Source: Alphaproteobacteria bacterium UBA3864
Lineage (GTDB): Bacteria > Pseudomonadota > Alphaproteobacteria > CAAGCB01 > CAG-977
Length of the DNA: 64,000 nt
NCBI GenBank assembly: GCA_002393065.1
Contig: DGGW01000066.1
Coordinates: forward strand, 435 to 64,434
Direction of reading: 5' to 3'
A program made the translations under genes and the position numbers. The notes beneath the pieces were generated by a model. The model was not told the origin of the DNA and did no database searches. It saw only the letters and a list, made by a program, of their open reading frames with translations. Positions 1 to 64,000 of this stretch are shown here, piece after piece. How positions within the stretch are numbered: the first letter of the stretch is position 1; the number at the start of each line of letters is the position of its first letter.

Positions 1-1
1 T

Positions 2-373
2 TCTGATGAGGAAATATTTTCGTTATCAAAATCAACCGGCGAATTCGGTTTTTCGATTTCGGTGCGGAAGAAATCGGATATTTCGGAAAGACAAGTCAGA
101 CAAATATTATCTTTATGTCGGTTTTTGACCGGATGCCTGTTCGTGTCAAAAATGCCGATGAAAACGGATATTTTGATTCGGGCGAATCAACCAAAAGAAA
201 ATATCGCGGAATATTGCGCTTATTTAAGTAAAAAACTGGCGGAACTGTTCGGCGTCGATCCTGCGTTCATCTGTGAAAGCGATTATCTGCCTTTCTTGGA
301 AGGATTCGGCACTCTGATCGGCGAAACGGACAAAGAAGTCTTTCGCAATCTTACTTTTAAGCGACCTGTTTAA
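2..373 (+). CDS. Hypothetical protein. The open frame runs to the window start, so this is possibly the C-terminal part of a longer gene, and its start is unresolved (alternatives are GTG at 62 or the internal MPMK).
   Basis: The open frame reaches the window edge. No recognisable motif. Low confidence. Confidence 0.3.
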   Translation, partial: SDEEIFSLSKSTGEFGFSISVRKKSDISERQVRQILSLCRFLTGCLFVSKMPMKTDILIRANQPKENIAEYCAYLSKKLAELFGVDPAFICESDYLPFLEGFGTLIGETDKEVFRNLTFKRPV

Positions 374-481
374 GAATGCGTCATCTTTTGACGCACACCT
401 GCTGTATATTAAACACGAATCGTGCGGATTTGGCTTCGCTTGTTGCGCACGTTAAACACCAACTAAAAGGAGGATTTTAAA

Positions 482-1477
482 ATGTGTGTTGATTTTAAGG
501 AATATCATCGCGAATACTACACTTACCTTTTCGACCATATCGATGAATTCATCGCGTTGAAGGACGCGATCGACGCGACCCCTGAAATTTATTCGCATGA
601 CGGCGGCGGAACAACGAGTATTTTAAAAGGAAAATTCGAACTTCGTTTCGGGGGGTTGATCACGCTTTACGCGAACGGTCAATGGTGTGATCGGAAAAAG
701 AACGTCTTTCTGTATAAGATGTTGCAATGCCCGATGGGAAGCAAGGACGTTAAAGTGTACGGCTGGAACAACGAGGAAAAAGAATTTGACATATATTCCC
801 GCGTTTTTCCCGACACCGACACGCTGTTCGAACAAGCGCGGCTTGTCGCTCAATACAAACCGCAGACGGGAAAGAAAATAATTCCCCTTGAAACGCGAAA
901 CAGGTTGGCGGAGTTGTTTCAACCTCTGAAAGAATACACGCGCCATGCGGTTAACGACTTTAAATGTGTGGGCTTTGCCCGTCCGATTAACGGTCAAATC
1001 ACCGAAAAGAACATTCAAACGGGTGTTAAAACGCTGTTGGAAAATTGTGCGAAAGGACAATTGGAAAGGGTGAAATACGTCCTGAACAACTTCCCGCAGA
1101 TTTTCGGCAGGGCGGAAAGCAAAGACCTGCTTTTATCCGCCGCGAACGATTTGAGTATTTTGCGCTTTCTTTGCGATTGCGGCAAAACGGACGTTTCCGA
1201 CGCACCCGTTATCCGGAACGCGTGCAAGAGCAAAAAGGACGTTAAAGAACGTCTCGATTTATTGTTTGAACTGGGGGCGGACATCAATGCGAAAAACGGT
1301 GACGGTGAACCGCCGATCGTCGTTGCGGCGGAGGCGTTCAACATCAAAGCGATCCGCTGGCTTTTAAAGCACGGGGCGGACAAGACGGCGACGAACGCGA
1401 ATGACGAAACGGCGCGGGACATCGTTCTGAAAAACAAAGACGTTTTTAATTGGCGGGGAATTTTGAAACTGCTTTAG
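482..1477 (+). CDS. Ankyrin-repeat protein: an N-terminal domain of about 190 aa with unknown function plus C-terminal ANK repeats.
   Basis: A strong SD (AAAGGAGG) lies 8 nt upstream of the ATG. The C-terminus carries ANK consensus (LLFELGADINAKNGDGEPPIVVAA..LLKHGADKTATNANDETARD). Confidence 0.7.
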   Translation: MCVDFKEYHREYYTYLFDHIDEFIALKDAIDATPEIYSHDGGGTTSILKGKFELRFGGLITLYANGQWCDRKKNVFLYKMLQCPMGSKDVKVYGWNNEEKEFDIYSRVFPDTDTLFEQARLVAQYKPQTGKKIIPLETRNRLAELFQPLKEYTRHAVNDFKCVGFARPINGQITEKNIQTGVKTLLENCAKGQLERVKYVLNNFPQIFGRAESKDLLLSAANDLSILRFLCDCGKTDVSDAPVIRNACKSKKDVKERLDLLFELGADINAKNGDGEPPIVVAAEAFNIKAIRWLLKHGADKTATNANDETARDIVLKNKDVFNWRGILKLL

Positions 1478-1546
1478 CAAACGTCAGCTCCTGACGCATC
1501 ACTGTTTTAGAATATCCTTATCAACAATCGAAAAAGGAGAAAGAAA

Positions 1547-2398
1547 ATGATTGATATGAACACCGTTACCGACGAACAGGCGGATTATATGAACACGCCG
1601 ATGGAAGCCGTTGAGGAAATCGGAACGCTTTTAAACGAATTGGCGGCGTTTTTCCCGAATGAATTGGAAGACTATCTGGAAACGGATTTCTGCGAACGGG
1701 TGGCACGTCGTATGGTGTGGGACATTCCGGCAGGCTTTGCGGCTCTGCCCGAAAAGTTCCACGCGGTTGCGTTCCATCACGCCGTTCTGACCGATGATTC
1801 CGATATCGTCGAAGCCTTCCTTAAAGCGGCGAAGAAAGCGAAAATGAACATCGGCACCGACTTTTGCGATCCCGAATACGGCACGCCGCCGCTGATGATG
1901 GCGTGCTTTAACAAAGCCAAAAACGCTTTTGTTTCTTTGGTCGAAAAGGGCGGGGCGTCCCTGTCCGTCAAAGACGCTAAAGGACGCGGCTTGGCGTACG
2001 CGTGCGTGTTTTCGCATAATCTGGCTTTTATGAAGTGGGCGAAAAAGCACGGCGTCGTCTTTGATTTAAGCGATCCCGTCGATGCCGTAATACCTCTGGC
2101 GGGGGCGGAAGGCTCGGTCGCCGTTTTGCGCTGGCTGATCGAAGATCTGCACGGCGACGTGAACGCGGTCGATGCGGACGGCCGCACGGCGATGTATTAC
2201 GCGTGTATGTTCGGGGCGAACGACAACATCCTGTACCTGATCGACAAAGGCGCGTATCCGACCGAATTATCCGCGGCCGCTTTCGTTCCGATCGTTGAGA
2301 GGATCAAGGCACTGCGCGAAAAGGAACCGTCCGGCGTCGTCGATCTGGAAATCAAAAGCGAGATCAAAAAGCTGACGGACTTCGCGAAAAAGATCTGA
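1547..2398 (+). CDS. Ankyrin-like repeat protein; member of a tandem paralog pair.
   Basis: SD AAAGGAGAAAG. Contains an FHHAVL module, GTPPLMMA...LVEKGG and DADGRTAMYYAC motifs. It is clearly paralogous to the next gene. Confidence 0.65.
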   Translation: MIDMNTVTDEQADYMNTPMEAVEEIGTLLNELAAFFPNELEDYLETDFCERVARRMVWDIPAGFAALPEKFHAVAFHHAVLTDDSDIVEAFLKAAKKAKMNIGTDFCDPEYGTPPLMMACFNKAKNAFVSLVEKGGASLSVKDAKGRGLAYACVFSHNLAFMKWAKKHGVVFDLSDPVDAVIPLAGAEGSVAVLRWLIEDLHGDVNAVDADGRTAMYYACMFGANDNILYLIDKGAYPTELSAAAFVPIVERIKALREKEPSGVVDLEIKSEIKKLTDFAKKI

Positions 2399-2409
2399 CG
2401 GCTGAAAGG

Positions 2410-3255
2410 ATGACCATGTTTGACATGACGGAAAGCTTCCTGCCCGAAGGGGTGAAAAGAGAGCGGGCGCGGGTGGATTCCGAGCTGGCGGATCTCTTTT
2501 CCGACGACACGGTGAAGGCGTATAAAAACAGCCTTTTCTTTGCGGAACTCTGCGTGCGCGACGTGCGGGCACTCGTAAGCGGTTTTTTCGCTTTGCCGCA
2601 GGAACTGCGCGCGATCGCTTTCCACCATGCCGTTCTGATCAATCGCGCCGATATCTGTAACGCCGTTTTGTGCGTCGTCGCGACGCTTAAAGCGGACGTG
2701 AACACGGACTTTTCAACGGATGTGTTCGGGATCCCCCCGCTGATGACGGCCTGCGCCCGTCATTGCAGGCGTTCTTTTCTGGCTTTGGTCGAAAAGGGCG
2801 GGGCGGATCTGTCCGTGTGCGACGAACAGGGATACACGTTGGCGCGCGCCTGCGTTGAATCGGACGACCTGTCGTTTATGCAGTTGGCTCAAAAGCGCGG
2901 CGTCGTTTTCGACGCGGCCGATCCGGTCGATGCGCTGGTGCCTCTGGCGGCTAAAAACGACGCGTGGGGTGCCGTGCATTGGCTGATCGAAGACCTGAAC
3001 GGCGACGTGAACATGACCGACGAAGAAGGGTGGACGGCTTTGGATTACGCCTGTCGGCACGAAAAGAGGGCGATTTTCCTCTACCTGCTCGACAAAGGCG
3101 GAAAAATGACCGACAAAAGGGAGATTTTGTTCGGGCTGATCATCGAACAGATCAGGGAACTGCAGAAACGATTGCCGTCGGCGGAGGCGGACGATAAAAT
3201 CGGCAGACACATCGGCACGATGCGTTTTCTGATGACCGTCAGCGGCGGCGATTGA
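2410..3255 (+). CDS. Ankyrin-like repeat protein, paralog of 1547-2398. The true start is probably the ATG at 2416.
   Basis: Collinear similarity to the upstream gene (FHHAVL, GIPPLMTA..LVEKGGADLSV, WLIEDLNGDVN, DEEGWTALDYAC). The SD AAGGA fits the ATG at 2416 better than the one at 2410. Confidence 0.65.
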   Translation: MTMFDMTESFLPEGVKRERARVDSELADLFSDDTVKAYKNSLFFAELCVRDVRALVSGFFALPQELRAIAFHHAVLINRADICNAVLCVVATLKADVNTDFSTDVFGIPPLMTACARHCRRSFLALVEKGGADLSVCDEQGYTLARACVESDDLSFMQLAQKRGVVFDAADPVDALVPLAAKNDAWGAVHWLIEDLNGDVNMTDEEGWTALDYACRHEKRAIFLYLLDKGGKMTDKREILFGLIIEQIRELQKRLPSAEADDKIGRHIGTMRFLMTVSGGD

Positions 3256-3266
3256 ATTAGGGGGTA

Positions 3267-4265
3267 ATGATGCAAAACAAGGAAGATAAAGCGGAGCAGG
3301 GGACTTACGTCCGCTTCGCCAGAGTGTTGGATCTGGCCGTCAGAATGTTCGGACGGGGGCTGACGAAGGACGAGATCTGCCAAATCATGAAATGCTCGAA
3401 ACGGACGGCGGATCGCCTGATCGGCTGTTTTCAGGAAGTGTATTCCAACGGTTTGGAAGAATCTTCGAAAAACGGCAGGAAAACATGGAAAATCCTCGGC
3501 GGCGAAGATCTGCCCAAATCTTTGGAGATAGACGACGAAGATATTCTCCTGCTGAACAACCTTGCCGATTTGATGGCGCAACAGAACAGGGAAGCGGACG
3601 GCGACCGTCTGACAAAGATCCGCGCGAAACTCGTTCGGGCACTCGGAAACAAAGAGCGGGATCTGAACAATCTGGAATTTTCCGAAAGGAACGTCTTCCG
3701 GCCGGGAATCAAGGCTCAAATCGATCCCGAAATCGTCAGAACGATTCGTCGGGCGATCAGGGAAAAGAAAGTCCTCAATATCGAATATTACAATAAAAAG
3801 AGCGGGAAAATCAGCGAAGGCGCGCTCGAACCTTACGGCATTTTGTACAGCGATCGGGCGCAATATCTGCTGGCGCGCCACTGGGACGGTTATTTCGGCG
3901 ACGCGATCCATCAGTTCTTGCTGTCGAACATTCGTTCCGCCATCATGACGGACGAGGCGTTTGAAGGCGTCGATTTCGATATGAACGAATATACGAAAGA
4001 CTCTTTCGGCGTGTATCGCGAAGAACCGTACGACGTCGAATGGAAATTCAGCGCGAAGGCCGCGCCCGAAGCCAAAAAGTTCATCTTCCACCCCGGACAG
4101 GAAATCTTTGAGAACGAAGACGGCACGCTGACCGTGAAATTCCGAGCGGGCGGCACGCTGGAAATGGCATGGCATCTGGCGACGTGGGGAAAGCAGGTGG
4201 AAGTCGTACAACCCGCGGACTTTTGGCGGCGCGTCGCGAAAGCCGAACGGCAGCGGTGGCAGTAA
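3267..4265 (+). CDS. WYL-domain transcriptional regulator with wHTH-WYL-WCX architecture, BrxR/CapW/PafBC-like.
   Basis: SD AGGGGG. N-terminal HTH (LTKDEICQIMKCSKRTADRLI). WYL domain (VLNIEYYNKKSGKISEGALEPYGILYSDRAQYLLARHWDGY...FLLSNI). C-terminal WCX-like beta domain (GTLTVKFRAGGTLEMAWHLATWGKQVEVVQP). Confidence 0.85.
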   Translation: MMQNKEDKAEQGTYVRFARVLDLAVRMFGRGLTKDEICQIMKCSKRTADRLIGCFQEVYSNGLEESSKNGRKTWKILGGEDLPKSLEIDDEDILLLNNLADLMAQQNREADGDRLTKIRAKLVRALGNKERDLNNLEFSERNVFRPGIKAQIDPEIVRTIRRAIREKKVLNIEYYNKKSGKISEGALEPYGILYSDRAQYLLARHWDGYFGDAIHQFLLSNIRSAIMTDEAFEGVDFDMNEYTKDSFGVYREEPYDVEWKFSAKAAPEAKKFIFHPGQEIFENEDGTLTVKFRAGGTLEMAWHLATWGKQVEVVQPADFWRRVAKAERQRWQ

Positions 4266-4568
4266 ACTTTCGTTTGTATTTGACGGGTTAATCTGCCATA
4301 CTGTTTCCGTCAGCTTTTCTGACAGGGACTTCACAATCCCTTGCACAAACCGGTGCGGTTCAGAGATTCCGCATCGTCAACAAAACAAAATCTCCCGATC
4401 CATACGACCGGGAGATGGTGTTATGTTCAAGCATTTTGCCAAAAGCATCATGCCGTGTTTGTGCGGTTTGTGAACTCCCGGTCGCCAAGGGGAAAATCCT
4501 CCGGCGGCCGATTGTTTTAAGATTAACACTGTCGGGCGTCAAAACCTGACGATTTAAGGAATGAAAAA

Positions 4569-5573
4569 ATGAAAGCGGATTTATCGAAAGCTGTTCGGAT
4601 TATTAATAATCTGGATATCGATACTGATTCTGATCTTAACATCGTTGTTCAAGTCGCCAAATCTTTTGAAAAAAAAGAAGAAGAAAACAGAACAAAGAAA
4701 AAAGAATTTCTTCAAGCGATTGATGCGATTAACGGCTTGAAAGTCGATAACTCATACAGTTTTGATAAAGAATTCCGAGAAAATCACCCGATTTTAGGAG
4801 ATCTGGAAAACAATATATTTTTTGAAAGCCCTCTTTTTGAAGCCGTGCAAGTCGGAATGAAAGAACCGCAATATACGACGGCGTTAGGGTGGTTTTTACA
4901 AGAAGATCAGCAAGCCTGCCGGTTGTTTATAGAAACGCTCGCCGAAGTAGCAAATTTTCCGGAAGAATTTAAAAAGATATTACCGACTGAACACACTCCG
5001 ATTGAAAGCATATGGGAATATTCGGGTAAAAAAAATTCACAAAATGAAGAAGACGATGAAACGGATTCTGAAGGTAAAGAAGAAAAAAAAGCCGAGGAAG
5101 CCACATCCGAAACTTCTGATATCAGTGCCGGCAATGATGTGAAAAATCGCAAGGAAATAGACAATCTTTTGATTTGGGGAAGTGACAAGAAAAAACACGG
5201 TATCGTTATTGAAATCAAATTCGGTGCAGATTTGCACAATGAACTTCCATGTTATCAGCTAACAGCTTTAAAGAAGATGGGATATAATCCCTGCCAGAAA
5301 AATGAAAAACGTTGTGTTTTCCCAACAAACAGGGATTTGAAATGTGAAGATTGTCAGAAAAACAATTCTCTGATGTGCGTTGTTTTATCAACCAATCGCA
5401 TATCGGCTCAGAAAATCGAAGAGAACGACGGATGTCGAAAAATATGGCATAGGGTTTTGTGGTGTCATTTTATGCCGAAACTCAGTAAAAAAATGACACA
5501 ACATCAAGGGAATGGGGATTACAGGAGATTCCTGTCCTCGTTATGGCGTAAAGTGTTCGAAACTGAAGGGTAA
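4569..5573 (+). CDS. Hypothetical protein encoded in a strongly AT-rich segment. It carries a putative PD-(D/E)xK nuclease motif and a C-terminal Cys cluster.
   Basis: Codon usage and GC are clearly lower than in the flanks. D...EIK motif (LLIWGSDKKKHGIVIEIKFG). CxxC-type cluster (CQKNEKRC...CEDCQ). It lies directly downstream of the WYL regulator on the same strand. Confidence 0.55.
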   Translation: MKADLSKAVRIINNLDIDTDSDLNIVVQVAKSFEKKEEENRTKKKEFLQAIDAINGLKVDNSYSFDKEFRENHPILGDLENNIFFESPLFEAVQVGMKEPQYTTALGWFLQEDQQACRLFIETLAEVANFPEEFKKILPTEHTPIESIWEYSGKKNSQNEEDDETDSEGKEEKKAEEATSETSDISAGNDVKNRKEIDNLLIWGSDKKKHGIVIEIKFGADLHNELPCYQLTALKKMGYNPCQKNEKRCVFPTNRDLKCEDCQKNNSLMCVVLSTNRISAQKIEENDGCRKIWHRVLWCHFMPKLSKKMTQHQGNGDYRRFLSSLWRKVFETEG

Positions 5574-5577
5574 GAAA

Positions 5578-6237
5578 ATGGAAAACACGAAAAATTCTGA
5601 AATTTTCTCTAATGAAGAATTAGGAAAAGCGATCGAAACATACAATCTCTATATTGCAAACAGAGAAACTTTTAAAAAAGTTTACAATGAAGATTGTGAA
5701 TATGATGAAAACAAGTCTTTTATAGAAAATGCAAAAGACGAGATTAACTGTTATACGGCAAAAGGTAAAATAGAAACAACCGTGCCGGATGCAATCATGC
5801 TGGCCGCATATGTTTTTGAAAAAGCGGTTTGTCCTGTTTTGAAAGATAGGGAAATCGAAATTTCAAAGATACATTGGATACCAACGTATGGAGAAGATCC
5901 ATTTCCAGAATTTGATATAAAAATTGAGAATGAAAATTCACAAAAGCCTGTTTTGCTTGTCTTGGATTGCGAAGCTTTTCGCATTGGAGGAGCCTTTGTT
6001 GCAAAAGAAACAAAGAATAATATAACACTTGAAAAAATTTTTAAGGGTAAAAAAGAAGAATTTATAGATAAATCTGATGAAAAGGATTTATCAGAAAATA
6101 TTGTATTTTCAAAAAATAAATTTGAGTTTTCTTCAAATACTCCGCTTTCTTTGGATTGTTTGAACGAAAAAATCATTCCTCAAATCACAAAGGATTGTAA
6201 GAATTTAATAGAGGAGGCGTTCCTTCAGAATAACTAA
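5578..6237 (+). CDS. Hypothetical protein, AT-rich, operonic with 4569-5573 (4-bp gap).
   Basis: SD GAAGGG 6 nt upstream of the ATG at 5578. The ORF-track start at 5512 lies inside the upstream gene. No recognisable domain. Confidence 0.5.
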   Translation: MENTKNSEIFSNEELGKAIETYNLYIANRETFKKVYNEDCEYDENKSFIENAKDEINCYTAKGKIETTVPDAIMLAAYVFEKAVCPVLKDREIEISKIHWIPTYGEDPFPEFDIKIENENSQKPVLLVLDCEAFRIGGAFVAKETKNNITLEKIFKGKKEEFIDKSDEKDLSENIVFSKNKFEFSSNTPLSLDCLNEKIIPQITKDCKNLIEEAFLQNN

Positions 6238-6315
6238 ATCTTTTTCCGGCGGCGGGACGGACTTGCCGCCGGAATGATTTTTACGGTGTTCGAATCAAGC
6301 GTCAGGTTTTGTCGC
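6238..6315 (+). repeat. Copy A of a 78-bp near-identical direct repeat. It contains a GC hairpin (ccggcggc-N11-gccgccgg, 6246-6272) followed by a T-rich tract, so it looks like a terminator plus a conserved downstream leader.
   Basis: About 95% identical to 6833-6910. Both copies sit immediately 3' of a stop codon and 5' of a gene with a similar RBS context (TATGAAAGG...AAATG). Confidence 0.8.
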
Positions 6316-6367
6316 AGATACATGATATAAGGAAGATATCATTCAATCATTATGAAAGGGAACCGAA

Positions 6368-6826
6368 ATGAAAAATACGTTGTTGGACATTATTCAATCT
6401 TTTGAACATCCGATGGATTTGGATGATCAGGAAGTGCGCGAAGTGTTGGATTCGATTGATGATTTAACGCATCGTCAGATAAAAAACGCCGTTGAAGCGT
6501 TGTTGGATAAATACAAAAGTATTCAAAGAGGATATGAAATCAGAGGTGGAATACTTTCCAAAAAGATTGAAAAACTTATCCAAGAACTGGGAAAGAAAGG
6601 TGAAAAACTTTCTCCCGATTCAATAGAGGCAATGAAGGAATTTTTGGAAGAAGAAGGATACGTCGTCTACAAAAACGCTTCAGCGATTGCGATTGATATG
6701 GTCGAATTGCCTCTGAAATTGAGAAATGAGTTTCAGGCGGAAAAGAATCGTATGGGAACAATAACATACGAAAAGAAAAAAGGAATGGTTCTTGATGCCT
6801 TGAAAGAGTGGGCGGGCGAAGAATAA
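6368..6826 (+). CDS. Hypothetical small acidic protein (152 aa), AT-rich, bracketed by the 78-bp repeats.
   Basis: ATG with an upstream GAAAGGGAA. Clean ORF with no recognisable domain. Low GC like the two preceding genes. Confidence 0.5.
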   Translation: MKNTLLDIIQSFEHPMDLDDQEVREVLDSIDDLTHRQIKNAVEALLDKYKSIQRGYEIRGGILSKKIEKLIQELGKKGEKLSPDSIEAMKEFLEEEGYVVYKNASAIAIDMVELPLKLRNEFQAEKNRMGTITYEKKKGMVLDALKEWAGEE

Positions 6827-6832
6827 TTCCTA

Positions 6833-6910
6833 ATCTTTTTCCGGCGGCGGGGCGGACTTGCCGCTGGAATGATTTTTACGGTGTTCGAATCAAGCGTCAG
6901 GTTTTGTCGC
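6833..6910 (+). repeat. Copy B of the 78-bp direct repeat. The hairpin is at 6841-6867 with a G-U wobble-preserving substitution.
   Basis: Same sequence as copy A with three substitutions. The c>t change keeps RNA stem pairing as G·U. Confidence 0.8.
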
Positions 6911-6963
6911 GGGCGGGTGATACAAGGGAAAATATCGTTCGACCGTTATGAAAGGAATATGAA

Positions 6964-7667
6964 ATGACCAAAAAAGCGAAAGTGAAAAACTGGAGAGAGT
7001 TTTTTGAATCCGATCCGAAGGAACTTCCGTTCGCCGACATGAACGTTCGCGACGAAATAGGGCGACGATGCTGATCGGCGCAGCCCGTTCTTCCGCCGAT
7101 GTCGTGCGGCGCATCATCGATGCCGGCGCGGACGTCAACGCGGGGGCGGAGGGCAATTCGATAACCCCGCTGATTTGCGCCGCTGTCAACAGCGCTTATC
7201 CCGCCGTGATCAAAATGTTGGTCAAAGCCGGCGCGGATATCGAGGCAAAAATCAATCCTGAAGGCGAAGACCGCGGAACGCCTTTGCAGGCGGCGTTGGA
7301 AGCGAAAAATTTCAAAATCGCGCAGGCGTTGATCAAAGCGGGCGCAAACGTCAACGCAAAAGACGGTAAAGGAAGAACTCCTTTGATGATAACCGCTTGC
7401 CACGACGGAAACTGCGACATAATAGAGGCTTTGTTAAACGCGGGAGCGAAAATCAACGAAAAAGACAATGAGGGAAGAACGGCATTGATGCGTGCGGCCA
7501 AGTGGGAGACCCCCGATATCGTCAAACTGCTTCTTAAAGCCGGTGCGAACGTCAACGCTGTCGACAAAAAAGGCAAAACGGCTTTGGATTACGCGCGGGA
7601 AAAGGGACGCGACGAAATCGTTTTGCTGTTGGAAAAAGTTGTGGCAGGCGAAACAGCGGAGGAATGA
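6964..7667 (+). pseudogene. Ankyrin-repeat protein gene interrupted by a -1 frameshift near 7060-7068 (the pieces are 6964-7074 and 7068-7667).
   Basis: The frame-1 ORF ends ...DMNVRDEIGRRC*. The frame-3 ORF continues ATMLIGAARSS... and then 6 clean ANK repeats. Joining at g7062 restores the ANK consensus DEIGATMLIGAA. The break lies in a GGG run, so a sequencing error is possible. Confidence 0.5.
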
Positions 7668-7752
7668 CAAGGACCGATGACGGATTGATCGCCGCCGGAT
7701 AGAGATTTAAAAGGGATTTGGAAATCATTGATTTGTTAATCGTCAAAACAAT

Positions 7753-7786
7753 AAAAAAGCTTTCGACCGATCGGTCAAAAGCCTTG
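7753..7786 (-). terminator. Rho-independent terminator downstream of tRNA-Gly: a palindromic stem around gaccgatcggtc followed by a U-run on the minus strand.
   Basis: Minus-strand reading: gcttttgaccgatcggtcgaaagcTTTTTT. Confidence 0.6.
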
Positions 7787-7790
7787 AAAT

Positions 7791-7865
7791 TGGAGCGGGC
7801 GATGGGAATCGAACCCACGACATCAACCTTGGCAAGGTTGCGCTCTACCCCTGAGCTACACCCGC
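7791..7865 (-). tRNA. tRNA-Gly (anticodon GCC).
   Basis: The reverse complement reads gcgggtgtagctcaggggtagagcgcaaccttGCCaaggttgatgtcgtgggttcgattcccatcgcccgctcca. It is a cloverleaf with a GTTCGATTC T-loop and ends in CCA. Confidence 0.9.
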
Positions 7866-7922
7866 ACTCCCTTTGAACAGTTGCGATTATATATAAATAA
7901 AAACGATATGCAAGAACTTTTT

Positions 7923-10900
7923 TTAAAAAATATTCGGTACCAGTTTTCGGATGACGCCGGGGGCGACGGCCGACAACGGATTGACGGATATTTCCGGCGT
8001 CGGCAGGACGCCTTCGATTTTATAAGAAACGCCGATCAGCCCGCCGCCTTTTTCGCCCGTCAGCATTTTCCCGACAAGGGGGACTTTGCCGACCAACCCG
8101 TTCACGCCGTAAAAAGGCATCATCGTTCCGGTCAGGTCCAAAAAGCTTTTTTGACCGTTATAACTTCCTTCCAGCGTGATGCCCAGCGACGACCCCGCCA
8201 CCAATCCGTCGTTTACGGTTAATATCCCGTTGTTATGGGCGAATTGCGCTTCCGCTTTTTCGAAGTGCAGTCCTTTCCCCGTCAGCGTGTCGATCAGCCC
8301 CGTGAACGACGTCAGACGCAACAGACGCGTTAAAAGCGGCTGTTCTGCCAATCTGAAATCTTCGATTTCGAGCAATCCGGAAGCGCCCTTTTCGGTGTTG
8401 TATTGCCCTTTGATTTTAATTTTTCCGCCTTTGACGGTTGACATGGATCCCAGCAGTTTCATCAGAGAACCGGCGTCGTCGGACGTGAAAGCGAAGGCGG
8501 ATTCGTTGTTTTTCGGATCGGGATAAAACTTGAAACGGAACGGCGTGCGTTTTTCGCCGATTTTTCCCGTCGCGTCGATTCGTTGCGGCGCGCCGCCCTT
8601 CAAAACGGCCGCGAAAGCATTGTCTTCGGCGGCGGAATCCGACAACCAGACTTTGTTGAAAACGGCGTTGATGACGTAAAGCGGTTCATCGGCGTTTTTA
8701 TTCGGTTCGTCCTTGTCGCTATTGATTTCTTTTCCGGTTTCGTCCCCGCTTTTTTCTTGCTTTTTTATCAGTTGCGATAGATCCAGCGACAATCCGTTTG
8801 CGTCAATCCGGTTTTTTCCTTTGACATTGAAACGGATGCGGGCTTTCAGATCGGTTTTACCGGCGACCAGAACGGGAACGTTGATGCGGGCGATATTTCC
8901 GTCGGGAGCGAAATCCATGGACGTTTTGACGATGTTTCCGGCTTTGTCCGAAACGGTAATGTCCGGTATGGCTTTAAGGGCGTTGTTTTCGAACGTCATT
9001 TTCAGGCGCGCCGTTCCGCCGGTTTCCGCTTTTTTCACCCAGTTGATCATGGGGAAATCGAGCGCGGCGGGAGTAAGATCGGCGTCGGCCGACGCTTCAC
9101 CCGTCCCGTTTCTGAACAGGCGTAAAAGAAAGCGCACCGGAACCGTTCCGACAACGTACGGCGTAGCGGCGTAATCGACGCCTATATCCTTTCGCGCGGC
9201 GTCGGTGACTTGTCCCGTTACGGCCAGATCCGTCGAAACGTCTTTCTGACCGGTGAAGTCCTGAAACAGTTCGGCGTGAACGGCGCCTTCCCGCGCCAGA
9301 GCGTCGGCCGTCAGTGTCAGTCCTTTTTCGTTGACGGAAAGATCGGCGTCGACATCCTGCAGGGCGATGAAGTCGAAAGGATAGCCTTTAAACGCGGCCT
9401 TGTCGGTTTTCGCGTCGACCGAGAACGCGACATCTTCCGGTTTTAAATCGTCTTTGAGCGGGAAGGTCAGCTTTAACAATCCCGTCGCCGGTCCGGACAG
9501 GTTTTCGGGCCCGATTTGCGTCGTTTGGCGTGTCAGACCGAGCCCCGGCGATAAAACGACGGACATCGCGTCGGACAAATCGGCGACTTCCAGCGGAACG
9601 GACAGGTCGAAATAGGGGACGGGACGATCCAGCCCCGTAAAAGCCGCCCGCGCGTGACGGGATACGAGACCGGCGGATTTCGCGGAATAAATACTGATGA
9701 CGATATCCTTTAAAGAATAGTCGATTTTACCGTCGGCGTCCGTTACGACGGGCATGCCGTCCATGTAGGTCAGGGCGACGTTCCGAAGACCGTGCGTTAT
9801 GTCAAGCTTTGTTACGCCGAACCCCGTCCCGTCGTCGCCGAACGCCATATACAGCGACGCGTTCGGAACGACGCCTTCTTTAACGTTGCCGACGACCCAG
9901 TCGTAAACGTCTGGAATACTGCTTCTCGGCCAATAATCGCGCGCCTGATCAATGGAAAAGTTTTCGGCCGTTGCCGTCAAAACGGCGTTCAGCAACGCCG
10001 GATTCTTTTTGGTCAGAGCGGCGTTGACGTTATCGACTTTGAAATTCCCGCGAAGTTTCGCGCCGCGTCTTAAATCAACGGCGATGGCGGGCAGGGAGAG
10101 CGTTTTGTCGCGTTTGTTCCATTCTCCGTCGATTTTGAAAGAGGCGACGTCATAATATCCGCCGATATCCCGCGGCAGAACGATGTCGCCTTCCGTCCCC
10201 GTCAGAGTGAAAGAGGCCTGACGGAGGATGTCGTGCCATTGAAACTTGTCCGACGGATACCGGAAGGGGCGCGTGTCGATTTGCAGGGACAGCGCCAAAG
10301 TCAGCGGGACGGACACGCCGTTCAGCAAAGGATATTTTTCCGCGCCGCGCAGCTTTTTCAAATCGACGTCGCTGATCAGCAGTTTTATCGGAACGAACGC
10401 CGTGTGAGACCGCCATCGCGCCGACAAGGCGGCATGAACGGGGCGACCGGCCGTTTCGGCGGTGAAATCGGCGGTGACTTTGTAACGTCCGAAACGGCGG
10501 ACATAGGAAATCGAAAAAGACGGGAAATTGAATTTCGAATTGTTGGCCCGATCGGTGATTCCGATGCGGGCATTCAGAATTTGAAAACGTGTCGGCTCGG
10601 TGTGGCGTCTGAAGATGTCGGCGATCGTCGGCAGCAAAGGCTCTTCTCCCGTTTCGGCGGATGTTTTTTCTTCGTCGCTTTCCTGCTCGGAACCGGCGTT
10701 TAAAACGATGTCGACCTTCGGATCGAAAACGGCCAGACGGCGCGGCGCCACTTTGCCGCGCAATAACGATAAAAGGCGGAAAACGACCGTCGCTCGCGGG
10801 ACGTCCGCCGCGAAAGCATCTTTTTTGGAAGCGTGCAGTTCGGAAATTTCGATATGGACGGGGCTGGACCATTTGTCCCAAACCAGTCGGGCGTCGCCGA

Positions 10901-11078
10901 TCGATAAAGTCAGGCCGTCAACGCTTTGCATCGCTTTTTGCGACAGGACGGGTAGAAAACGGTTCAGCGATACGGGCCCCATCCTTAACCGGAACAACAG
11001 CGCGCCGATACAGCACAGAAACGCAAACGACAGCGTCAGAAAAGCGATCGCAAAAAATTTGAAAAACTTGCGCTTCAT
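7923..11078 (-). CDS. AsmA-family outer-membrane biogenesis protein (AsmA/YhdP-like, 1051 aa).
   Basis: N-terminal signal/TM (MKRKFFKFFAIAFLTLSFAFLCC). Long beta-rich body. C-terminal AsmA_2/DUF3971-like segment (LLTRLLRLTSFTGLIDTLTGKGLHFEKAEAQFAHNNGILTVNDGLVAGSSLGITLEGSYN). Confidence 0.8.
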   Translation of the reverse strand: MKRKFFKFFAIAFLTLSFAFLCCIGALLFRLRMGPVSLNRFLPVLSQKAMQSVDGLTLSIGDARLVWDKWSSPVHIEISELHASKKDAFAADVPRATVVFRLLSLLRGKVAPRRLAVFDPKVDIVLNAGSEQESDEEKTSAETGEEPLLPTIADIFRRHTEPTRFQILNARIGITDRANNSKFNFPSFSISYVRRFGRYKVTADFTAETAGRPVHAALSARWRSHTAFVPIKLLISDVDLKKLRGAEKYPLLNGVSVPLTLALSLQIDTRPFRYPSDKFQWHDILRQASFTLTGTEGDIVLPRDIGGYYDVASFKIDGEWNKRDKTLSLPAIAVDLRRGAKLRGNFKVDNVNAALTKKNPALLNAVLTATAENFSIDQARDYWPRSSIPDVYDWVVGNVKEGVVPNASLYMAFGDDGTGFGVTKLDITHGLRNVALTYMDGMPVVTDADGKIDYSLKDIVISIYSAKSAGLVSRHARAAFTGLDRPVPYFDLSVPLEVADLSDAMSVVLSPGLGLTRQTTQIGPENLSGPATGLLKLTFPLKDDLKPEDVAFSVDAKTDKAAFKGYPFDFIALQDVDADLSVNEKGLTLTADALAREGAVHAELFQDFTGQKDVSTDLAVTGQVTDAARKDIGVDYAATPYVVGTVPVRFLLRLFRNGTGEASADADLTPAALDFPMINWVKKAETGGTARLKMTFENNALKAIPDITVSDKAGNIVKTSMDFAPDGNIARINVPVLVAGKTDLKARIRFNVKGKNRIDANGLSLDLSQLIKKQEKSGDETGKEINSDKDEPNKNADEPLYVINAVFNKVWLSDSAAEDNAFAAVLKGGAPQRIDATGKIGEKRTPFRFKFYPDPKNNESAFAFTSDDAGSLMKLLGSMSTVKGGKIKIKGQYNTEKGASGLLEIEDFRLAEQPLLTRLLRLTSFTGLIDTLTGKGLHFEKAEAQFAHNNGILTVNDGLVAGSSLGITLEGSYNGQKSFLDLTGTMMPFYGVNGLVGKVPLVGKMLTGEKGGGLIGVSYKIEGVLPTPEISVNPLSAVAPGVIRKLVPNIF

Positions 11079-11140
11079 AAAAAAACTCCGTACTATCTGA
11101 AAACAGGATAATTTAATCGTGAAGATTCGTCCATAATTTT

Positions 11141-13852
11141 ATGTGTGATAGAGCCGAAATCGAAACGCTTTGGCAAAACAGGTTCACCCCTTATCTGAAC
11201 CGCGTGTTGAACGCCGAAGAAGACTTCTTTGCGAAAGCGTTGCGCGACGGATGGGACAAGACTTACGCGGCGTTGATTCTGGACGCTTTCCGCCGTTTGT
11301 ATCCGTCCGACGATCCCGAAACGGTCGCCGTCGAACTGCGCCGCCTGAAACGAAAGGCCGCTTTGCTGATCGGCGCGGCGGATCTGAACGGCGATTGGGG
11401 ACTTGAGAAAGTTACGCGCGCCCTGTCATTGCTGGCGGAAACCTGTCTGAAAACGGCGCTCGCGTCGCTGTTGCGCTCGGCGGCGCAAAAGGGCGATTTA
11501 TGTCTGAAAGATACGGCGCATCCGGAACGCGGTTGCGGTTTGATCGTTTTGGCGATGGGTAAGCTCGGGGCTCGCGAACTGAATTATTCTTCCGACATCG
11601 ACCTGATCGTTTTGTTCGACGCGGAAAAAACGCCGTACGCGGGACGGCGCGACATTGATTCTTTTTGCGTCCGCCTGACGCGCAATCTGATCGCGATGAT
11701 GGAGGAAAAAACAGCTTTCGGGTATGTTTTCCGGACGGATTTGCGTTTGCGTCCCGATCCGGGATCGACGCCGGTCGCGTTATCGACGGTCGCCGCCGCG
11801 TGTTATTACGAAAGCTTCGCGCAAAACTGGGAACGCGCCGCTTTTATCAAAGCCCGCCCCGTCGCCGGCGATAAGGAAGCGGGAGAGGCTTTCCTGAAAG
11901 AAATATCCCCCTTCGTTTGGCGCAAAACGACCGATTTTTACGCTTTGAGCCAGATCAACGCCATCAAGCGTTCGCTCGGCGCGCGTTCGCCGGAGGAAGG
12001 TCTGGCCGGTTGGAACGTGAAGATCGGACGCGGCGGAATACGGGAAATCGAGTTTTTTACGCAGCTTCAGCAGCTGTTGTGGGGCGGGCGGGACCCGTCC
12101 CTGCGTTCGCGGGCGACTTTGCCGGCGCTGAACGCTTTGGTATCGGCCGGCCGTATCGACGGGGAGCAGAAAGGGAACTTGTCGGAAGCTTACGTTTTTC
12201 TGCGCACTCTGGAGCACCGTTTGCAAATGGTCGAAGACGAACAAACGCAATCGTTACCGAAAACGGCGGAAGGATTGGCGTATATCGCGCGTCTGACGGG
12301 ACGGGCCGAAGAGGATTTCGAACGGGATTTGAACGCGTACAGAAAAACCGTTTCCGAAGCGTATGACGGCTTGTTCGAAACGGAAACCGCCGACGGCGAA
12401 ACGCTGTCGTTCGGCGGAACGGACCTGCCGGAACAAACGGCGGCGCTTTTGACGGAGAAAGGTTTCGCCGATTTGGCGTTTATCGCCGATTCCGTGCGCG
12501 GATGGATGTCGGGTCGTTATCGCGCCGTCCGGTCGGATCAGGCGCGGGAGCTGTTGTCCGAATTGTTGCCGGCGTTGTTCAAAGCGTTGTCGAAAACGCC
12601 GAATCCGGATACGGCGTTCGCCCGTTTCGACGATTTTCTGCGCGGGCTTCCGTCGGGCGTCCAGTTGTTTTCGTTGTTCCGTTCCCGTCCGGCTTTGCTG
12701 GATTTGTGCGCCGAATTGTTCGGAACGGCGTCATCCTTTGCTTCGGAGCTGGCGCATCGCCCGAATTTGCTGGACGCCGTTCTATCCCCCGGTTTCTTTA
12801 CCGCTTTTCCGTCCGCCGACGGGCTGGAAGCGGAGGCTTTCGCCGCCGTTCGTCAGGCTGACGGGTTGGAGCAAGCCATGGACGTCGTCCGCGTTTTTTC
12901 CCGTGAAAAGCGTTTTCAGGCGGCCGTGTGGTTCCTGCGCGGACTGACGGACGCCGAACGTGTCGGAGAGGCTCTGTCCGATATTTTGCAGGCGGCGTTG
13001 AAAGCGTTGATCCCCTTCGTCGAATCCGATTTCGCGCGAACGGCGGGAAAAATGCCCGACGGCGCTTTTTCGCTGGTCGCGATGGGAAAAGCCGGCAGTC
13101 GGGAAATGAATTTCGGATCCGATCTGGATTTGCTGTTTTTGTACGACGCGCCGCCGGACGCCTTTTCCGACGGCAGAAAAGCTTTGCCTCCCTCCGTTTA
13201 CTATGCCCGTTTGGCGCAAAGAATCGTCAGCGCGATTTCAGCCGATACGCGGGAAGGCGTTCTGTGGCCGATCGATATGCGCCTTCGCCCGTCCGGTGTT
13301 GCGGGCCCTGCCGCCGTGTCGTTGGAAGCGTTCAGAAAATACTATGACGGTCAGGCATGGACATGGGAGAAGATGGCGCTGACCAAAGCGCGAGTGCTGA
13401 TCGGTTCCGTCGGCGAACGGGAAATATCCGCCGTTCTGAACGCGCCGGACGATCGTGAGAAAATCATTCGCGACGTTGCGGAAATGCGCGCAAAAATCGC
13501 CGAAACGAAAACGGCGGAAACGGTATGGGACGTCAAATACGCCGCCGGCGGGATGATCGACATCGAATTTTTCGCGCAAAGGATGAAGCTGCTCGACCCG
13601 ACGATAAAAGAGCGTTCCGTGCGCGGGATATTGGGCGAATCGCCGCTGACGGAGATTTACCGTTTGTGGCAATCTCTTTCCGTTCTGTTTTCGCTGTGTT
13701 CCGAAACGGGAACGACGATCATGGACGCTTCGCCCGCCGTTAAAAAGAAGGTCGCAACGTTATGCAACGCGTCTTCGTTTGAAGAAGCGGAAAAAATCGT
13801 CAGGGAAAAACAGGCTTACGCTTCGGCGATGACGATGGCGCCTTTCAGGTGA
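11141..13852 (+). CDS. glnE: Bifunctional glutamine synthetase adenylyltransferase/adenylyl-removing enzyme GlnE.
   Basis: Two nucleotidyltransferase repeats (GKLGARELNYSSDIDLIVLFD and GKAGSREMNFGSDLDLLFLYD) with GlnE-typical linker regions. 903 aa. Confidence 0.85.
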   Translation: MCDRAEIETLWQNRFTPYLNRVLNAEEDFFAKALRDGWDKTYAALILDAFRRLYPSDDPETVAVELRRLKRKAALLIGAADLNGDWGLEKVTRALSLLAETCLKTALASLLRSAAQKGDLCLKDTAHPERGCGLIVLAMGKLGARELNYSSDIDLIVLFDAEKTPYAGRRDIDSFCVRLTRNLIAMMEEKTAFGYVFRTDLRLRPDPGSTPVALSTVAAACYYESFAQNWERAAFIKARPVAGDKEAGEAFLKEISPFVWRKTTDFYALSQINAIKRSLGARSPEEGLAGWNVKIGRGGIREIEFFTQLQQLLWGGRDPSLRSRATLPALNALVSAGRIDGEQKGNLSEAYVFLRTLEHRLQMVEDEQTQSLPKTAEGLAYIARLTGRAEEDFERDLNAYRKTVSEAYDGLFETETADGETLSFGGTDLPEQTAALLTEKGFADLAFIADSVRGWMSGRYRAVRSDQARELLSELLPALFKALSKTPNPDTAFARFDDFLRGLPSGVQLFSLFRSRPALLDLCAELFGTASSFASELAHRPNLLDAVLSPGFFTAFPSADGLEAEAFAAVRQADGLEQAMDVVRVFSREKRFQAAVWFLRGLTDAERVGEALSDILQAALKALIPFVESDFARTAGKMPDGAFSLVAMGKAGSREMNFGSDLDLLFLYDAPPDAFSDGRKALPPSVYYARLAQRIVSAISADTREGVLWPIDMRLRPSGVAGPAAVSLEAFRKYYDGQAWTWEKMALTKARVLIGSVGEREISAVLNAPDDREKIIRDVAEMRAKIAETKTAETVWDVKYAAGGMIDIEFFAQRMKLLDPTIKERSVRGILGESPLTEIYRLWQSLSVLFSLCSETGTTIMDASPAVKKKVATLCNASSFEEAEKIVREKQAYASAMTMAPFR

Positions 13853-15099
13853 GCGATGGCTTCGTCGGCCGTTTCTTCGTCGCAGGCGTGAACGAACGCC
13901 AGAGGGATTTGCTTCGACACGTACATTCCCGGTTTGCAGACGTTCGTGAAACCGGCGGAAAAGTCGATTTTCTCTTCCTGATACATACGCCCCGCGCCCA
14001 TTTGCAAGACCGTCAGACCGATCCAGCGCATATTCATTGATTCGACCGTGCCGTCCGTGTCGGGATAAACGGGTTTGACGACGGGCGCCGCGTTCAGGAA
14101 GGGGGACGGATTGCGCATGAACGCCGGCGAAACGCCGAAAACGGACAGCATGATACCGAACCGTTCCGCCGCGCGACCGCTTGATACGGCGTCATCGACT
14201 TTTGCGTAAGCTTCAGACTGATCCTTTGCCAGACCGTTTTGGATCAGCGCGCATCCGCACACGCGGCGGACGAGTTCGTGCAGATCGGCGTCGCGCGGTC
14301 CCAGAGCCCCCGTCAGATAAGCCCATATCTCGTATATTTCAAGCGCCGTTCCGATGTTTTGCCCGACAACGCGGTCCATGTCGGAATATGTGTACGCCGT
14401 TTCGATTCCGAACCGCGGCGCGCAAAGGTCCAGCAATTCGCGATACCGGTCGGCTTCTTCTTTCGTTTTGGTAAAAGAACCAGAACCGACTTTCAGATCG
14501 ACGGTCAGCTTTTTGATGCCGCTGACGACTTTTTTCGTCAGCATGGATGCGACCATCAGCGGCAGACTGGCCAGCGTCGCCGTGATGTCGCGAATGTCCT
14601 GAATACGGATGGCGACGGGTGCGAACTGGTCGGTCGACGACATGAACGCGCATCCGGCTTCGCGCAAAGCTTTACGGAAACGGCCGTGCGACGGGCGCGA
14701 ATCGTATCCCATGATGCTTTCCAGCTTGTCGAGCGTTCCGCCCGTATGGTATTGCATCCGGTCGCAGATCATCGGCACGTACAATCCGCACGCCGCCAGA
14801 ACGGGCGCCGCGAGGATCTCGATCTTGTCGCCGACGCCGGGCAAAGCGTGCAATGCCGCGACAGGGCCCGAAAAATCTTCCGCGTCCCAGTTGAAAACCA
14901 TTCCCGTTTTAACGGATTCTTCGACCCAGCGGACGACTTCGTTTTCGCTCATGCCGTTGATCTGGCACGCCATCAGCAAAGCGGCGATCTGTCCGTCGCC
15001 GATCGACCAGTCGTCGATGCCCCTGATGAACGTCGCGATATCGTCGGGCGACAGCTCGCCTCCGTCGCGCTTTTTGCGGATGATGTCCTGTGTCGACAT
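13816..15099 (-). CDS. Thymidine/pyrimidine-nucleoside phosphorylase family protein, divergent paralog with a degenerate phosphate-binding loop.
   Basis: Collinear with DeoA (N-terminal IRKKRDGGELS, TGGTLDKLESI, LTKKV). The canonical DKHSTGGVGD is replaced by AALHALPGVGD and SGRGLGH by CDRMQYH. It overlaps the glnE 3' end convergently by 37 bp. Confidence 0.75.
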   Translation of the reverse strand: MSTQDIIRKKRDGGELSPDDIATFIRGIDDWSIGDGQIAALLMACQINGMSENEVVRWVEESVKTGMVFNWDAEDFSGPVAALHALPGVGDKIEILAAPVLAACGLYVPMICDRMQYHTGGTLDKLESIMGYDSRPSHGRFRKALREAGCAFMSSTDQFAPVAIRIQDIRDITATLASLPLMVASMLTKKVVSGIKKLTVDLKVGSGSFTKTKEEADRYRELLDLCAPRFGIETAYTYSDMDRVVGQNIGTALEIYEIWAYLTGALGPRDADLHELVRRVCGCALIQNGLAKDQSEAYAKVDDAVSSGRAAERFGIMLSVFGVSPAFMRNPSPFLNAAPVVKPVYPDTDGTVESMNMRWIGLTVLQMGAGRMYQEEKIDFSAGFTNVCKPGMYVSKQIPLAFVHACDEETADEAIAHLKGAIVIAEA

Positions 15100-15166
15100 G
15101 AAGAAAGCTCCGGATGAAAAGAGAGGAGGGCATTCGCAAAGGAACGCCCTCCCGCAAAATAACGGA

Positions 15167-16405
15167 TTATTTTTTCAGGAACGATTTGCCGTTTTCGAAC
15201 GGTTCCAACCCGAAATATTCGGCGATCGTCTGACCGATGTCGGAATACGTGTCGCGTCGGCCGATGAATCGCGGTTCAACGCCTTTGCCGAACATGATGA
15301 CGGGAACGTGTTCGCGCGTGTGGTCCGTGCCGCGGAACGTCGGGTCGCATCCGTGGTCGGCCGTGATGAACACGATGTCGCCTTCGCGCAGTTCGGCCAT
15401 CAGTTCGGGCAGACGGGAATCGAAGTATTCCAGTCCGGCGGCGTATCCCGACACGTCGCGGCGGTGGCCGTAGTACATATCGAAATCGACGAAGTTCGGG
15501 AAAATGATCGAATTGTCGGGCGCCGTTTTGACCTGTTCGAGCGTGCGGTCGAAAATTTCCGGCAGACCGACGGCTTTGACCGCCTGCGTGATGCCCTGCG
15601 CGGCGAAGATGTCGCTGATCTTGCCGATGGAAATGACGTTGCCGCCGGCGGCTTTCATCTTGTCCAGAACGGTCGGCGCGGGCGGCAGGACGGAGTAGTC
15701 GTGGCGTCCGCCGGTGCGCTTGAACGTCGCCGCCGTTTCGCCGTCGAACGGACGCGCGATGACGCGGGCGACGACGCCGTATTTGTCCGCGTGCTTGTTC
15801 AGCAGTTCGCGGGCGATGTGGCAGATTTCGTACAGCCGTTCCAGCCCGAAATATTTTTCATGCGCGCAGATCTGGAAAACGCTGTCGGCGGACGTGTAAA
15901 CGATCGGTTTGCCCGTTCTGACGCTTTCTTCGCCGAGTTCTTCCAAAATGACCGTGCCGGAAGCGGCTTTGTTGCCGATGACGCCGGGGATTTTCGCTTC
16001 TTTGATAAATTCGTCCAGCAGTTCCTGCGGGAAGCTCGGGTAATCGGGTTTGAAGTATCCCCAATTGTAGGTTACGGGAACGCCCGCCATTTCCCAATGG
16101 CCGGAGGTCGTGTCTTTGCCTTTGCTGACTTCTTTGGAATACCCGTAAACGCCCGTGATTTCCGAAACGGGGATCTGCAGGTTCGGCGCGTATTCGCCGT
16201 TGCATTGCTTATACAATTCGCCCAAACCGAGCTTGACCATATTCGGGACTTTCAGAACGCCCGTGCGGTTGTTTTCGGCTTTGCCTTCGGCGCAAGCCTG
16301 CGCGATGTGTCCCAGCGTGGACGCGCCCGTATCGCCGAACGCCGCGGCATCCGGCGCTTCGCCGACGCCGAAAGAATCCAACATTAAAATAATAGCCCGT
16401 TTCAT
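15167..16405 (-). CDS. deoB: Phosphopentomutase.
   Basis: [21 protein letters not shown]..., the metal-binding DHGCDPT and the overall DeoB length. SD AGGAAGG upstream of the ATG at 16405. The ORF-track start at 16450 is a TTG upstream extension. Confidence 0.9.
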
Positions 16406-16430
16406 CTTTTCCTTCCTTTTCTTTGTCCGT

Positions 16431-17762
16431 TCAAAATGATGTTCCGGCAACCGTTCCGTAAGTTACGGCCGCCGCTTTTTCCGGTTTTTCGTCAGTCAGG
16501 ACGATTGCCGAGCGCAAAGCCTGTTCGACTTGCGCGAAAGAGTCTTCGGTTTCGGCGCGCACGACGGCGATCGGACGGTCTTTGTCCGCGTATTCGCCGA
16601 CGGCGATGAAGTCCGTGTAGCCGACCGCGTAATCAATGAGTTGTCCCGCGTCGCGACGCTGCCCGCCCAAAATCGCCAGCGATTCGCCGACGGCTTTCGC
16701 GTCGATCGAAGCGACGTATCCCTCCGTTCCGGCAAAGACGGGACGAACGACGGCCGCCCGCGGCAAATGCTTTTCCGGATCGTTCGTGAAGTCCGCCGGT
16801 CCGCCCGATTCCGCGACCATTCGGGCAAAACGTTCCGCGGCTTCGCCCGAAGCAAACGCCCGTTCCAGCTTTTGACGCGCGTCATCGGCGTCGGCCGCCA
16901 GACCTTTGAGGGGTAACAGTTCGGACCCGATGGTCAGGACGGCCTCTTTCAAGCGGGGATTTTGCTTTTTGCCGGTCAGGAAATCGACGGCCTGAAGAAC
17001 TTCGACGGCGTTGCCGACGGCACTGCCCAACACCTGATTCATATCGGTAATGACGGCGCGGGCGGGAACGCCGACGCCGGCGGACACTTCGACAAGCAGT
17101 TTCGCCAAAGCTTTCGCCGATTCGATATCGGTCATGAACGCGCCGTTGCCGCAGGTCAGTTCGATGACCAGCCCGTCCAATCCTTCCGCCAGCTTTTTCG
17201 ACAGGACGGACGCCGTAATCAGCGGGACCGACTCGATCGTCGCCGCAGCGTCGCGGACGGCATAGATTCTTTTGTCCGCCAAAGCCAAATCGCCGGTCTG
17301 CCCGATAATCGCGCAACCGACTTTTTTGGTGATTTCTTTAAATTTTTCGGGCGAAGGCGCGATCTGATAACCGGGGATCGATTCGATCTTGTCGACCGTT
17401 CCGCCCGTATATCCCAGTCCGCGGCCCGATATCATCGGGACGTAACCGCCGCACGCTGCGACGGCCGGCGCCAGAATCATGCTGACGGAATCGCCGATCC
17501 CGCCGGTCGAATGCTTGTCCAGAACGGGACCGTCCAGTCCGGTGTTCGTCCAATCCAGCGTTTCGCCCGATTCCGCCATCGCTTTTGTCAGCGCGACGGT
17601 TTCATCCGTATCCATGCCGCGCAGGAAAATCGCCATCGTGAACGCGGCGATCTGACCTTCGGGAATCGACCAATCGGTCACACCTTTGACGAAGAATTCG
17701 ATTTCCTCCGTCGTCAGTTTTTTTTCGTCGCGTTTATGTTTGATGACTTCCTGCGGGAGCAT
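16431..17762 (-). CDS. deoA: Thymidine phosphorylase (canonical).
   Basis: [32 protein letters not shown] and [14 protein letters not shown] motifs. The ATG at 17762 gives [12 protein letters not shown]; the ORF-track start at 17780 is TTG. Confidence 0.9.
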
Positions 17763-17780
17763 GACTTTCCTTAACGGCAA

Positions 17781-18527
17781 TTATTCGGCTTCGTATCCCA
17801 TCGACGCGAGCAGGGCGCCGCGCAATCCGGAAGCGCCGAAACGGAACGTTTTTTTCGTCGCCCATTTCGGTCCCATGATTTTGTCGGCCAGAGCCAGATA
17901 ATCCGCCGCCTGTTCCGTCGTGCGGACGCCGCCGGACGCTTTGAATCCGACGGGTTTGCCCGATTCGCGAATCGCTTCGAGCATACAGTTCGCCGCTTCG
18001 AGAGTCGCGGAAACCGGCGTTTTGCCCGTCGACGTTTTGATGAAGTCGGCGCCGCATTCGATCGACAGACGGGACGCTTCGGTGATGGTCTGCGCGTGTT
18101 CCAGTTCGCCGCTTTCGATGATGACTTTCAACACGTGGCCTTTGCAGGCTTCGCGGGTGGCTTTCAGCAGTTGACGGCAGATTTCCTTGTCGCCGGCCAT
18201 GAAAGACTTGTACGGCAGAACGACGTCGATTTCATCGGCGCCGTCGGCGATCGCCTGTTTCGTTTCGGCGACCGTCGCGTCGATATCCGTTCCGCCGTGC
18301 GGGAAGTTGACGACCGTCGCGATGTCGACGCCCGTTCCTTCCAATTCCCTTTTCGCCGTCGCGACAAAGCGCGGCCAGACGCAAACGGCGGCCGTGTGTC
18401 CGAAATCGCCGTGGGCCTGCGCACAAAGTTTGACGATTTTTTCTTCGGTATCGTTATCGTTCAAGCTGGTCAGGTCCATCAGGGACATGGCTTTGGCGGC
18501 GATATCTTTTGTGGATAAGTCGGTCAT
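17781..18527 (-). CDS. deoC: Deoxyribose-phosphate aldolase.
   Basis: MTDLSTKDIAAKAMSLMDLTSLNDNDT..., the Schiff-base Lys context FIKTSTGK, 248 aa, E. coli-type DeoC. Confidence 0.9.
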   Translation of the reverse strand: MTDLSTKDIAAKAMSLMDLTSLNDNDTEEKIVKLCAQAHGDFGHTAAVCVWPRFVATAKRELEGTGVDIATVVNFPHGGTDIDATVAETKQAIADGADEIDVVLPYKSFMAGDKEICRQLLKATREACKGHVLKVIIESGELEHAQTITEASRLSIECGADFIKTSTGKTPVSATLEAANCMLEAIRESGKPVGFKASGGVRTTEQAADYLALADKIMGPKWATKKTFRFGASGLRGALLASMGYEAE

Positions 18528-18531
18528 GGAT

Positions 18532-19347
18532 TTAGATCTCCTTTACAAAACGAGTGATGATGCGCTGCAGTTTCTTGCCGGCTTCGTCGGCCTGCGCGAG
18601 GGTTTCTTCGTGGGTTTGCTTTTCCTGCACCATGCCGGCGCCGTAGTTCGTGATGACGGATACGCCGACGACTTTCATGCCGCAATGGACGGCGCAAAGG
18701 GTTTCGGAAACGGTGGACATGCCGACGGCGTCCGCGCCGATCATTTTGAACATCCGGATTTCCGCCGGCGTTTCAAAGTTCGGTCCCGACGTCATCAGAT
18801 AGACGCCCGAACGCAGGTTGATGCTTTCGGATTCGGCGACGGTCAACAGCTTTTTGCGCAGATCACGGTCGTAAGCGTACGTCATGTCGGGGAAACGGGG
18901 ACCGACGGTTTCGTCGTTCGGTCCGATCAGCGGGTTGAATCCGGACAAATTGATATGATCGGAAATGATCATCAGGCTGCCCGGCCCCATGTCGATCTTC
19001 AGCGATCCGGCCGCGTTGGTCAGAATCATCGTTTCGATGCCCAAAGCCCGATAGGAGCGGATGACCAGCGCCAGCGCCGCGGGGCTGTGGCCTTCGTAAT
19101 AATGGACGCGTCCCTGCATGCACAGCACGTCGATGCCGTTCAGTTTGCCGACGACCAGACGGCCCGCATGGCCGGAAACGGTGGAATGAGGGAATCCTTC
19201 GATGTCTTCGTAAGGAATGATGACGGGATTGTCGATGGCTTCCGCGATACCGCCCAGGCCGCTGCCCAAAATAATGCCGATTTTCGGTTGATAATTTCCG
19301 ATTTTGCTTTTGATTTGATCCGCAACCTGTTTGATGTTGTTTTGCAT
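18532..19347 (-). CDS. punA: Purine nucleoside phosphorylase, trimeric PNP-I/PunA-XapA family.
   Basis: IGIILGSGLGG..., GHAGRLVVGKL, MQGRVHYYEG and MSTVSE motifs. 271 aa. Confidence 0.85.
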   Translation of the reverse strand: MQNNIKQVADQIKSKIGNYQPKIGIILGSGLGGIAEAIDNPVIIPYEDIEGFPHSTVSGHAGRLVVGKLNGIDVLCMQGRVHYYEGHSPAALALVIRSYRALGIETMILTNAAGSLKIDMGPGSLMIISDHINLSGFNPLIGPNDETVGPRFPDMTYAYDRDLRKKLLTVAESESINLRSGVYLMTSGPNFETPAEIRMFKMIGADAVGMSTVSETLCAVHCGMKVVGVSVITNYGAGMVQEKQTHEETLAQADEAGKKLQRIITRFVKEI

Positions 19348-19384
19348 GATGTCCTCGTGTGAAATTTCCGATCTGAAAAGTCGT

Positions 19385-19783
19385 TTAAGATAAATTCTCG
19401 GGGCCGAACGAGACCGGTAGAAGTTCGGCGAGAGTCATTGTTTTGCGAACGCCGTTCCTGTCGCAAATCAAAACCCGCGTTTCAGGGGTTGAAAATTCGC
19501 GAATCCGCTGACGGCAGGCGCCGCACGGCGAAACCAGATTTTCACCGTCGCCCATGACGACGATATCGGCTATTTTCGTGTCGCCGCCCAAAATCATGGC
19601 CGAAATGGCACCTTGTTCGGCGCACGACCCGACGGGGTACGACGCGTTTTCGACGTTGCATCCGGCGTATAACCGGCCGCTGTCGGATCGGATGACGGCG
19701 CCGACTTTGAAACGGGAATAAGGCGCGTACGCCTGCTCCATCGCTTTGCGGGCCATCTCCAGCATTTTATCAAGTTCTGTCAT
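19385..19783 (-). CDS. cdd: Cytidine deaminase (short, homotetrameric type).
   Basis: Zinc-binding C/H-AE and PCGxCRQ motifs (GSCAEQGAISAMI, PCGACRQRIREF). The ATG at 19783 gives MTELDKMLEMARKA. The ORF-track N-terminal extension has no support. Confidence 0.85.
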   Translation of the reverse strand: MTELDKMLEMARKAMEQAYAPYSRFKVGAVIRSDSGRLYAGCNVENASYPVGSCAEQGAISAMILGGDTKIADIVVMGDGENLVSPCGACRQRIREFSTPETRVLICDRNGVRKTMTLAELLPVSFGPENLS

Positions 19784-19974
19784 AAAAGTTGCCTTTATCA
19801 TAAATGTGTTACAGACTAAAACACTTTCAAAACTTTCGTCAAGAACAATCCTCAAAATTCAGACACGGCCCCGTTCGCGCCAAAAAAGGAAAACCGCGTA
19901 AAAAATTATGTTGGTTTTCATCCGCTCCTATTTTATAAAGAGAAGTAATCCGTATTTTTATAAGGAAGGAAACC

Positions 19975-20631
19975 ATGTACGATAAAACCCGCTATCCGAA
20001 TCTGCATATTTTGAATCATCCGTTGATTCAGCATAAGCTGACGCTGATGCGCGACGAAACGACATCGACGCGCACGTTCCGCGAATTGCTCAAGGAGATA
20101 GCGTTGCTGATGGGATATGAAGTTACGCGGGATCTGCCGTTGACGTACGAGGATATCAAAACGCCGTTGTGCGTTATGAAAGCGCCCGTCATCGCGGGAA
20201 AGAAACTGGCGGTCGTTCCCATCCTGCGCGCCGGTATCGGCATGGCCGACGGTTTGTTGCAACTGGTGCCTTCCGCCCGCGTCGGGCATATCGGTCTGTA
20301 TCGCGATCCCGAAACGCTGAAGCCGGTCGAATATCTGGTCAAGCTGCCGCCCGTCGACGACCGGTTGTTCATTCTGGTCGATCCGATGCTGGCAACGGGC
20401 AATTCGGCCGCCGCCGCCATCGACACGCTGATGAAAAAAGGCGTGCCCGAAAACAAGATCGTCTTTTTGGCTTTGGTTGCCGCGCCGGAAGGCGTCGAAT
20501 GTTTCTTTAAAGCGCATCCGAATATTCCGGTCTATATCGCGTCATTGGACGAAAGACTGAACGAACACGGGTATATCCTGCCCGGTCTGGGGGACGCGGG
20601 CGACCGTCTGTTCGGAACGAAGACCCGATAA
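19975..20631 (+). CDS. upp: Uracil phosphoribosyltransferase.
   Basis: [27 protein letters not shown]..., the PRPP-binding [11 protein letters not shown], 218 aa. It is divergent from the cdd-deo operon. Confidence 0.9.
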
Positions 20632-20649
20632 CCGGCAGGGAGGTTTGTC

Positions 20650-23600
20650 GTGAAAAAGCTGATTATTCTTCTTTCATCGCTGGTCGTTGTCGTCGGTGCC
20701 GGCATATATTTCATTATGCCGTCCAATCTGGATTGGGACGGATACGTTCAGGCCGTTGAAAAAGAAATCAAAACGCAAACGGGACTTGCCCTGCGTTTCA
20801 CCGGCAAACCTCAATTCGTCGGCGGGACCGTTCCGTTGGTCAGAATCGAACAACCGACGCTTTCCAACGTTCCCGGCGCCGAAGCCATCCTGATGATGAA
20901 AGCGGATTCCATGGAAATCCAGCTGGATCGGGCGCAAATCTTCAAACGGCGGATCCGGGCGCGCAAAGTCGTTCTGCATTCGCCCGTTTTTAACTTCGAA
21001 CGGTTGAACGACGGCAAGTGGAACTGGCAGATCGCTTTTTTCGAACGGCGCGTGAAAAACGAAGCGCTGGGCTTCGAAAACCTGATGATCAGCAAAGGCA
21101 AGGCTGAGATCCATCCGGACAAATACTCCGCGACGGTTCGTTGGAACAATATCAACGCCGAACTTTTGGCCGACTCGGCGCGCGGGCCTTTCTATTTTGA
21201 CGGCATTGCCGGCACGTCGATCGCGACCGTCGGGTTTTCCATGAGAATTGATAAATTCGACGCCGGATCGTCGCCGAACGTCACGATGCGCATCACGCAC
21301 GCGCCGTCCGAATCGACCATGTCTTTCGTCGGGAAATACAGTCTTGACCCCGAAACGAAGGGCGATCTGACCGGTTCGATGTCGTTCGAAGTCCGCAAAA
21401 CCGCAGCTCTTTTTTCGTTGTTTTCAAAGGAAAAGCTTCCCGATTCCGTTTTTATGCCGTTGGTCGGGTCGATGAAGATCGCCGAAAATTCGCAAAGACG
21501 GGAACGCGTCCTTTCCGATTTCGTTTTCAAATACGGGCAATCCGCGGCCTCCGGATCGGTCAAAACCAGATTCCTTTCGGCCGACGAAGCCGTCGATCTG
21601 ATGGAAAAAAAGGAAGAAGTCGTTCTTGAGGAAGAGCTGATTTTGCGCGACCCGAGCAATCCGTCGGTGGCCGTCAACGTCGATCAGGTCAAGACGGAAA
21701 CGAAAATCGCCGAACATTTGCTTCCTTCCGAAACGGAAGCGTCCTTCGCTTTTTCAAAGCTTATGGCAGATCCCTTCGTCGCGGCGGCGCCCGATTTCGT
21801 CAAAGTGTTCGAAGAGTTTCACAACCCGCGCTCCAAAGATAAGGTGACGGTGAATCTGCTGCTTGATTCCGTCGAATACAGAAAGGTTCTGTTACGTCAG
21901 GGCGAAATCAAAATCGAAACGTCGGACAACGGGCTCCGGCTGACGGACTCCAAAATACGGTTCCCCGGCGAAACGGATGTGAAAGCGGACGGTTCTTTGC
22001 AGGTGTCGGGCGATAAACCGCTGTTCAATGTTCTTTTGTCGGCGGAAAGCAACAATATCGGCGATTTTTTAAACTGGGTCGGCTATCCCGTTCTCGACAA
22101 CCGTCCCGCCGATATTTGGCACCTCTTCAAGGGATCGGTGAATTTGACTCTTTCGGAAGACGGCGTTGTCCTGAAGGATATCCGGTTGTATCCGGACAGG
22201 GCGGAAATCACGGGATCCGCGGCCGTTCGTTACGGTTCCCGTCCCCGGATCGCCGTCAAAGCGAACGTCCGGAATTTCGACGCGAAAGCGTATTTCCCGG
22301 AAGCGGACAAGCTCGTGTCGGCGTTTGTGGCCGAACGGAAGGACAAAACGTTTGCCGCCCGCGTCCGTATGTTGTCCGACAAACTGAATCCGTTGAACAA
22401 AATGGAATTGTCCATGAACATTGCGGCCGATCTTGTCGACTTTACCGATTTTCAGGCGAAAAACGCGGCTTTGGACTTTTCGGTCCAGCAAGGCCGTTTG
22501 GTTTTGAACAATCTGTCGTCGGATGATTTGTGGAACGGGACAATCGCTTTATCGGGCGTTTTGGAACATTTGGGCAGCGATTTGACGTTTATGCCGATGA
22601 ATATTTCTTTGACCTCTTCGCGTCAAAACGAATTTTTGCATCAGAGCGGTTTTTCATGGCCGCTTCAGAGCTTGAACGATTTTACGGATCTGACGTTGCG
22701 GGGAAAGATCAACGGTACGGCTGATAAATTTACTTATGCGGCGGAGGTGCTTTCCGGTGATATGACGCTTAAAGCGGCGGGTGATTTTTCTGAATCCGGC
22801 GGTGAGAAGACGGGGCAAATCAGATTGTCCGGCGCCGACGGCGATTTCAGGCACTTCGTTTCGCTGTTTACGAAAAAATACAGACCGCTTTCGCCGAAAC
22901 CGGGCAATGTGGAAGCGTCCGCGAATATTTCTTTTGGAAAGAGTTTTATTAAAGTCGACAATCTGTCCCTCGTCATTCCCGACGCTGCGGAAATGCAGGG
23001 AAACGCCGTTTGGGCGCTCGGCGGCGACCGTCCCAATGTTCAGGCGTCTCTTGCGTTTTCGTTCGTGAACTTGAAAAAAGTCTTCCCGTCGCTGACGGAC
23101 AGCATCGTCGCGGGCGAGGAAACGGTGCTGACGGAAAACGTCTTTCAAAAGGACGGGGCTTTGGTCGATTTGGAAAAGATCAGTTTTTCCAGAAACAATT
23201 TCAATTTGTCGTTTTTGGGGAACTATGACGCCAAAATAGATATCACCGCAGACAGAATGTCTTACGGCCGAAGCGAATTCTTCAACGCCAGCGGTTTGAT
23301 CGAACTGACGCCATCTTTCGCGGAAGCGAAACTGTATTCCGCCGTCGTCAACGGCGCGACTTTGACTTTTTCGGCGAAAATATCTCCGGAAAACAGCGAT
23401 TATCGCGTCGAAGGGCAAATGAACCTGTCTGAAATCACCATTCCGAAAAGGGCGTTCAATTCCGAACTGTTCGATGTCAGCCAGATGGACGGCGGTTCTA
23501 TATATCTGAACGGCGTCGGGACGGGACGCACGCCGTTCGACGTTATGCGTTCGTTCGAAGGGACCGGATTCGCCGGATTCAGATCGGCGCTTATTACGGG

Positions 23601-24918
23601 GTTTTCATACAAGACTTTCCCCGAAATCTTTAAAACGGCGTCGCCCGAAAACATCGGTCTTCTTTCGGATACCGTCATGCGGGGCCGGACGCCGGTTTCG
23701 AAACTGCTGTCGAACCTTGTTTTCGAAAACGGCACGCTGAAGTCGGCGAAAACGCAACTGACGTACGAACAGGAACGGACGGATATCGGAACGGCCGCAT
23801 TCAACCTGACGGACGGAAGCTTTACGGCGGACTGGTCTTTTTCGCTTAAGGCCTTCAACGCTCCCGATTTCAGGCTGCAGTTGAACAAACAGGCCGGCAA
23901 GGACCTCGAACTGACGGAAAACGTTGCCGAAACGGCGCGCGGTTTCATCGTTAAAAACGAAGAGGACAAAGCCCGTAAAAAAGAAGCGCAGGAGAACGCG
24001 CGGGAAGCCCGCGCCAAAAAAGCCGCCGTGCGAAAACAATTCCAGCGCAACAAGCTGGTCGGCGAAGAGGCTTCTTTCTCGAACGAGCTTGACGCTCTCG
24101 ATAAAAGGATTGAGGCGTTGCAGGAATATCAGGACGTTTTCCAGGCCGCCCGATATACGGAACAGTTGCTCCTGATTCGAAAAGAAGCCAAAGCTTTACA
24201 GGACGATATCCGCGCGGCGTTGGCGTCGGACGACGTGTCCATTGAAAAGTTGCAGGATTTTCGTGAGAAAATCACGACCGTTCTGATTAACAAAAAACAG
24301 GAAATCGACGAAAATTACAATGCGGCGTTGCTGAAAGGCGTCAAAGGCCACGTCTATGCGGCGCTGACGGAAGGCAATTCGATTTTGAAAGAGATCATCC
24401 GGTTGAAAACGGAGTATTCCCGAATAGAAGATCTGGCGCAGTGCGTCCAAACGGGAATGGAACTGTTGAATAAACTGAAAGGCTTTGACGAACGGGCCGA
24501 AATGCCAATGAACGAAGCCGAACGCAGTTTGTTGCAAACAGAAACGAAGTTGACCTTGGATGCCGTCAAAAAGGAAAAAGAAACGGCGGACGATATGATT
24601 AAAAAGTATCAGCAGGCGGAGGAAGAAAAAATGGCGAAAGTCAGAGCCGAGGAAGAAGCGCGTCTGAAAGCCGAAGCCGAGGCCAAAGCCGCCGAGGAAG
24701 CCCGTCTGAAGGCCGAAGAAGAGGCCAGGGCCGACGCGTTGAAGAAAAAACAGGAAACGATTCATCGCAGGACCGTCATTGAAGGATCTCCGTGGTATGC
24801 TGACGTCGATGAACCTTCAACAAAACCCGCTTCCGGCGTTTTGTCTTTCGGCGGGACGTCAAAGCCTGTTTCCGGCGAAGAAAAGCCGGTCGATAAACCG
24901 ATCATCCGCCGACGCTGA
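20650..24918 (+). CDS. Giant AsmA-family-like protein (1422 aa) with a C-terminal coiled-coil/low-complexity tail.
   Basis: GTG start with SD GGGAGG. N-terminal TM plus an AsmA-like beginning (LLSSLVVVVGAGIYFI...LRFTGKPQFVGG). The C-terminal 300 aa are coiled coil with EEARLKAEAEAKAAEEARLKAEEEAR repeats. Confidence 0.7.
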   Translation: MKKLIILLSSLVVVVGAGIYFIMPSNLDWDGYVQAVEKEIKTQTGLALRFTGKPQFVGGTVPLVRIEQPTLSNVPGAEAILMMKADSMEIQLDRAQIFKRRIRARKVVLHSPVFNFERLNDGKWNWQIAFFERRVKNEALGFENLMISKGKAEIHPDKYSATVRWNNINAELLADSARGPFYFDGIAGTSIATVGFSMRIDKFDAGSSPNVTMRITHAPSESTMSFVGKYSLDPETKGDLTGSMSFEVRKTAALFSLFSKEKLPDSVFMPLVGSMKIAENSQRRERVLSDFVFKYGQSAASGSVKTRFLSADEAVDLMEKKEEVVLEEELILRDPSNPSVAVNVDQVKTETKIAEHLLPSETEASFAFSKLMADPFVAAAPDFVKVFEEFHNPRSKDKVTVNLLLDSVEYRKVLLRQGEIKIETSDNGLRLTDSKIRFPGETDVKADGSLQVSGDKPLFNVLLSAESNNIGDFLNWVGYPVLDNRPADIWHLFKGSVNLTLSEDGVVLKDIRLYPDRAEITGSAAVRYGSRPRIAVKANVRNFDAKAYFPEADKLVSAFVAERKDKTFAARVRMLSDKLNPLNKMELSMNIAADLVDFTDFQAKNAALDFSVQQGRLVLNNLSSDDLWNGTIALSGVLEHLGSDLTFMPMNISLTSSRQNEFLHQSGFSWPLQSLNDFTDLTLRGKINGTADKFTYAAEVLSGDMTLKAAGDFSESGGEKTGQIRLSGADGDFRHFVSLFTKKYRPLSPKPGNVEASANISFGKSFIKVDNLSLVIPDAAEMQGNAVWALGGDRPNVQASLAFSFVNLKKVFPSLTDSIVAGEETVLTENVFQKDGALVDLEKISFSRNNFNLSFLGNYDAKIDITADRMSYGRSEFFNASGLIELTPSFAEAKLYSAVVNGATLTFSAKISPENSDYRVEGQMNLSEITIPKRAFNSELFDVSQMDGGSIYLNGVGTGRTPFDVMRSFEGTGFAGFRSALITGFSYKTFPEIFKTASPENIGLLSDTVMRGRTPVSKLLSNLVFENGTLKSAKTQLTYEQERTDIGTAAFNLTDGSFTADWSFSLKAFNAPDFRLQLNKQAGKDLELTENVAETARGFIVKNEEDKARKKEAQENAREARAKKAAVRKQFQRNKLVGEEASFSNELDALDKRIEALQEYQDVFQAARYTEQLLLIRKEAKALQDDIRAALASDDVSIEKLQDFREKITTVLINKKQEIDENYNAALLKGVKGHVYAALTEGNSILKEIIRLKTEYSRIEDLAQCVQTGMELLNKLKGFDERAEMPMNEAERSLLQTETKLTLDAVKKEKETADDMIKKYQQAEEEKMAKVRAEEEARLKAEAEAKAAEEARLKAEEEARADALKKKQETIHRRTVIEGSPWYADVDEPSTKPASGVLSFGGTSKPVSGEEKPVDKPIIRRR

Positions 24919-25067
24919 ATTAAACCGGAGAATGTCTTGAAGGATAAAGGGCGTGTCCCCCGTAAAGGGGCGCGCCCTTTTTGGCGACATAAACAACTCT
25001 TTAATAAAGTTGAGCCATAATCTTATCCGGAATAAGAAACCGGAGGAATCTGTAAGGGGCTTTCGCT

Positions 25068-25673
25068 ATGAAAAAAATGCTTATGCTTGTTTTGTTGCCG
25101 GCGATGACGGGCTGTATCCGTTCCGAAGTCAAGGTGACCGCGCCCGTTCGGCAGGATGTGCCGGTCAAGGAAGAAACGAAAAAAACGCATTCTCCGTCTG
25201 CTTCTTCCTCTTCCGTTTCGGTGCCCGAAAACGTTCAATCTTCCGCCGGTGAAGAAAAGAAAGGATACGCTTCAAGCGATTTGCGCCGTTCCGCCAATAC
25301 GGTCGTCAACAATATGATCCGTTCCGGCGCTTTGGACAATCCTTCCGGGGACAAGTATGTCGTAACGACGGGACGTATCGTCAATAAAACGAAAGAAACC
25401 TTTAAAACGGACGAAATCGTCGCCGATATCAAATCGGCTCTGGCCGTTACGCGAAAAGTCAGGGTTGTCGGTTTGGCATCGAAGAACCCCGCGCCGAAAT
25501 TGATCGTGTCGGGATCGATTACGCACCGAATCGGTCATGTGCGCGGAAAAGAACGCCACGAATACTACTTGCGGCTGAATGTTACGGACCTGGGGTCCGG
25601 CACATCGCTGTGGGAAGGCGAAACGCCGATCGTCCGCAGAACGGCCGGCGTTAAAGATAATAAGACCAGGTAA
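25068..25673 (+). CDS. Lipoprotein, LpoB/COG3417-like.
   Basis: Lipobox LLPAMTGC. Ser/Pro-rich linker. C-terminal globular domain (VVNNMIRSGALDN...KYVVTTGRIVNKTKE...RVVGLA). Confidence 0.5.
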   Translation: MKKMLMLVLLPAMTGCIRSEVKVTAPVRQDVPVKEETKKTHSPSASSSSVSVPENVQSSAGEEKKGYASSDLRRSANTVVNNMIRSGALDNPSGDKYVVTTGRIVNKTKETFKTDEIVADIKSALAVTRKVRVVGLASKNPAPKLIVSGSITHRIGHVRGKERHEYYLRLNVTDLGSGTSLWEGETPIVRRTAGVKDNKTR

Positions 25674-26247
25674 TCGTATTTTCGCTGGGGGCGCAAACCG
25701 CGATGGAATCGGTCATCGACGGCAGCAACAATTTCGCCGGCGCTTTTCCTTCCCAGGTGAAAACGGTCGAATTCGTTTGGATCTGTTTCAAACCGGACGA
25801 CGGGTCGGATCCCCAATCGCCGGCCAGCAAATCGTTACAAATGCGAGGCGGAATGCCCTTGTAAGTCAGGGAGAAATACGGATAAGGCGAAGAACCGTCG
25901 CACGGGCTCGCATCGCCGGGGTTGCATAAAGCGAAAACCATTTCTGTTCCATACGGCGTGAAAGCTTTTTCGTCATTCGCGTCCGTCTGGTCGTAAACTC
26001 CCAATTTCAACAAATATGTCGGCGTCATTTGCGATGTTTCGGTGCTCGGTCTCGTTTGATCGGACGCGAAAACGGCGCGGGCGTTTTTTAAAATTCTTTG
26101 GACCTGCGCGACGGATTGTTGAGTTTTCATCTGGTTCGTCGCGTTCCTTATCATTGAAAAAACGCCGCCGCCCAAAACGGCCAGAAATCCGATAAAGGCG
26201 ATGATTTCCATCATGGTGTATCCGCGTTCGTCGCTTTTGATTTTCAT
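25651..26247 (-). CDS. Type IV pilin/pseudopilin-like protein with an N-terminal prepilin methylation motif.
   Basis: MKIKSDERG|YTMMEIIAFIGFLAVLGG is a G-[FY]-T-[LM]-x-E class III signal. SD AAAGGACAG. The 3' end overlaps the LpoB-like gene by 23 bp. Confidence 0.6.
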   Translation of the reverse strand: MKIKSDERGYTMMEIIAFIGFLAVLGGGVFSMIRNATNQMKTQQSVAQVQRILKNARAVFASDQTRPSTETSQMTPTYLLKLGVYDQTDANDEKAFTPYGTEMVFALCNPGDASPCDGSSPYPYFSLTYKGIPPRICNDLLAGDWGSDPSSGLKQIQTNSTVFTWEGKAPAKLLLPSMTDSIAVCAPSENTITWSYYL

Positions 26248-26260
26248 TATGTCTGTCCTT

Positions 26261-26539
26261 TCAAACCAAAATGTTCAGATACGTTCCGCGCGGCGCGTTC
26301 AAATAATACCGGCGTCCGTCAGCTTCGACAAATTCCGATCGATCCGTTGCAAAGGGAACTTCCCGTCCGTAGATGCGATTGTTCGGGGCGGTATCGGCGG
26401 ATGACGCCGAACGGGAAACGGGCGTCCTCTGCCTTTCGACGGGTAGCCTGTCCGCCGCCGAAACGGGCATTTTTACGGAAAAATCGGACATTTTCCTGTC
26501 CTTTCGGTAAACATTATTTAACTTAAATAGAGTATACAC
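26261..26539 (-). CDS. Hypothetical small protein upstream of the pilin gene. Doubtful.
   Basis: ORF only; it ends 13 bp before the pilin start. No motif. Confidence 0.25.
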   Translation of the reverse strand: MYTLFKLNNVYRKDRKMSDFSVKMPVSAADRLPVERQRTPVSRSASSADTAPNNRIYGREVPFATDRSEFVEADGRRYYLNAPRGTYLNILV

Positions 26540-26553
26540 GAAAAAGGGATGGA

Positions 26554-27183
26554 TTGAAACACGGGATTTTTACTGTGACGGATTTATTTTTTACGGAAAC
26601 GATCGTTACGCGATTCAGTCATGATTTGGCCGGTGTGATGAGCGCCGTGTCGAACAGCTTGTCTTTGTTGGCCGATTTCGGCGGCGCCGATGAGGAAACG
26701 TTGGCGTTGGCGACGGCGAACGCGGAAACGTTGCTGGCCAGATTGCGCTTTTTCCGTGCGGCGTTCGGATCGGACGGCCCGATAACGGATTTGACCGCCG
26801 CGAAAAAGATAACGGAAGATTATTTGAAATCCGTTGAAAACAGATCCGTGCGTTTGTCCTGCGTTTGGAAAACGGACGAAGATTTGCCTTTGCCGTTTTG
26901 CCGACTGTTTCTGCTGGGGGCGCAGATCGGTGCCGAAACGCTGATTCGCGGCGGCTCGATAACGATCACGGCGTCTTCGTCCGGCATCGGCGTCCGCGCC
27001 GAAGGCCCCGTCGTAAAAAGCGATAACGACGCGGTCGCTTTTTTGAAGGGAACGCTGGAAAAACCGACGCCGAAAGCGGCGCCGGCGATGCTTTCCGCCG
27101 CTTTTGCCGCGGAAAACGGATTGACGGCGAAAGTCGATTCGGACGATACTTACTTTAGTCTGACTTTCTTGCACAACGGATGA
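26554..27183 (+). CDS. chpT: ChpT-like histidine phosphotransferase (DHp-like domain plus a degenerate CA domain).
   Basis: Collinear with Caulobacter ChpT: IVTRFSHDLAGVMSAVSNSLSLL matches LAARLCHDFISPASAIVSGLDLL, LARLRFFRAAFG matches LQFTRVAFG, and LGAQIGAETLIRGGS matches the pseudo-ATPase region. TTG start. Confidence 0.7.
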   Translation: MKHGIFTVTDLFFTETIVTRFSHDLAGVMSAVSNSLSLLADFGGADEETLALATANAETLLARLRFFRAAFGSDGPITDLTAAKKITEDYLKSVENRSVRLSCVWKTDEDLPLPFCRLFLLGAQIGAETLIRGGSITITASSSGIGVRAEGPVVKSDNDAVAFLKGTLEKPTPKAAPAMLSAAFAAENGLTAKVDSDDTYFSLTFLHNG

Positions 27184-29207
27184 ACGGTATGGCGGAGCCC
27201 TCGGAAAAAGAAGCAAAAGGCCTGACAAATCTGCGCAAGCTGTGGGCGGCGCAGGAAAAAAAGGTCAATAAGCTGAAGCAGGAATTGGAAAAAGCCGATT
27301 CCGACAAGCAGGCTCAACTGGCTAAAAAAGACCGCGATATCGCCGCGTTGGAAAAAAAGCTGGCGCACAGCGGCGAAAACATCGACACGTTGAAGGAAAA
27401 GCTGGACGCCTACCACCGCAAACATTTGGAAAACACCGCCGTTCTGGAAAACAGAAATAAAGAGCTTCGCGAACTCAAGGAACAAATCGCGTTGCTGGAG
27501 GCGGAATTAAACGCCGAACGCGAAACCGTCGTTCGTAAAAACGCCGAATTCGAAGCGTATAAAACGGAAGTCGAACAGTCCGAAAACGAGTTTTCAAAAC
27601 TGAAATCCGATTATGACGAAGTTCTGGACCATTTGTCCGAACTGCGCGTTTCCTATGCCAAAGCGACGGAGGAAAAAGCCAGTATCGAAGGACTGAACGC
27701 CGAATTGAACAATAAATTGCGCCAGACCGGTTTCGACGTTCAGGCCCTTTCCGCCAAACTGGAGCAAACGGAACGCAAGCTCGACGCCGAAAAGCAGGGC
27801 ATCGCCAAAACCCTGGCGGAACTGCGCGCGTCCGGATGGCCGCAGGATATGTATTCGCTTCGCCGCGATCTGGTCGATATTTTGATGCCGGACGGAACGG
27901 AAAAAAGCATCGTCGCCGCGCAACGCCTGTGCGGCACGTTCGGCCGGATGCAGATGAAGCCGTTGGATGAAATCCGTACGTTCGTCGACGGTTTCGTCGT
28001 CGCCAAAGCTTCCGATCTGGTCAAAAAATACACGTTGACGATGAATATTCCCGATACGCCCGTCGATATCGGCGTTTTGAGCGTGCTGAAAGACGTGTTG
28101 AGTTGTGCCATCGAAAATTCGCTGGAGTACGCTTTGCCCGACAAAGCCAAAGACGGCGTTGCGATGACGTTTGACGTTCGCGACGACGGGTCCAATCTGT
28201 TCTGCACTTTTTCCGACAACGGTGCGATATTCCTGTATGAAAAGATCCGCAGCGTCGTTCGCAACGCCGGTTGGATATCGACGGGAACGGCTTTGGAAAA
28301 AGAGGATCTGCTCGACTATCTGTTCCATCCCGTCGCTTCGGGCGGCAACGCCCCCGGCGGATTGATCCGCGCCGCGGAAGCCATCGAACGGTGCGGCGGA
28401 CGGATCAATGCGACCTTTGACAATGGTTTCATCCTTCGTTTCGTATTGCCTAAAAAATACATTTTTGACAAACAATTGATTTACTGGGCGGGCGAAACGC
28501 GATGCGCTTTGCCGCTGTCCTCCGTCGAAGAAGCGTTCTTTTTGTCGGTCGACGACGCGCGTAGCGGGATGATTACGCGAAACGGCAAGAAGATCCCCGT
28601 CCTGTCCGTTTCTCAACTGCCCGACGCAAAGGCCGTTCTGGGATTGCTGATTCATACGGGGCCTTTTTATTTTCTGATGCCGGTTGACCGGATCGACGAC
28701 GCCGAAACGTTCCTGTCGTTTTTGCCTGACAGCGACGGATCGCCGTACTTCCGTTCGTGTCTGACCGTCGAAAGCGGCAAGCCGTGCCGTTGGACGGATC
28801 TGGCGTCTTTCCTGAAAGAAACGATGCCGCCTTTGGCGACCCGGACCGAAGAAGACGGGGAACCGGACATCATTACCGCGCCGGACGAAACCAAAGAACC
28901 GTATATGATCTTCAACAGCGAACCGCATCGTTACGGCGCCGTTCCCGTCAACCGTGTTCTGAAGGTCGAATCCATGCATTACGGCCGGACGATCGACGAC
29001 AAGGGGCGGTCCGTGTTTTTGTCGGACGGACGCGTTCTGCCGTTGCGCGATTCGTCGGGCAAACAGAATTTCCCGTACGCCGAAGTCGTTTTGATTTTTG
29101 CCGATTTCGCATTGGCCGTTCAGAACGTCGCCGATTTTAAAGAAGACGAAAAAGGCTTGCGAAATTTGGATTATATGGGACGGAAAATCGCCGTCGTCGA
29201 TTTCTGA
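27180..29207 (+). CDS. CheA-like kinase lacking an HPt (P1) domain: N-terminal coiled coil of about 200 aa, an HATPase_c domain (P4-like) and a C-terminal CheW-like domain (P5-like).
   Basis: Its ATG overlaps the chpT stop (ATGA). N-box-like LSCAIENSLEYAL. G1-like VRDDGSNLF. G2-like HPVASGGNAPGGLIRAAEAIERCGGRI. CheW-like segment (IYWAGETRCALPLSSVEEAFF...KKIPVLSVSQL). Confidence 0.65.
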   Translation: MNGMAEPSEKEAKGLTNLRKLWAAQEKKVNKLKQELEKADSDKQAQLAKKDRDIAALEKKLAHSGENIDTLKEKLDAYHRKHLENTAVLENRNKELRELKEQIALLEAELNAERETVVRKNAEFEAYKTEVEQSENEFSKLKSDYDEVLDHLSELRVSYAKATEEKASIEGLNAELNNKLRQTGFDVQALSAKLEQTERKLDAEKQGIAKTLAELRASGWPQDMYSLRRDLVDILMPDGTEKSIVAAQRLCGTFGRMQMKPLDEIRTFVDGFVVAKASDLVKKYTLTMNIPDTPVDIGVLSVLKDVLSCAIENSLEYALPDKAKDGVAMTFDVRDDGSNLFCTFSDNGAIFLYEKIRSVVRNAGWISTGTALEKEDLLDYLFHPVASGGNAPGGLIRAAEAIERCGGRINATFDNGFILRFVLPKKYIFDKQLIYWAGETRCALPLSSVEEAFFLSVDDARSGMITRNGKKIPVLSVSQLPDAKAVLGLLIHTGPFYFLMPVDRIDDAETFLSFLPDSDGSPYFRSCLTVESGKPCRWTDLASFLKETMPPLATRTEEDGEPDIITAPDETKEPYMIFNSEPHRYGAVPVNRVLKVESMHYGRTIDDKGRSVFLSDGRVLPLRDSSGKQNFPYAEVVLIFADFALAVQNVADFKEDEKGLRNLDYMGRKIAVVDF

Positions 29208-29209
29208 CG

Positions 29210-31012
29210 TCAGAACCGGTACTGCAATCCGGACGTGATCGTTTTATTATCATATTTTTTGCCGTCCTGAAACGAATACGCCGTTACCCACGACCAATCC
29301 CGCGAAAGGGATACGGACAGTCCCGCGTCATAAACCGTTAATCTGGCGTCTTTGCGCGTCATCGCTTCCGGACGGACGGAAAGCGTTGTTCTGACTTTGC
29401 CGAAATCGGCGGCAAGGCCGACTTCGAATCCCAATCCCGCGACGGAACGTTTTCCGGCTTTGATCGTGGCGGTCATGATCAGATAAGCGTCAATATGCTT
29501 TCCGATCATCACGGCGCCGCCCGCACCGCCGGAAACGTCAAAAACGGGCAGTTCTTTGCCGGACGGCGAATAGAAAAAGCGGTCGAATCCGAATTTGACT
29601 TTGAACGCGACGGGATGGAACAGCTGTTCCGCGGGGGCCGGCGACATCAGATCGACAAAATCCAACCGGCGCAAAGACAGCTTGCCGTCTTCGTCGTAAC
29701 GAGCCGTTCCCGCCAGATAGTTGATGGCGTTGAACGGAATGAAGCCTTCGCTTTCGTCCAGAAGGGTGTGCAGAACGGGACGCCACGTCAATTCGACGAA
29801 GTTCTTGTGATTGCCATGTCCGGCGCTGACAGTGACGGCGGACGGTTTGTGGCTCTGGTCGGGACGGACGGACGGCACGGGAACGGGCGGCAGAACGCTT
29901 TTCGCGGGCAGGGCGTTGCGCGCTTTCAACAAGGCGATGGTACTGTCGCGCAGTGTTTTCAGATCGACCTTTTTCTTGATGAAACGGTATTGCAGATACT
30001 CGTAAGCCGTTTCCAGAACGGCGGCTTTGCGTTCGTCGGGCAGGTCGATCGCGGCGTTCGGATCGTCGATCAGCTTGTAAAGCGCGTCGCGTTCGGCGTC
30101 GGACAGATGGGCGAACGCGTTTCGGATTTTCGTTTGCCTGCTCGGACGGTAAACGATGTCGCCCGCCAAGCCTTTTTGTTTCAGGACGATGCGCACCGTG
30201 TCCGCCGGCAACGTGAAAAGGAAAGGCAGCTGTTCCGTCCAATCCGTTTCGGGGCGCAACAGGTTCAGCGTTTCCATCACCATGTACGAACAGTTTTCGG
30301 TCGCGAAATAGTATTGCGCCGTGTTGTGGCCGAGCTCCCACACATGGGCGATGAACAGGTCGGATTCTTCCTGCGTCATGTTCAGCCTGTATTCCCAGAT
30401 ATCGCGGTTTTCCATATTGTTGTACAGGTTGACCGTGTCGTAATACGGGTAAACGGAAAACACGCCGGGGTATCCGCCGGAGAGACCTTTTATCGCGTAC
30501 AGAATGTCGGTGTCGTTGCCGGTCACGGCGCCGTAGTTCAGCGCGTAAGACAGTAACGTCGCATCCCGTTGCGAATCGAGCCGCAACAACGTATGGCCGA
30601 AAAACGAAGCGGGATTGCCCAGATACGACGTCGTGTAAATCAGCGCGACGCGCGTCAGACCGATTTCCTTTCTGAATTTATCGTATTCGGGACATTCGGG
30701 GGCGGGCAGGGAAAGCCCGAGTTTGCGCTTTAACCATAAATAACGGCCGGCGAACAGACAAGCTTTTGACGGGTCTTTGTTGAACAATTCCGCGGTGGCC
30801 TTCAGTTCGGAAACGAGGTTCGTTTTGCCGTCGGGCGCGATGAAAAACTCTTTGGAATCGACGGTGCTTTCTTTTTTATGAAAGTGCATCAGCCGCGCCC
30901 ACGCGGGGTCGGCGGCGAAGTCTTTGATTTGCGCTTCGGTCAAATGAAAAGGCTCTGCCGCCTTTGCCGCGAAGCAAAGAAGACAGAGCCCTATCAGTAA
31001 TCCGAAACGCAC
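29210..31012 (-). CDS. DUF4105 (Lnb N-terminal-like) domain-containing secreted protein.
   Basis: Signal peptide. FGHTLLR signature (YLGNPASFFGHTLLRLD). 600 aa. Confidence 0.65.
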   Translation of the reverse strand: MRFGLLIGLCLLCFAAKAAEPFHLTEAQIKDFAADPAWARLMHFHKKESTVDSKEFFIAPDGKTNLVSELKATAELFNKDPSKACLFAGRYLWLKRKLGLSLPAPECPEYDKFRKEIGLTRVALIYTTSYLGNPASFFGHTLLRLDSQRDATLLSYALNYGAVTGNDTDILYAIKGLSGGYPGVFSVYPYYDTVNLYNNMENRDIWEYRLNMTQEESDLFIAHVWELGHNTAQYYFATENCSYMVMETLNLLRPETDWTEQLPFLFTLPADTVRIVLKQKGLAGDIVYRPSRQTKIRNAFAHLSDAERDALYKLIDDPNAAIDLPDERKAAVLETAYEYLQYRFIKKKVDLKTLRDSTIALLKARNALPAKSVLPPVPVPSVRPDQSHKPSAVTVSAGHGNHKNFVELTWRPVLHTLLDESEGFIPFNAINYLAGTARYDEDGKLSLRRLDFVDLMSPAPAEQLFHPVAFKVKFGFDRFFYSPSGKELPVFDVSGGAGGAVMIGKHIDAYLIMTATIKAGKRSVAGLGFEVGLAADFGKVRTTLSVRPEAMTRKDARLTVYDAGLSVSLSRDWSWVTAYSFQDGKKYDNKTITSGLQYRF

Positions 31013-31018
31013 GGACGA

Positions 31019-31465
31019 TCAGCCCAGCAGGTTGACCATCTTCGTCGCGACGGAAGCCGCGTCGGCGTCGGAATTCGCAAACAGTTCGCCGAAGTTGGCG
31101 CGGGCGATCAAACCGACCTTTTCGGAAGACGTGCCGACGATGGAAGCGATCGTGTCGATCGTTTCGCCGTGTCCGCGGGAAGCGTCAACGGCGAACTGTT
31201 CCAAGTTGTTTTCCAGGAACGAGAACACCAGCTTGCCCGTGCCGCCGGAGATCGTGTCGTTCTGACGGCAACCGGAGGTTCCCGTCGTGATGCCGAACGT
31301 CTGGCTGTAGAACGTGCCGTTCGTCGTAACCGCCAAGGTCTGCGGAACGATGCCGCTCTGGCCTTTCCAAACGATGGCGCCCAAACCGCAGCCGACGCTG
31401 TCGGCCTTCGCTTCGGAAGCCATGAACGCCAAAGCCAAACCGCAACAAACCAATACTTTTTTCAT
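31019..31465 (-). CDS. DUF3015-like small secreted protein, copy 1 of a tandem duplicate.
   Basis: Signal peptide MKKVLVCCGLALAFMASEA. GCGLGAIVWKGQSG...TTNGTF..QTFGITTGTSGC motif series. Confidence 0.6.
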   Translation of the reverse strand: MKKVLVCCGLALAFMASEAKADSVGCGLGAIVWKGQSGIVPQTLAVTTNGTFYSQTFGITTGTSGCRQNDTISGGTGKLVFSFLENNLEQFAVDASRGHGETIDTIASIVGTSSEKVGLIARANFGELFANSDADAASVATKMVNLLG

Positions 31466-31639
31466 TGAGAGCTCCTCTTAATAAATAAAAAAGCAAGAAA
31501 AAGGTACGATAAAAAGACGGATTTTTCAATCATAAAGTTTTAAAAGAACCGTTCCCCGCGTTTCTTTTGCCGCAAAAAAAACTCTGCCGCCTTCACCGGA
31601 AAGCGAAGACGGCAGAACCCGAGCCGTATATCCGGACGA

Positions 31640-32086
31640 TCAACCCAACAGGTTGACCATCTTCGTCGCGACGGAAGCCGCGTCGGCGTCGGAAGTGGAA
31701 AACAGCTCGCTGAAGTTGGCGCGGGCGATCAGACCGACCTTTTCGGACGACGTGCCGACGATGGAAGCGATCGTGTCGATCGTTTCGCCGTGTCCGCGGG
31801 AAGCGTCAACGGCGAACTGTTCCAGATTGTTTTCCAGAAACGAGAACACCAGCTTGCCCGTGCCGCCGGAGATCGTGTCGTTCTGACGGCAACCGGAGGT
31901 TCCCGTCGTGATGCCGAACGTCTGGCTGCCGAACGTGCCGTTCGTCGTAGCGGCCAGAACCTGCGGAACGAGACCGCTCTGACCTTTCCAAACGATGGCG
32001 CCCAGACCGCAACCGACGCTGTCGGCTTTCGCTTCGGAAGCCATGAACGCCAGAGCCAAACCGCAACAAACCAATACTTTTTTCAT
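31640..32086 (-). CDS. DUF3015-like small secreted protein, copy 2 (about 93% amino-acid identity to copy 1).
   Basis: Same length and sequence as 31019-31465 with about 10 substitutions. The upstream region is also duplicated. Confidence 0.6.
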   Translation of the reverse strand: MKKVLVCCGLALAFMASEAKADSVGCGLGAIVWKGQSGLVPQVLAATTNGTFGSQTFGITTGTSGCRQNDTISGGTGKLVFSFLENNLEQFAVDASRGHGETIDTIASIVGTSSEKVGLIARANFSELFSTSDADAASVATKMVNLLG

Positions 32087-32219
32087 TGAGTACTCCTCCT
32101 GATGAAATAAAAAAGCAAGAAAACGGTACGATAAAAAGAACGCCTTTTCAATTAAAAAGTTTCAAAAGAAGCCCCGTTATGCTACCATTTCCGAAACGGT
32201 TACATTAAGGAAATCCGAT

Positions 32220-33278
32220 ATGTCGTTATCGCAAAAAATCAACGATTGGGTCGAAAACGGGATTTTGACGGCGGAACAGGGCGCCGCCGTCGTTGCGTTC
32301 GAACGGGACAGAAAATCTTTGTTGTCGCCGATCGGCGCGCTGATTTTGCTCGGCGTTTTCGCCATCGGGACGGGAATTGTCGCCCTTGTCGCCGCCAACT
32401 GGCAGGATATTCCGGATTCGTTCAAACTGACGGTTCTGTTCGCCCTGCTGACGGGAACGGCTTACGCCGCCGACGCGTTCCGGTCGAAAAAGCTGGTTTT
32501 CGAAGGACTTTTGACGGCGGAAATGTTGCTCTTTTTGGCGGCGATAGGTTTGATCGGGCAGATTTATCATCTGCATTCGGACGCGTACAAACCGATGTTG
32601 TTCTGGTCGTTTCTGGCTTTTTTCCCGTTGCTGCAGACGCAAAAAATGATCCTGACCGCCGTTTGGGAATTCGTTTTCTTTTTCGCTTTTATGCTGTCGC
32701 CGTGGGGCAGGGAGTTCGCGCGTTTTCTGGGCCGTCATTTCAATACGCCCGTAACATATTCCGCGGCGGCGCTGTTCCTGTTCGGCGCGCTGACGCAGGT
32801 GCGGAAGGCGGAGCTTTTCGTCGCGCCGCTCCGAAAAGCGGCAATCGTTTTCGCCATGATCCCGCTGATGTTTTCGGAACGTCTTTCCCCGACGGGGGCG
32901 GATGCGGCGCTGTGCTTTGTGCTGGCGGCAGGTGCCGCGGGCTATTCCTTCCTGTCCGGAAAAGCCTATAAATCCGTTTACGCCGTGTGCATCCTTTACG
33001 CCTGTTTCGTATCGATACCGAAGTCGTTCCTGTTGTTTTTCGGACAGACGGGGATTCTGATCGCGTTATTGTTCGCGGGCGTGGAAACGAAGAGGTTCGG
33101 TTTTGCGCGCGTGATGGCTTTCGTCGCCTGCCTGCGCGTGATAGCGGCGTATTTCGAACTGTTCGGGTCGCTGCTTGAAACGGGCGGCGGACTGATCTTG
33201 ACGGGATTGTTTATTTTGGGAATCGCTTACGGCTGGCATAAAGCCGACAGGCGTTTGAAGGCGGAGAAAAAACAATGA
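32220..33278 (+). CDS. Polytopic membrane protein, DUF2157-like.
   Basis: Cytoplasmic N-terminus (WVENGILTAEQGAAVVAF) followed by about 9 hydrophobic helices. Confidence 0.5.
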   Translation: MSLSQKINDWVENGILTAEQGAAVVAFERDRKSLLSPIGALILLGVFAIGTGIVALVAANWQDIPDSFKLTVLFALLTGTAYAADAFRSKKLVFEGLLTAEMLLFLAAIGLIGQIYHLHSDAYKPMLFWSFLAFFPLLQTQKMILTAVWEFVFFFAFMLSPWGREFARFLGRHFNTPVTYSAAALFLFGALTQVRKAELFVAPLRKAAIVFAMIPLMFSERLSPTGADAALCFVLAAGAAGYSFLSGKAYKSVYAVCILYACFVSIPKSFLLFFGQTGILIALLFAGVETKRFGFARVMAFVACLRVIAAYFELFGSLLETGGGLILTGLFILGIAYGWHKADRRLKAEKKQ

Positions 33279-33757
33279 AAAACAAGATTCTGCTTTATAT
33301 TCCGATCGTCGTCCTGCTGTTGTGGCTCGTTTCCGTTCAGCAAACGCTTCATAACGCCCAAACCGTGATCATGCCCGTCGGCGGATACGATCCGCGCGAT
33401 TTGTTGTCCGGTCATTATTTGCGCATACAAACGCAGTATCCTGCCGCAACGGGGCTGAGCGGGTTCGGTCAAACGATGTATTTCTGCGTCGATGATTCCA
33501 AACTGTCGTTTGCGAAACCGGAAAACTGCGGGCTGTTCATCGCGGGCAAAAACCATTACGGCCGTTTCGACGACGGCATCAGCCGCTTTTATGTGCCGGA
33601 AAAGAAAGCTTTGCCGCTTGAACGCCTGCTGCGTGACCGTTCGCGCAAGGCGGAAATCGTTTTGGCGGTCGATAAAAACGGCCGCGTCCACGCGAAGGAT
33701 CTGCTGTTCGACGGCAAATCGTGGAAAGAGATTCAATTTCCGGACGGCATAAAATAA
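33275..33757 (+). CDS. GDYXXLXY-domain-like exported protein, coupled to the preceding membrane protein.
   Basis: Start overlaps the upstream stop (ATGA). Signal anchor. Motif VGGYDPRDLLSGHYLRI. Confidence 0.45.
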   Translation: MKNKILLYIPIVVLLLWLVSVQQTLHNAQTVIMPVGGYDPRDLLSGHYLRIQTQYPAATGLSGFGQTMYFCVDDSKLSFAKPENCGLFIAGKNHYGRFDDGISRFYVPEKKALPLERLLRDRSRKAEIVLAVDKNGRVHAKDLLFDGKSWKEIQFPDGIK

Positions 33758-34428
33758 GGCGTCAGGAACGTTTTGACGTCGGTCGTCTGAAAATCGCAGA
33801 AGTCTTTTTCATCGACGGCGCAGTATTTGTTATTCGCGACGTTTGACGAAATCCATGTCGCGAACATCCCTTCTTTTTTCGCGGCAAGGACGTTGGCCTG
33901 ATTGTCGTCGAACATCATGCTTTTCGCACGGTCGATTTCGAAAGTCGCCAGCATTTTTTCATACGTCTGCGGCGCCGGCTTCGGAACATAGCCCGCTTCG
34001 TCGATCGCGAAGATGCCGTTGATCACCTTGTCCAGCCCGATTTGTTCAAGCACGCGGGCGGCGTGTTCGTGCGCGCCGTTCGTGAATACGTACCGTTTTC
34101 CCGGCAAGGCCGCCAAAAGCTTTTGCATTTCGGGATCGGGCTTTAGCGACGACAAATCAAGCCGGTGGACGTAACGCGTGAAATCGGACGGGTCGATTTG
34201 GTGTTCGATCATCAATCCGTGAACGGTCGCGCCGTATTTCTTGTAGTAGCTTTTCTGGATGTACCACGCCGTTTCCTTGTCGACGTCAAGCATGCGCATG
34301 ATATACGACTGAATCCGTTTCGCCATCTGGTCGTAAACTTCGGGCGACGGCGGATAAAGCGTGTCGTCCAGATCGAAAACCCAATGGCGCAGACTGTGCA
34401 GCAGTTCGTTCGTTTGTTCGTTTGTCAT
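33733..34428 (-). CDS. HAD-superfamily hydrolase, pyrimidine 5'-nucleotidase-like.
   Basis: HAD motif I FDLDDTLY and downstream motifs. 231 aa. Confidence 0.7.
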   Translation of the reverse strand: MTNEQTNELLHSLRHWVFDLDDTLYPPSPEVYDQMAKRIQSYIMRMLDVDKETAWYIQKSYYKKYGATVHGLMIEHQIDPSDFTRYVHRLDLSSLKPDPEMQKLLAALPGKRYVFTNGAHEHAARVLEQIGLDKVINGIFAIDEAGYVPKPAPQTYEKMLATFEIDRAKSMMFDDNQANVLAAKKEGMFATWISSNVANNKYCAVDEKDFCDFQTTDVKTFLTPYFMPSGN

Positions 34429-34483
34429 GCGAATAATCCTTCTTCCGGATTATTCAGCATAAACCGCCGGCGTTAAAAAAGCG

Positions 34484-35674
34484 TTATCGGTTGTATTCGC
34501 GGATCAACGATTCGACCAGTTTCAAACCGCCGTCGATCGAAGAGGCGACGACGCTTTCGTTCGCCGAATGCATGTCGCGGATCGTCGCGACGCCGATCAG
34601 GACGGGTTTGAACGCGACGCCGTTTTTGTTCGTCATGTGAGCGTACAGGTGCGTTTCCGCCGCCGCGTGGAACGACGTGACTTTGAACGGCAGGCCGACG
34701 TTTTCGAAAGCGCGGCGCGCGACGGTTTCAAGCGTCTTGTCCTCCGCGCGTTCGAACGGCGGGACTTTTTCGGAAAAGACGGCGGATACGGCCGCCCGTC
34801 CGGCATAGAGAGCCTTGTATTTTTCGATGATTCCGACGATTTGACCGCGAAGCCGCATTTCCGACGCTTTATCCGAACTGCGGATCGAATACGCCGCGTA
34901 CGCGCTGGTGTTGATCATGTTCGTCATGCCGTCCGAAACGGCGGATCTCATGAAGGGTTCGTCGTAGGTTTTGTTGCGCAGACCGCCGCCCGCGACGGCG
35001 CCCGCATTGATCGAGGTGACGACGCCCGTTTCGTCGCGGTCGAAAACGCCCTGCGGGATTTCCGCCATGATTTCCGCCAGCAGTTTGACGGCGTTGACGC
35101 GCGTCGTGTCGGCGATGTCGTTGCCGGAATGGCCGCCTTTCGTGTTTTCGACGGCGACGGCAAGGTTCGTGTATCCCGCGCCGGCGACCTGAAATTCGCC
35201 GAGCGTTTCGCCGTCCAGAACAAGGATGTGTTCGGCTTCGACGTCGGACAGGTCAAGCGCGCGCGCACCGGACATACCGCTTTCCTCGTCGCGGGTGAAG
35301 GTCATTTCCAATCCGCCGTGCGGGAAAGTTTTGTCCGCCGCCAACCGCTTCGCCGCCGTCAGCGCGATCGCGATGCCCGTTTTATCGTCGGCGCCGAGCG
35401 TGCGTTTCTTGTCCGTTTCGATTTTGTCGTCCGAAAAAACAATGTTAACGGGGGACGCGTCGCCGACGACGTCCATGTGCGCGGACAGCATCAGCGGCTT
35501 TTTCGTTTTATCCGTCGCGGGAACGGACGCTCGGACGTTCCCGAACGCGTCGCGGCGGCATTTTATCCCGTTGTCGCGGCAAAAGTAAACGATCGCTTCG
35601 GCGACGGCGTCTTCGCCGAGCGACGGCGACGGAATTGCGGCCAGAGAACAAAACAAATCGACGACTTCGGACAT
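34484..35674 (-). CDS. M20-family metallopeptidase (ArgE/DapE/PepT-like).
   Basis: HMDVV metal-binding motif; GADDKTG; 396 aa. Confidence 0.7.
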   Translation of the reverse strand: MSEVVDLFCSLAAIPSPSLGEDAVAEAIVYFCRDNGIKCRRDAFGNVRASVPATDKTKKPLMLSAHMDVVGDASPVNIVFSDDKIETDKKRTLGADDKTGIAIALTAAKRLAADKTFPHGGLEMTFTRDEESGMSGARALDLSDVEAEHILVLDGETLGEFQVAGAGYTNLAVAVENTKGGHSGNDIADTTRVNAVKLLAEIMAEIPQGVFDRDETGVVTSINAGAVAGGGLRNKTYDEPFMRSAVSDGMTNMINTSAYAAYSIRSSDKASEMRLRGQIVGIIEKYKALYAGRAAVSAVFSEKVPPFERAEDKTLETVARRAFENVGLPFKVTSFHAAAETHLYAHMTNKNGVAFKPVLIGVATIRDMHSANESVVASSIDGGLKLVESLIREYNR

Positions 35675-35689
35675 GAAAAAAGCTCCTTG

Positions 35690-37090
35690 TTAAAATCTGA
35701 AATAAATGAACGGATTATACGTTGACGCCGCGACGAACGCCGCTGACAGGACGAACAGCAGGATCATCCAGACATTGACGAGCGCGTATAAGACTTTGCG
35801 TTCGGGCGGAACGGTCAGCATATTCTTAAACACGGGCATCGCGCAGACGAACGCCGCGATAAAGGCCAGAATCTCGATTCTGTCCACATAGTAGGACAGG
35901 TCGAACGCGACGTCGCTTTTGCGGAACACACCGAACATCCGGCGGACGTACTGCGAAGCGTAGCGCACCGTGTCCGCGCGGAACAATATCCACCCGAACA
36001 AAAACACGGCGATCGTGTAGACGTGCTTTAAGGCCGTGAAAGCCCGTCCGCCTTCCTTCTTCGCAAAGCCGGTCGCTTTCTCGACGATGATGAACAACCC
36101 GTGCCACAAGCCCCACACGACGAAGTTCCATGCCGCCCCGTGCCAGACGCCCGTCGCCAGAAACACGACGAACAGGTTGAACAGGTTGCGCCGCTTGCTC
36201 ACGCGATTGCCGCCGAGGGGAATGTACAGATATTCCTTGAACCACGTCGACAAAGAAATGTGCCAGCGCCGCCAGAATTCCGTGATCGATTTGGAAATAT
36301 ACGGGTAGTTGAAGTTTTCCAGAAACCTGAATCCGAAAATCGACCCGAGCCCGATCGCCATGTCCGAATACCCGCTGAAATCGTAGTAGAGTTGGAACGC
36401 GTAGGCGAACGCCCCGATCCACGCCGTCGGCGTGTCGAACAGCAAAACCGGTTGGCCGAAAATCTTGTCGGCGACGGCGCCGAGCGTGTTCGCGATCAGC
36501 ATCTTCTTTGCCAGACCGACCGTAAAGCGTTTCGCGCCGTAAGCGACTTTGTCGAAGCTTTCCTCCCGTCCGTCGATCTGGTCGGCGACGTCGCGGTATT
36601 TGACGATCGGCCCCGCGATCAGCTGCGGAAACAGCGAAACGTACAGCGCCAGCTTATACACGCTTTTCTGAACGGGCGTTTCGCCGCGGTACACGTCGAC
36701 CAGATACGACATCGCCTGGAACGTGTAGAACGATATCCCGATCGGCATCACGACGTTTAGCGGTTCGAAGCCCGCGTGGAACAACGAATTGACGTTCGTC
36801 AGGACGAAGTTGAAATACTTGAAGTAGAACAGAAAACTCAAATCGGCGACGACGGACAGCGCCAAGATCAGCTTGCCGCGCGAACGGTACCGGTCGATCA
36901 GCACCGCGCCGGCGTAATTGATCAAAATCGTCGTCAGCATGACGGCCAGATAGCGCGGTTCGCCCCACGCGTAAAACAGGATGCTCGCCGCCAGAAGGAC
37001 ATCGTTTTTCAGCTCCCTGCGGACCAGCAGGTACGCCGCGCACACCAGCGGCAGGAACATGAACAGAAAGGATACGGACGAAAACAGCAT
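35690..37090 (-). CDS. MBOAT-family membrane-bound O-acyltransferase (AlgI/DltB-like).
   Basis: Multi-pass membrane protein with the MBOAT conserved His region (WRRWHISLSTWFKEYLYIPLGGN). 466 aa. Confidence 0.85.
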   Translation of the reverse strand: MLFSSVSFLFMFLPLVCAAYLLVRRELKNDVLLAASILFYAWGEPRYLAVMLTTILINYAGAVLIDRYRSRGKLILALSVVADLSFLFYFKYFNFVLTNVNSLFHAGFEPLNVVMPIGISFYTFQAMSYLVDVYRGETPVQKSVYKLALYVSLFPQLIAGPIVKYRDVADQIDGREESFDKVAYGAKRFTVGLAKKMLIANTLGAVADKIFGQPVLLFDTPTAWIGAFAYAFQLYYDFSGYSDMAIGLGSIFGFRFLENFNYPYISKSITEFWRRWHISLSTWFKEYLYIPLGGNRVSKRRNLFNLFVVFLATGVWHGAAWNFVVWGLWHGLFIIVEKATGFAKKEGGRAFTALKHVYTIAVFLFGWILFRADTVRYASQYVRRMFGVFRKSDVAFDLSYYVDRIEILAFIAAFVCAMPVFKNMLTVPPERKVLYALVNVWMILLFVLSAAFVAASTYNPFIYFRF

Positions 37091-37094
37091 CGGG

Positions 37095-38411
37095 TCAGTC
37101 CTTTAAAGTGGTCAGCTTTTCGGTGTAAAGGGATTCGAACAGGAATACCAGAACGTCGGGTTTGAAGTCGAGGATCTCGTCTTTGAACCGCGACAGGGCG
37201 AGTTCGTCGTTCCGGGGCGTGTTGCACCGGATCTTCTTCGTTTCCCTGAACGTGTACGCGAAAAACGACGCGAAGTTTTCGGTGAACGAATTGCCGATGA
37301 GCATGGCCTTCAGTTTGTTTTTCGCCTTCGGATATTTGAAAATCTTGTCGGCGTCCCTGTAAAGGACGGAAGTGACGTCCTTTTCGTTTTTGAACGTGTA
37401 GTTCTTATACTTCGTCGCCGGATCGACGCATTTCTTTTCGGGCAGGTTCAGTTGTTTGCAGGTCTGCCCTTTCCAGAATTTCCGTTCGACCTCCGCGCGG
37501 ACGTTGTCCGTGTAAAAAACGTCGTAGTCGTCTTCGGAAACGGGAACGAGAGCGGGAAAATCCTTCGCCATTTCCCGCATCAAGGCCCGATAGCCGGCAT
37601 ACGCGCCCCATTCCGTCCAATGGTGGTCGGTTTTGAAATAGACGAAATCCTTTTCGTCGGCCTTTTGCATCTCGTCATACGGGAAAACGATCGGGAAAAC
37701 GTCTTTGACGGCGTCGATGACGGTCAGCGCGACGTCGGGGCTTTTGACTTTGAAAATCTGGTTTTTCGCGAAGTCGATCTTGCGCGGGACGATTTCGATA
37801 TAGCACTTGATTTTGTTTTCGCGGCAGAACGCCTTGTATTTTTCGATCCCCTGCCGGACGGCGTCCAATTCCGCCGGTTTGAATTTCTTCTGCCGCGTTT
37901 CCGTCGCGGTGAACTGCCACCCGTCGCGGCCGGTGAAAGCCTTGTTGTTCGACACATATCGGTCGAAGGTCTTCAAGCGCGCGTGCAGATGAATCAGATT
38001 GCGCCGCAGGGCGAAGCGGTCGGAAAACCAGCTGTTGAACCCTTCGCCGAATTTCGTGTTGAGCGTTCCGTTCTCAAACAGGGCGGGAAACGGCGCCAGC
38101 ATGCGGTTTTCCTGCTGCGACCGGTCGGCTTTGTTGATTTTCATCATCGGGACGAACAGGAAAACGAAGAACAGGCAAAGATAAACGACGTCGGCAAGCG
38201 GTCTGCGTCCGACCGTCTTGAACGACGCGGCGTAAGAAACCGCCTTGCGGATCAGCAGATAAGTCGGCAGCGCGCACGCCGTCAGCAAAACGACGCTGAT
38301 TTTTCCGCCGGCCTGCAGATACAGCGGCTTTTCGCCGAAAACGGCGGCGGCGGACAGGAGCAGGGAAGCGGCTTCCCCTCGCAGGAATTTGAATAAAGAC
38401 ATTAAAAGCAC
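37095..38411 (-). CDS. DHHW-family protein, partner of the MBOAT acyltransferase.
   Basis: Signature FKTDHHWTEWGAYAGY. N-terminal TM. It sits immediately upstream of the MBOAT gene in the same operon. Confidence 0.75.
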   Translation of the reverse strand: MLLMSLFKFLRGEAASLLLSAAAVFGEKPLYLQAGGKISVVLLTACALPTYLLIRKAVSYAASFKTVGRRPLADVVYLCLFFVFLFVPMMKINKADRSQQENRMLAPFPALFENGTLNTKFGEGFNSWFSDRFALRRNLIHLHARLKTFDRYVSNNKAFTGRDGWQFTATETRQKKFKPAELDAVRQGIEKYKAFCRENKIKCYIEIVPRKIDFAKNQIFKVKSPDVALTVIDAVKDVFPIVFPYDEMQKADEKDFVYFKTDHHWTEWGAYAGYRALMREMAKDFPALVPVSEDDYDVFYTDNVRAEVERKFWKGQTCKQLNLPEKKCVDPATKYKNYTFKNEKDVTSVLYRDADKIFKYPKAKNKLKAMLIGNSFTENFASFFAYTFRETKKIRCNTPRNDELALSRFKDEILDFKPDVLVFLFESLYTEKLTTLKD

Positions 38412-38524
38412 ACCCGAAAATCGGAAAACACGCGCGGAGTATAAATCCTTTTGCTTTTTCGTACAAGTGACGGCTTGTCCTTTTTTTCCGAAAGGGGTAA
38501 AACGGTCGGAAAGAGGAGGACGGA

Positions 38525-38734
38525 ATGACCCCGAACGAGATTGAAGAACGCTTTGTCGAATTGGAAACGATCGTCGCCGAACACGAACGCACGATCAGGG
38601 ACCTGAACGATATTGTCGCAGCGCAGGCGCGCACTGTCGACCGGCTGGAACGCGATCTGGAAGTCCTGATCCGCCTTTCGGACAACGCGGGCGTCAAGCC
38701 GTTGTCCGAGGAAACGCCGCCGCCGCATTATTGA
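38525..38734 (+). CDS. slyX: SlyX-family protein.
   Basis: 69-aa coiled coil IEERFVELETIVAEHERTIRDLNDIVAAQARTVDRLERDLEVL, typical of SlyX. Confidence 0.7.
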   Translation: MTPNEIEERFVELETIVAEHERTIRDLNDIVAAQARTVDRLERDLEVLIRLSDNAGVKPLSEETPPPHY

Positions 38735-38738
38735 GGGC

Positions 38739-40082
38739 TTATTTGCCGGCGACGGACATTCCCCTCAACCGCAAAGTCGGCGCGTTGACGGCGTGAAGCC
38801 GCGGGTCGATGTCGTTCGCGGCCCACATATTTTTAAACATTTCCGTTAAATTTCCGGCGACCGTGACTTCGGAAACCGGCGTTGTGATTTTGCTGTTTTC
38901 GATCAGGAATCCCGCCGCGCCGCGGCTGTAATCGCCGTTGATCAGATTGACGCCTTGTCCGAACAGGTTGGTGACGTACAGCCCGCGTTTGATGTCGGCG
39001 ATCAGTTCGTCGGGCGAAACCGAACCGCCTTCCAAAAACAAATTGGACGGGGAGGGATGCGGTGTTCCGCCCAGTCCCCGGGAAGCATGTCCCGTCGGTT
39101 TGAGCCCCAACTGCCGCGCCGAGCGCAGGTCCAGCAGCCACGTCGTTAAAACGCCGTTGTCGACAAGCGCGCGTTCTGCGGTCGGGATTCCTTCCGCGTC
39201 GCACGACCGCGACGCCGGGCCGCGCCGGACGAAGGGGCGTTCAATGACGGATAACGTTTCTGGGAAAATTTGCGTGTTCAGGGAATCCTTTAAAAACGAC
39301 GTGCCGCGCGCGACGGCCGCACCGTTGATCGCGGATGTCAGAGCGCCGACGAGTCCCCGTGAAAGTCTGGGTTCGAAAACGACGTCCATCGTTTCGGATT
39401 CGATTTTCTTCGCGCCCAGTCGGCGCACGGCGCGGTTCGCCGCGTTCCGTCCGATGTTTTCCGGCGTGTCCAGATCTGAAAAATAAACGGCGGAGGAATA
39501 ATCGTAATCGACTTCCTTTTCATCCGTTCCGGCGACGACGGAGACGGAAAAACCGCATGACGACCGTTCGAAGCGCCGTGAAAATCCCGTCGTCGAAGCC
39601 GTGGTGACGAACGAGCGTTCAAAAGCGGCTTCCGCGCCGTCCGAATTGGTGACGCCTTTGACGTTCAAAGCGGCGTCTTCGGCTTTTAAGGCGGCGGTCA
39701 GCAGTTCGTCCGTCGAGCGATCGACCGGATCGCACAAGTCCATGTCTTTAAATTCCCGCGCCTGTTCGGACGGATCGGCCAGTCCGCAAAACGGGTCTTC
39801 CGGAACGGCTTTCGCCATTTCGACGGCGTGCTTCGCCAAATCGGACAAAGTCGCCGTGTCCAGAACGGACGAAGCGACGACGGCCTGTCTGTGTCCGACA
39901 AAAACGCGCAGATCGGCGGCGGCCGTTTGCGATTGTTCCAACGATTCCGTTTTGCCCAAACGACACCCCGCCGAAACGGACAAGCTGGAAACGCCGCGGG
40001 ATTCGGCGCCATCCGCGCCGTTCTTTTTCGCTTGTTCGATCAAAAAGACGACGGCGTCTGCGGGAGAGAGAGTTTCTGTCAT
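38739..40082 (-). CDS. pmbA: TldD/PmbA-family metalloprotease (PmbA/TldE-like).
   Basis: Length 447 aa. C-terminal conserved region (GDYSRGAAGFLIENSKITTPVSEVTVAGN). Confidence 0.8.
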   Translation of the reverse strand: MTETLSPADAVVFLIEQAKKNGADGAESRGVSSLSVSAGCRLGKTESLEQSQTAAADLRVFVGHRQAVVASSVLDTATLSDLAKHAVEMAKAVPEDPFCGLADPSEQAREFKDMDLCDPVDRSTDELLTAALKAEDAALNVKGVTNSDGAEAAFERSFVTTASTTGFSRRFERSSCGFSVSVVAGTDEKEVDYDYSSAVYFSDLDTPENIGRNAANRAVRRLGAKKIESETMDVVFEPRLSRGLVGALTSAINGAAVARGTSFLKDSLNTQIFPETLSVIERPFVRRGPASRSCDAEGIPTAERALVDNGVLTTWLLDLRSARQLGLKPTGHASRGLGGTPHPSPSNLFLEGGSVSPDELIADIKRGLYVTNLFGQGVNLINGDYSRGAAGFLIENSKITTPVSEVTVAGNLTEMFKNMWAANDIDPRLHAVNAPTLRLRGMSVAGK

Positions 40083-40828
40083 TTATATTTCCTTACCAAC
40101 GGAATGAAGATCGTGTTTTCGAAAACGGGGGACGTTTGCGGTAAAATCATAACGCGGCCGTTCGCTTTTTGCGAATAAAAGTCGTATCCCGCCAGAATGC
40201 GGGTCCCGTCCTGCGAAACGGCCAGAACGAATTGTTCGCCGTTGACCGTCGCCGCTTTTTTCGGTTCGATCTTGCCGACGGCCAATCCGATGCAGAACCC
40301 CGTCAGCGTGATGACGATGACGGACGCGGCCGCCGTAAACGTGTGGGCGACGGGGCTTGTTCGCGCCGTCAGCCGCGGCAGCATTCCGCAACAGAATAAA
40401 AACAGGATGAAAAAGACTTCGCTGGGAACGATTTTCATTCTGACGTACAAAATGACGACGCAACACGAATAAATCGCCAGCGTCATCGCCGCCAGAAGCG
40501 AAAAGAAGTAATCGCAGCTTATCGCCCGGTTAGAACGGATGTTGCGTTTATTCGGCGTTAAATACGTCCTTTGCAGAAAAGCGGCCGTCGTCGCCGCCAA
40601 AAACAGCAGACAGGCCGTCCAGAAAACGGAAACGGGCTGCATTTCTATCAGGGAAATCGGAATCTTGTACGAATAAAAGCGTCCGGCCGTGAACGAAAAA
40701 TACAGTAAAGACGACAGGCAAACACCGAAAACGGCGGCTAAAAACGTTTCGTAAGGCGACAGAAAATTTTTCCGCGTCTCGGTTTTATCGGGTTCGGCCT
40801 CGTCATTTTTTTTGGGGAACAAAGCCAT
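40079..40828 (-). CDS. Hypothetical membrane protein, 4-bp overlap with pmbA.
   Basis: About six hydrophobic segments. No motif. Confidence 0.45.
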   Translation of the reverse strand: MALFPKKNDEAEPDKTETRKNFLSPYETFLAAVFGVCLSSLLYFSFTAGRFYSYKIPISLIEMQPVSVFWTACLLFLAATTAAFLQRTYLTPNKRNIRSNRAISCDYFFSLLAAMTLAIYSCCVVILYVRMKIVPSEVFFILFLFCCGMLPRLTARTSPVAHTFTAAASVIVITLTGFCIGLAVGKIEPKKAATVNGEQFVLAVSQDGTRILAGYDFYSQKANGRVMILPQTSPVFENTIFIPLVRKYK

Positions 40829-40981
40829 GGCGGAACCTCCTTCAAACAGGTTAAGTTAAAGAAATTTAACACAAAAAAGGTTTAAACGGAGTTAAAACGG
40901 TTTTGACGCCAAAAGCGTTTTGACTTGGCCGGAAGGACGCTTTATACTGGGCAGCGGCGATAACGGGGGAGGATTTTTTTC

Positions 40982-42721
40982 GTGGCCGAGATCATATCAT
41001 CGGAATCCGTGACTTTGACGGCGGCGGAATTAAACAGACTGTTCCAAATCGGCATTGACATGTCGGCGGAACAGGATACGGACGTGCTGTTGGAAAAAAT
41101 ACTGACGGCCGCGCGGGAGTTCACCAACGCCGAAGGCGGAACCCTTTATCTGAAAGACGGCGAACACAATCGCCTGATTTTTTCCATCGTTCAAAACGAC
41201 AAGCTCGGCGTGAAGATGGGCGGTACGGCCGAAAAAAAGGAAATCCCGTTCCCTCCGCTTTATCTGTACCATCCGGACACCGGCGAACCGAATATGTCCA
41301 ACATCGCCACCTACGCCGCGCTGACCGAGGAAGTCGTCAACGTCAAAGACGCTTACGATACCGAAAAATTCGATTTTTCCGGCACGAAAAAGTTTGATGA
41401 AAAGTCGGGATATCGGTCGATGTCCTTTCTGACCGTTCCGCTGAAATCCCGTTCCGGTCCCGTCATCGCCGTTTTGCAACTGATCAACGCCCGTTCGCCC
41501 GAAGGCGAAACCATCCCGTTCCTGCCGTCCGTTCAAAAGCTGGTCGAAGCGCTGGCGTCACAGGCCGCCGTCGCCGTCGATAACAGCCAATTGCTGAAAT
41601 CGCAACGCAACGTGTTGGAATCCTTTTTGGAAATCATCGCCCGCGCCATCGACGAAAAGTCGCCGTATTCGGGCGCCCATTGCCAGCGCGTCCCCGTCAT
41701 CGCCCGTATGCTCGCGATGGCCGCCGTCATGGATTCGGAGGGCGCGTTCGGCGATTTCGAGCTGACCGATAACGATTGGTACGCTTTCCATTTGGCGTCG
41801 TGGTTGCACGACAGCGGAAAGGTCGTAACGCCCGAATACGTGCTGGATAAGGCGACAAAGCTGGAATGTATCACAAACAGAATCCATGAAATCCGTGCCC
41901 GTTTCGAAATTTTATGGCGCGACGCCCATATAGATTACCTGAAAAAGCGGCTGGCCGGTGTCGGCGATCAGAAAGACCTGCTGGCGGAATTCAACGCCAA
42001 AATCAAAAAGCTGGAGGACGATTTCGCGTTTTTGGCCGAATCGAACGTCGGCTATACCGGTTTGGCGGAAGACGATATTGGTCGGATCCAGAAAATCGCG
42101 CAAAAAACGTATTATCGCCATTTCGACAAGACTCTCGGTTTGTCCTGGGACGAAAAGCGCCGGTTGGGCGACCGTCTTCCCCCGAAAACAAATCCGAAGG
42201 AACCGTTGCTGGAAGACCGCCCCGATCATATCTTCGGCGGCTACAACCGCGGCGAAATCCATAACTTGTCCGTCATTCAGGGGACTCTGACGGCGGAAGA
42301 AGCCAAAGTCATCAACGCTCACGTCGATAAAACGATAGAAATGCTGCAGTCGATTCCCTTCCCGGAATCGATCAAAAACGTCGTCGAATATGCCGCCTGT
42401 CATCACGAACACATGGACGGGACGGGATTCCCGAACCACCTGAAACGCGATCAAATGTCCGTTCCCGCCAGAATTTTGGGCGTTGCCGATGTTTTTGAAG
42501 CTTTGTCTTCGACCGACCGCCCGTATAAAAAAATCAAAACGCTGTCGCAAATCGTCGCGATCATGTCCGATATGGCCAAAAGCGGTCATTTGGATCCGGA
42601 CCTGTTCAACCTGCTGCTGACGTCGGGCGTTTATCGCGAATACGCGGACGAATACATGAAGCCGGAACAGATCGACGATTTCGATGTCGAGCCGTATTTG
42701 GTTCACGGGACGGACGACTGA
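40982..42721 (+). CDS. GAF-domain HD-GYP-type phosphohydrolase (probable c-di-GMP phosphodiesterase).
   Basis: GTG start with SD GGGAGG. N-terminal GAF domain. HD (HCQRV...WLHDSGK). HD-GYP-class motif HHEHMDGTGFP. Confidence 0.8.
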   Translation: MAEIISSESVTLTAAELNRLFQIGIDMSAEQDTDVLLEKILTAAREFTNAEGGTLYLKDGEHNRLIFSIVQNDKLGVKMGGTAEKKEIPFPPLYLYHPDTGEPNMSNIATYAALTEEVVNVKDAYDTEKFDFSGTKKFDEKSGYRSMSFLTVPLKSRSGPVIAVLQLINARSPEGETIPFLPSVQKLVEALASQAAVAVDNSQLLKSQRNVLESFLEIIARAIDEKSPYSGAHCQRVPVIARMLAMAAVMDSEGAFGDFELTDNDWYAFHLASWLHDSGKVVTPEYVLDKATKLECITNRIHEIRARFEILWRDAHIDYLKKRLAGVGDQKDLLAEFNAKIKKLEDDFAFLAESNVGYTGLAEDDIGRIQKIAQKTYYRHFDKTLGLSWDEKRRLGDRLPPKTNPKEPLLEDRPDHIFGGYNRGEIHNLSVIQGTLTAEEAKVINAHVDKTIEMLQSIPFPESIKNVVEYAACHHEHMDGTGFPNHLKRDQMSVPARILGVADVFEALSSTDRPYKKIKTLSQIVAIMSDMAKSGHLDPDLFNLLLTSGVYREYADEYMKPEQIDDFDVEPYLVHGTDD

Positions 42722-43425
42722 TGCAGATCAGACTTTTTGTGCAAACGCCGCTGGCCGTCGGTCAAACGGTTTCGCTGACGGAAGGACAGGCGCATTATTT
42801 GCGTGACGTCTTACGCGCAGAAATCGGGGCGGAGTTATACGTCTTTGACGGCGAAAACGGCGAATTTTCGGCCGTGTTGTCCCGATTGTCCAAGAAAGCG
42901 GCGGAAATTCAGATATGCCGGCAACTGCGGGAACAACCGCCCCGCGCGGAAATCGTTTTATATTTTTCGCCGCTCAAGCGCGACTGCATTGATTGGGTCG
43001 TCGAAAAAGCGACGGAACTGGGCGCGACGCGCATCGTTCCAGTCATAACGGAATACACCGCCGTCAAGCGTGTCAATACCGACCGTTTGCGCGCCATCGC
43101 GATCGAAGCGTGCGAACAGTGCCGCCGTCTGGACGTTCCGGAAATCGGCGAACCGGTCGCCTTAGCGGATGTTCTGGCGCGGCAGGGCGACGACGCCCCC
43201 GTGCTGTTCCATTTGGATGAAACGGGACGCGGCGCCAAAGCGGGCGAGTTGTTTAAAACGTTGTCCCGCGCCGCTTTTCTGGTCGGTCCGGAAGGCGGCT
43301 TTTCAGAAAGGGAAAGGGGCGTTATCGCTCAAACGCCGAACACGGTCGGGCTGGACCTCGGCCCGCGAATCTTGCGCGCGGAAACGGCCTGCGTCGCCGC
43401 GTTATCGTTGTTCAACTGTCGTTGA
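42721..43425 (+). CDS. rsmE: 16S rRNA (uracil1498-N3)-methyltransferase.
   Basis: MQIRLFV...GQTVSLTEGQAHYLRDVLR. SPOUT C-terminus GPEGGFSERE. Start overlaps the HD-GYP stop (TGATG). Confidence 0.85.
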   Translation: MQIRLFVQTPLAVGQTVSLTEGQAHYLRDVLRAEIGAELYVFDGENGEFSAVLSRLSKKAAEIQICRQLREQPPRAEIVLYFSPLKRDCIDWVVEKATELGATRIVPVITEYTAVKRVNTDRLRAIAIEACEQCRRLDVPEIGEPVALADVLARQGDDAPVLFHLDETGRGAKAGELFKTLSRAAFLVGPEGGFSERERGVIAQTPNTVGLDLGPRILRAETACVAALSLFNCR

Positions 43426-43435
43426 AGACGGATAA

Positions 43436-43470
43436 AAAAAAGCCCGCCGAAGCGGGCTTTTTCATTATTC
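43436..43470. terminator. Bidirectional intrinsic terminator between convergent rsmE and the dsbA-like gene.
   Basis: aaaaaaaGCCCGCcgaaGCGGGCttttt: a GC stem flanked by an A-run and a T-run. Confidence 0.7.
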
Positions 43471-43477
43471 GGTAAAA

Positions 43478-44218
43478 TTATTTTTCGTTGGACGCCTTGA
43501 CGGCTTCATCCAAACCTTCGCCGATCAGGGCGCCCGGATGAATCTTGCCGTCGACGATCAACATCGGAACGCCGTTCAGATTCAGAGAAGACGAAATCTT
43601 TCTGTTGGCGGCGATCTTATCTTTCGCAGCCTGATTGTTGGCGTCGGCTTTCAGTTTTTCGATGTTCAGACCAAGCTTTTCACCGATGGCGATCAAGCCT
43701 TCTTCGTCCAGCTTGTCTTCGGTCGTTTCGGCGATTTCAAAGAATTCTTTGAACTTGCCCTGCTTCTGCGCGGCCATGCCGTAGCGGGCGATCCGTTCGG
43801 AATCCGGTCCGAAAATGGGGTTGTCCATCAGGATCCAACGAATGTTCGGCGCGTCTTTCAGCTTGGCAAGCATTTCGTTGTTCGTGCGTTTGCACCAGCC
43901 GCACTGATAATCGAAGAATTCGATGATCACATATTTGCCTTTTTTGTTGCCGAGGACGTGATTCGTTTTGTCCTTCAAAATCTGTTTGATCAAAGCGGCA
44001 GGCGCTTCGGCCGGCGGTTCGGGGCGCTGGGGTTCGGCGGCGGGTTCGGCAGGTTTCGCGGCGAACATTTCGGGGTTGTTGCGAACGAACGCGGCGATTT
44101 CGGCCGATATGTCCTTGTCCGCGCCTTTGCACGGGCAACCTTTCATGACATAAACGTGCGAGCCGGCCAGCAAAGCGCAACCGATGACGATGGAAGCGGG
44201 AAGTGATAATTCTTTCAT
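43478..44218 (-). CDS. DsbA-family thiol:disulfide oxidoreductase.
   Basis: Thioredoxin active site CGWC. Signal peptide from the ATG at 44218 (MKELSLPASIVIGCALLAG) with SD GAGAGG. Confidence 0.7.
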   Translation of the reverse strand: MKELSLPASIVIGCALLAGSHVYVMKGCPCKGADKDISAEIAAFVRNNPEMFAAKPAEPAAEPQRPEPPAEAPAALIKQILKDKTNHVLGNKKGKYVIIEFFDYQCGWCKRTNNEMLAKLKDAPNIRWILMDNPIFGPDSERIARYGMAAQKQGKFKEFFEIAETTEDKLDEEGLIAIGEKLGLNIEKLKADANNQAAKDKIAANRKISSSLNLNGVPMLIVDGKIHPGALIGEGLDEAVKASNEK

Positions 44219-44365
44219 GTTTTTCCTCTCACAAATGCATTTAACCAAGCCATGTTGTTCAGTAAACGAAAACGGTCATGGCAGATAATTCTGCTAACGG
44301 AAAAAGTTTAGAGTTTTTTTTCCCGAAAATCAAGAGGTTTAGTAGAGATTAGCCGACGGCTTTCC

Positions 44366-44403
44366 GTAAAAAAGGGGAAAACCCGAAAGCTTTCCCCTTT
44401 TCC
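44366..44403 (-). terminator. Rho-independent terminator of rpsA.
   Basis: Minus-strand GGGGAAAGCTTTCGGGTTTTCCCCTTTTTT. Confidence 0.7.
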
Positions 44404-44419
44404 GAAACATAAGGAAGTA

Positions 44420-46123
44420 TTACTTCTTTTCGGCTTCTTTCTTGGCAATCGCGGCGCCCAGAATATCGCCCAGAGAAGCACCCGAATCGGTCGAACCGTA
44501 TTCGGACAGAGCTTCTTTTTCCTCGTCGATTTCGCGCGCTTTGACGGACAAGGAGATCTTGCGCGTCTTGGCGTCAATCGCGGTGACCTTCGCATCGACT
44601 TTGTCGCCGACGGCGAAGCGTTCCGGACGCTGTTCCAAACGGTCGCGGGACAGATCGGCTTTGCGGATAAAGCCTTTCGCGCCGTTGATGTCGACTTCGA
44701 TGCCGTTGTCGGCGATCGCGGAAACGACGGCCGTAACGACGGCGCCTTTCTTGACTTCCTGCGTCGCGCCTTCGAACGGATCGGAGGTCAGCTGTTTGAT
44801 GCCCAGAGAGATGCGTTCTTTTTCAACATCGACATCCAACACTTTCGCTTTGACGACGTCGCCCTTCTTGTAGTCCTTGACGGCTTCTTCGCCGGCTTTG
44901 TCCCAAGACAGGTCGGACAGGTGGACCATGCCGTCGATGTCGCCGTTCAGGCCGACAAACAGGCCGAATTCCGTGATGTTGCGGATTTCGCCTTCGATGA
45001 CGGATCCCGCCGGATGCGATTCGGCGAAGGATTCCCACGGATTGGCCAGGCACTGTTTCAGACCCAGAGAAATGCGGCGTTTCTGAGAATCGACTTCCAA
45101 CACCTGCACTTCGACTTCCTGCGACGTGGAAACGATCTTGCCCGGATGGACGTTTTTCTTGGTCCAGCTCATTTCGGAAACGTGGACAAGGCCTTCGACG
45201 CCCTGTTCCAGTTCGATGAACGCGCCGTAATCGGTGATGTTCGTCACGCGGCCGGTCAGCTTCATGCCGATCGGATACTTGGCTTCGACGCCCGTCCACG
45301 GATCGGCTTCGAGCTGTTTCATGCCGAGGCTGATGCGCTGCGTTTCGGGGTTGAAGCGGATGATCTGCACCTTGACGGGCTGACCGATGGTCAGGACTTC
45401 GGACGGGTGGTTGACGCGCTTCCAAGAAATGTCGGTCACGTGCAACAGGCCGTCGACGCCGCCCAAATCGATGAATGCGCCGTAATCGGTGATGTTCTTG
45501 ACGACGCCGTCAAGGATCTGCCCTTCGGACAGGTTCTTGATCAGTTCGGAACGCTGTTCGACGCGGGTTTCCTCCAGAACGGCGCGGCGGGAAACGACGA
45601 TGTTTCCGCGGGCGCGGTCCATTTTCAAAATCTGGAACGGCTGCGGGTTGCCCATCAGCGGGGTGACGTCGCGCACGGGGCGGATATCGACCTGCGAACC
45701 GGGCAAGAACGCGATGGCGCCCGACAGGTCGACGGTGAAGCCGCCTTTGACGCGGCCGAAGATGACGCCGTTGACGCGTTCGTTGTTGTTCAGCGCTTTT
45801 TCCAATTCGTTCCAGGCTTCTTCGCGGCGGGCTTTTTCACGGGACAGAACGACCATGCCGTCCTTGTCTTCGTAGCGGTCGATGAAGACATCGACTTTGT
45901 CGCCGACTTTCATTTCGGCGTTGAAGCCGAATTCGCGGCGCGCGATGCGGCCTTCGGATTTCAGACCGACGTCAATCGTGACGAAATCGTCGGACAGAGC
46001 GACGATCGTTCCTTTGACGACGGATCCTTCCAATCCGTTGTCTTCGCCGTAGATTTCATTGAACAGATCGGCGAAATTTTCTTTCATGGCCGGGATTTCG
46101 GCGGCCGGATTTTTTGTACTCAT
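44420..46123 (-). CDS. rpsA: 30S ribosomal protein S1.
   Basis: Six S1 domains. 567 aa. Unmistakable homology (FNEIYGE..., GxV repeats). Confidence 0.95.
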   Translation of the reverse strand: MSTKNPAAEIPAMKENFADLFNEIYGEDNGLEGSVVKGTIVALSDDFVTIDVGLKSEGRIARREFGFNAEMKVGDKVDVFIDRYEDKDGMVVLSREKARREEAWNELEKALNNNERVNGVIFGRVKGGFTVDLSGAIAFLPGSQVDIRPVRDVTPLMGNPQPFQILKMDRARGNIVVSRRAVLEETRVEQRSELIKNLSEGQILDGVVKNITDYGAFIDLGGVDGLLHVTDISWKRVNHPSEVLTIGQPVKVQIIRFNPETQRISLGMKQLEADPWTGVEAKYPIGMKLTGRVTNITDYGAFIELEQGVEGLVHVSEMSWTKKNVHPGKIVSTSQEVEVQVLEVDSQKRRISLGLKQCLANPWESFAESHPAGSVIEGEIRNITEFGLFVGLNGDIDGMVHLSDLSWDKAGEEAVKDYKKGDVVKAKVLDVDVEKERISLGIKQLTSDPFEGATQEVKKGAVVTAVVSAIADNGIEVDINGAKGFIRKADLSRDRLEQRPERFAVGDKVDAKVTAIDAKTRKISLSVKAREIDEEKEALSEYGSTDSGASLGDILGAAIAKKEAEKK

Positions 46124-46264
46124 TTAAAAACTTCCTTCAAAAACTTTATTCATGCCTTCCGGTTGGATCCGGAGGTCTGCGCGGATCAAGACCTGTACGG
46201 AATCGCCCGCGTCCGCGGTTCCGTTCAGCCCTTATAGAGGAAAAACGCCTTTTTTGCAAGGATT

Positions 46265-46756
46265 TTATGCCGGTTTTATCGCTTTCCACGCTTTTATTTT
46301 GTCGGCGAAAGTCAGCCGCGCGTTCGCGGGCGACGTCGACGGCAGGGGAACAAGCGTCAGTTTTTGAACGAAAGCTTTGTTTTTAAACGCCGTCATAAAG
46401 CTTTGATACGCTTTGTTGCCGTTGAAATACAACGCCGTGATGTTCGGATGAAGTTTCAGAAAAGATTCGAAATCGTTGGCGACGGCGTTGCGGATGTCGG
46501 AATCAAGGCTGCCGTCGCGGTCGCAGGACGCGAACACGTCCCATAGACCGACGCCGTTTTTCAACAGAAGGGACAATTTTGCGTCGTAGCTTTCGAACGG
46601 GTACGTCGCCCCGAACAGTTCCGCGGCGATTTTCCAGAAAGCGTTGCGCGGATGGGCGTAATACTGGTGCGCCTTCAGCGACGCCTCCCCCGGCATCGAT
46701 CCGATGATCATTCGGGCGGTCCGTTCGTCGGCGACGGCGGGAAAACATACGGGCAT
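46265..46756 (-). CDS. DNA-deoxyinosine (hypoxanthine) glycosylase, UDG-superfamily.
   Basis: MIIGSMPGEASL...YYAHPRNAFW motifs of the TIGR04274-type family. 163 aa. Confidence 0.7.
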   Translation of the reverse strand: MPVCFPAVADERTARMIIGSMPGEASLKAHQYYAHPRNAFWKIAAELFGATYPFESYDAKLSLLLKNGVGLWDVFASCDRDGSLDSDIRNAVANDFESFLKLHPNITALYFNGNKAYQSFMTAFKNKAFVQKLTLVPLPSTSPANARLTFADKIKAWKAIKPA

Positions 46757-47095
46757 GAAAATCGCTCCTTTCGGGAAAGATTGTATCGGAACGGCCCGTT
46801 TTTTTGCAAGACGGATATTTCCTTTCTTTTTTATCGGAAGTTTGATAAACTCTTATTGTCTTCGGAAGCGAAGACAAGGGCGTCAGAAACCCTTTCAATA
46901 GTAGTCGCATGGTGTATGGCGACTCATAAATTATGCGCCGATTTCCCAACCGTAAAGGGCGGGTGTCGGCGTCTATAAGGCTATGCGCGAAAAACGCCGA
47001 GCCGTCTTTACTATTGAACGGTTTCTGAACACTCCGCCCACCTTTTTTCAAGGTGGGTTTTGTTCTGTACGAGGTTTTATAGGAGAGTTCAGAGA

Positions 47096-47383
47096 ATGAA
47101 AAAATACGTTTTAATTGCAACATTATGCGCTTTAAGCGGAGCTTGTCAGCCTGCCGCTCACTCATTGATTAAAGTTTCTTGGGAACAGGACGGATATGAT
47201 TGCCTGTATAAGGAGTCTTTCGGGGAAATCAGGAATGAATGGAATTTAGTCAAATTTGAAAATAGGGAATACGTAGGTTCTATTAAAGAAATCAAATACG
47301 GCAATACTCCCTGCTCAAAAATTATTGACGCCGAACTGAAAAACAATACGAATAAAAGTGCTATTACAAATCAATTTCATTAA
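47096..47383 (+). CDS. Small lipoprotein, hypothetical, in an AT-rich islet.
   Basis: SD AGGAGAG 8 nt upstream of the ATG at 47096. Lipobox LSGAC. Confidence 0.45.
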   Translation: MKKYVLIATLCALSGACQPAAHSLIKVSWEQDGYDCLYKESFGEIRNEWNLVKFENREYVGSIKEIKYGNTPCSKIIDAELKNNTNKSAITNQFH

Positions 47384-47400
47384 AGGATGGGAAGTATAAG

Positions 47401-50385
47401 ATGGAATGGAAGGATATTATAGGCAAAACGGTTTATCATAAAGTTTTTGGAGAAGGAAAAATAAAATCTTGTGATGGAAAACGCATAGAGGTTAGCTTTG
47501 GCGTTGGAGAAAAAAAGTTTTTTTTCCCAGAGGCTTTTAAGTATGGAGATTTATATGAACGGAAAGATCAAGAACTTCTGAAACAACAACGTCAAGAAGA
47601 GGAAAGGCTCCGTCAGGAAGAGGAGCGAAAGGCTTGGAAACATTTTGAGCAACAACGACGGGAAAAGGAAAGACGCAGTCAAGAAGCGCTGAGACGTCGG
47701 CGGGAAGAGGAGCAAAAGGCCCGGGAACTCCGTGAGCAACAATGGCGTGAAGAGGAAAGGCGTCGTCAGGAAGAACTGAGACGTCGGCAGGAAGAGGAGC
47801 GAAAGGCTCGGGAACTTCGCGAGCAACAACAATGGGAAGAAAAAAGGCGTCGGCAGGAAGAGGAAAGACATTGGCGGAAAGTAGTAGAAAAAGAGCTGAA
47901 TAGTCCTTTGACCGACGAACAATGGGCCGCGATTTACAATGATGACGACGCGTCTTTGATCGTCGCGGGGGCGGGGTGCGGCAAAACGACGACGGCTTTG
48001 GGAAAAATCGTTTATCTGGTCAGGTCCGGCAAAGCGAAACTGGAAGAAATTTTACCGATTTATTTCAATAAGAAAAACGCTGACGAAATGAACGGTAAAA
48101 TCATAGATATTTTCGGGAATACGCAAAAAATAGCTTACGACTATCACAGTGTGGGCTTGAAGTTTTTAAAAGAATCCTGCCCTGTAGAAAAAACTGAAGA
48201 TATGATACGCCGGATATTTAAAGATTTTCTCGATGATAAAAAAAGCGAAGATTTAATCTGCCGGATTTTTGATTTCATCGTGCGATATATGTATACCGAT
48301 AATGAACGCACGATGGAAATGTTTCCGAAAGGCTTTGACGATTTGTCCGTTGAAAAAAAAGTTGAAGCGTTGGAAGATGATTGCGAGACGTTAAACGGTG
48401 AACGTGTCAAAAGTCCGGCGGAGGCCGTGATCGCGAATTTCCTGTTTACGCATCACATCCCCTATGTTTACGAGAAATGGTTTAAATCTTGTTATCCTGA
48501 TGCATATCCGATGAAACCGGATTTTTATGTGCCTTTGGGGGACGGAACTGATCCGAAACACGCCGTTTGGATCGAACATTGGGGCATTGAATTCGACAGT
48601 TACGGAAATGAACGGGCCAGATGGCTGGATGAAAAGGGGGAAAGGGATTATATCGAAGACAAGAAACAGAAGCTGGCGGAATATAGAAAAAACAATGTCA
48701 AACTGATCGAGTTGTTTTTATCCGATTTTAAAGACGACACGCTGATCGATAAATTGAAAACGAAATTGGAAGAATTCGGCGTGGATACAAGCCGGGGAAT
48801 GACCCGCGATGAAAGAATAAGGTATATTAAAAAACTGATTAAAACAAAAAAATTAGAATCATTTCAAAATTTTGTTCAACGGTGTATAGAGCTTTTAAAA
48901 AGCAATAAACACACATCGCAGGATATTCCTAAAATTCATAAAAACGCTCTTCGCGATTTGGAAAAACGCGAAATGGAAAGGGTGAAAGAATTTTACAGAA
49001 TCGTCTATTGCGTTATGAAGGAATACGAAAGACGGCAAGGGGAAGAGAACGGTATTGATTTTGCGGATATGCTGATAAAAGCGCCGGCGAAAATCGCCGA
49101 CGCGGAGCTTCGGTACAAATACATCATCATTGACGAATATCAGGATATTGACGAACTTGATTATGAACTGATTTCCGCAATTCAGAAAAAAACGAACGCG
49201 AAAATCTGTTGCGTCGGCGATGATTGGCAGGCGATTTATCGTTTCAAAGGGGCAGATCTTGGTTTCTTTTCAAATTTCGGGAGGTATTTTCCGAATTTCA
49301 AAACATACCGTGTTCAGCAAACATTCCGAAACGGCGCGCCGTTGATCGATATTGCCGGAAAGTTTATTCAAAAAAACGACCGGCAGTTAAGAAAGACAAT
49401 TCGTTCCGATAAAAGTACGTTCCTGAAGGCCGTCCGCTATCATGAATTTGAAAGCCGGGGAAGAGAAAAGGACGTAGATCGATTGAACTGTCTGTTCGAT
49501 ATTTTAAACCAGCCGGACAAGGATAATTTTCTTATCATCGTCAGAAACAATAGCGATTTTAACAAATATTTTGATTGTTTGGGCGAAGACGTTTCCAGTC
49601 TTTCGGACGTTGAAAAGGCTTTGCGGCGAAAGTTTTCCAAAAATATCGAAGTTCGGACGGCACATAGGTCAAAGGGGCTGGAATACGATTATGTCGTCGT
49701 TTTCAATACAGCCTGCAGAATGACGGGTTTCCCGTCTCTGATGGATGATGATCCCGCGATTTCGTTTTTGTTGCCGGAAAAAGAGGAGTATTCTTTGGCG
49801 GAAGAACGGCGGTTGTTTTATGTCGCTCTGACGCGGGCTAAAAAAGGATGTTATCTGCTTGTTCCGAAATTTATGCCGTCGTGGTTCTTTTTTGAGATTC
49901 AAGACGCTATCGGCAAAGACAATATCTTTGATTCCGACAACGCCTTGCTGGCTACTTGCCCATGGTGCGGTAGGGAAATGGAACGCAAACAAAGAAAGGA
50001 TGAAACAAAAGCAATATTTTACAGCTGTTCATCCTATCCCGATTGCAAGTATTCTGCGCCGAAAGGCTTTATCGTTAAAAACTGCGATGATGTCGAAAAG
50101 CTGATAAAAGAAAAAGCCGAAAAACAAAACAGACCGGCATCCGTGTATGTCTATGATGAACGGAAAAAAGAGCTCGACTTCATGGATTGCACGCTTTTTG
50201 AGAATGCGAAGGATAAACGCCCCGCGGACCGAAGCGTTGATGTTTATATCGTGATCAATGATGTAAAGAATTGTTCCGAAGTTAGAAACTTTTTGATAAA
50301 ATTAAACCGCGAACCCGTTTTGTTGAATTTATCCGAAAACGATATACCGGAACAATTCATAAAAAACGTTTTCGGAACGCTGTGA
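47401..50385 (+). CDS. UvrD/PcrA-like superfamily-1 helicase (994 aa) with N-terminal charged tandem repeats, an inserted Vsr/DUF559-like PD-(D/E)xK endonuclease domain and a C-terminal topoisomerase-type C4 zinc ribbon.
   Basis: Walker A LIVAGAGCGKTTT. Motif II IIIDEYQDI. Motif III CCVGDDWQAIYRFKGAD. Motif VI YVALTRAKKGCYLL. Internal nuclease region SPAEAVIANFLFTHHIPYVYEKWF...PDFYVP...VWIEHWGIEFD...KQKLAEY...LIEL. Zinc ribbon CPWCG...YSCSSYPDCKY. Low GC. Confidence 0.8.
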   Translation: MEWKDIIGKTVYHKVFGEGKIKSCDGKRIEVSFGVGEKKFFFPEAFKYGDLYERKDQELLKQQRQEEERLRQEEERKAWKHFEQQRREKERRSQEALRRRREEEQKARELREQQWREEERRRQEELRRRQEEERKARELREQQQWEEKRRRQEEERHWRKVVEKELNSPLTDEQWAAIYNDDDASLIVAGAGCGKTTTALGKIVYLVRSGKAKLEEILPIYFNKKNADEMNGKIIDIFGNTQKIAYDYHSVGLKFLKESCPVEKTEDMIRRIFKDFLDDKKSEDLICRIFDFIVRYMYTDNERTMEMFPKGFDDLSVEKKVEALEDDCETLNGERVKSPAEAVIANFLFTHHIPYVYEKWFKSCYPDAYPMKPDFYVPLGDGTDPKHAVWIEHWGIEFDSYGNERARWLDEKGERDYIEDKKQKLAEYRKNNVKLIELFLSDFKDDTLIDKLKTKLEEFGVDTSRGMTRDERIRYIKKLIKTKKLESFQNFVQRCIELLKSNKHTSQDIPKIHKNALRDLEKREMERVKEFYRIVYCVMKEYERRQGEENGIDFADMLIKAPAKIADAELRYKYIIIDEYQDIDELDYELISAIQKKTNAKICCVGDDWQAIYRFKGADLGFFSNFGRYFPNFKTYRVQQTFRNGAPLIDIAGKFIQKNDRQLRKTIRSDKSTFLKAVRYHEFESRGREKDVDRLNCLFDILNQPDKDNFLIIVRNNSDFNKYFDCLGEDVSSLSDVEKALRRKFSKNIEVRTAHRSKGLEYDYVVVFNTACRMTGFPSLMDDDPAISFLLPEKEEYSLAEERRLFYVALTRAKKGCYLLVPKFMPSWFFFEIQDAIGKDNIFDSDNALLATCPWCGREMERKQRKDETKAIFYSCSSYPDCKYSAPKGFIVKNCDDVEKLIKEKAEKQNRPASVYVYDERKKELDFMDCTLFENAKDKRPADRSVDVYIVINDVKNCSEVRNFLIKLNREPVLLNLSENDIPEQFIKNVFGTL
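47580..47880 (+). repeat. In-frame tandem repeat with an 87-bp period (29 aa, ELRRRQEEERKARELREQQW-type), 2 clean plus about 1.5 degenerate copies, inside the helicase gene.
   Basis: 47689-47775 matches 47776-47862 at about 88% nucleotide identity. Confidence 0.7.
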
Positions 50386-50462
50386 CGGGGCGCCTTAAAA
50401 AATCTTCGGCTGAAATAAAATCACACTTCAGATTGGCCGGAGAATTGTTGGTTTGGAAAGTT

Positions 50463-52316
50463 TTATCTTCCCGATTTCGTCTTTGCCGTCAGGGCCGCGC
50501 GCGATACCGCGTTCTTTTTCGTCTTGTCCATCCCCAGCGTGTCCGTCAGGTTTTCCAACGTGTCGACGTTCTTTTTCATCAGCTTCAGCCCCTGTTTCCA
50601 AAAGTCGGGATGCGAAACGTCCAACCCGAACGGTTTTAACAGGTCGGGACAGCGTTCCGTCGATCCTTTGGACAGCATTTCCTTATATTTCTTCGGAAAG
50701 TCCTTGACGGTGCCGTCCTTGTAAACCTGATACAGCGATGTGGTCAGGCATTCGCCGAACGCGTATCCGTACACATAGAACGGCGTGCGGAGCAAATGCG
50801 GCACATCCGCCCAGGCGGAGGACGACTTTTCGTCATTGACGACGCACGGCCCCATGGAAGCGCTTTGCGCCTTTGTCCAGATCGCGCCGATGTCTTTGGC
50901 GGACAAAGCGCCTTTTTCGCGGATGCCGTTATGAACGTCTTCCTCGTAATGGTGCATGGCAACCTGACGGAAAGTGGTCAGCATCACGCGCGTCATTTTG
51001 TCGGACAGCAGGGCAAAGCGCTGTTTCGGATCCTTTTCGTTTCGCATCATCCGGTCAAAAGCCAGCATTTCACCGAAAATCGACGCCGTTTCATTCATCG
51101 TAACGCCTGTTTGCGTTCCCAACGCGCCGTTCTTTTTAGACAGTTCGTAATGAATGCCGTGTCCCAATTCGTGCGCCAGAGCCAGCACGTCGTTGGTCGA
51201 TCCGTTGAAGTTCATACTGACGAACGATTTGCCGTCGATGATCCGCATGGCGTATTCGCCGGATTGCTTGTTCGGCGCAGGGCGGGCGTCAACACGTTTT
51301 TCATCGAAGAATTTTTGCGCGATGTCGCCCATTTCCGGATCAAAGTCCCGATATGCGGACAAAACGATGTCTTTTGCTTCGTCAAAAGAGTACCGGCGCG
51401 GTTCGACGCCGCCGACGGGCGCGTTCCTGTCCCAATAATCGATTTTGTCCCGTCCCATCCATTTGGCTTTCAGCGCGTAATAGCGGTGGGCGACATCCGG
51501 AGCGGCGTTGTCAACGGCGGAAATCAGCGCGTCCGTAACGCCGTTGTCGATTTGATTGGACCGGTTGCGCGCTTCGACGGGCGTTTTGTATCCGTATTGT
51601 TCGTCTTCGTATTGTTTCGACCGGGCTACCGTATTGACGATTTTCGCGAACACGGCGCTTTGGCTTTTATAGCCGTCGTTCAAAGCGATGCCCGCCTTGA
51701 TCCGTTCATCCGCGTTTGCGGAATAAGACAGGTTGTAAAGCTTGTTGATGGAAACCTTTTCACCGTCCAACGCGAAAGGCAGGGCTTTTTTCGTCTTGTC
51801 ATACAGCCGGAGAGCTTCCGTCGTCTTTTTTGTGTTCGTTTCCAACTGTTTTTTCGTTTTTTCATCGAAATCCGGAGCTTTGTCCGACCGGAGCTTGTCG
51901 ATCCAGACGGCGTTGCGCCGCACGACGGGGTCGGTCATCAGTTCCGCGACTTTTTCATCGGAAAGGTTCGCCGTTTCCCGTTCAAAGAAATCGACTTTGT
52001 CATAAACGGCGTCGTTTTCCCGTTCCGTTTTTTCAAGAAAGGCGGTGTTCGCGTCGTTTGTTTCGTTCATATAGCGCAGTTCCGCATACGCGTTCCGCTT
52101 GTCCAGTTTCACATTCAGTTTGTCATACGCCGTCAGCATTTCGCCGTATTCCTTCGGCGGCAGGTCGGCGACCCGTCCTTCGCACAGTGAAGACAGGCGC
52201 TCCGCCTGCAACGACGCGGACGCCAGATCCTTTTTAAAGGAAGGGTCTTCGGCGGACGTGTACAGGGACGATAAATCCCATTGCGGCGGAAGGGCGGATG
52301 GTGCGGCTTTTCCCAT
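50463..52316 (-). CDS. pepF: Oligoendopeptidase F (M3B family).
   Basis: HEXXH zinc motif (LAHELGHGIH). About 617 aa from the ATG at 52316, with SD AGGA. The ORF-track extension to 52544 has no support. Confidence 0.85.
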   Translation of the reverse strand: MGKAAPSALPPQWDLSSLYTSAEDPSFKKDLASASLQAERLSSLCEGRVADLPPKEYGEMLTAYDKLNVKLDKRNAYAELRYMNETNDANTAFLEKTERENDAVYDKVDFFERETANLSDEKVAELMTDPVVRRNAVWIDKLRSDKAPDFDEKTKKQLETNTKKTTEALRLYDKTKKALPFALDGEKVSINKLYNLSYSANADERIKAGIALNDGYKSQSAVFAKIVNTVARSKQYEDEQYGYKTPVEARNRSNQIDNGVTDALISAVDNAAPDVAHRYYALKAKWMGRDKIDYWDRNAPVGGVEPRRYSFDEAKDIVLSAYRDFDPEMGDIAQKFFDEKRVDARPAPNKQSGEYAMRIIDGKSFVSMNFNGSTNDVLALAHELGHGIHYELSKKNGALGTQTGVTMNETASIFGEMLAFDRMMRNEKDPKQRFALLSDKMTRVMLTTFRQVAMHHYEEDVHNGIREKGALSAKDIGAIWTKAQSASMGPCVVNDEKSSSAWADVPHLLRTPFYVYGYAFGECLTTSLYQVYKDGTVKDFPKKYKEMLSKGSTERCPDLLKPFGLDVSHPDFWKQGLKLMKKNVDTLENLTDTLGMDKTKKNAVSRAALTAKTKSGR

Positions 52317-52450
52317 GATTTCGATCCTAAAAAATCCGATGGCGGAACTATACTGTAAAAGGCTTGTTCCGTCAATGTTTTTTGCTCGTTGACTTGAACC
52401 GAAAGGGATTTTACCATAAAGCACCTTGTCATGTGTCGGAGAACCCGGAA

Positions 52451-55400
52451 ATGGGAAAAGTCTGTTTTGCGATTTCATTGATTCTTTTAAGTTTTTCAAA
52501 CGCCGAAGCGCAAAATTTCGAAAATGTGCTCTGGAGTTCGGCAACGGTCGAAGAAGTCGATGACCTGATCAAAGCCGGCGCCGATGCGGACGCGTGGTAC
52601 ATGGTGGTGGACGAAAAAACGAACCCGTTGCTGGAAGCGGCCGAAAAAGCCAAAAAACCCGCCGTTATCGACGCTTTGATCAGGGCGGGCGCGGATACGG
52701 ACGTTCGCGATGACAAAGGGCGGACGCCGATGCTGGTGGCGGCAGAGGAAAACGAAAATCCTGCTGTCGTCATAGCTTTCGTCAAGGCGGGAATCGATCC
52801 GGACGCCCAAAGGCTGGAAGGGCGGGAAACGGCAGGATTGACGCCGCTGATGCTGGCTTTGATAAAAAATAAAAACCCCGCCGTCGCGGAAGCTCTGCTC
52901 AAAGCGGGAGCGAACGCGAACACTTCGGTGTATTATAAGAATATCGAACAAACGCCGTTGATGTGGGCCGTCGAAAACGGAAATCTTCCCGCAGCGAAAA
53001 CGCTGATCAAAGCGGGCGCCGATTTAAACGCCCGAAATGTTCAGGGATGGACGCCGCTGATGATCGCCGTGGAAAACAAAACGTCTCTCCTGCTGGACGA
53101 ACTGATTAAAGCGGGCGTAAATTCGGACGCGAAAAAGCTGGCACAGGAACGGTTGTTTTTTTCTTTGATAAATAATCGCCCTCTTGCCGGAATAGAATCA
53201 TTGATCCGGGAGGGCGCGGACGTGAACGCCCGAAACAAAAACGGTGAAACGCCGTTGATGTTCGCCGCTGAATTTCACACTGATCCCGCCGTCATTAAAA
53301 CGCTGATCAAAGTGAAAGCCGACGTGAACGCGCAGGACGGGAACGGCGAAACGCCGCTGATGAGGGCGACGGGGAACGATATTGGCGTCGTCGAAGCGCT
53401 GATCAAGGCGAAAGCCGATGTGAAAGCGCAGGATAAAAACGGTGATTCACCGCTGATGTGGGCCGCGAAATACGCCCGGACTCCCGCCGTCATCGACGCT
53501 TTGATCAGGGCGGGCGCGGGGGTGCATTCGCGCAACAGGTACGGGGAAATCCCTCTGATGCATGCGTACGGAAAAAACGCGGAGGCGTTGATCAAAGCCG
53601 GAACGGACGTGAATGTTCGGGATAACGACGGAAAAACGGCGTTGATGCGAACTCTCGACGCGGAGGAGTATTCCGCCGAACGTCTGGCCATGCTGATCAA
53701 AGCGGGTGCGGACGTGAACGCCAGAGATAAAAAGGGACAAACGCCCCTGATGTATGCGGCTAAAAACGCGGAAGACGCCGTCAACGCGTTGATCACGGCG
53801 GGCGCAAAGGTGAACGACTACGACAAAGAGGGAAACTCGCCGTTGCGTTTCGCCGTCGCGCATGACAAAAAACAGACCGTCGTCGCGTTGGTCAGAGCCG
53901 GAGCGACGGACGCGAACGTCCGCAACGCCGATAACGGAAAAACGCCGTTGATGTATGTCGCGGATGATGAAAAAAACAAAGATGTCGTCGAACTGCTGAT
54001 CAAAGCGGGCGCGAACGTGAACGCCAGGGATAAGGACGGAAAAACACCCTTGGCGTACGCGAAAGACAAGGCGATCGCCGAGATGCTGAAAAGGGCGGGG
54101 GCGAAGGAAGAAGAACTTTCGAAAAAAGAAACGCCGGAACCGGAATCGAAAAAAAATCCGGATAACGCCCGTTCCGAATTGAACCGGCGGTTGATTGCCG
54201 CAATCGTTTCCGGAAACCTTGCCGATACGGAAGATTTGATCAAAGCGGGCGCGGACGTGAACGCTCCCGCCAAAGAAGGCGTGCCGCTGATTTACGCAAT
54301 GAACGGCAGGAATCCCGTTCCCGTCGTCGAAACGTTGCTTGACGCCGGAGCGAATACGGAAACACGGGACGATAACGGACTGACGCCGCTGATGACGGCC
54401 GTTCTCGGCAACAGGCTTGACATGGTAAAAGCGCTGGTCAGGGGCGGCGCGGACGTGAACGCGCGCGTCCAAAAAGGAAAAAGGCAACATAATCCGCCGT
54501 TCCGGGAAGGGGAAACGGTGCTGATGCTGGCGTCGGGGGAAACGCCCGTTTCGTCGGCCGTCGTCGAAACGTTGATCAAAGCGGGCGCCGATATCAACGC
54601 GCAAGACGAATACGGTTATACTCCGCTGATGAAGTCTCTTGTTTTTATCAGGAAAAATCTTGCCCGAGTGATCGCTTTGCTTGACGCCGGCGCGGACGTC
54701 AACATTCGCGCAAAGGACGGAATGACGGCTTTCCGGATCGCCGATTCTTTGAAAGGAACGTCGATCTTTTGGAAACTGCGCGATTCGAAGTATTCTGCCG
54801 AAACGAAAGATGGTCGGAAAAAGGTTGCATCCGATCCGGTCAAGGCGAAAGAGAAGCCCGAAGAGAAAAAAGAGGCGCTGGTTTATGCGGCCAAAAAAAG
54901 AAACGAAGCCGTTGTCGGGGCGTTGATCAAATCAATCGCCGACAAAGCCGAAACGCCGGAGGATTTTCGTTTCAAACTGAATCAGTTGCTGACGAACGCG
55001 ATCGTCAACGGCGATCTTGACGACATCGGGGCGCTGATCAAAGCCGGAGCGGACGTGAATTTCCGAAGCAAGCGCGACGGACTGACGCCGTTGATGACGG
55101 CGGCGAAGGCGGATGTGTATCCGACGGTCATCGAAGCCCTGATCAAAGCGGGGGCGAAGGTAAACGTGTCCGCCAAAGACGGCCGGACCGCGCTGATGTA
55201 CGCGGTGGAAAGCGAAAGTCTGACCAATATGGAAACCCTTATCAAAGCGGGCGCGGACGTGAACGCTCCGTCCCGAACGGGATGGACCGCGCTGATGTAC
55301 GCGGCGAAGGACCACGAGGATCCTTACATCATCGAAACGCTGGTCATAGCCGGCGCCTTCGTCAATGTCCGCGTTAAGGACAAGACGCCGCTGGTTTGCG

Positions 55401-55855
55401 CTTTGGGACGCGGAAATCCTCTTGTGATCGACGCTTTGATTCGTGCGGGTGCGGACGTCAATGTCCGAAGCAACGACGGACGAACGCCGTTGATGGAAGT
55501 GTTGGAAAAAAACGGGAAGACGGACGTAATAGACCTGTTGATCAAAGCGGGCGCGAACGTGAACGCCAGGGACGACGAAAGAAAGTCGCCGCTGATGAAA
55601 GCCGTGGAAGCCGAAAGGGATTCGACCGTGATCGGCATGCTGATCGAAACGGGTGCGGAAGTGAACGCTCGTGATAAAAACGGAATGACGCCGCTGATGA
55701 TTGCGGTCCGGAAAGGTAAAAACCTTTCGGTGATAAAAGCGTTGATCAAGGCGGGAAGCAACGTGAACGCCAAAAACAACGACGGGGAAACGCCGTTGAT
55801 GATGGCAAAAACTCCCGAAGTTTCGGCTGTTCTGATCAGAGAGGGGGCGCGGTGA
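52451..55855 (+). CDS. Giant secreted ankyrin-repeat protein (about 1134 aa, about 30 ANK repeats).
   Basis: Signal peptide MGKVCFAISLILLSFSNAEA. Continuous LIKAGADVNA[RK]D.[ND]G.TPLM modules. A short Lys/Glu-rich linker in the middle. Confidence 0.8.
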   Translation: MGKVCFAISLILLSFSNAEAQNFENVLWSSATVEEVDDLIKAGADADAWYMVVDEKTNPLLEAAEKAKKPAVIDALIRAGADTDVRDDKGRTPMLVAAEENENPAVVIAFVKAGIDPDAQRLEGRETAGLTPLMLALIKNKNPAVAEALLKAGANANTSVYYKNIEQTPLMWAVENGNLPAAKTLIKAGADLNARNVQGWTPLMIAVENKTSLLLDELIKAGVNSDAKKLAQERLFFSLINNRPLAGIESLIREGADVNARNKNGETPLMFAAEFHTDPAVIKTLIKVKADVNAQDGNGETPLMRATGNDIGVVEALIKAKADVKAQDKNGDSPLMWAAKYARTPAVIDALIRAGAGVHSRNRYGEIPLMHAYGKNAEALIKAGTDVNVRDNDGKTALMRTLDAEEYSAERLAMLIKAGADVNARDKKGQTPLMYAAKNAEDAVNALITAGAKVNDYDKEGNSPLRFAVAHDKKQTVVALVRAGATDANVRNADNGKTPLMYVADDEKNKDVVELLIKAGANVNARDKDGKTPLAYAKDKAIAEMLKRAGAKEEELSKKETPEPESKKNPDNARSELNRRLIAAIVSGNLADTEDLIKAGADVNAPAKEGVPLIYAMNGRNPVPVVETLLDAGANTETRDDNGLTPLMTAVLGNRLDMVKALVRGGADVNARVQKGKRQHNPPFREGETVLMLASGETPVSSAVVETLIKAGADINAQDEYGYTPLMKSLVFIRKNLARVIALLDAGADVNIRAKDGMTAFRIADSLKGTSIFWKLRDSKYSAETKDGRKKVASDPVKAKEKPEEKKEALVYAAKKRNEAVVGALIKSIADKAETPEDFRFKLNQLLTNAIVNGDLDDIGALIKAGADVNFRSKRDGLTPLMTAAKADVYPTVIEALIKAGAKVNVSAKDGRTALMYAVESESLTNMETLIKAGADVNAPSRTGWTALMYAAKDHEDPYIIETLVIAGAFVNVRVKDKTPLVCALGRGNPLVIDALIRAGADVNVRSNDGRTPLMEVLEKNGKTDVIDLLIKAGANVNARDDERKSPLMKAVEAERDSTVIGMLIETGAEVNARDKNGMTPLMIAVRKGKNLSVIKALIKAGSNVNAKNNDGETPLMMAKTPEVSAVLIREGAR

Positions 55856-55856
55856 A

Positions 55857-64000: not shown

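Follow-up and report, generated by a model that had tools for sequence, protein, structure and literature searches.

A strain-variable, recombination-mosaic gene array with a putative DriD-like regulator between tRNA-Thr and tRNA-Gly of an uncultured alphaproteobacterium

Results

Gene content and composition of the block

The 64,000-nucleotide stretch of DNA analysed here (the window) contains a single tRNA gene, tRNA-Gly(GCC), which was located by both ARAGORN and Rfam at 7791-7865 on the minus strand, its 3' end pointing left. To its right lies a YhdP/AsmA-like core gene (7923..11078, minus strand; Pfam), the first of a conserved asmA-glnE-deo segment. The deo-glnE-asmA order is retained in relatives that share 97% and 82% DNA identity with the window over these genes, as well as in a relative whose AsmA is 29% identical, so that the earlier reading of this side as conserved core holds.

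Left of the tRNA gene, a Pfam search recovered ankyrin genes, a WYL regulator, an AT-rich cassette and orphan genes, and found no integrase within 1-7865, in agreement with the preliminary description of accessory-looking content. The protein-coding genes listed here are on the plus strand. The 3' part of a gene for a 315-aa SprT-like (zincin) protein (2..373; Pfam SprT-like, E=1e-6), which starts 574 nt left of the window on an identical contig (L001), is followed by Ank331 (482..1477), which combines an unknown N-terminal domain with C-terminal ankyrin repeats (Pfam Ank_2/4/5) and has orthologues in three relatives (L011, L013 and L008). Then come Ank283 (1547..2398) and Ank281 (2410..3255), neighbouring paralogues, as had been proposed, with about 44% amino acid identity (both Pfam), and the gene for a wHTH-WYL-WCX transcription regulator (3267..4265; Pfam WYL and WCX). 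The orphan open reading frames orf334 (4569..5573), orf220 (5575..6237) and orf152 (6368..6826) have no family match in Pfam, and the block ends with an ankyrin pseudogene, Ank' (6964..7667). Further ankyrin genes are found elsewhere in the window, at 52364-57503.

The suggested patchiness of GC was confirmed at third codon positions. GC3 is 0.25-0.39 in the orphan genes and 0.43-0.44 in the SprT-like gene, as opposed to 0.63-0.81 in the core genes, whereas Ank283 (0.68), Ank281, the WYL gene and Ank' are host-like (0.62-0.72). About half of the block genes have a strongly atypical composition, which is expected for imported DNA.

A swappable slot downstream of the regulator gene

The slot behind the WYL gene, with a breakpoint at 4528, at the end of a conserved leader, contains orf334 and orf220 in the window, L008 and L013 and a PDDEXK_4 gene in L011. 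A search of 1.84 billion representatives yielded only 14 relatives of the AT-rich orf334, which carries a conserved motif, D198...E215-x-K217. It is a remote homologue of the PDDEXK_4 protein of the same slot (hhalign 88.6%, E=2.7e-6), and the top Foldseek matches of its AF2 model (pLDDT 74.8) are restriction endonucleases, albeit weak ones (E>=0.007, TM about 0.2). Taken together, profile and model similarity give moderate support to the view that orf334 probably encodes a nuclease of the PD-(D/E)XK fold. Its partner orf220 (31% GC), likewise without a family match, probably starts at the ATG at 5575, judging from orthologues of 211-223 aa in L008 and L013 that begin just past the stop codon of the first gene. 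A homologue of orf152, a gene of 170 aa, is present in L016.

The tRNA-Gly junction and the region left of the window

The upstream DNA was obtained from metagenome contigs that are 100% identical to the window (including L001) and has the order dnaA-dnaN-recF-gyrB-tRNA-Thr-DUF2779-hyp201-SprT. Immediately past gyrB, about 3 kb left of position 1 and about 6 kb from dnaA, lies a second, convergent tRNA gene, tRNA-Thr(CGT), and the interval between tRNA-Thr and tRNA-Gly is 10.7 kb. All relatives are metagenome contigs, and the complete interval is visible in the window strain alone.

It had been proposed that the block is a genomic island integrated at the 3' end of tRNA-Gly. It is indeed accessory, mosaic in composition, variable among strains and species and bounded by tRNA genes, but site-specific integration at this tRNA was not borne out. 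An integrase had been suspected left of position 1, and none is encoded from dnaA to the SprT-like gene. Neither the region nor any related locus contains a distal att repeat of the tRNA-Gly 3' segment, and the same is true for the 3' segment of tRNA-Thr (at most 4 mismatches in 24 nt in both cases). Furthermore, synteny speaks against it: in a conspecific genome (core 96.8% identical) this position is occupied by the same block. Homology to this genome is unbroken from asmA across tRNA-Gly, its intrinsic terminator (7785-7756, minus strand, in a terminator scan), the spacer and the 3' end of the ankyrin gene up to 7614, and therefore the 3' end of the tRNA is not a breakpoint. The missing integrase, the missing att repeat and the conserved conspecific junction together speak against a classic integrase-borne island at tRNA-Gly.

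The strain-level hotspot lies instead just after the tRNA-Thr terminator, where a strain that is 99.3% identical from dnaA to gyrB carries McrBC-HU-ArdC. TraG/VirD4 was found in the post-tRNA-Thr region of a sister species. Two block proteins, the SprT-like protein and orf334, were compared with 72,556 plasmid records, and no relative was found for either.

Recombination footprints

The presumed decay of the last ankyrin gene was confirmed. Ank' is frameshifted near 7066-7070, so that 36 and 199 aa remain in comparison with an orthologue of 1024 aa (Pfam calls the ankyrin reading frame at 7068-7667), and it is internally deleted and chimeric: the 5' part goes back to the block gene for the 1024-aa protein, and the final 54 nt to the ankyrin gene of 566 aa that is closest to the tRNA gene in the conspecific relative, in which a tandem ankyrin array adjoins tRNA-Gly. 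About 12 kb of the conspecific sequence is absent from the window, the break lying inside an ankyrin gene. Because Ank' joins the 5' part of one gene to the 3' end of the other, the comparison indicates that these 12 kb were lost by recombination between ankyrin repeats. The spacer (7668..7790), common to both genomes, contains what is left of the start of a further ankyrin gene, together with the tRNA-Gly terminator.

The core of the block (SprT-like, Ank and WYL genes) occurs in at least five lineages with WYL protein identities of 97, 82, 79 and 56%, while its neighbours vary and its flanks differ in L011/L012, L008 and L016. In a single contig pair the core genes are 96.8% and the block 86.5% identical, and the identity to L011 fluctuates from 82% to 100% in steps of 250 nt. 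Within one tract of DUF2779, identity is 96-97% with another species and 82-84% with the conspecific genome; in another tract the relation is reversed. The array is thus lineage-specific, strain-variable and mosaic, and it has been changed by homologous recombination. Other lineages have genes for a tyrosine recombinase of 196 aa, DUF3768, toxin-antitoxin pairs and phage-tail-like proteins near the block, which may therefore once have been carried on a mobile element.

The regulator and its predicted boxes

The best solved relative of the WYL protein is DriD of Caulobacter crescentus (8TP8, E=6e-27, residues 15-317). The recognition helix reads KRTADR, compared with RRTAER in DriD, and both base-reading residues, Arg37 and Arg41, are retained (PMC10853764). 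The solved relatives that were found, DriD and PafC, are activators, and no chain deposited as CapW or BrxR was among them at E<=0.01. Orthologues form a graded series from 97% down to 37% identity.

Published DriD sites follow the pattern C1G2T3C4-N7-G12(A13)C14G15 with an AT-rich gap and stand at a constant distance from the -10 element, in promoters that have no -35 element (PMC10853764, PMC13004042). Sites of the type CGTCANNNNNTGWCG occur five times in the window, and all five fall within the five intergenic gaps of its first 7 kb; when both strands are counted, the pattern matches 8 times, whereas shuffled sequences give 0.55 matches on average and 0 of 100 shuffles reach 8. Three additional sites lie upstream, on L001. 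Across five genomes a box is found in nearly every gap of the block, oriented with the gene and followed at exactly 11 nt by the TA of a -10-like hexamer; the CGTC-N7-GACG boxes are confined to the sizeable intergenic gaps of the block, and boxes of this type are absent from control loci. Although the identity to DriD is about 25-30%, the analogy leads to the prediction that the WYL protein binds these boxes.

Box 1 (379..393, CGTCATCTTTTGACG) is followed after 11 nt by TATATT and forms the predicted promoter of Ank331. Box 2 (1482..1496), followed after 11 nt by TAGAAT, is the predicted promoter of an Ank283-Ank281-WYL operon with gaps of 12 nt between the genes, which would imply autoregulation. 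Box 3 (4537..4551) lies on the minus strand with the sequence CGTCAGGTTTTGACG, and TAATCT follows after 11 nt.

Conserved intergenic modules and a candidate sRNA

The block contains three intergenic modules, E1 to E3. The 60-nt core of the promoter/5'UTR module E1 (385..481, plus strand) is nearly invariant ahead of at least five different genes in five genomes. An Rfam match of E1 to SAM_alpha (25 bits, gathering score 36) is below threshold and probably due to chance. E2 is a direct repeat of 135 nt that brackets orf152, in line with the repeat-bracketed orphan genes noted before. The copy at 6237..6371 contains a terminator (6244-6274), a DriD-type box (6300-6314), the -10 hexamer TATAAG and an RBS; the copy at 6832..6967 has the same order with a terminator at 6839-6869, a box at 6895-6909 and the hexamer TACAAG. 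E3 (4316..4554), a non-coding element of 240 nt, is almost unchanged between genomes that share only 56-97% identity in the WYL protein and has a stable predicted fold on either strand (z=-3.8 and -4.3). It includes a sub-threshold match to sRNA-Xcc1 (4406-4491, plus strand; 32.5 bits, gathering score 53). The orientation of box 3, the position of its -10 hexamer, a terminator with a T-run (4416-4390, minus strand) and conservation of the stretch among relatives point to a box 3-driven sRNA of about 135 nt (4380..4513, minus strand, ends approximate), which would be antisense to the leader of the nuclease cassette.

Discussion

The block is best explained as a lineage-specific accessory array that has its own DriD-like regulator and changes by homologous recombination, rather than as a self-integrating island, a reading to which we assign a probability of roughly 60%. 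Its module would consist of a terminator, a regulator box at the -35 position, a -10 hexamer, an RBS and an open reading frame. From the likeness to DriD we infer that the regulator might sense single-stranded DNA, arising from DNA damage or invading DNA, and then switch on eight promoters. These would serve the Cas4-like DUF2779 nuclease, hyp201, the SprT-like protease, Ank331, the Ank283-Ank281-WYL operon (giving positive feedback), orf152, the terminal ankyrin gene and the sRNA antisense to the leader of the swappable PD-(D/E)XK-like cassette. The conserved intergenic modules would recombine and allow cassettes to be swapped or inserted, recombination between ankyrin repeats deletes genes, through which the array came to abut tRNA-Gly in the window strain, and exchange with divergent alleles of related lineages would generate the mosaics.

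About one chance in five is left to a degraded integrative element (an ICE or genomic island) that once entered at tRNA-Thr or tRNA-Gly and later lost its integrase, att repeat and transfer genes. Two tRNA genes flank the block, both with the 3' end pointing inward, several of its genes are atypical in GC, and McrBC-HU-ArdC replaces the DNA after the tRNA-Thr terminator in a close strain. In addition, L011, from the same sample, has the tyrosine recombinase gene and DUF3768 immediately left of DUF2779, and in L016 a tRNA-Ser(CGA) gene, again with its 3' end towards the block, lies 1.3 kb from where the block stops. However, codon usage is host-like in half of the genes, the regulator gene among them, the extent of the block differs in each lineage without constant ends, and homology to L011 begins exactly at the DUF2779 stop codon and lacks the 144-nt spacer, which should have survived a simple insertion. 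The absence of att repeats at up to 4 mismatches in 24 nt, the lack of plasmid relatives for the two block proteins compared and the conserved tRNA-Gly junction, with the breakpoint inside an ankyrin gene, also argue against such an origin.

An anti-phage defence island, in which a BrxR/CapW-type WYL repressor would silence the DUF2779/Cas4-like and PD-(D/E)XK genes until infection and the variable slot would reflect an arms race, is a rather improbable reading. The regulator gene does adjoin nuclease genes, the slot holds alternative, very rare PD-(D/E)XK-like genes, genes for an AAA_21 ATPase and toxin-antitoxin systems are close by in relatives, and the block is mosaic with rapid turnover. 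Nevertheless, PADLOC detected no known defence system and gave only generic matches to WYL, Cas4 and ankyrin, most of the regulated genes encode ankyrin proteins and not nucleases, the solved relatives of the regulator are activators, and boxes that take the place of a missing -35 element represent an activator architecture (PMC13004042).

A host-interaction locus, at which the tRNA and WYL genes would be incidental and ankyrin effectors would be secreted by a host-associated alphaproteobacterium, for example by a type IV system, is least likely: the many ankyrin genes here and at 52364-57503, the array adjoining tRNA-Gly in the relative, TraG/VirD4 of the sister species and faint T4SS_AnkD and AnkG-type matches suggest it, but the AnkG match has 19 bits against a cut-off of 500, and box promoters, nuclease and protease genes are left unexplained. 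It should be noted that this role is compatible with the proposed regulated accessory array and does not exclude it.

Tandem ankyrin-gene arrays in variable regions are also found in host-associated Alphaproteobacteria (Wolbachia, Rickettsiales). The present array resembles them in its tandem, rapidly expanding and contracting paralogues, repeat-mediated deletions and chimeric genes; it differs in that its genes carry predicted WYL-regulator promoters and belong to an uncultured alphaproteobacterium known from metagenomes only. With tRNA-linked islands (P4-type integrase islands, pathogenicity islands and ICEs) it shares accessory, patchy genes beside a tRNA 3' end, strain-level variation and a real hotspot just past the tRNA-Thr terminator. 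In contrast to these islands, it has no integrase, att direct repeat or breakpoint at the tRNA-Gly 3' end, it occupies the same site in the conspecific genome, and it changes by homologous, repeat-mediated recombination.

CapW/BrxR-type WYL repressors, which accompany anti-phage defence systems, have the same wHTH-WYL-WCX fold family and likewise lie beside nucleases and a variable gene slot, and ssDNA sensing is known for CapW (PMC11662680), but sequence and promoter architecture favour a DriD-like activator here, and no known defence system accompanies it (PADLOC). A close parallel is the DriD regulon of C. crescentus, an SOS-independent DNA damage response under a wHTH-WYL-WCX activator (PMC10853764, PMC13004042). 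Common to both are the domain architecture, the two arginines, the CGTC-N7-GACG boxes with a T-rich gap (compare the didA site ATACGTCCGTTTCTGGCGCA; PMC10853764, PMC13004042), promoters that have no -35 element and in which box and -10 element are a fixed distance apart, and nucleases among the targets, predicted here and exemplified there by bapE. In C. crescentus, however, targets such as recA, recJ, didA and dnaG are dispersed, whereas here eight boxes and the regulator gene are united in one 10.7-kb array, and the predicted targets are ankyrin proteins, an SprT-like protease, orphans and a candidate antisense sRNA. The regulator, DriD-like by homology and a putative orthologue, is encoded by the last gene of an ankyrin operon without a box-bearing promoter of its own, in an array that is strain-variable and recombination-mosaic.

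Gene content and extent of the array

The preliminary description had proposed a genomic island integrated at the 3' end of a tRNA-Gly(GCC) gene. The region is indeed accessory, with variable content, but is no integrase-mediated island at this tRNA gene. The best explanation, to which we assign a probability of roughly 0.6, is a lineage-specific array that is organized as a DriD-type regulon, named after the WYL activator DriD of Caulobacter crescentus, and that is remodelled by homologous recombination.

The tRNA-Gly(GCC) gene (7791-7865; ARAGORN and Rfam), the sole tRNA gene in the window, lies on the minus strand, and therefore its 3' end, at 7791, faces left. All genes to its left within the window are on the plus strand: the 3' part of an SprT-like gene (2-373), three ankyrin genes (Ank331, 482-1477; Ank283, 1547-2398; Ank281, 2410-3255), an HTH-WYL-WCX regulator gene (3267-4265; Pfam WYL E=6e-11, WCX E=7e-11, N-terminal HTH), three ORFs without a family match (orf334, 4569-5573; orf220, 5575-6237; orf152, 6368-6826) and Ank' (7068-7667), the last ankyrin ORF before the tRNA gene. 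To the right follow a YhdP/AsmA-like gene, glnE and the deo genes, an order that is kept in relatives with 97% and 82% identical DNA over these genes and also in a relative with an AsmA only 29% identical. The early account of odd genes on the left and core genes on the right was thus correct, and it was also right about the patchy composition and about an orphan gene bracketed by repeats, since a 135-nt direct repeat lies on both sides of orf152. The region is not uniformly foreign: GC3 is 0.25-0.39 in the orphans orf334, orf220 and orf152, 0.43-0.44 in the SprT-like gene, 0.50 in hyp201 (a 201-aa gene upstream of the window) and a host-like 0.62-0.72 in Ank283, Ank281, the WYL gene and Ank', with 0.63-0.81 in the core genes. 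Two large ankyrin-repeat genes at 52364-57503 (1163 and 548 aa) also have a host-like composition; therefore, ankyrin genes are common in this genome and by themselves no sign of an island. A second AT-rich patch (47401-50385; GC 42%, GC3 0.45) contains a gene for a 994-aa UvrD-like helicase with a C-terminal topoisomerase-type zinc ribbon, which may be another imported gene.

Four independent contigs, retrieved by exact-protein look-up, match the window with 100% identity throughout the overlap, and one of these four, L001, reaches 9.5 kb further left. Its gene order is dnaA-dnaN-recF-gyrB, tRNA-Thr(CGT) on the plus strand, a DUF2779/Cas4-like gene on the minus strand, hyp201 and the full SprT-like gene (315 aa), which continues into window position 1. 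This order limits the accessory stretch to 10.7 kb, located between two convergent tRNA genes and about 6 kb from dnaA.

The tRNA-Gly junction

The tRNA-Gly(GCC) gene lies at a border with its 3' end facing the block, and tRNA-Thr(CGT) forms the opposite border, so that both tRNA 3' ends are at borders. An integrase had been surmised upstream of position 1, but a Pfam search of all ORFs from the tRNA-Thr terminator to tRNA-Gly, including the part covered by L001, detected no recombinase. The distal att repeat expected for such an element was likewise absent: the window and L001 contain no second copy of the tRNA-Gly 3' 25-mer with up to 3 mismatches, and no copy of 16-24-mers of either tRNA 3' end was found with up to 4 mismatches in any of the loci fetched. 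Lack of both an integrase and a distal repeat is what the preliminary description itself had named as evidence against its proposal. A tblastn search of 72,556 plasmids with the SprT-like protein and orf334 gave no match.

The most informative relative is a conspecific. An AsmA at least 90% identical to that of the window was found by cluster look-up on the same 53.3-kb contig as the block relative L013; this contig was fetched as L025, and L026 is the same conspecific locus from a second assembly. The order on L025 is block, Ank1024, AAA_21, a 74-aa gene, Ank381, Ank996, a 51-aa gene, Ank512, Ank566, tRNA-Gly, asmA, glnE and deo, and its identity to the window is 96.8% from 21079 down to 7614, a span that takes in asmA, tRNA-Gly, its terminator, a 123-nt spacer and the last 54 nt of Ank'. 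The block is thus at the same chromosomal place in the conspecific, the 3' end of tRNA-Gly is not a breakpoint, and neither L025 nor L026 has a presence/absence breakpoint there.

The comparison also indicates that about 12 kb are missing from the window. The promoter and first 35 codons of Ank' match Ank1024 (85-91% at the amino acid level), after which the reading frame is broken by a 1-nt shift near 7066-7070. Further inside, one part of the gene corresponds to Ank1024 codons ~220-340 (88% nt), and the 3' end is that of Ank566 (about 97%). Judged from these matches, the last ankyrin gene, described earlier as decaying, is both frameshifted and a chimera of Ank1024 and Ank566, and therefore the deletion arose through recombination between ankyrin repeats. 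In the spacer adjoining tRNA-Gly, a remnant of the 5' end of a further ankyrin gene is retained. The tandem ankyrin genes next to tRNA-Gly on L025 (13420-19862; 996, 512 and 566 aa, plus a 51-aa fragment) have near-identical C-terminal caps (...EIVxLLEKAVAGKKAEE) and no DriD-type boxes; the window has only the last 54 nt of this tandem array.

It should be noted that other contigs contribute little at this junction. The Logan contigs with asmA (L005, L006, L007 and L027) all end at the same base inside tRNA-Gly, window position 7829, and are therefore uninformative; this common end probably reflects a break in assembly, at a sequence that also occurs in other genomes or loci, and not a biological junction. 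Neither the AsmA protein nor an AsmA alignment detected a relative in 185,579 species genomes, and a metagenome scan yielded just two loci (29% identity), in which deo-glnE-asmA is kept and tRNA-Gly is absent.

Variation next to tRNA-Thr

The real strain-level hotspot is directly after the tRNA-Thr terminator beside gyrB, not on the tRNA-Gly side. L021, found among the relatives of GyrB and 99.3% identical to the window strain over dnaA-gyrB, has McrC-McrB-HU-ArdC after tRNA-Thr, and homology stops 38 nt past the tRNA, just beyond the terminator. In the sister species L020 (84% nt), tRNA-Thr is followed by BioG, a glycosyltransferase and TraG/VirD4, and the breakpoint is at the same place. Thus, the site just downstream of the terminator is variable even at the strain level. 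A more distant relative (L024) keeps gyrB-tRNA-Thr, with core genes next. No tRNA-Thr repeat was found at this border.

Between the terminator and the DUF2779 gene, L001 (6519-6700, about 3.0-2.8 kb before window position 1) contains a 144-nt AT-rich spacer that only the window strain has, with a tandem TTTTCTATCAC repeat and an inverted GATAGAAAA; the homology shared with two other lineages stops where this spacer begins. On L021 (13048-18548), tRNA-Thr is followed by McrBC, HU and ArdC, and L011, a separate contig from the same sample (ERZ28436069), carries at 1-3900, just left of DUF2779, genes for a 196-aa catalytic-domain-only tyrosine recombinase and DUF3768. These two stretches may belong to a single large mobile element next to tRNA-Thr. 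That an element had simply been inserted between tRNA-Thr and DUF2779 in the L011/L021 strain could not be upheld, because L011 lacks the 144-nt spacer of the window strain and there is no repeat.

The block could also be a degraded integrative element. Mobile-element genes adjoin it in some lineages, and for this reason the explanation retains a low probability.

Exchange between lineages

A lineage-specific array remodelled by homologous recombination is consistent with the relatives of the block. WYL orthologues form a graded series (97, 82, 81, 79, 72 ... 56, 49 ... 37% identity), and the contigs that encode them share a recurring core of SprT-like gene(s), ankyrin genes and WYL in variable surroundings. 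L011 and L012 share 93.7% identity with the window strain between the DUF2779 stop and window position 4528, have a PDDEXK_4 nuclease gene in place of orf334 and orf220, and carry three extra genes (201 aa, PEGA-domain 675 aa, 148 aa) before the last ankyrin gene; their flanks also differ, with the 196-aa recombinase and DUF3768 on the left and HipA and OmpH on the right. Two window ORFs of 201 and 675 aa at 25-29 kb were considered as counterparts of the 201-aa and PEGA-domain genes, but they have no similarity to them and are LpoB-like and unrelated. The AT-rich gene pair that follows WYL in the window is found at the same position in L008-L010 (~77% identical) and L013-L015 (86.5%); therefore, it is old in the lineage and no recent insertion.

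Identity of the window to L011 ranges from 82% to 100% per 250-nt window. One 440-nt tract of the DUF2779 gene is 96-97% identical to L008, which represents another species and is otherwise ~77% identical, and only 82-84% identical to L011, and the opposite end of the gene has the reverse pattern. In one and the same contig pair, identity is 96.8% for the core and 86.5% for the block. It follows from these mosaic identities that lineages exchange array alleles by homologous recombination.

In L016 (WYL 56%), part of the array is inverted and ends 1.3 kb from tRNA-Ser(CGA). The block ends there (11091-12399) at an Omp85/ShlB gene fragment and the tRNA gene, whose 3' end points toward the block, a second case of a tRNA gene at the block edge.

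Promoter modules and a candidate antisense RNA

Three non-coding modules, E1, E2 and E3, are better conserved than the genes of the block. E1 (385-481) is a promoter/5'UTR module of ~100 nt with a nearly invariant 60-nt core that contains the hairpin CGTGCG...CGCACG. Copies are present in the window, in L001 (8162-8263) and, 11 further ones, in L008, L009, L011, L013 and L016; in five genomes, E1 precedes five or more different genes, and it is 88-95% conserved, versus ~75% for the genes behind it. A sub-threshold match of E1 to Rfam SAM_alpha (SAM-II) is probably due to chance. E2 is a 135-nt module upstream of orf152 and of the last ankyrin gene, and E3 is a 240-nt element (4316-4554) between WYL and the first gene of the slot, the position after WYL.

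All three modules contain the palindrome CGTCAGGTTTTGACG or a sequence close to it. In the window, five sites match the pattern CGTCANNNNNTGWCG (379-393, 1482-1496, 4537-4551, 6300-6314 and 6895-6909). The first 7 kb have five intergenic gaps of more than 60 nt, each with one of these sites, and the rest of the 64 kb has no site; this count was reached in none of 100 shuffles. Three further sites precede DUF2779, hyp201 and SprT upstream of the window. In five genomes (the window and four others), nearly every gap of the block has a palindrome oriented with the downstream gene, and a TA-starting, -10-like hexamer follows the palindrome after exactly 11 nt in 13 of 13 aligned promoters. DriD-type palindromes were absent from the control loci. 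An integron-like reading, in which each cassette is followed by a palindrome, was discarded, because the palindromes fit DriD sites and sit at promoters, and the window region has no integron integrase; the sole recombinase seen is that of L011, which consists of the catalytic domain only and has weak XerC/D-like scores.

E3 hardly differs between genomes in which the WYL proteins are 56-97% identical. Its box (4537-4551), followed by a -10-like hexamer, is oriented for minus-strand transcription, and ~135 nt downstream of it lies a minus-strand terminator (4416-4390 plus a T-run), the strongest on this strand in the region, which suggests a box-driven sRNA (~4380-4513, minus strand) that would be antisense to the leader of the slot genes; these genes themselves have no sense-oriented box. 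E3 folds well on both strands (z=-3.8 and -4.3), with alternative pairings ATCTCCCG/CGGGAGAT versus GACCGGGAG/CTCCCGGTC. The plus strand gives a full-length Rfam match to sRNA-Xcc1 (RF02221), a family reported from islands, integron cassettes and prophages, but its 32.5 bits are below the gathering score of 53, and the signals for promoter and terminator point rather to an RNA from the minus strand, so that membership was rejected.

The breakpoint of the slot swap, 4528, is the end of the conserved leader. The orf334 family is very rare, with 14 relatives among 1.84 billion representatives, and D198 and E215-x-K217, a putative catalytic motif of the PD-(D/E)XK nuclease superfamily, are conserved in its 15 members. 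A Pfam search gave no match for orf334, which is remotely related to the PDDEXK_4 slot protein of L011 (hhalign 88.6%, E=2.7e-6); the top Foldseek matches of its AlphaFold model (pLDDT 74.8) are restriction endonucleases and are weak (E>=0.007, TM about 0.2).

A proposed DriD-type regulon

The array is best regarded as a gene set under predicted WYL/DriD control in a tRNA-flanked plastic region. It comprises ankyrin proteins, an SprT-like protease, a Cas4-like nuclease, probable nucleases of the PD-(D/E)XK-like type and a candidate sRNA that is conserved. Two further readings concern the function of this cargo. That the block is a defence island is quite improbable: PADLOC gave generic WYL, Cas4-like and ankyrin (PDC-M72A) matches, detected no defence-system components beside WYL, and had no match for orf334, orf220 or orf152. 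PHROGs and NCBIfam, like PADLOC, yielded no informative match for these three ORFs or for hyp201. An effector locus is even less probable.

A more far-reaching form of the regulon reading, which we put forward only tentatively, is a "regulon island", in which a DriD-type ssDNA sensor would be accompanied by its eight cognate promoters, by an antisense sRNA and by a nuclease slot with exchangeable content, and which would provide a damage- or infection-induced ankyrin programme to an uncultured alphaproteobacterial lineage and be exchanged between lineages by homologous recombination without a recombinase of its own.

The analysis illustrates that a tRNA gene beside odd-looking genes is insufficient for calling an integrase island. 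In this array the junction with tRNA-Gly is conserved, and variation is generated by recombination that joins ankyrin repeats to one another or conserved promoter modules to one another.

The regulon reading can be compared directly with a solved system. The best solved relative of the WYL protein is C. crescentus DriD (PDB 8TP8; phmmer E=6e-27, residues 15-317), and no chain named as a repressor, for instance CapW or BrxR, passes the threshold among its solved relatives. The protein has the wHTH, WYL and WCX architecture of DriD (Pfam). DriD reads bases with Arg37, Glu40 and Arg41, of which Arg37 and Arg41 contact guanines (PMC10853764); its recognition helix RRTAER corresponds to KRTADR in the array's protein, so that both arginines are kept and Glu40 is replaced by Asp. 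The DriD site is C1G2T3C4-N7-G12(A13)C14G15 with an AT-rich gap, exemplified by the didA site ATACGTCCGTTTCTGGCGCA, and alphaproteobacterial homologues have CGxC-N7-GxCG (PMC10853764). DriD sites lie at a fixed distance from the -10 element and cover the place of the missing -35 element (PMC13004042). The palindromes of the array fit DriD sites in sequence, spacing and position, from which we infer, by homology, that the WYL protein would bind the boxes and, when bound to ssDNA, activate the eight promoters. As the box at 1482-1496 precedes Ank283-Ank281-WYL, with gene gaps of 12 nt, the regulator would also feed back on itself. A DriD-like WYL regulator with eight cognate promoters clustered in 10.7 kb constitutes a testable regulatory model, which would extend the recently solved activation mechanism of DriD to a compact, strain-variable gene array.

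Follow-up and report, generated by a model that had tools for sequence, protein, structure and literature searches.

The locus lies at the beginning of the window, by which we mean the whole stretch of 64,000 nucleotides that was analysed. Three ankyrin-repeat genes open it on the plus strand: Ank1 (482-1477, 331 aa), Ank2 (1547-2398) and Ank3 (2410-3255). They are followed by the gene of a wHTH-WYL-WCX regulator of the DriD type (3267-4265, 332 aa); the Ank2, Ank3 and WYL genes are tightly spaced, with 11-nt gaps. Further along the same strand are gene A, for a putative divergent PD-(D/E)xK nuclease (4569-5573, 334 aa), its partner B (5578-6237, 219 aa), a third AT-rich gene C (6368-6826, 152 aa), a 36-aa ORF (6964-7074), and another ankyrin protein, Ank4 (7068-7667). 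Gene C is an accessory cassette with its own predicted box promoter, and it is not always present. A tRNA-Gly(GCC) on the minus strand (7791-7865) has its 3′ end toward the island, and we found no att-like repeat. The initial annotation of this DNA had proposed three ORFs, for the regulator, A and B, with a 4-bp gap between the last two. All three are at the positions claimed, with 332, 334 and 219 aa, and 4 nt do lie between 5573 and 5578. A longer reading of B from 5512 was rejected because it finds no support in the homologue alignment.

The base composition of A (GC 0.377, GC3 0.355) and B (GC 0.308, GC3 0.255) is AT-rich compared with the surroundings, as had been claimed: the WYL gene has GC 0.533 and GC3 0.673, GlnE has GC 0.574 and GC3 0.668, and the whole window has GC 0.532. 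Other parts of that description need to be amended. A chromosome with about 53% GC is moderate, not high; the AT-rich block is not limited to two genes, because C (GC 0.379) is also inside it; and the regulator does not directly abut A. There is a 303-bp spacer of normal GC (0.47) in between, and a comparison across loci identifies this spacer as the most conserved sequence of the locus.

Judged from its sequence, the regulator is a full-length homologue of DriD, a DNA-damage sensor by type. DriD is an ssDNA-activated transcription factor of Caulobacter, with a regulon that includes recJ, dnaG, didA and the endonuclease gene bapE. In Pfam, the WYL domain (PF13280) scores 42.6 bits against a cut-off of 21.8, and the C-terminal dimerisation domain WCX (PF25583) scores 42.8 bits against a cut-off of 23.9. 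HTH_23 stays under its Pfam cut-off (19.8 vs. 24.6), and residues 15-80 align with the wHTH of DriD, recognition helix included. With two domains established by Pfam and the third by the DriD alignment, the wHTH-WYL-WCX architecture of the initial annotation is supported. Its assignment to the BrxR/CapW kind is not. The best solved relative is Caulobacter crescentus DriD (8TP8, E-value 6.3e-27, query residues 15-317 against chain residues 24-327), and the top solved-structure matches are the DriD entries 8TP8/8TPK, 7TZV, 7U02 and 9PFQ. The solved structures matched at E ≤ 0.01 are those of DriD and PafC, and at that threshold no BrxR or CapW chain is matched; DriD is thus the closest characterised relative. 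PADLOC reports generic WYL models only.

The recognition helix reads KRTADR here and RRTAER in DriD. The base-contacting residues R37, E40 and R41 of DriD correspond to R, D and R, so that both base-reading arginines are kept and E40 becomes D. In the ssDNA pocket of DriD, Y168, R189, Y192 and Y240 are kept and R176 is replaced by K, whereas S172K, R178S, R204H, W206F, R207L and R288L are changes; about half of the ssDNA-contact residues differ. Because several of these contacts are altered (R178S, R204H, R207L, R288L), the ligand is uncertain.

We observe a DriD-type extended box, CGWCA-N5-TGWCG, five times in the 64 kb, where 0.47 occurrences are expected; none of 100 shuffles reaches five. 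All five boxes are intergenic and fall within the first 7 kb of the window, that is, within the island, and for this reason the regulon is likely to be the whole island and not A-B alone. One forward box, CGTCATCTTTTGACG (379-393, plus strand), has TATATT 11 nt downstream (405-410) and is the predicted Ank1 promoter. Another, CGTCAGCTCCTGACG (1482-1496, plus strand), has TAGAAT 11 nt downstream and is the predicted promoter of Ank2-Ank3-WYL. Two more belong to a regulatory unit of about 135 nt, made of a terminator, a box, a -10 and an RBS, which is repeated after B and C. The first copy (6238-6372, plus strand) has a terminator hairpin at 6244-6274 with a T-run, a box at 6300-6314, a -10-like TATAAG at 6326-6331, and the RBS. 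The second copy (6833-6966, plus strand) is 90% identical, with the hairpin at 6839-6869, the box at 6895-6909, and a -10-like TACAAG. Forward boxes have a -10-like hexamer exactly 11 nt downstream, both in the window and in related loci. The remaining box, CGTCAAAACCTGACG (4537-4551, minus strand), is inverted; it ends 17 nt before the ATG of A, and it is a predicted regulator-dependent antisense promoter. A weak -10-like TAATCT (4525-4520), agreeing at 3-4 of 6 positions, lies 11 nt off on the minus side. The inverted orientation is kept in all copies, and what it does there we infer.

Cassettes in 20 related loci also have such boxes in front of them. In the window, each transcription unit of the island, those of the ankyrin genes included, is headed by a predicted box, which argues for an island-wide regulator instead of the first gene of a three-gene system, as the grouping into regulator, nuclease and partner had implied. 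The whole island is likely wired to this DriD-family wHTH-WYL-WCX factor.

The comparison with DriD extends beyond homology. The domain order (wHTH, three-helix bundle, WYL, WCX) is the same. The boxes have the form CGxC-N7-GxCG in the -35 place, and the DriD binding site also takes the -35 position at a fixed distance from the -10 (PMC13004042). Both regulons contain an endonuclease gene (here predicted), and, as at driD itself, one box stands in a divergent arrangement some 17 nt ahead of a start codon. On the other hand, the targets here are ankyrin genes and mobile-looking AT-rich cassettes, whereas those of DriD are core repair genes, and the nuclease target here has an extra layer of structured RNA. 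BrxR and CapW share the wHTH-WYL-WCX architecture and a regulator gene that precedes a nuclease-containing cassette in the same direction, but they are repressors at their own promoter, whereas here boxes with activator geometry are found at most promoters.

Neither A nor B has any match at E ≤ 0.01 in Pfam, NCBIfam, PHROGs or PADLOC, and no defence-system component of PADLOC 2.0 is matched by A, B or C at E ≤ 0.1; the claim that A and B have no direct match to a described defence system agrees with this search. RNase_H2_suC, the only Pfam match of A at E ≤ 0.1, was judged spurious. A direct match of A to PDDEXK_4 (PF14281) does not reach the Pfam cut-off. A profile search with A recovers the proteins P0026-P0047 (E-values 3e-23 to 3e-4), and 5 of the 10 relatives that were scanned (P0027, P0031, P0033, P0041 and P0042) pass PDDEXK_4 with 29.8-34.6 bits against 22.3. 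In PADLOC these far relatives match PDC-S26 only. A itself has no direct PDC-S26 match, while its distant relatives and the alternative cargo described below do. Through such intermediate sequences A acquires a family that it had been thought to lack, and we classify it as a predicted, far-diverged PD-(D/E)xK nuclease of the PDDEXK_4 / PDC-S26 lineage.

Residues E99, D198, E215 and K217 of A are invariant in 11 sequences. Helix 99-112 carries E99, the strands are at 199-205 and 208-217, and the catalytic core aligns with a canonical PDDEXK_4 member, so that the suspicion of a PD-(D/E)xK-like first cargo gene is supported (invariant D198, E215 and K217). The particular motif that had been suggested, D-x9-EIK, survives in part. 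E215-I216-K217 is invariant, but D206, eight residues before E215, varies between D and N in the homologues; the acidic position that is truly invariant is D198, separated from E215 by 16 residues. A and PDDEXK_4 / PDC-S26 proteins share the same core pattern (ID...L, then ExK, then F/Y and G), and elsewhere a canonical member takes the place of A behind the same regulator and RNA element. A differs from them in falling under both thresholds, in length (270-337 aa vs. about 400), in a disordered acidic insert (residues 152-194), in a variable Cys-rich insert, and in always having the partner B. To our knowledge, PDC-S26 is a single-gene candidate in PADLOC that has not been validated, and we know of no defence or toxicity phenotype for it or for the A-B cassette.

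B has a helical bundle, a beta-sheet and a C-terminal helix, in a fold like that of DUF1054/YktB (PDB 2A8E, 3MQZ); identity is 12%, with no relation at the sequence level, and the function of DUF1054 is itself not known. Immunity and chaperone-like proteins are among its weaker fold matches.

In every one of the 9 distinct A-B loci the two genes are direct neighbours, and in 8 of the 9 a WYL gene is immediately upstream, which bears out the expected co-occurrence with the regulator; outer flanks differ between loci. Since all loci belong to one narrow lineage, this co-occurrence is weak evidence for a functional link, and common descent, not selection, may account for the synteny. The A-B cassette stays low-GC in hosts with local GC of 0.39-0.53. 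It is also rare, with 12 clusters in 5.8e9 and an occurrence in 1 of 185,579 species representatives, an uncultured alphaproteobacterium. Among the neighbouring genes are type I RM, a DUF2779/Cas4-like gene, RelB/ParE, and a PtuA/AriA-like ATPase.

The spacer between the WYL gene and A holds an RNA-like element that the initial annotation overlooked. Identity, fold z-scores and covariation point to a conserved structured core of about 200 nt (4321-4523), which we assign to neither strand. The core has 84-97% nucleotide identity across loci, where the WYL gene reaches 58-82% and A 56-80%. Its indels of 1-5 nt exclude coding, and its fold z-score is -6.8 on the plus strand and -7.3 on the minus strand. 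The proposed helices are P1 (4325-4338/4466-4479 and 4343-4350/4457-4464), P2 (4351-4358/4369-4376), P3, which pairs segments 1 and 2 (4392-4400/4406-4414), and P5, which pairs segments 3 and 4 (4480-4486/4503-4509 plus 4489-4492/4499-4502). P4 is a further helix of the core. P1, P2 and P4 never vary, and covariation thus neither supports nor refutes them. P0, a variable 5′ hairpin GTCAG/CTGAC (4309-4323, plus strand), shows compensatory changes, and its non-Watson-Crick pairs are G-U on the plus strand only. G-U pairs favour the plus strand also in P2, P5b and the inner hairpin of an sRNA-Xcc1-like structure, and the minus strand in P3.

This sRNA-Xcc1-like structure is a three-way junction (4406-4491, plus strand) closed by a stem between segments 2 and 3 (4406-4414/4475-4483). 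Stem 2:3 is mutually exclusive with P3 (1:2) and with P5 (3:4), which makes a chain of three alternative helices. The co-ordinated changes 4397 G>A, 4409 C>T, 4480 G>A and 4509 C>T preserve all three chained helices; this four-position covariation is one evolutionary event, in the L003/L021 clade. Forcing the 2:3 pairing costs 23 kcal/mol of stability relative to the default fold, so that a strong driver is needed for the switch. The default folds are the predicted terminated states on both strands. On the minus strand, a predicted intrinsic-terminator-like hairpin (4380-4416, -19.1 kcal/mol) has an 11-bp stem and a loop of 5, and then UUUUGUUUUGU. On the plus strand, P5 is a predicted terminator-like hairpin (4479-4519, -21.4 kcal/mol) followed by the U-rich tract GAUUGUUUU, which begins 4-5 nt past the stem and reads CGAUCGUUUUUUU in L010 and L013.

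Upstream of the core there is a predicted sigma-70-like promoter for a leader (4274-4302, plus strand), with a -35 TTGTAT (4274-4279), a 17-nt spacer and a -10 CATACT (4297-4302); transcription would start near 4309. The two hexamers and the 17-nt length are kept in 14 of 14 copies, including those of L003 and L021 where the upstream context differs, and the sequence of the promoter spacer varies. The same element stands before A-B in some loci and, in others, before a canonical PDDEXK_4 / PDC-S26 gene that has different partners. The constant unit is the WYL gene plus the structured spacer, and the cargo behind it swaps. The element is not required for A-B, given that L003 has WYL-A-B with a 97-bp spacer and without the element, and L009 has A behind a plain forward box, also without it.

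The Rfam model RF02221 (sRNA-Xcc1) aligns to the window over positions 1-87 of 87, with 32.5 bits (E-value 6e-4) and a gathering threshold of 53; the L003 copy of the element, with 30.6 bits, is also below gathering. The 9-bp closing stem is paired in 99% of cells, and a change from C-G to U-A keeps the pairing. The likeness consists of an end-to-end match to a three-way junction with two hairpins, sequence similarity in the 3′ half, and the same orientation and position directly upstream of toxic or uncharacterised cargo on mobile DNA. Here, the element precedes A on the same strand by 45 nt; sRNA-Xcc1 is found with symE in Xanthomonas integron cassettes (10.1101/2025.06.18.660453) and with an ORF6N gene in the APSE phage. 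The differences are that the junction here is a minority conformer within a larger element of about 200 nt with P1, P2 and P5, and that we know of no report placing a WYL regulator or a PD-(D/E)xK gene beside sRNA-Xcc1. An integron gene cassette, which would have attC sites and an IntI integrase, finds no support: the repeated hairpins after B and C belong to the unit of about 135 nt, and no integrase was seen in the Pfam listings of the loci.

The explanation that we favour, at roughly even odds (about 0.5), is that A-B is an inducible nuclease cassette of a variable island under DriD-type control, gated by its leader. The structured RNA region probably gates the expression of the nuclease. 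A constitutive sigma-70-type promoter would transcribe the element as a leader, whose default fold (1:2 and 3:4) would end transcription ahead of the nuclease gene, at the 3:4 hairpin with its U-tract, leaving A-B off. On sensing its ligand, most likely single-stranded nucleic acid arising when DNA is damaged or phage replicates, as with DriD and CapW, the regulator would fire the forward-box promoters. At the inverted box it would fire the minus-strand promoter, and the resulting antisense RNA, about 130 nt long, would run from segment 4 through to segment 1. This RNA paired with the nascent leader, or the regulator itself, would move the leader off its terminated state and permit read-through into A-B. 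A would then cut DNA, while B, without enzymatic activity of its own, would hold A back or direct it to its target. If BapE under DriD control and defence operons under WYL control are a guide, the role is most likely that of an inducible suicide or defence nuclease. A defence function of the cassette is plausible.

In countertranscript-driven attenuation (pT181, pIP501) and in type I pairs such as SymR/symE, the antisense RNA is constitutive and inhibitory. The predicted arrangement resembles these in having a leader with chained alternative helices that ends in a terminator, and a convergent promoter from which a short RNA, complementary to the leader over its full length, would be made upstream of a gene with a product that has to stay scarce. 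It differs in that the antisense RNA would be induced by the regulator, and could act in either direction.

The island could instead hold a DNA-damage response module, a lineage-specific extension of a DriD-type SOS-independent regulon in which A is a repair or BapE-like self-destruction nuclease and B its modulator. The kinship of the regulator to DriD, with recJ, dnaG, didA and bapE in its regulon, and a box geometry that fits DriD promoters speak for it. We still consider it rather unlikely, because a core damage response is expected to be widespread and matched in composition, while this cassette is rare (12 clusters in 5.8e9) and AT-rich, can be exchanged for a PADLOC defence candidate, and is surrounded by RM, TA, ATPase and ankyrin genes instead of repair genes. 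For CapW-type regulators, too, ssDNA is the signal on which defence is induced (PMC11662680), so that the damage and defence readings are not exclusive. It seems quite unlikely to us that A-B is a toxin-antitoxin or addiction module stabilising the island, with A as the toxin and B as a protein antitoxin, or with the structured RNA or its antisense as an RNA antitoxin in the manner of SymR/symE. The tight A-B coupling with its 4-nt gap would fit, as would a non-enzymatic B with immunity and chaperone-like proteins among its weaker fold matches. Type I systems typically have convergent promoters across the leader of the toxin, and such promoters are predicted over the leader of A. Also, the toxin gene symE of integron cassettes has sRNA-Xcc1 RNAs ahead of it (10.1101/2025.06.18.660453). 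But no TA family was matched in Pfam, NCBIfam, PHROGs or PADLOC, the element is missing from two A-B loci (L003 and L009), and a dedicated signal-sensing regulator with its boxes points to expression on induction, not to a constitutive balance. That the locus is a host-interaction island, with the ankyrin proteins and A as secreted effectors and B as the secretion chaperone of A, we regard as very improbable.

The remaining alternative concerns the spacer, which might be conserved as DNA only, as a dense promoter and operator array in which the RNA folds and the resemblance to sRNA-Xcc1 are incidental. The spacer does hold a predicted promoter and a box, most of its helices are invariant and thus without covariation, and the Rfam score is under the gathering threshold. 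We find this reading unlikely all the same. Near-invariance over about 200 nt goes far beyond the needs of a promoter and one 15-bp box, and the fold z-scores are about -7. Four distant positions change jointly so that pairing in three helices is preserved, and P0 covaries with strand-specific G-U pairs. The leader promoter and the DriD-type box, moreover, both fall outside the conserved core.

The spacer between the WYL regulator gene (3267-4265) and the nuclease gene A (4569-5573) is the most conserved feature of the locus. It measures 303 bp (4266-4568), a length that is kept at 303-312 bp, and its ~200-nt core (4321-4523), from here on the element, is 84-97% identical to the copies found elsewhere by BLAST with short words. 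For the WYL gene the identity in those comparisons is 58-82%, and for A 56-80%. The element is not coding, because the copies differ from one another by indels of 1-5 nt, and the same indels break both open reading frames in the spacer (16 aa on the + strand, 4424-4474; 60 aa on the - strand, 4360-4542). When compared to shuffled controls, the spacer folds with -91.7 kcal/mol on the + strand (z -6.8) and -95.3 kcal/mol on the - strand (z -7.3). A predicted structured RNA layer, previously unreported, fronts the nuclease cassette.

The element is always found directly 5′ of a PDDEXK_4-type gene (in L022, one of the further loci compared, the contig ends just past the element), and a WYL gene is at most 3.5 kb away in all 14 element-bearing loci. 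The gene behind the element is A in 8 loci, and a canonical PDDEXK_4 gene in L003, L019, L021, L024, L025 and L026. In L003 the element fronts the canonical gene, and the A of that locus has a 97-bp spacer instead. Two partial copies lie in locus L020 (1-125 and 1475-1538), separated by about 1.4 kb, a hint that duplication of the element inside one island is possible. As relatives of the element we rejected L017, L023, L027, L028 (marine) and L029 (viral), which share only GTTTGTGCGGTTTGTGAAC, 20-27 nt, the rest being unrelated and without an Rfam match. The shared stretch holds a direct repeat of GTTTGTG, and in L029 an RBS and ATG follow about 30 nt 3′ of it; its sharing may be due to chance or to a short protein-binding motif.

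The Rfam family sRNA-Xcc1 (RF02221) matches the + strand at 4406-4491 over 87/87 model positions, with a score of 32.5 bits (E-value 6e-4 for the spacer), and of 30.6 bits in the L003 copy; the gathering score, 53, is not reached. In the literature, sRNA-Xcc1 RNAs are found on mobile DNA, immediately 5′ of cargo. Examples are an ORF6N gene in APSE phage, a Xylella island with 5 tandem copies, and symE, in the same orientation, in Xanthomonas integron cassettes (10.1101/2025.06.18.660453).

The predicted helices of the element involve four segments, at 4392-4400, 4406-4414, 4475-4483 and 4503-4509. Segments 1 and 2 pair as the hairpin P3, segments 2 and 3 as the closing stem of an Xcc1-like junction, and segments 3 and 4 as the hairpin P5; the three helices form a mutually exclusive chain. 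In the clade of L003 and L021, four otherwise invariant sites are substituted jointly (4397 G>A, 4409 C>T, 4480 G>A and 4509 C>T), and all three helices stay paired. Because this is a single evolutionary event, the four-site covariation is suggestive and not statistical proof. P1 and P2, the long helices, show no variation, and are thus neither supported nor refuted. The 5′ hairpin P0 covaries, and its G-U pairs are possible on the + strand alone.

A predicted + strand promoter is kept in 14/14 copies, those of L003 and L021, with their different upstream context, among them. Its -35 hexamer reads TTGTAT, TTGTAA, TTGCCA or TTGAAC, its -10 hexamer (C/T)ATA(C/A)T, and the 17 nt that separate them are exact in number and variable in sequence. 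A candidate second regulator box 5′ of this leader promoter (CGTTTGTATTTGACG, 4271-4285) was dismissed, as other loci do not conserve it. On the + strand a U-rich tract comes after P5; on the - strand P3 is a hairpin of 11 perfect base pairs, behind which comes UUUUGUUUUGU. The predicted default folds are terminated states on both strands, with -91.9 kcal/mol versus -68.8 when the pairing of segments 2 and 3 is forced on the + strand, and -50.8 versus -40.8 on the - strand.

What could act on such a leader? The regulator has both the Pfam WYL and WCX domains above cut-off, and its best match among solved structures is DriD (8TP8/8TPK, E-value 6e-27, residues 15-317). The next-ranked matches (9PFQ, 9CU3, 7TZV and 7U02) are all Caulobacter DriD, followed by PafC at 5e-4. 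The BrxR/CapW type proposed in the initial annotation is not sustained, since no BrxR or CapW chain is among the solved-structure matches at E ≤ 0.01. Caulobacter DriD is an activator, itself activated by single-stranded DNA (ssDNA), that reads CGxC-N7-GxCG via Arg37, Glu40 and Arg41 (PMC10853764). The recognition helix is KRTADR here and RRTAER in DriD, with the two arginines preserved. Of the DriD residues in the ssDNA pocket, Y168, R189, Y192 and Y240 are present, and R178, R204, R207 and R288 are changed. Judging by these residues the regulator likely binds a nucleic-acid ligand, the nature of which is uncertain because those four arginines are not kept.

An extended DriD-type motif, CGWCA-N5-TGWCG, occurs 5 times in the 64-kb window versus 0.47 expected, and 0/100 shuffles reach 5. 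All five boxes are intergenic and inside the first 7 kb: at 379, 5′ of the ankyrin-repeat gene Ank1; at 1482, 5′ of the close-set Ank2, Ank3 and WYL genes; at 4537-4551, 5′ of A and ending 17 nt from its ATG; at 6300, 5′ of the AT-rich gene C; and at 6895, 5′ of a 36-aa ORF and Ank4. Across 20 related loci the motif again stands 5′ of cassettes. Where the interior of a box is T-rich, a -10-like hexamer (TATAAT, TATATT, TAGAAT, TATAAG) lies 3′ of it at a gap of exactly 11 nt, a geometry that agrees with that of DriD, which sits in the -35 place at a constant distance from the -10 (PMC13004042). The predicted DriD-like control appears to extend over the whole island. Two more boxes in L001, to the left of the window (541-555 and 1312-1326, 5′ of a 201-aa gene and of a gene whose Pfam match, SprT-like, is weak), place the reach of the predicted regulon beyond the window's left edge.

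The nuclease-proximal box is inverted in every copy, opposite to all forward boxes, and its 11-nt-gap hexamer is on the minus side, with a weak -10 match (TAATCT, TACACC, TATATC). A reading of it as the forward activator site of a leaderless mRNA was rejected, because in all loci purine-rich, RBS-like sequences come after the box and the + side has no -10 at the 11-nt gap.

In our preferred model, inferred at each step, a constitutive promoter would produce a leader of about 210 nt, terminated before A. A DriD-like factor sensing single-stranded nucleic acid would turn on the forward-box promoters of the island, and the same factor at the inverted box would produce a countertranscript of about 130 nt. 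Either the countertranscript or the bound factor would then move the leader from its terminator state so that A and B are expressed; A would cut DNA, and B would restrain or target A. Two observations speak against this leader switch: A-B occurs without the element in L003 and L009, and the energy gap to the alternative fold is big. Countertranscript-driven attenuation and the SymR/symE pair offer analogies to the model. Functionally, the model comes closest to bapE under DriD control and to defence operons under the ssDNA-sensing CapW (PMC11662680).

A bolder reading, to which we give a probability of about 20%, takes the element as a riboregulator of a new class, controlling suicide or defence nucleases, and as a distant, extended relative of sRNA-Xcc1. 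Its leader, made constitutively and held in the terminated fold, would be freed by a countertranscript whose promoter an ssDNA-sensing WYL factor turns on from the inverted box. If this reading is true, sRNA-Xcc1, an orphan RNA family of mobile elements, gains its first mechanistic role, that of a leader switch for toxin genes. WYL regulators turn on defence or damage genes at transcription initiation. The locus points to a second safety layer, made of RNA, before a dangerous nuclease, and this layer is kept more strictly than the proteins. It would also join topics studied separately: DriD-type ssDNA sensing, the candidate PDDEXK_4/PDC-S26 defence nucleases, and the orphan sRNA-Xcc1 RNAs, which travel with integron cassettes and phages beside toxin genes. 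And it is compact, about 3 kb, which can be synthesised and each link of it tested.

Regarding the proteins, the reading frames of the initial annotation hold for the regulator (332 aa), A (334 aa) and B (5578-6237, 219 aa), with 4 nt from the stop of A to the start of B; homologue alignments speak against a longer B from 5512. In 5.8 billion proteins, clustered at 90% identity, the A family amounts to just 12 clusters (39-100% identity); for the B family, a profile search gives 13. A is encoded in a single one of 185,579 species-representative genomes, a MAG with the label uncultured Alphaproteobacteria. None of the sources searched has a name for any of these proteins, and the comparison of A, B and C to Pfam, NCBIfam, PHROGs and PADLOC yields nothing usable for family assignment; the PADLOC result agrees with the proposal that the cargo is outside described defence systems. 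Among 1.84 billion representatives, searched exhaustively by profile, A has only 25 relatives. Several distant ones are above the Pfam PDDEXK_4 cut-off (29.8-34.6 bits vs 22.3), and in PADLOC they match only the candidate defence family PDC-S26 (E-values down to 5e-11). The motifs HPILG, EPQxTxAL, RIDN, ExKF and RxxLW are common to A and these relatives. The D-x9-EIK motif first described in A survives in part: EIK corresponds to the invariant E215-I216-K217, while the aspartate counted, D206, varies in homologues and D198 is the invariant one. Profiles of A and B retrieve nothing from PDB sequences, and B has no match at E ≤ 0.001 in viral predicted structures. Kinship of B with the ~237-aa gene 3′ of distant A relatives was discarded (hhalign probability 0.4%). 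Between its core strands A also has an insert, acidic and disordered (residues 152-194, window 5022-5150), and it has a Cys-rich segment with CxxC (residues 228-270); both are variable or missing in some homologues. In L014, a divergent HTH_3 (Xre-type) gene (52-261) instead of WYL precedes a distant A relative, which indicates that the nuclease clade of A is paired with differing regulator types.

A adjoins B in 9 distinct loci (the window, L003, L005, L008, L009, L010, L011, L013 and L018), and the expected co-occurrence with a WYL regulator is found directly 5′ in 8 of them; L009 is without an adjacent WYL gene and without the element. The outer flanks vary, and include type I RM, DUF2779/Cas4-like, RelB/ParE, PEGA and PtuA/AriA-like ATPase genes. 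Behind the same WYL gene (~72% protein identity) in L019, L024, L025 and L026 comes not A-B, but a canonical PDDEXK_4 protein of 397-398 aa with unrelated partners. With Pfam PDDEXK_4 this canonical cargo reaches 73.6-82.6 bits, and its L026 copy has a PDC-S26 match with E-value 2.6e-26. Two branches of a single nuclease superfamily can thus replace each other in the cargo slot. A predicted DriD-like regulon can ride on, and control, an island of swappable gene cassettes, and the self-contained three-gene system of the initial annotation gives way to a swappable nuclease cassette within that regulon. Its observation is confirmed and its interpretation partly supported; a defence role for A-B is a plausible hypothesis.

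The AT-richness reported for the two genes is real. The GC/GC3 values are 0.377/0.355 for A and 0.308/0.255 for B, compared with 0.533/0.673 for the regulator gene, 0.574/0.668 for GlnE and a GC of 0.532 for the whole window. Gene C (6368-6826, GC 0.379) is a third AT-rich gene and part of the A-B block. Across loci, A-B has GC 0.30-0.38 while the local GC of the host is 0.39-0.53, and the WYL gene follows the host; the exception is the A of L009, at 0.46. For A-B in the window (4569-6237) and its homologues in L003-L013, GC3 stays at 0.23-0.36 despite 46-73% protein identity of A and hosts that differ in GC. This persistence at synonymous sites suggests selection, for instance for low translation or silencing, and not recent transfer.

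B and C are each followed by a ~135-nt unit (6238-6372 and 6833-6966), 90% identical between the copies, that comprises a GC-rich terminator hairpin, a T-run, a box, a -10 and an RBS. The unit resembles a portable regulatory module that heads successive cassettes, and the island looks like a row of box-fronted cassettes of which A-B is one. The unit is also present in L008, L011 and L018. An integron reading of the GC-rich hairpins 3′ of B and C was set aside, as they are part of this unit and an integrase is not seen. Ankyrin-repeat genes crowd these islands (window 482-3255 and 7068-7667; L003, L005, L008, with up to 1024 aa, and L021). Several of them stand behind DriD-type boxes and would be under a damage- or ssDNA-type regulator.

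A tRNA-Gly(GCC) on the - strand (7791-7865) has its 3′ end towards the island, the usual side of integration. Within 9.6 kb of it we found no integrase or att repeat, and the 9.6 kb to its left have no direct repeat (≥12 nt) of its 3′ end as an island boundary. At 47401-50385 lies a second AT-rich patch (GC 0.39-0.44), in which there is no DriD-type box; its gene, for a UvrD-like helicase of 994 aa with a zinc ribbon of the Top1 type, may be another acquired one.

Follow-up and report, generated by a model that had tools for sequence, protein, structure and literature searches.

A rare, divergent candidate nuclease of the PDDEXK_4 clade, paired with an acidic partner behind a WYL regulator and a structured leader

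The 64,000-nt stretch analysed here (the window), from contig DGGW01000066.1 of Alphaproteobacteria bacterium UBA3864, carries two adjacent genes, A and B, which follow a regulator with a WYL domain and a conserved structured leader (Table 1). The open reading frame of gene A, singled out in a first-pass annotation as a putative nuclease of an AT-rich cassette, is a real gene with the start, end and length proposed there, and the base composition also agrees, since the GC content is 0.377 in gene A and 0.308 in gene B against 0.532 in the whole window. Gene C (6368-6826), the third AT-rich gene, was considered as a part of the system and set aside; it has no conserved counterpart in other loci, copies of a duplicated 135-nt segment flank it on either side, and it is an unrelated insertion. 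The earlier description of gene A as the effector of the cassette is plausible as to the effector, but the conserved unit consists of genes A and B and not of the whole AT-rich cassette.

Table 1. Features of the A-B locus (positions within the window).
Feature	Position	Strand	Details
HTH-WYL-WCX transcription regulator, directly upstream of the module	3267..4265	+	Pfam, PADLOC
Putative leader promoter	4274..4302	+	-35 TTGTAT 4274-4279, 17-nt spacer, -10 CATACT 4297-4302; putative, read directly off the sequence
Conserved structured leader	4325..4520	+	long closing helix, hairpin 4390-4416
sRNA-Xcc1-like element in the leader	4406-4491	+	Rfam RF02221
Terminator-like hairpin in the leader	4480-4509	+	followed by TTGTTTT at 4512-4518
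Gene A, predicted divergent nuclease of the PDDEXK_4 clade, PD-(D/E)xK superfamily	4569..5573	+	334 aa, ATG start
Predicted nuclease domain of gene A	4785..5570	+	residues 73-334; hhalign to Pfam-positive relatives covers 75-331
Candidate catalytic E99	4863-4865	+	invariant column, first core helix
Acidic disordered insertion between strands beta-1 and beta-2	5025..5147	+	residues 153-193; pLDDT 30-41, pI 4.2
Candidate catalytic D198	5160-5162	+	invariant column, strand 2
Candidate catalytic E215	5211-5213	+	invariant column, strand 3
Candidate catalytic K217	5217-5219	+	invariant column, strand 3
Cys-rich insertion	5280..5366	+	residues 238-266; C242, C249, C259, C262
Gene B, acidic partner	5578..6237	+	219 aa, pI 4.7; start codon 4 nt past the gene A stop
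Terminator-like hairpin closing the A-B transcription unit	6244..6274	+	13-bp stem, 9 GC pairs, then TGATTTTTAC

The gene A protein has no match to any Pfam, NCBIfam, PADLOC or PHROG model, and direct scans of the products of genes A, B and C against these collections returned noise only, such as RNase_H2_suC, HisK-N-like and histone H1. Against the HMM of the Pfam family PDDEXK_4 (PF14281) it gives nothing at E ≤ 0.1, falling short of the gathering threshold of 22.3 bits; its 11 closest homologues likewise score below detection with this HMM, and a precomputed PF14281 annotation is carried by none of its close homologues. No solved structure is matched by the gene A sequence, a PDB sequence search with the family profile retrieved only low-complexity matches (exosome CSL4), and tblastn of gene A against plasmid and phage collections found no match in either. 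The family itself is tiny, with 26 matches when its profile (A1) was run against 1.84 billion representative proteins.

The relationship of gene A to PDDEXK_4 appears at the level of profiles. Among 25 aligned family members, 11 pass or approach the PF14281 threshold (best E 2.5e-11) and 12 match the PADLOC HMMs of PDC-S26. The A1 profile matches three proteins that score 30-33 bits on PF14281 (P0015, P0016 and P0021) at E 1e-12 to 1e-17, so that gene A has demonstrable homology to threshold-passing members of the family. When the close family (A1) was aligned by hhalign with ten PF14281-positive relatives (A8), the match extended over residues 75-331 with Prob 99.8% and E 9.1e-29, placing EIDNLL over RIDxLI and IEIKF over IEAKF, and the canonical PDDEXK_4 protein of locus L020 aligns to gene A in that same register. 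The link required a profile built from verified members and not a single sequence; hhalign of gene A alone with one PDDEXK_4 protein gives the correct register and a match that is not significant. On the evidence of homology and motif conservation, gene A is thus a very divergent and rare branch of the uncharacterised family PDDEXK_4. This widespread family of the 'PD-(D/E)XK nuclease superfamily', defined by Steczkiewicz et al. 2012 (PMC3424549), comprises predicted nucleases without demonstrated function, and PDC-S26, to which its canonical members belong, is a PADLOC phage-defence candidate likewise without demonstrated function or validation; because neither has a demonstrated function, the defence reading of gene A is one of guilt by association.

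The proposed active-site segment, EIDNLLIWGSDKKKHGIVIEIKFGADLH, is found at residues 196-223 of gene A. The first-pass annotation had numbered its motif D195, E207 and K209, with about 10 residues between the aspartate and the glutamate; each of these positions is occupied by a lysine, the correct motif being D198, E215 and K217, and the distance from D198 to E215 measures 17 residues. The check for conservation among homologues gave a clear outcome, in that these three residues, and with them E99, are invariant in the alignment of 25 family members, whose identity to the gene A protein falls as low as 18-30%. Since the motif is retained in 25 relatives at such low identity, it goes beyond chance. 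An aspartate at the start of strand 2 and a (D/E)-x-K on strand 3, both conserved, are the hallmarks of the superfamily, as is a core of the order alpha-beta-beta-beta-alpha-beta, which is present in the AlphaFold2 model of gene A (pLDDT 72.9 overall, 85-95 in the core) as helix 99-127, strands 145-151, 195-205 and 208-217, helix 226-236 and strand 268-274. In a fold search of the PDB with this model MspJI ranks first (prob 0.94), and VC1899, Cdn1, Card1, Can2, FokI, MunI, AspBHI and BamHI are among the further top matches, while in BFVD a phage 'PD-(D/E)XK nuclease superfamily protein' is first (prob 1.00, TM 0.58). Nucleases of the PD-(D/E)xK fold weakly top or dominate both searches made with the predicted structure. 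The expected restriction-endonuclease-like fold is present as a predicted core, but the fold matches are weak and none in either search reaches E ≤ 0.001.

Two insertions distinguish the window's gene A from more distant relatives. The acidic run EEDDETDSEGKEEKKAEEATSE, found at residues 160-181 as previously noted, belongs to a segment that is missing in the distant members of the 25-sequence alignment; the acidic low-complexity stretch is a disordered (pLDDT about 30), lineage-specific insertion, not a family feature. The four cysteines of the other insertion are spaced C-x6-C...C-x2-C, further cysteines being located at 117, 228, 270, 289 and 299, and the cluster starts 25 residues past K217, not about 50 as had been estimated. 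The Cys-rich insertion is missing from four of the 12 close homologues (P0003, P0004, P0010 and P0012) and from every distant member, and the cluster was rejected as a conserved zinc site of the family. In the eight homologues that bear it, C249, C259 and C262 are always kept and the fourth cysteine varies; by sequence, a facultative small zinc knuckle is possible in the insert-bearing sub-lineage. Of the original interpretation, then, the PD-(D/E)xK fold with a conserved motif stands, but the zinc-binding cysteine cluster is not supported as a defining feature.

Gene B is located directly 3' of gene A in every close locus. Its family, which comprises 10 proteins, matches nothing in Pfam or PADLOC and has no recognisable domain or fold, judging from a model with pLDDT 84 and a PDB fold search of it, in which the candidates PebS and Bet v 1-like proteins are not credible (prob ≤ 0.14). 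Two other possible origins were examined and rejected, as gene B has no similarity either to the C-terminal half of PDC-S26, from which it might have been detached, or to the 212-aa gene that follows PDC-S26 in L020. In the window and in every fetched locus that qualifies, nine in number, gene A is followed on the same strand by a near or overlapping gene of 195-223 aa, counting only loci where the contig continues past A and the downstream gene is not truncated by its end; L004, a near-duplicate of L003, and L006, L013 and L014, which end before the full partner, are left out of this count. The partner proteins have pI values of 4.1-4.8, and those of A in the six distant loci scored (L007-L012) are 9.6-11.1. 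In the window's own subfamily A is acidic overall (pI 5.4) due to the 40-residue acidic insertion that interrupts the core between its first two strands. Comparison by hhalign of the window's gene B with the partners in distant loci gave E values from 0.27 to 0.009, one comparison having E 0.018 and Prob 2.5%, and is not significant. The N-termini of these proteins are collinear.

The A-B pair is found repeatedly within defence islands and on mobile elements, and its GC content lies below that of the flanks in most loci. The surroundings of the pair include SIR2-STALD, TIR, SRA-HNH, Nmad2, MazG_C and UDG genes in L010, AbiEii in L009, an IetA-like AAA protein with HNH and WYL genes in L015, an integrase in L011 and AAA_21/AAA_15 in L005.

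The regulator preceding gene A has an N-terminal HTH (HTH_23, residues 24-56, 7e-4), a central WYL domain (155-225, 5.9e-11) and a C-terminal WCX domain (253-325, 6.8e-11) by Pfam, which is the BrxR/CapW-like arrangement, and is matched by PADLOC WYL models with values down to 1.5e-25. It is found upstream of gene A in five of five close loci. The putative promoter that follows was not flagged by a consensus scan; its (C/T)ATACT box and a GTTTGTA box are kept in four aligned loci, and its counterpart in L001 reads TTGAAC-18-TATACT.

Conservation within the locus peaks in the leader, with 98, 87 and 84% nucleotide identity compared to 72-79% for gene A, and the leader's predicted folding energy is -88 kcal/mol (z = -6.7). 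The RF02221 model aligns to it over its full length (positions 1-87) with 32.5 bits and E 8.8e-4, and to other loci with 35.6 (L020), 30.6 (L001) and 29.1 bits (L005), all below the gathering score of 53. Positions 4397, 4409, 4480 and 4509 change jointly in L001, and substitutions concentrate where the leader is unpaired (p = 0.0055). The leader shows hardly any independent variation in sequence and folds equally well on both strands, and it could equally be an array of operators acting at the DNA level instead of an RNA structure. A dispersed repeat or MITE was dismissed as an explanation, the segment being present in a single copy in the window. The leader is absent from distant A-B loci. 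In L016-L020 and L001 a canonical PDDEXK_4 / PDC-S26 gene comes after this WYL gene and leader, and this sharing of regulator and leader with PDC-S26 in other genomes indicates that cargoes are swapped behind a common control region.

Taken together, gene A is most likely the killing component of a bacterial defence or toxin module. We infer that it is a metal-dependent nuclease with a candidate site formed by E99 of the first core helix, D198 of strand 2 and E215-x-K217 of strand 3, and that it would act as the DNA-cutting effector, presumably toxic, of a two-gene module. Gene B, which appears translationally coupled to A, most likely binds it and would either neutralise it in the manner of an immunity protein or antitoxin or gate its activity. 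Silencing of the module in this clade of uncultured Alphaproteobacteria would operate at two levels, through the WYL regulator and through the terminator of the ~200-nt leader, which ends in an intrinsic-terminator-like hairpin just before gene A; infection by a phage, damage to DNA or another signal might then relieve the repression or termination and lead to expression. We regard this account as a whole, with A as a PD-(D/E)xK nuclease effector, B as its partner and both under the control of the WYL regulator and leader, as somewhat better than an even bet. A broader version, in which the WYL regulator and the sRNA-Xcc1-like leader form a portable platform that gates any toxic nuclease cargo, be it A-B or canonical PDC-S26, seems rather unlikely when taken in full. 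It would make the leader a terminator/antiterminator switch that the WYL domain, which binds nucleic acids, may read, the sRNA-Xcc1 family a cis-acting safety leader for toxic genes of mobile elements (symE, ORF6N, PDDEXK_4) and not a virulence sRNA, and A-B a new two-component nuclease/inhibitor defence system.

The same observations can be read in other ways. The pair might be an addiction module, of a type II-like toxin-antitoxin or toxin-immunity kind, that stabilises the island or mobile element and has no anti-phage role. The combination of basic A and acidic B in the six distant loci scored, the tight coupling or overlap of the two genes and their low GC content relative to the flanks are all in line with this, as are the occurrence of the pair near integrases, in prophage-like DNA and beside other toxin-antitoxin genes and the presence in integron cassettes of sRNA-Xcc1-type elements ahead of symE, a toxin gene. 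However, the putative toxin gene stands first, and gene B, at about 200 aa, has no recognisable antitoxin or DNA-binding domain and no fold match that would place it with type II antitoxins, although its acidic charge and coupling fit an inhibitor; a dedicated WYL regulator and neighbours such as SIR2, TIR, SRA-HNH, AbiEii and IetA-like genes are also more typical of immune systems. Addiction in place of defence is a minority possibility, and the two roles are not mutually exclusive.

Less probable still is that A is a restriction endonuclease acting directly on foreign DNA, either modification-dependent (type IV-like) or sequence-targeting in some other way, with its target recognised by B or by the N-terminal helical region of A. 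The modification-dependent MspJI heads the PDB fold matches, which also include AspBHI, no methyltransferase lies near gene A, and the pair in L010 adjoins an SRA-HNH type IV enzyme, but the fold matches are weak and limited to the generic catalytic core, in neither A nor B is an SRA, YTH, EVE or other modified-base reader domain detected, and the strongly acidic character of B speaks against DNA binding. We give equally little weight to A being inactive, either as a degenerate PD-(D/E)xK domain for nucleic-acid binding or as a factor in the recombination or mobilisation of the island. The break in the core made by the 40-residue disordered acidic insertion, a family without a tested member, and the cassette exchange and 135-nt duplication at the locus would agree with it; against it, the invariance of four catalytic-type residues at 18-30% identity is hard to explain without catalysis, and the window's pair has no integrase or transposase coupled to it.

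If the preferred reading of A as a nuclease effector partnered by B holds, A-B would represent a minimal and very rare two-gene variant of PDDEXK_4 whose acidic partner points to an inhibitor or gate built into the module, and the leader would be a candidate cis-regulatory RNA related to sRNA-Xcc1. The occurrence of the same regulator and leader in front of either A-B or PDC-S26 amounts to a natural experiment and argues that the cargoes are functionally interchangeable. Such a result would bring a further defence or toxin system to light and account for an orphan RNA family; should A be inactive or non-toxic, it would merely be another hypothetical protein in an island.

Compared with canonical PDDEXK_4 proteins, gene A shares a glutamate in the first helix, set in a helix resembling '(E)xxxSxxLAWLL' for which gene A has KEPQYTTALGWFL, a glutamate in strand 1, an (R/E)ID on strand 2, an IE(N/I/A)K(F/Y)G on strand 3 and a subsequent helix with a conserved tyrosine. 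What sets the gene A branch apart is a helical extension of ~70 residues at the N-terminus, the helix motif W...LW...RF(L/R)SSLWxK at the C-terminus, two insertions specific to its lineage and an obligatory partner gene downstream. In L016-L020 canonical PDC-S26 fills the slot that gene A has after this WYL gene and leader, but is a single gene of ~400 aa, whereas A has ~260-335 aa, lacks the C-terminal half of PDC-S26 and has as its partner a separate acidic protein missing from PADLOC; the window's A matches no PDC-S26 model.

BrxR and CapW are regulators of defence systems, and the window's regulator resembles them in combining HTH, WYL and WCX and in its position directly 5' of a candidate defence operon. 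In contrast to them, it appears co-oriented with three upstream ankyrin-repeat genes, beginning 11 bp after the third, and is separated from its presumed target by 303 bp that contain the structured leader. sRNA-Xcc1 (RF02221) is a mobile-element sRNA of Xanthomonas that also occurs upstream of an ORF6N gene in the APSE phage. The window's element, as predicted from sequence, likewise shows an outer stem with two inner hairpins and stands directly 5' of the gene for a potentially toxic protein, in the same orientation, but forms part of a larger leader, ~200 nt long, that has a terminator downstream. Finally, while A-B has no sequence or fold relationship to the colicin DNase-Im and barnase-barstar pairs, so that the parallel is one of functional analogy only, it would resemble them in placing the gene of a basic nuclease beside that of a small, strongly acidic, co-expressed protein.

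The open reading frame of gene A, the candidate nuclease, starts with ATG and encodes 334 residues, just as the first-pass annotation had it, and with a GC content of 0.377 against 0.532 for the window it is AT-rich as claimed. The protein has no match in Pfam, NCBIfam, PADLOC or PHROGs, nor in sequence searches against the PDB, and its family is very small, with 12 proteins among 5.8 billion clusters. A profile search through all 1.84 billion representatives yielded 26 proteins at E ≤ 0.001, and the distant members, of about 260 residues, provide the bridge to a known family. Pfam PDDEXK_4 (PF14281) is matched by 11 of the 25 aligned family members (best E 2.5e-11) and the PADLOC phage-defence candidate PDC-S26, which is built on it, by 12 of the 25. 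At NCBI one relative is called 'PD-(D/E)XK nuclease family protein'. In a profile-profile comparison the 12 close homologues align with ten Pfam-positive relatives over residues 75-331 (Prob 99.8%, E 9e-29), and a canonical PDDEXK_4 protein shares its register with A, the stretches LKEENSSKLLAWLLDP, RIDILLID and VIENKYG pairing with MKEPQYTTALGWFLQED, EIDNLLIW and VIEIKFG, respectively. A itself scores below the Pfam and PADLOC family thresholds and for this reason is not filed as a member of either family.

The segment EIDNLLIWGSDKKKHGIVIEIKFGADLH, in which a PD-(D/E)xK motif had been recognized, occupies residues 196-223. The numbering D195, E207 and K209 has to be corrected, as each of these residues is a lysine; the true motif is D198, E215 and K217, with 17 and not about 10 residues from aspartate to glutamate. 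All three are invariant in the 25-sequence alignment, together with G77, E99, L226, W293 and W298. In the AlphaFold model (mean pLDDT 72.9; 85-95 in the core) the core elements follow the order alpha-beta-beta-beta-alpha-beta, strand 2 carrying D198 and strand 3 E215-x-K217, in agreement with the proposed nuclease identity. Fold searches with the model gave weak matches, headed in the PDB by MspJI (E 2.8e-3, prob 0.94) and followed by VC1899, Cdn1, Card1, Can2, FokI, MunI, AspBHI and BamHI, and in BFVD by a phage 'PD-(D/E)XK nuclease superfamily protein' (E 2.2e-3, prob 1.00, TM 0.58), but they appear to point in the same direction. We conclude with high confidence that A belongs to the PDDEXK_4 clade as a divergent member whose catalytic signature is intact.

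Two further features that had been ascribed to the protein are real in the window, but both turn out to be lineage-specific insertions. The acidic run (residues 160-181) is part of a segment between strands 1 and 2 (residues 153-193) that is predicted to be disordered (pLDDT around 30) and is missing from the distant members. The cysteines, C-x6-C at 242 and 249 and C-x2-C at 259 and 262, belong to a segment (residues 238-266) that follows the core helix and precedes strand 4; it is deleted in the homologues P0003, P0004, P0010 and P0012 and in all distant members and hence does not define the family. The eight insert-bearing proteins retain C249, C259 and C262 while the fourth cysteine varies, so that these proteins may have a facultative Zn knuckle.

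Features of the A-B locus and its relatives; L numbers are loci fetched from other genomes or metagenomes
Feature	Position	Strand	Remarks
HTH-WYL-WCX regulator gene	3267-4265		upstream of A; kept in 5/5 close loci
WYL-to-A spacer	4266-4568		303 bp; core 4325-4520
Putative leader promoter	4274-4302		TTGTAT-17-CATACT; conserved box
Terminator-like hairpin of leader	4480-4509	+	followed by TTGTTTT; ~50 nt before A start codon
Gene A	4569-5573	+	
Predicted secondary structure of A	helix 99-127; strands 145-151, 195-205, 208-217; helix 226-236; strand 268-274		residues, AlphaFold model
Gene B	5578-6237	+	219 aa; start codon 4 nt past A stop codon
Terminator-like hairpin after gene B	6244-6274		
tRNA-Gly(GCC)	7791-7865	-	immediately adjoins island
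Leader copies	L003:7747-7952; L005:7540-7757; L006:6102-6308; L020:7956-8152; L001:11237-11439		
Example platform with canonical cargo	L020:6936-9400		versus window 3267-5573
Neighbours in L010			SIR2-STALD, TIR, SRA-HNH, Nmad2/MazG_C/UDG
Neighbour in L009			AbiEii
Neighbours in L015			IetA-like AAA protein, HNH, WYL
Neighbour in L011			integrase
Neighbour in L005			AAA_21/AAA_15 ATPase

All close loci have gene B immediately after A. Its family has only 10 members, none of them annotated, and although its model is confident (pLDDT 84), a PDB fold search with it gave no match. In seven distant loci an A-like gene is followed by a nearby or overlapping gene for a protein of 195-213 aa; these partners are mutually related, and homology to B of the window is not demonstrable (E 0.018). 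The charges form a striking pattern: the pI is 4.1-4.8 in all partners, and that of A is 9.6-11.1 in L007-L012, the six distant loci for which it was scored. Within the window protein, the nuclease half of A has a pI of 9.3 and the whole protein 5.4, the latter because of the acidic insertion.

The A-B pairs reside in defence islands or mobile DNA, usually with a GC content below that of the flanks, and the hosts of the close loci are uncultured Alphaproteobacteria. The tRNA gene beside the island in the window is compatible with a tRNA-adjacent integration hotspot; tRNA genes are also found near the islands of L020 and L015. Three consecutive ankyrin-repeat genes directly precede the WYL gene, the third ending only 11 bp from its start, and a fourth lies downstream (window 482-3255 and 7068-7667); the array is kept in four of five close loci, and the downstream protein matches the PADLOC candidate PDC-M72A (7.4e-30). 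In L015, which carries an intermediate family member, a 672-aa AAA+ protein (PADLOC IetA, 1e-35) is encoded 10 bp before the A-B pair, and an HNH_3 gene, a second WYL/WCX regulator and a 186-aa gene of no assigned function follow, making L015:2973-6409 and 7682-9204 a dense, uncharacterised defence cluster. A second AT-rich island of the window (47401-50385, plus strand, GC 0.39-0.44) encodes a 994-aa UvrD/REP-type helicase ending in a Top1-type C4 zinc ribbon; here, too, a gene for defence or repair may have been acquired horizontally.

No part of the locus is as conserved as the spacer that separates the WYL gene from A, with nucleotide identities of 98% (L005), 87% (L006) and 84% (L003) compared to 72-79% for gene A. 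It is predicted to fold into a large multibranch structure (MFE -88 kcal/mol, z = -6.7), and the conserved box at its start could, judging from the sequence, be a promoter. Rfam sRNA-Xcc1 matches positions 4406-4491 over its full length but below threshold (32.5 bits versus a gathering score of 53, E 8.8e-4). The L001 copy has A, T, A and T at positions 4397, 4409, 4480 and 4509 in place of G, C, G and C, a joint change that keeps the predicted pairings 4397:4409 (hairpin), 4480:4509 (terminator) and 4409:4480 (alternative), the last being the outer stem of sRNA-Xcc1. Covariation of this kind, seen here in a single divergent copy, is what one would expect of a terminator/antiterminator switch, and in the other copies substitutions are enriched at unpaired positions (11/76 versus 5/140, p = 0.0055). 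The leader could serve as an attenuator that regulates in cis, or as an sRNA; the opposite strand folds just as well, and an operator array acting at the DNA level is a possible alternative.

When metagenomes were scanned with a 22-nt core of the leader, five contigs (L016-L020) proved to have the same Ank-WYL-leader arrangement, in which the cargo is a canonical 398-aa PDDEXK_4/PDC-S26 gene (Pfam 75.5 bits, PADLOC 2.6e-26) and homology to the window stops at 4517, right past the terminator. In L001 the leader precedes not A but a neighbouring canonical PDDEXK_4 gene, and it is absent from the distant A-B loci. That one platform carries differing cargo suggests that cassettes are exchanged at a defence hotspot, and together with the leader conservation this raises the interest of the locus. 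Elsewhere, the literature places sRNA-Xcc1 upstream of symE, a toxin gene, in integron cassettes of Xanthomonas (bioRxiv 10.1101/2025.06.18.660453), and in APSE phage upstream of an ORF6N gene (PMC7313666). Five tandem homologues are reported to be spaced ~381-386 nt apart in a genomic island of Xylella fastidiosa Temecula1 (1,313,466-1,315,082; PMC12189769), a regularity that suggests repeated leader-plus-small-gene cassettes and may bear on the idea of a leader of toxic cargo.

The AT-rich, unrelated gene at 6368-6826 (152 aa) was rejected as a member of the system, as it is not conserved in other loci. It is bracketed by a direct repeat of ~135 nt (6237-6371 and 6832-6967; the first 96 nt are 91% identical) that includes a terminator-like hairpin and an RBS/ATG region, and L005 has a single copy of this segment after its gene B; the bracketed gene looks like an extra cassette inserted by recombination at the repeat.

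For the A-B pair, homology, motif invariance, predicted fold, synteny, charge pattern, context and modular cargo exchange behind a conserved leader are established. In the model that we favour, A would be a metal-dependent nuclease, presumably toxic, and the effector of a two-gene module, the role that the first-pass annotation had proposed for it within a cassette. B would be co-translated with A, bind it and neutralise or gate it. The operon would, in this clade, be held off by the WYL regulator together with the leader and its terminator-like hairpin until a putative signal comes. The pairing of a basic nuclease with an acidic partner could also be read as an addiction (toxin-antitoxin) module, which we consider unlikely. 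A type IV-like restriction role, which would suit the top fold match MspJI, is less probable still, and a non-catalytic role is just as improbable in a family that keeps its motif residues throughout.

Of the known entities nearest to A, PDDEXK_4 is listed without known function (Steczkiewicz 2012), and PDC-S26 is a defence candidate only, with passing mention in one paper. Other entities close to the locus are the BrxR/CapW-type WYL regulators and sRNA-Xcc1. A probably works like the PDDEXK_4 nucleases, yet it falls short of the thresholds of that family and differs from it in architecture: it is extended at the N-terminus, has a C-terminal RF(L/R)SSLWxK helix and two insertions, and comes with an acidic partner that is obligatory.

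Follow-up and report, generated by a model that had tools for sequence, protein, structure and literature searches.

DriD of Caulobacter is a homodimeric wHTH-WYL-WCX activator that is switched on by single-stranded DNA (PMC10853764, PMC13004042). It binds ATACGAC(X)7GTCGTAT, with the core C1G2X3C4-N7-G12X13C14G15 and an AT-rich centre, and its Arg37 and Arg41 recognise G2 and the G that pairs with C4; the site overlaps with the -35 position and always lies equally far from the -10, and the motif CGXC(X)7GXCG with an AT-rich gap is present at 68 of 69 alphaproteobacterial DriD loci (PMC10853764, PMC13004042). Read off the sequences given in PMC13004042, the distance from box to -10 is 11 nt, with no -35, both at the didA promoter (GGCG, CATGGCTCGGC, CAAGGT) and on the CCNA_03891 side (GTCG, CAATGCGCGGA, CAATCT). 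Other WYL regulators act at promoters in different ways. The PafBC promoters of mycobacteria, which are used by sigma adaptation, follow the pattern tGTCgg(N10)tA(N3)T and have no -35 (PMC8635444), and two reports describe the WYL regulators found beside defence islands as typically being repressors that bind inverted repeats in promoter regions (PMC9122601, PMC13622015). Here, we compare with these systems a repeated intergenic element from an alphaproteobacterium that is known only from metagenome assemblies.

The element lies near one end of the window, by which we mean the whole 64-kb stretch of DNA that was analysed. Its 1-7.7 kb region holds a run of plus-strand genes, comprising three ankyrin genes, a WYL regulator, an AT-rich stretch and a frameshifted ankyrin gene, and is bounded by a tRNA-Gly(GCC) gene on the minus strand (7791-7865); a repeat of the 3' end of this tRNA that would mark an island boundary was not found in the window. 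In the AT-rich stretch, which contains genes for proteins of 334, 219 and 152 aa, the GC content is 30-39%, compared with 55-58% elsewhere. Two other leaders of the island gave weak but repeatable Rfam matches, one SAM-II-like (412-486) and one sRNA-Xcc1-like (4406-4491). The coordinates of all features are collected in Table 1.

Table 1. Features of the island that bear on the repeated element, in order of position in the window.
Feature	Position	Strand	Basis or remark
DriD-type box CGTCATCTTTTGACG, followed by 11 nt and TATATT; before ankyrin gene 482-1477	379..393	+	pattern scan
DriD-type box CGTCAGCTCCTGACG, followed by 11 nt and TAGAAT; before operon ank 1547, ank 2410, WYL 3267	1482..1496	+	GC-richer version
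HTH-WYL-WCX regulator, full-length homologue of C. crescentus DriD, candidate box-binding protein	3267..4265	+	Pfam WYL, WCX, HTH
DriD-type box, followed by 11 nt and TAATCT (4525-4520); 17 nt ahead of the gene 4569 start codon	4537..4551	-	pattern scan
AT-rich two-gene module, 334 aa (PD-(D/E)XK-like, ...IDxLL...IEIKFG) and 219 aa; strain-variable	4569..6237	+	extends up to the start of copy 1
Repeat copy 1, near-identical core (hairpin, spacer, DriD-type box)	6237..6315	+	differs from copy 2 at 2 of 79 nt; 6237 is exactly where homology between strains begins
Terminator-like hairpin 1 (13-bp stem 6244-6274, loop ACGGA), then TGATTTTTAC; ends 219-aa gene	6244..6284	+	top terminator-like site
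Spacer including the 'T-loop-like' GTTCGAATC; no sign of constraint	6285..6299	+	most variable part between strains
DriD-type box 1, CGTCAGGTTTTGTCG (CGWC-N7-GWCG, T-rich centre)	6300..6314	+	matches published motif C1G2X3C4(X)7G12X13C14G15
Part of the duplication that is older and has diverged, with promoter spacer, -10, 5'UTR and SD of the 152-aa gene	6316..6367	+	17/56 differences between paralogues, 0 between strains
-10-like hexamer TATAAG, 11 nt after box 1; TG at 6323-6324; no -35 at normal distance	6326..6331	+	site alignment
Gene for 152-aa acidic, predicted all-helical protein; conserved, between the copies	6368..6826	+	homologue clusters
Repeat copy 2, near-identical core	6832..6910	+	repeat comparison with copy 1
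Terminator-like hairpin 2 (stem 6839-6869), then TGATTTTTAC; ends 152-aa gene	6839..6879	+	terminator scan, folds
DriD-type box 2, CGTCAGGTTTTGTCG	6895..6909	+	pattern scan
-10-like hexamer TACAAG, 11 nt after box 2; TG at 6918-6919; before ankyrin gene	6921..6926	+	site alignment
Ankyrin-repeat gene, frameshifted: 36-aa ORF 6964-7074 and 199-aa ORF 7068-7667	6964..7667	+	shortened compared with another strain, whose 646-aa gene is intact

A repeat search of the window aligned 6237-6332 with 6832-6927 at 91% identity over 96 nt. The two mismatches in the core fall at 6257 (A/G, in the hairpin loop) and 6270 (C/T, in the stem), giving ~97% identity over 79 nt, slightly above the ~95% over 78 bp that the first-pass annotation had reported; past the core, similarity drops to ~70% (17 differences in 56 nt) up to the start codons at 6368 and 6964. 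As that annotation had also described, each copy opens at a stop codon or immediately past one (TAA 6235-6237 and TAA 6824-6826) with a hairpin, and a terminator-plus-leader unit is repeated before two consecutive genes. Each copy is made up of three parts: a 13-bp GC-rich terminator-like hairpin with its U-tract, a spacer of ~25 nt, and the 15-bp pseudo-palindrome, after which come 11 nt and a -10-like hexamer; there is no -35. The repeat is found in independent assemblies (L001, L002, L004, L006 and L021), and short-read contigs end inside it, as is expected of a true repeat.

How often does the element occur? The 31-mer GGTGTTCGAATCAAGCGTCAGGTTTTGTCGC has exactly two occurrences in the 64-kb window even with up to three mismatches permitted, where shuffles predict none. 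The leader part of the 79-mer had no match in 185,579 GTDB species genomes, and the species-genome scan likewise returned no relatives of the neighbouring YhdP-like protein, suggesting that the organism has no close representative among these genomes. The hairpin-to-spacer part matched a single JGI metagenome contig, which is the same locus; related contigs are of gut metagenome origin. Among named sequences, the nearest to the ribosomal protein S1 of the window are from Alphaproteobacteria/Rhodospirillales, and a gut alphaproteobacterium is the probable host. An element confined to two places had been expected to be a plain local duplication, and for the hairpin and spacer, found at only these two sites in the window, the species genomes and the metagenome scan, this holds, whereas the box itself recurs at at least eight promoters. 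The 78-base repeat is copied intergenic DNA, and as a regulatory duplication it is ordinary; the variable gene island that holds it is probably under the control of a regulator.

Many genes of the island are preceded by the box. In the window, the strict pattern CGWC-NNN-TTTTG-WCG is matched four times (at 379, 4537 on the minus strand, 6300 and 6895), each time between genes and within the first 7 kb, compared with a mean of 0.32 in shuffles, none of which reached four; the other 57 kb of the window hold no occurrence of the box. Three more matches lie just upstream in L001, which extends the window leftwards, and the same box and geometry precede at least eight transcription units of the island, with at least five such promoters in the window. 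An alignment of 24 distinct sites from the window's lineage and related loci gives the consensus C-G-W-C-A-K-G-T-T-T-T-G-W-C-G, in which G2, C4, G12 and C14 never vary and T occupies positions 8-11 at 21-24 of the 24 sites. The gap between box and hexamer is exactly 11 nt in all 24; the hexamer is TAtaaT-like, with T1 in 21 and A2 in 22 of them. The -35 position reads CAGGTT or CATCTT, and a consensus scan found no canonical -35/-10 pair for either the 152-aa or the ankyrin gene. With a transcription start predicted near 6338, the 5'UTR of the 152-aa gene would be ~30 nt long and include the SD sequence GAAAGGGAA. The proposal that unrelated genes share a regulatory leader is thus upheld by the same box and spacing at at least eight promoters and by the reuse of two leader families; the 6316-6367 segment is paralogous to 6911-6963 and to a third, older copy before a 201-aa lipoprotein gene (L003, L028).

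The sites resemble the Caulobacter DriD promoters (didA, bapE, CCNA_03891), which share the CGXC-N7-GXCG box with a T/A-rich centre, placed over the -35 position 11 nt above a weak -10, and lack a -35; one related locus (L016) has AAACGACAGGTTTTGTCGTAT, a single base off the DriD consensus. The likeness extends to the driD locus itself, where a box 17 nt before a start codon is likewise reported to face the other way, as it does here before gene 4569, in an arrangement conserved in L018, L010 and L028. Reading the sites as sigma-70 promoters with TTGTCG as the -35 fails on the 11-nt spacer, and a -10 placed 17 nt further downstream is inconsistent between sites; sigma-54 and ECF promoter patterns do not fit either. 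Some features of the sites count against the DriD-type reading. Both -10 hexamers of the repeat end in G, so that the usual conserved final T is absent, the box at 1482 has a GC-richer centre, and the box facing away from gene 4569 fits poorly with a simple activator model for that gene. The PafBC '-26 element' (PMC8635444) offers a second parallel, as there, too, a GTC element, 10 nt above tAnnnT, replaces the -35 and a WYL-family regulator is involved; however, the PafBC site is non-palindromic and bound by a heterodimer, whereas the sites described here are palindromic.

A candidate for the protein that binds the boxes is encoded 3 kb upstream of the repeat, by the last gene of a box-driven operon. 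Its best PDB matches are the DriD structures 8TP8/8TPK and 9PFQ (E 6e-27, residues 15-317); the match to PafC is weak (E 5e-4), and no BrxR or CapW entry in the PDB was matched at E 0.01. The segment KRTADR aligns with R36-R37-T38-A39-E40-R41 (RRTAER) of DriD, which means that both Arg37 and Arg41 are kept and Glu40 is replaced by Asp. In its base-reading arginines, its alphaproteobacterial host and its homodimer-type architecture, the protein matches the DriD family, whose members combine wHTH, three-helix bundle, WYL and WCX. In the same alignment the tyrosine of the NYL motif is kept, but Arg204, Trp206 and Arg207 of the single-stranded DNA pocket are not, suggesting that the ligand or effector may differ from that of DriD. 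Further differences from Caulobacter are the position of the regulator gene at the end of a box-driven operon, the restriction of the boxes to a single island, which looks horizontally acquired and consists of ankyrin, PD-(D/E)XK-like and unknown genes, and the absence of DNA-repair and cell-division genes from this set. The repeat would be placed in an already known promoter class, with the regulation itself predicted from anatomy and homology.

The upstream part of the unit has the properties of a Rho-independent terminator. In a scan of 4-8.2 kb, hairpins 1 and 2 are the top two terminator-like sites; each has a 13-bp stem with 8-9 GC pairs, stands directly after a stop codon on the coding strand and is followed by a U-rich tract, and the stem is present in both MFE and centroid structures. 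Hairpin 1 folds at -24.5 kcal/mol on the plus strand and -20.0 on the complement, hairpin 2 at -23.7 and -13.8, the latter with one G-U pair that results from C>T at 6865. The preservation of pairing by this substitution, pointed out in the first-pass annotation, proves to be general: across five sequence variants every stem change is a C>T on the 3' arm that yields a G-U pair (C>T three times). Such changes retain pairing only in plus-strand RNA, whose fold is more stable than that of the complement in every variant, which fits a terminator of plus-strand transcripts. The U-tract begins 3-5 nt past the stem, making the efficiency of termination uncertain. Compared with other Rho-independent terminators in duplicated intergenic regions that are homogenised by gene conversion, which likewise combine a GC-rich stem and U-tract directly after the stop with paralogous copies that evolve in concert, the only unusual trait is an inverted hairpin apex in lineage L019, AAATCCGTCCC as against AAGTCCGTCCC, the reverse complement of the apex in the window.

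Taken together, each copy can be read as an intergenic insulator-plus-promoter unit. The GC-rich hairpin and U-tract would end transcription of the upstream gene, and the CGTC-N7-GTCG box ~25 nt past the hairpin would be a site for the island's own DriD-family WYL regulator. The box appears to take the place of the -35, always 11 nt away from a weak -10 that is extended by TG, so that initiation by RNA polymerase carrying the housekeeping sigma factor probably depends on the bound regulator. The 152-aa and ankyrin genes would then be separately terminated and separately started members of one island-wide regulon. Judging from anatomy and homology, we consider this sequence of termination followed by regulator-dependent initiation likely. 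Termination, binding of the regulator, the sign of its action and the inducing signal are what we infer here, and the sign, for which activation is favoured over repression, is less certain than the mechanism.

But what if the same anatomy served the opposite sign? The WYL protein could be a repressor of the BrxR/CapW kind that occludes the promoter and leaves it on a phage or DNA-damage signal, in which case the TTGTCG or TTGACG within the box would be a misplaced -35-like element; the right half of the box does read TTGWCG. The setting would suit such a repressor, since WYL regulators beside defence islands typically repress through inverted repeats (PMC9122601, PMC13622015), and the island has defence-like neighbours, namely PD-(D/E)XK modules and, in related loci, a DUF2779/Cas4-like gene and N6 methyltransferases. 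BrxR and CapW (PMC9122601), like the regulator described here, stand beside variable nuclease-type genes and have inverted-repeat operators in promoters. However, TTGWCG lies 11 nt from the -10, when a -35 is normally 16-18 nt away, and the box occupies the same position as in DriD-activated promoters, a geometry that fits an activator-type promoter. The structure matches point the same way, with E 6e-27 for DriD and none at E 0.01 for BrxR or CapW. We therefore regard a repressor as unlikely, and activation by the DriD-type regulator as the preferred reading of the sign.

The history of the duplication can be followed by comparing the window's strain, strain A, with strain B (L003-L007), which belongs to the same species and carries an identical 152-aa protein and the same two units. 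The strains differ at 8 positions in copy 1 (80 nt), at 2 in the 515 nt that separate the copies (promoter 1 and the 152-aa gene, plus the short gap that precedes copy 2), at 7 in copy 2 (80 nt) and at none in promoter 2 (53 nt); five of the differences are identical in both copies. The hairpin-to-box part (72-73 nt) shows 1-2 differences between the copies of one genome and 6-7 between strains, whereas the box-to-ATG part (55-56 nt) shows the reverse, with 17 between copies and none between strains. This contrast indicates that the two copies have been kept alike by gene conversion, which would have affected only the left part of the unit and homogenised its 79 nt recently. By this account the promoter and 5'UTR unit was duplicated long ago, leaving those parts ~70% alike today, and the hairpin-to-box stretch of one copy was later converted onto the other across the 595 bp between them, which would explain the 97% identity. 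Lineage L019 has the hairpin and spacer at copy 2 only; at the position of copy 1, the preceding stop codon abuts the box. The strain B sequences are short-read contigs of 1.5-3.7 kb, in which the two copies could in principle look more alike than they are if the assembly had collapsed the repeat; copy-specific single differences retained in both strains count against this. As a small and clear-cut case, the locus illustrates a gene conversion tract whose ends, at the hairpin and at the box, are sharp.

What surrounds the repeat varies from strain to strain. Left of 6237, strain B has no nucleotide homology to the window. A related species has a 152-aa protein of 88-89% identity and keeps the gene order ank-ank-WYL ... 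promoter-152-aa, and the segment between the WYL gene and the 152-aa promoter is occupied by pairs of genes for 313 and 209, 337 and 211 or 304 and 230 aa, or by a single gene for 398, 420 (both PDDEXK_4) or 440 aa. The homology break and the alternative modules between constant flanks identify 4569-6237 as a variable cassette. The window's own 334+219 pair is 64% identical to the 337+211 pair; its 334-aa member matches PDDEXK_4 marginally (E 0.024, shared ID..LL / IE.K.G motif), which is a hint only. In the more distant L028, the 152-aa homologue lies upstream of the WYL gene, showing that genes change position within the island. The downstream ankyrin gene recurs as calls of 36 and 199 aa in the independent assemblies L001, L002 and L026. 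One could go further and speculate that the repeat is a junction piece of integrase-free gene shuffling, in which the DriD-box promoter and leader blocks supply the homology for insertion, relocation and homogenisation in a WYL-regulated island. Any gene that arrived would in this way come automatically under a single regulon that senses damage or phage; of the two leader families, one is SAM-II riboswitch-like, and PD-(D/E)XK modules would be exchanged at the slot that lies between the regulator gene and the first leader and that an sRNA-Xcc1-like RNA precedes. We hold this extension to be doubtful.

A related but different idea is that the 79-mer bounds a mobile or site-specifically recombining cassette, such as an integron attC or MITE/REP-like element, that moves the 152-aa gene. 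This single small, AT-rich gene does lie between direct repeats, homology between the strains breaks off at the left end of copy 1, and the homologue in L028 is located elsewhere. The gene between the copies is, however, not the orphan cassette that the first-pass annotation had supposed: the segment swapped between strains is 4569-6237, upstream of copy 1, and the 152-aa gene is a conserved anchor with 12 homologue clusters and with 88-100% identity in 11 clusters from at least three lineages, always within this island. The protein gave nothing significant against Pfam, PADLOC, NCBIfam or PHROGs, and its AlphaFold2 model (pLDDT 50) is too poor for use. Searching through the flanking proteins, we found no contig that lacks the gene and has the 219-aa gene directly before the ankyrin gene; contigs break inside the repeat. 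Integron gene-cassette arrays resemble the locus in having an imperfect hairpin after each small gene and accessory genes in a row, but here the island ORFs scanned include neither an integrase nor a transposase, no GTTRRRY/RYYYAAC pair of attC core sites is present at the repeat ends, neither terminal inverted repeats nor target-site duplications accompany the copies, and each unit has its own promoter, unlike integron cassettes. A dispersed REP or MITE repeat is equally hard to reconcile with two copies in 64 kb, a leader without matches among the species genomes and a single metagenome contig that is the same locus. Homologous recombination in the conserved flanks accounts for the module swapping, and we consider a mobile cassette very improbable.

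Hardest of all to credit is that the conserved segment is a structured RNA leader (a riboswitch, tRNA-like or T-loop RNA) acting in cis on the downstream genes, as suggested by the resemblance of GTTCGAATC to a T-loop and by a 151-nt region round copy 1 that folds better than shuffles (z = -2.8), because the fold signal stems from the terminator hairpin (z = -1.3 at copy 2), the segment would lie upstream of the mRNA given the predicted transcription start, and the predicted 30-nt 5'UTR is without structure (-0.4 kcal/mol). The tRNA-like and riboswitch readings were dropped after Rfam, at the gathering threshold and at E 1, and ARAGORN returned no match for the element. Nor is the ~40-nt leader conserved as a whole, contrary to the initial description: GTTCGAATC reads GTCCGAATC in strain B and ATTTGAACC in L019, a third lineage, three of the five differences common to both copies fall in the spacer, and only the 15-bp box and the -10 hexamer are constrained.

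Finally, we would like to place the element in the context of the organism. The repeat alone is a routine terminator-promoter duplication, and its value is that of a pointer to a compact island of an uncultured alphaproteobacterium of the gut. A DriD homologue seems to govern at least eight promoters of this island, five or more of them within the window. Downstream of these candidate DriD promoters are ankyrin-repeat genes, conserved genes of unknown function and a nuclease-like module that varies among strains. Such control, if confirmed, would extend DriD-type promoters from chromosomal DNA-damage genes to an accessory island that is possibly related to defence or host interaction, and would provide a concrete regulon for ankyrin proteins of gut bacteria.

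Besides the leader that recurs around the 152-aa gene (6368-6826), the island, the run of plus-strand genes that ends at tRNA-Gly, carries a second leader: a 5'UTR of ~50 nt with the pattern AATCGTGCGGATTTGGCTTCGCTTGTTGCGCACGTTAAACA.CAACTAAA.GGAGG, which stays invariant before unrelated genes in several lineages. Its start coincides with the transcription start predicted from the DriD box at 379-393. Over its full length, the second leader matches the alphaproteobacterial SAM-II riboswitch (RF00521), at 25-27 bits against a gathering score of 36 and thus below threshold, and a Shine-Dalgarno sequence lies immediately 3' of the matched CUAAA. The genes downstream encode ankyrin or unknown proteins; none is a methionine or SAM gene.

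Features in the window and in related loci (L001, L010, L018, L028)
Feature	Window	Related loci	Description
Second (SAM-II-like) leader	412-486 (+)	L001 620-690; L028 584-658; L018 4618-4692; L010 3688-3762	
sRNA-Xcc1-like region	4406-4491 (+), with 4520-4551 (-) and 4390-4416 (-)		intergenic, WYL gene to variable module
AT-rich two-gene module	4569-6237		334 aa with PD-(D/E)XK-like motif + 219 aa

Another RNA family is matched further downstream, where the Rfam model sRNA-Xcc1 aligns at full length but scores 32.5 bits, below its gathering score of 53. L018, L028 and L010 give this match again on the plus strand, at 32-35.5 bits, in all cases below the gathering score, and the stretch is ~95% conserved despite the divergence of the adjacent genes. 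By prediction, its opposite strand is read through from a DriD-box promoter as far as a hairpin that resembles a terminator. The sRNA-Xcc1 described in the literature belongs to integron cassettes, where it precedes the symE toxin.

The slot filled by the AT-rich, variable module is occupied elsewhere, in both strains and species, by different gene pairs or by one gene of 398-440 aa; two of these single genes are PDDEXK_4. This position downstream of the WYL regulator looks like a defence-island-style exchange point. Gene order also varies: in L028, a distant homologue of the 152-aa protein (3522-4010, 39-51% identity) separates the ankyrin genes from the WYL gene rather than following the variable module, and the leader 3' of the PDDEXK_4 gene precedes, as predicted driver, a 201-aa lipoprotein gene. 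In L019, the apex of the terminator hairpin (1818-1846) has the opposite orientation to that in the window (AAATCCGTCCC versus GGGACGGACTT), which looks like a hairpin-loop inversion.

The frameshift in the ankyrin gene at 6964-7667 is a 1-nt deletion near 7063. Strain B of the same species has an intact, far longer version of 646 aa (L003 635-2575), and the two differ at their 3' ends. The next gene in strain B encodes a lipoprotein and has a third copy of the leader; in the window, tRNA-Gly comes next.

The window has other repeats. Two direct copies of a 300-nt sequence, 95% identical, lie 621 nt apart (31012-31311 and 31633-31932), and an 87-nt unit occurs in three tandem copies (47590-47881; 73-75% identity over 118 nt) within a 994-aa ORF (47401-50385). 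Very long ankyrin-repeat arrays at 52364-57503, in ORFs of 1163 and 548 aa, are the source of most repeat families in the window. Taken together with the ankyrin genes of the island, these arrays make the genome unusually ankyrin-rich for a bacterium.
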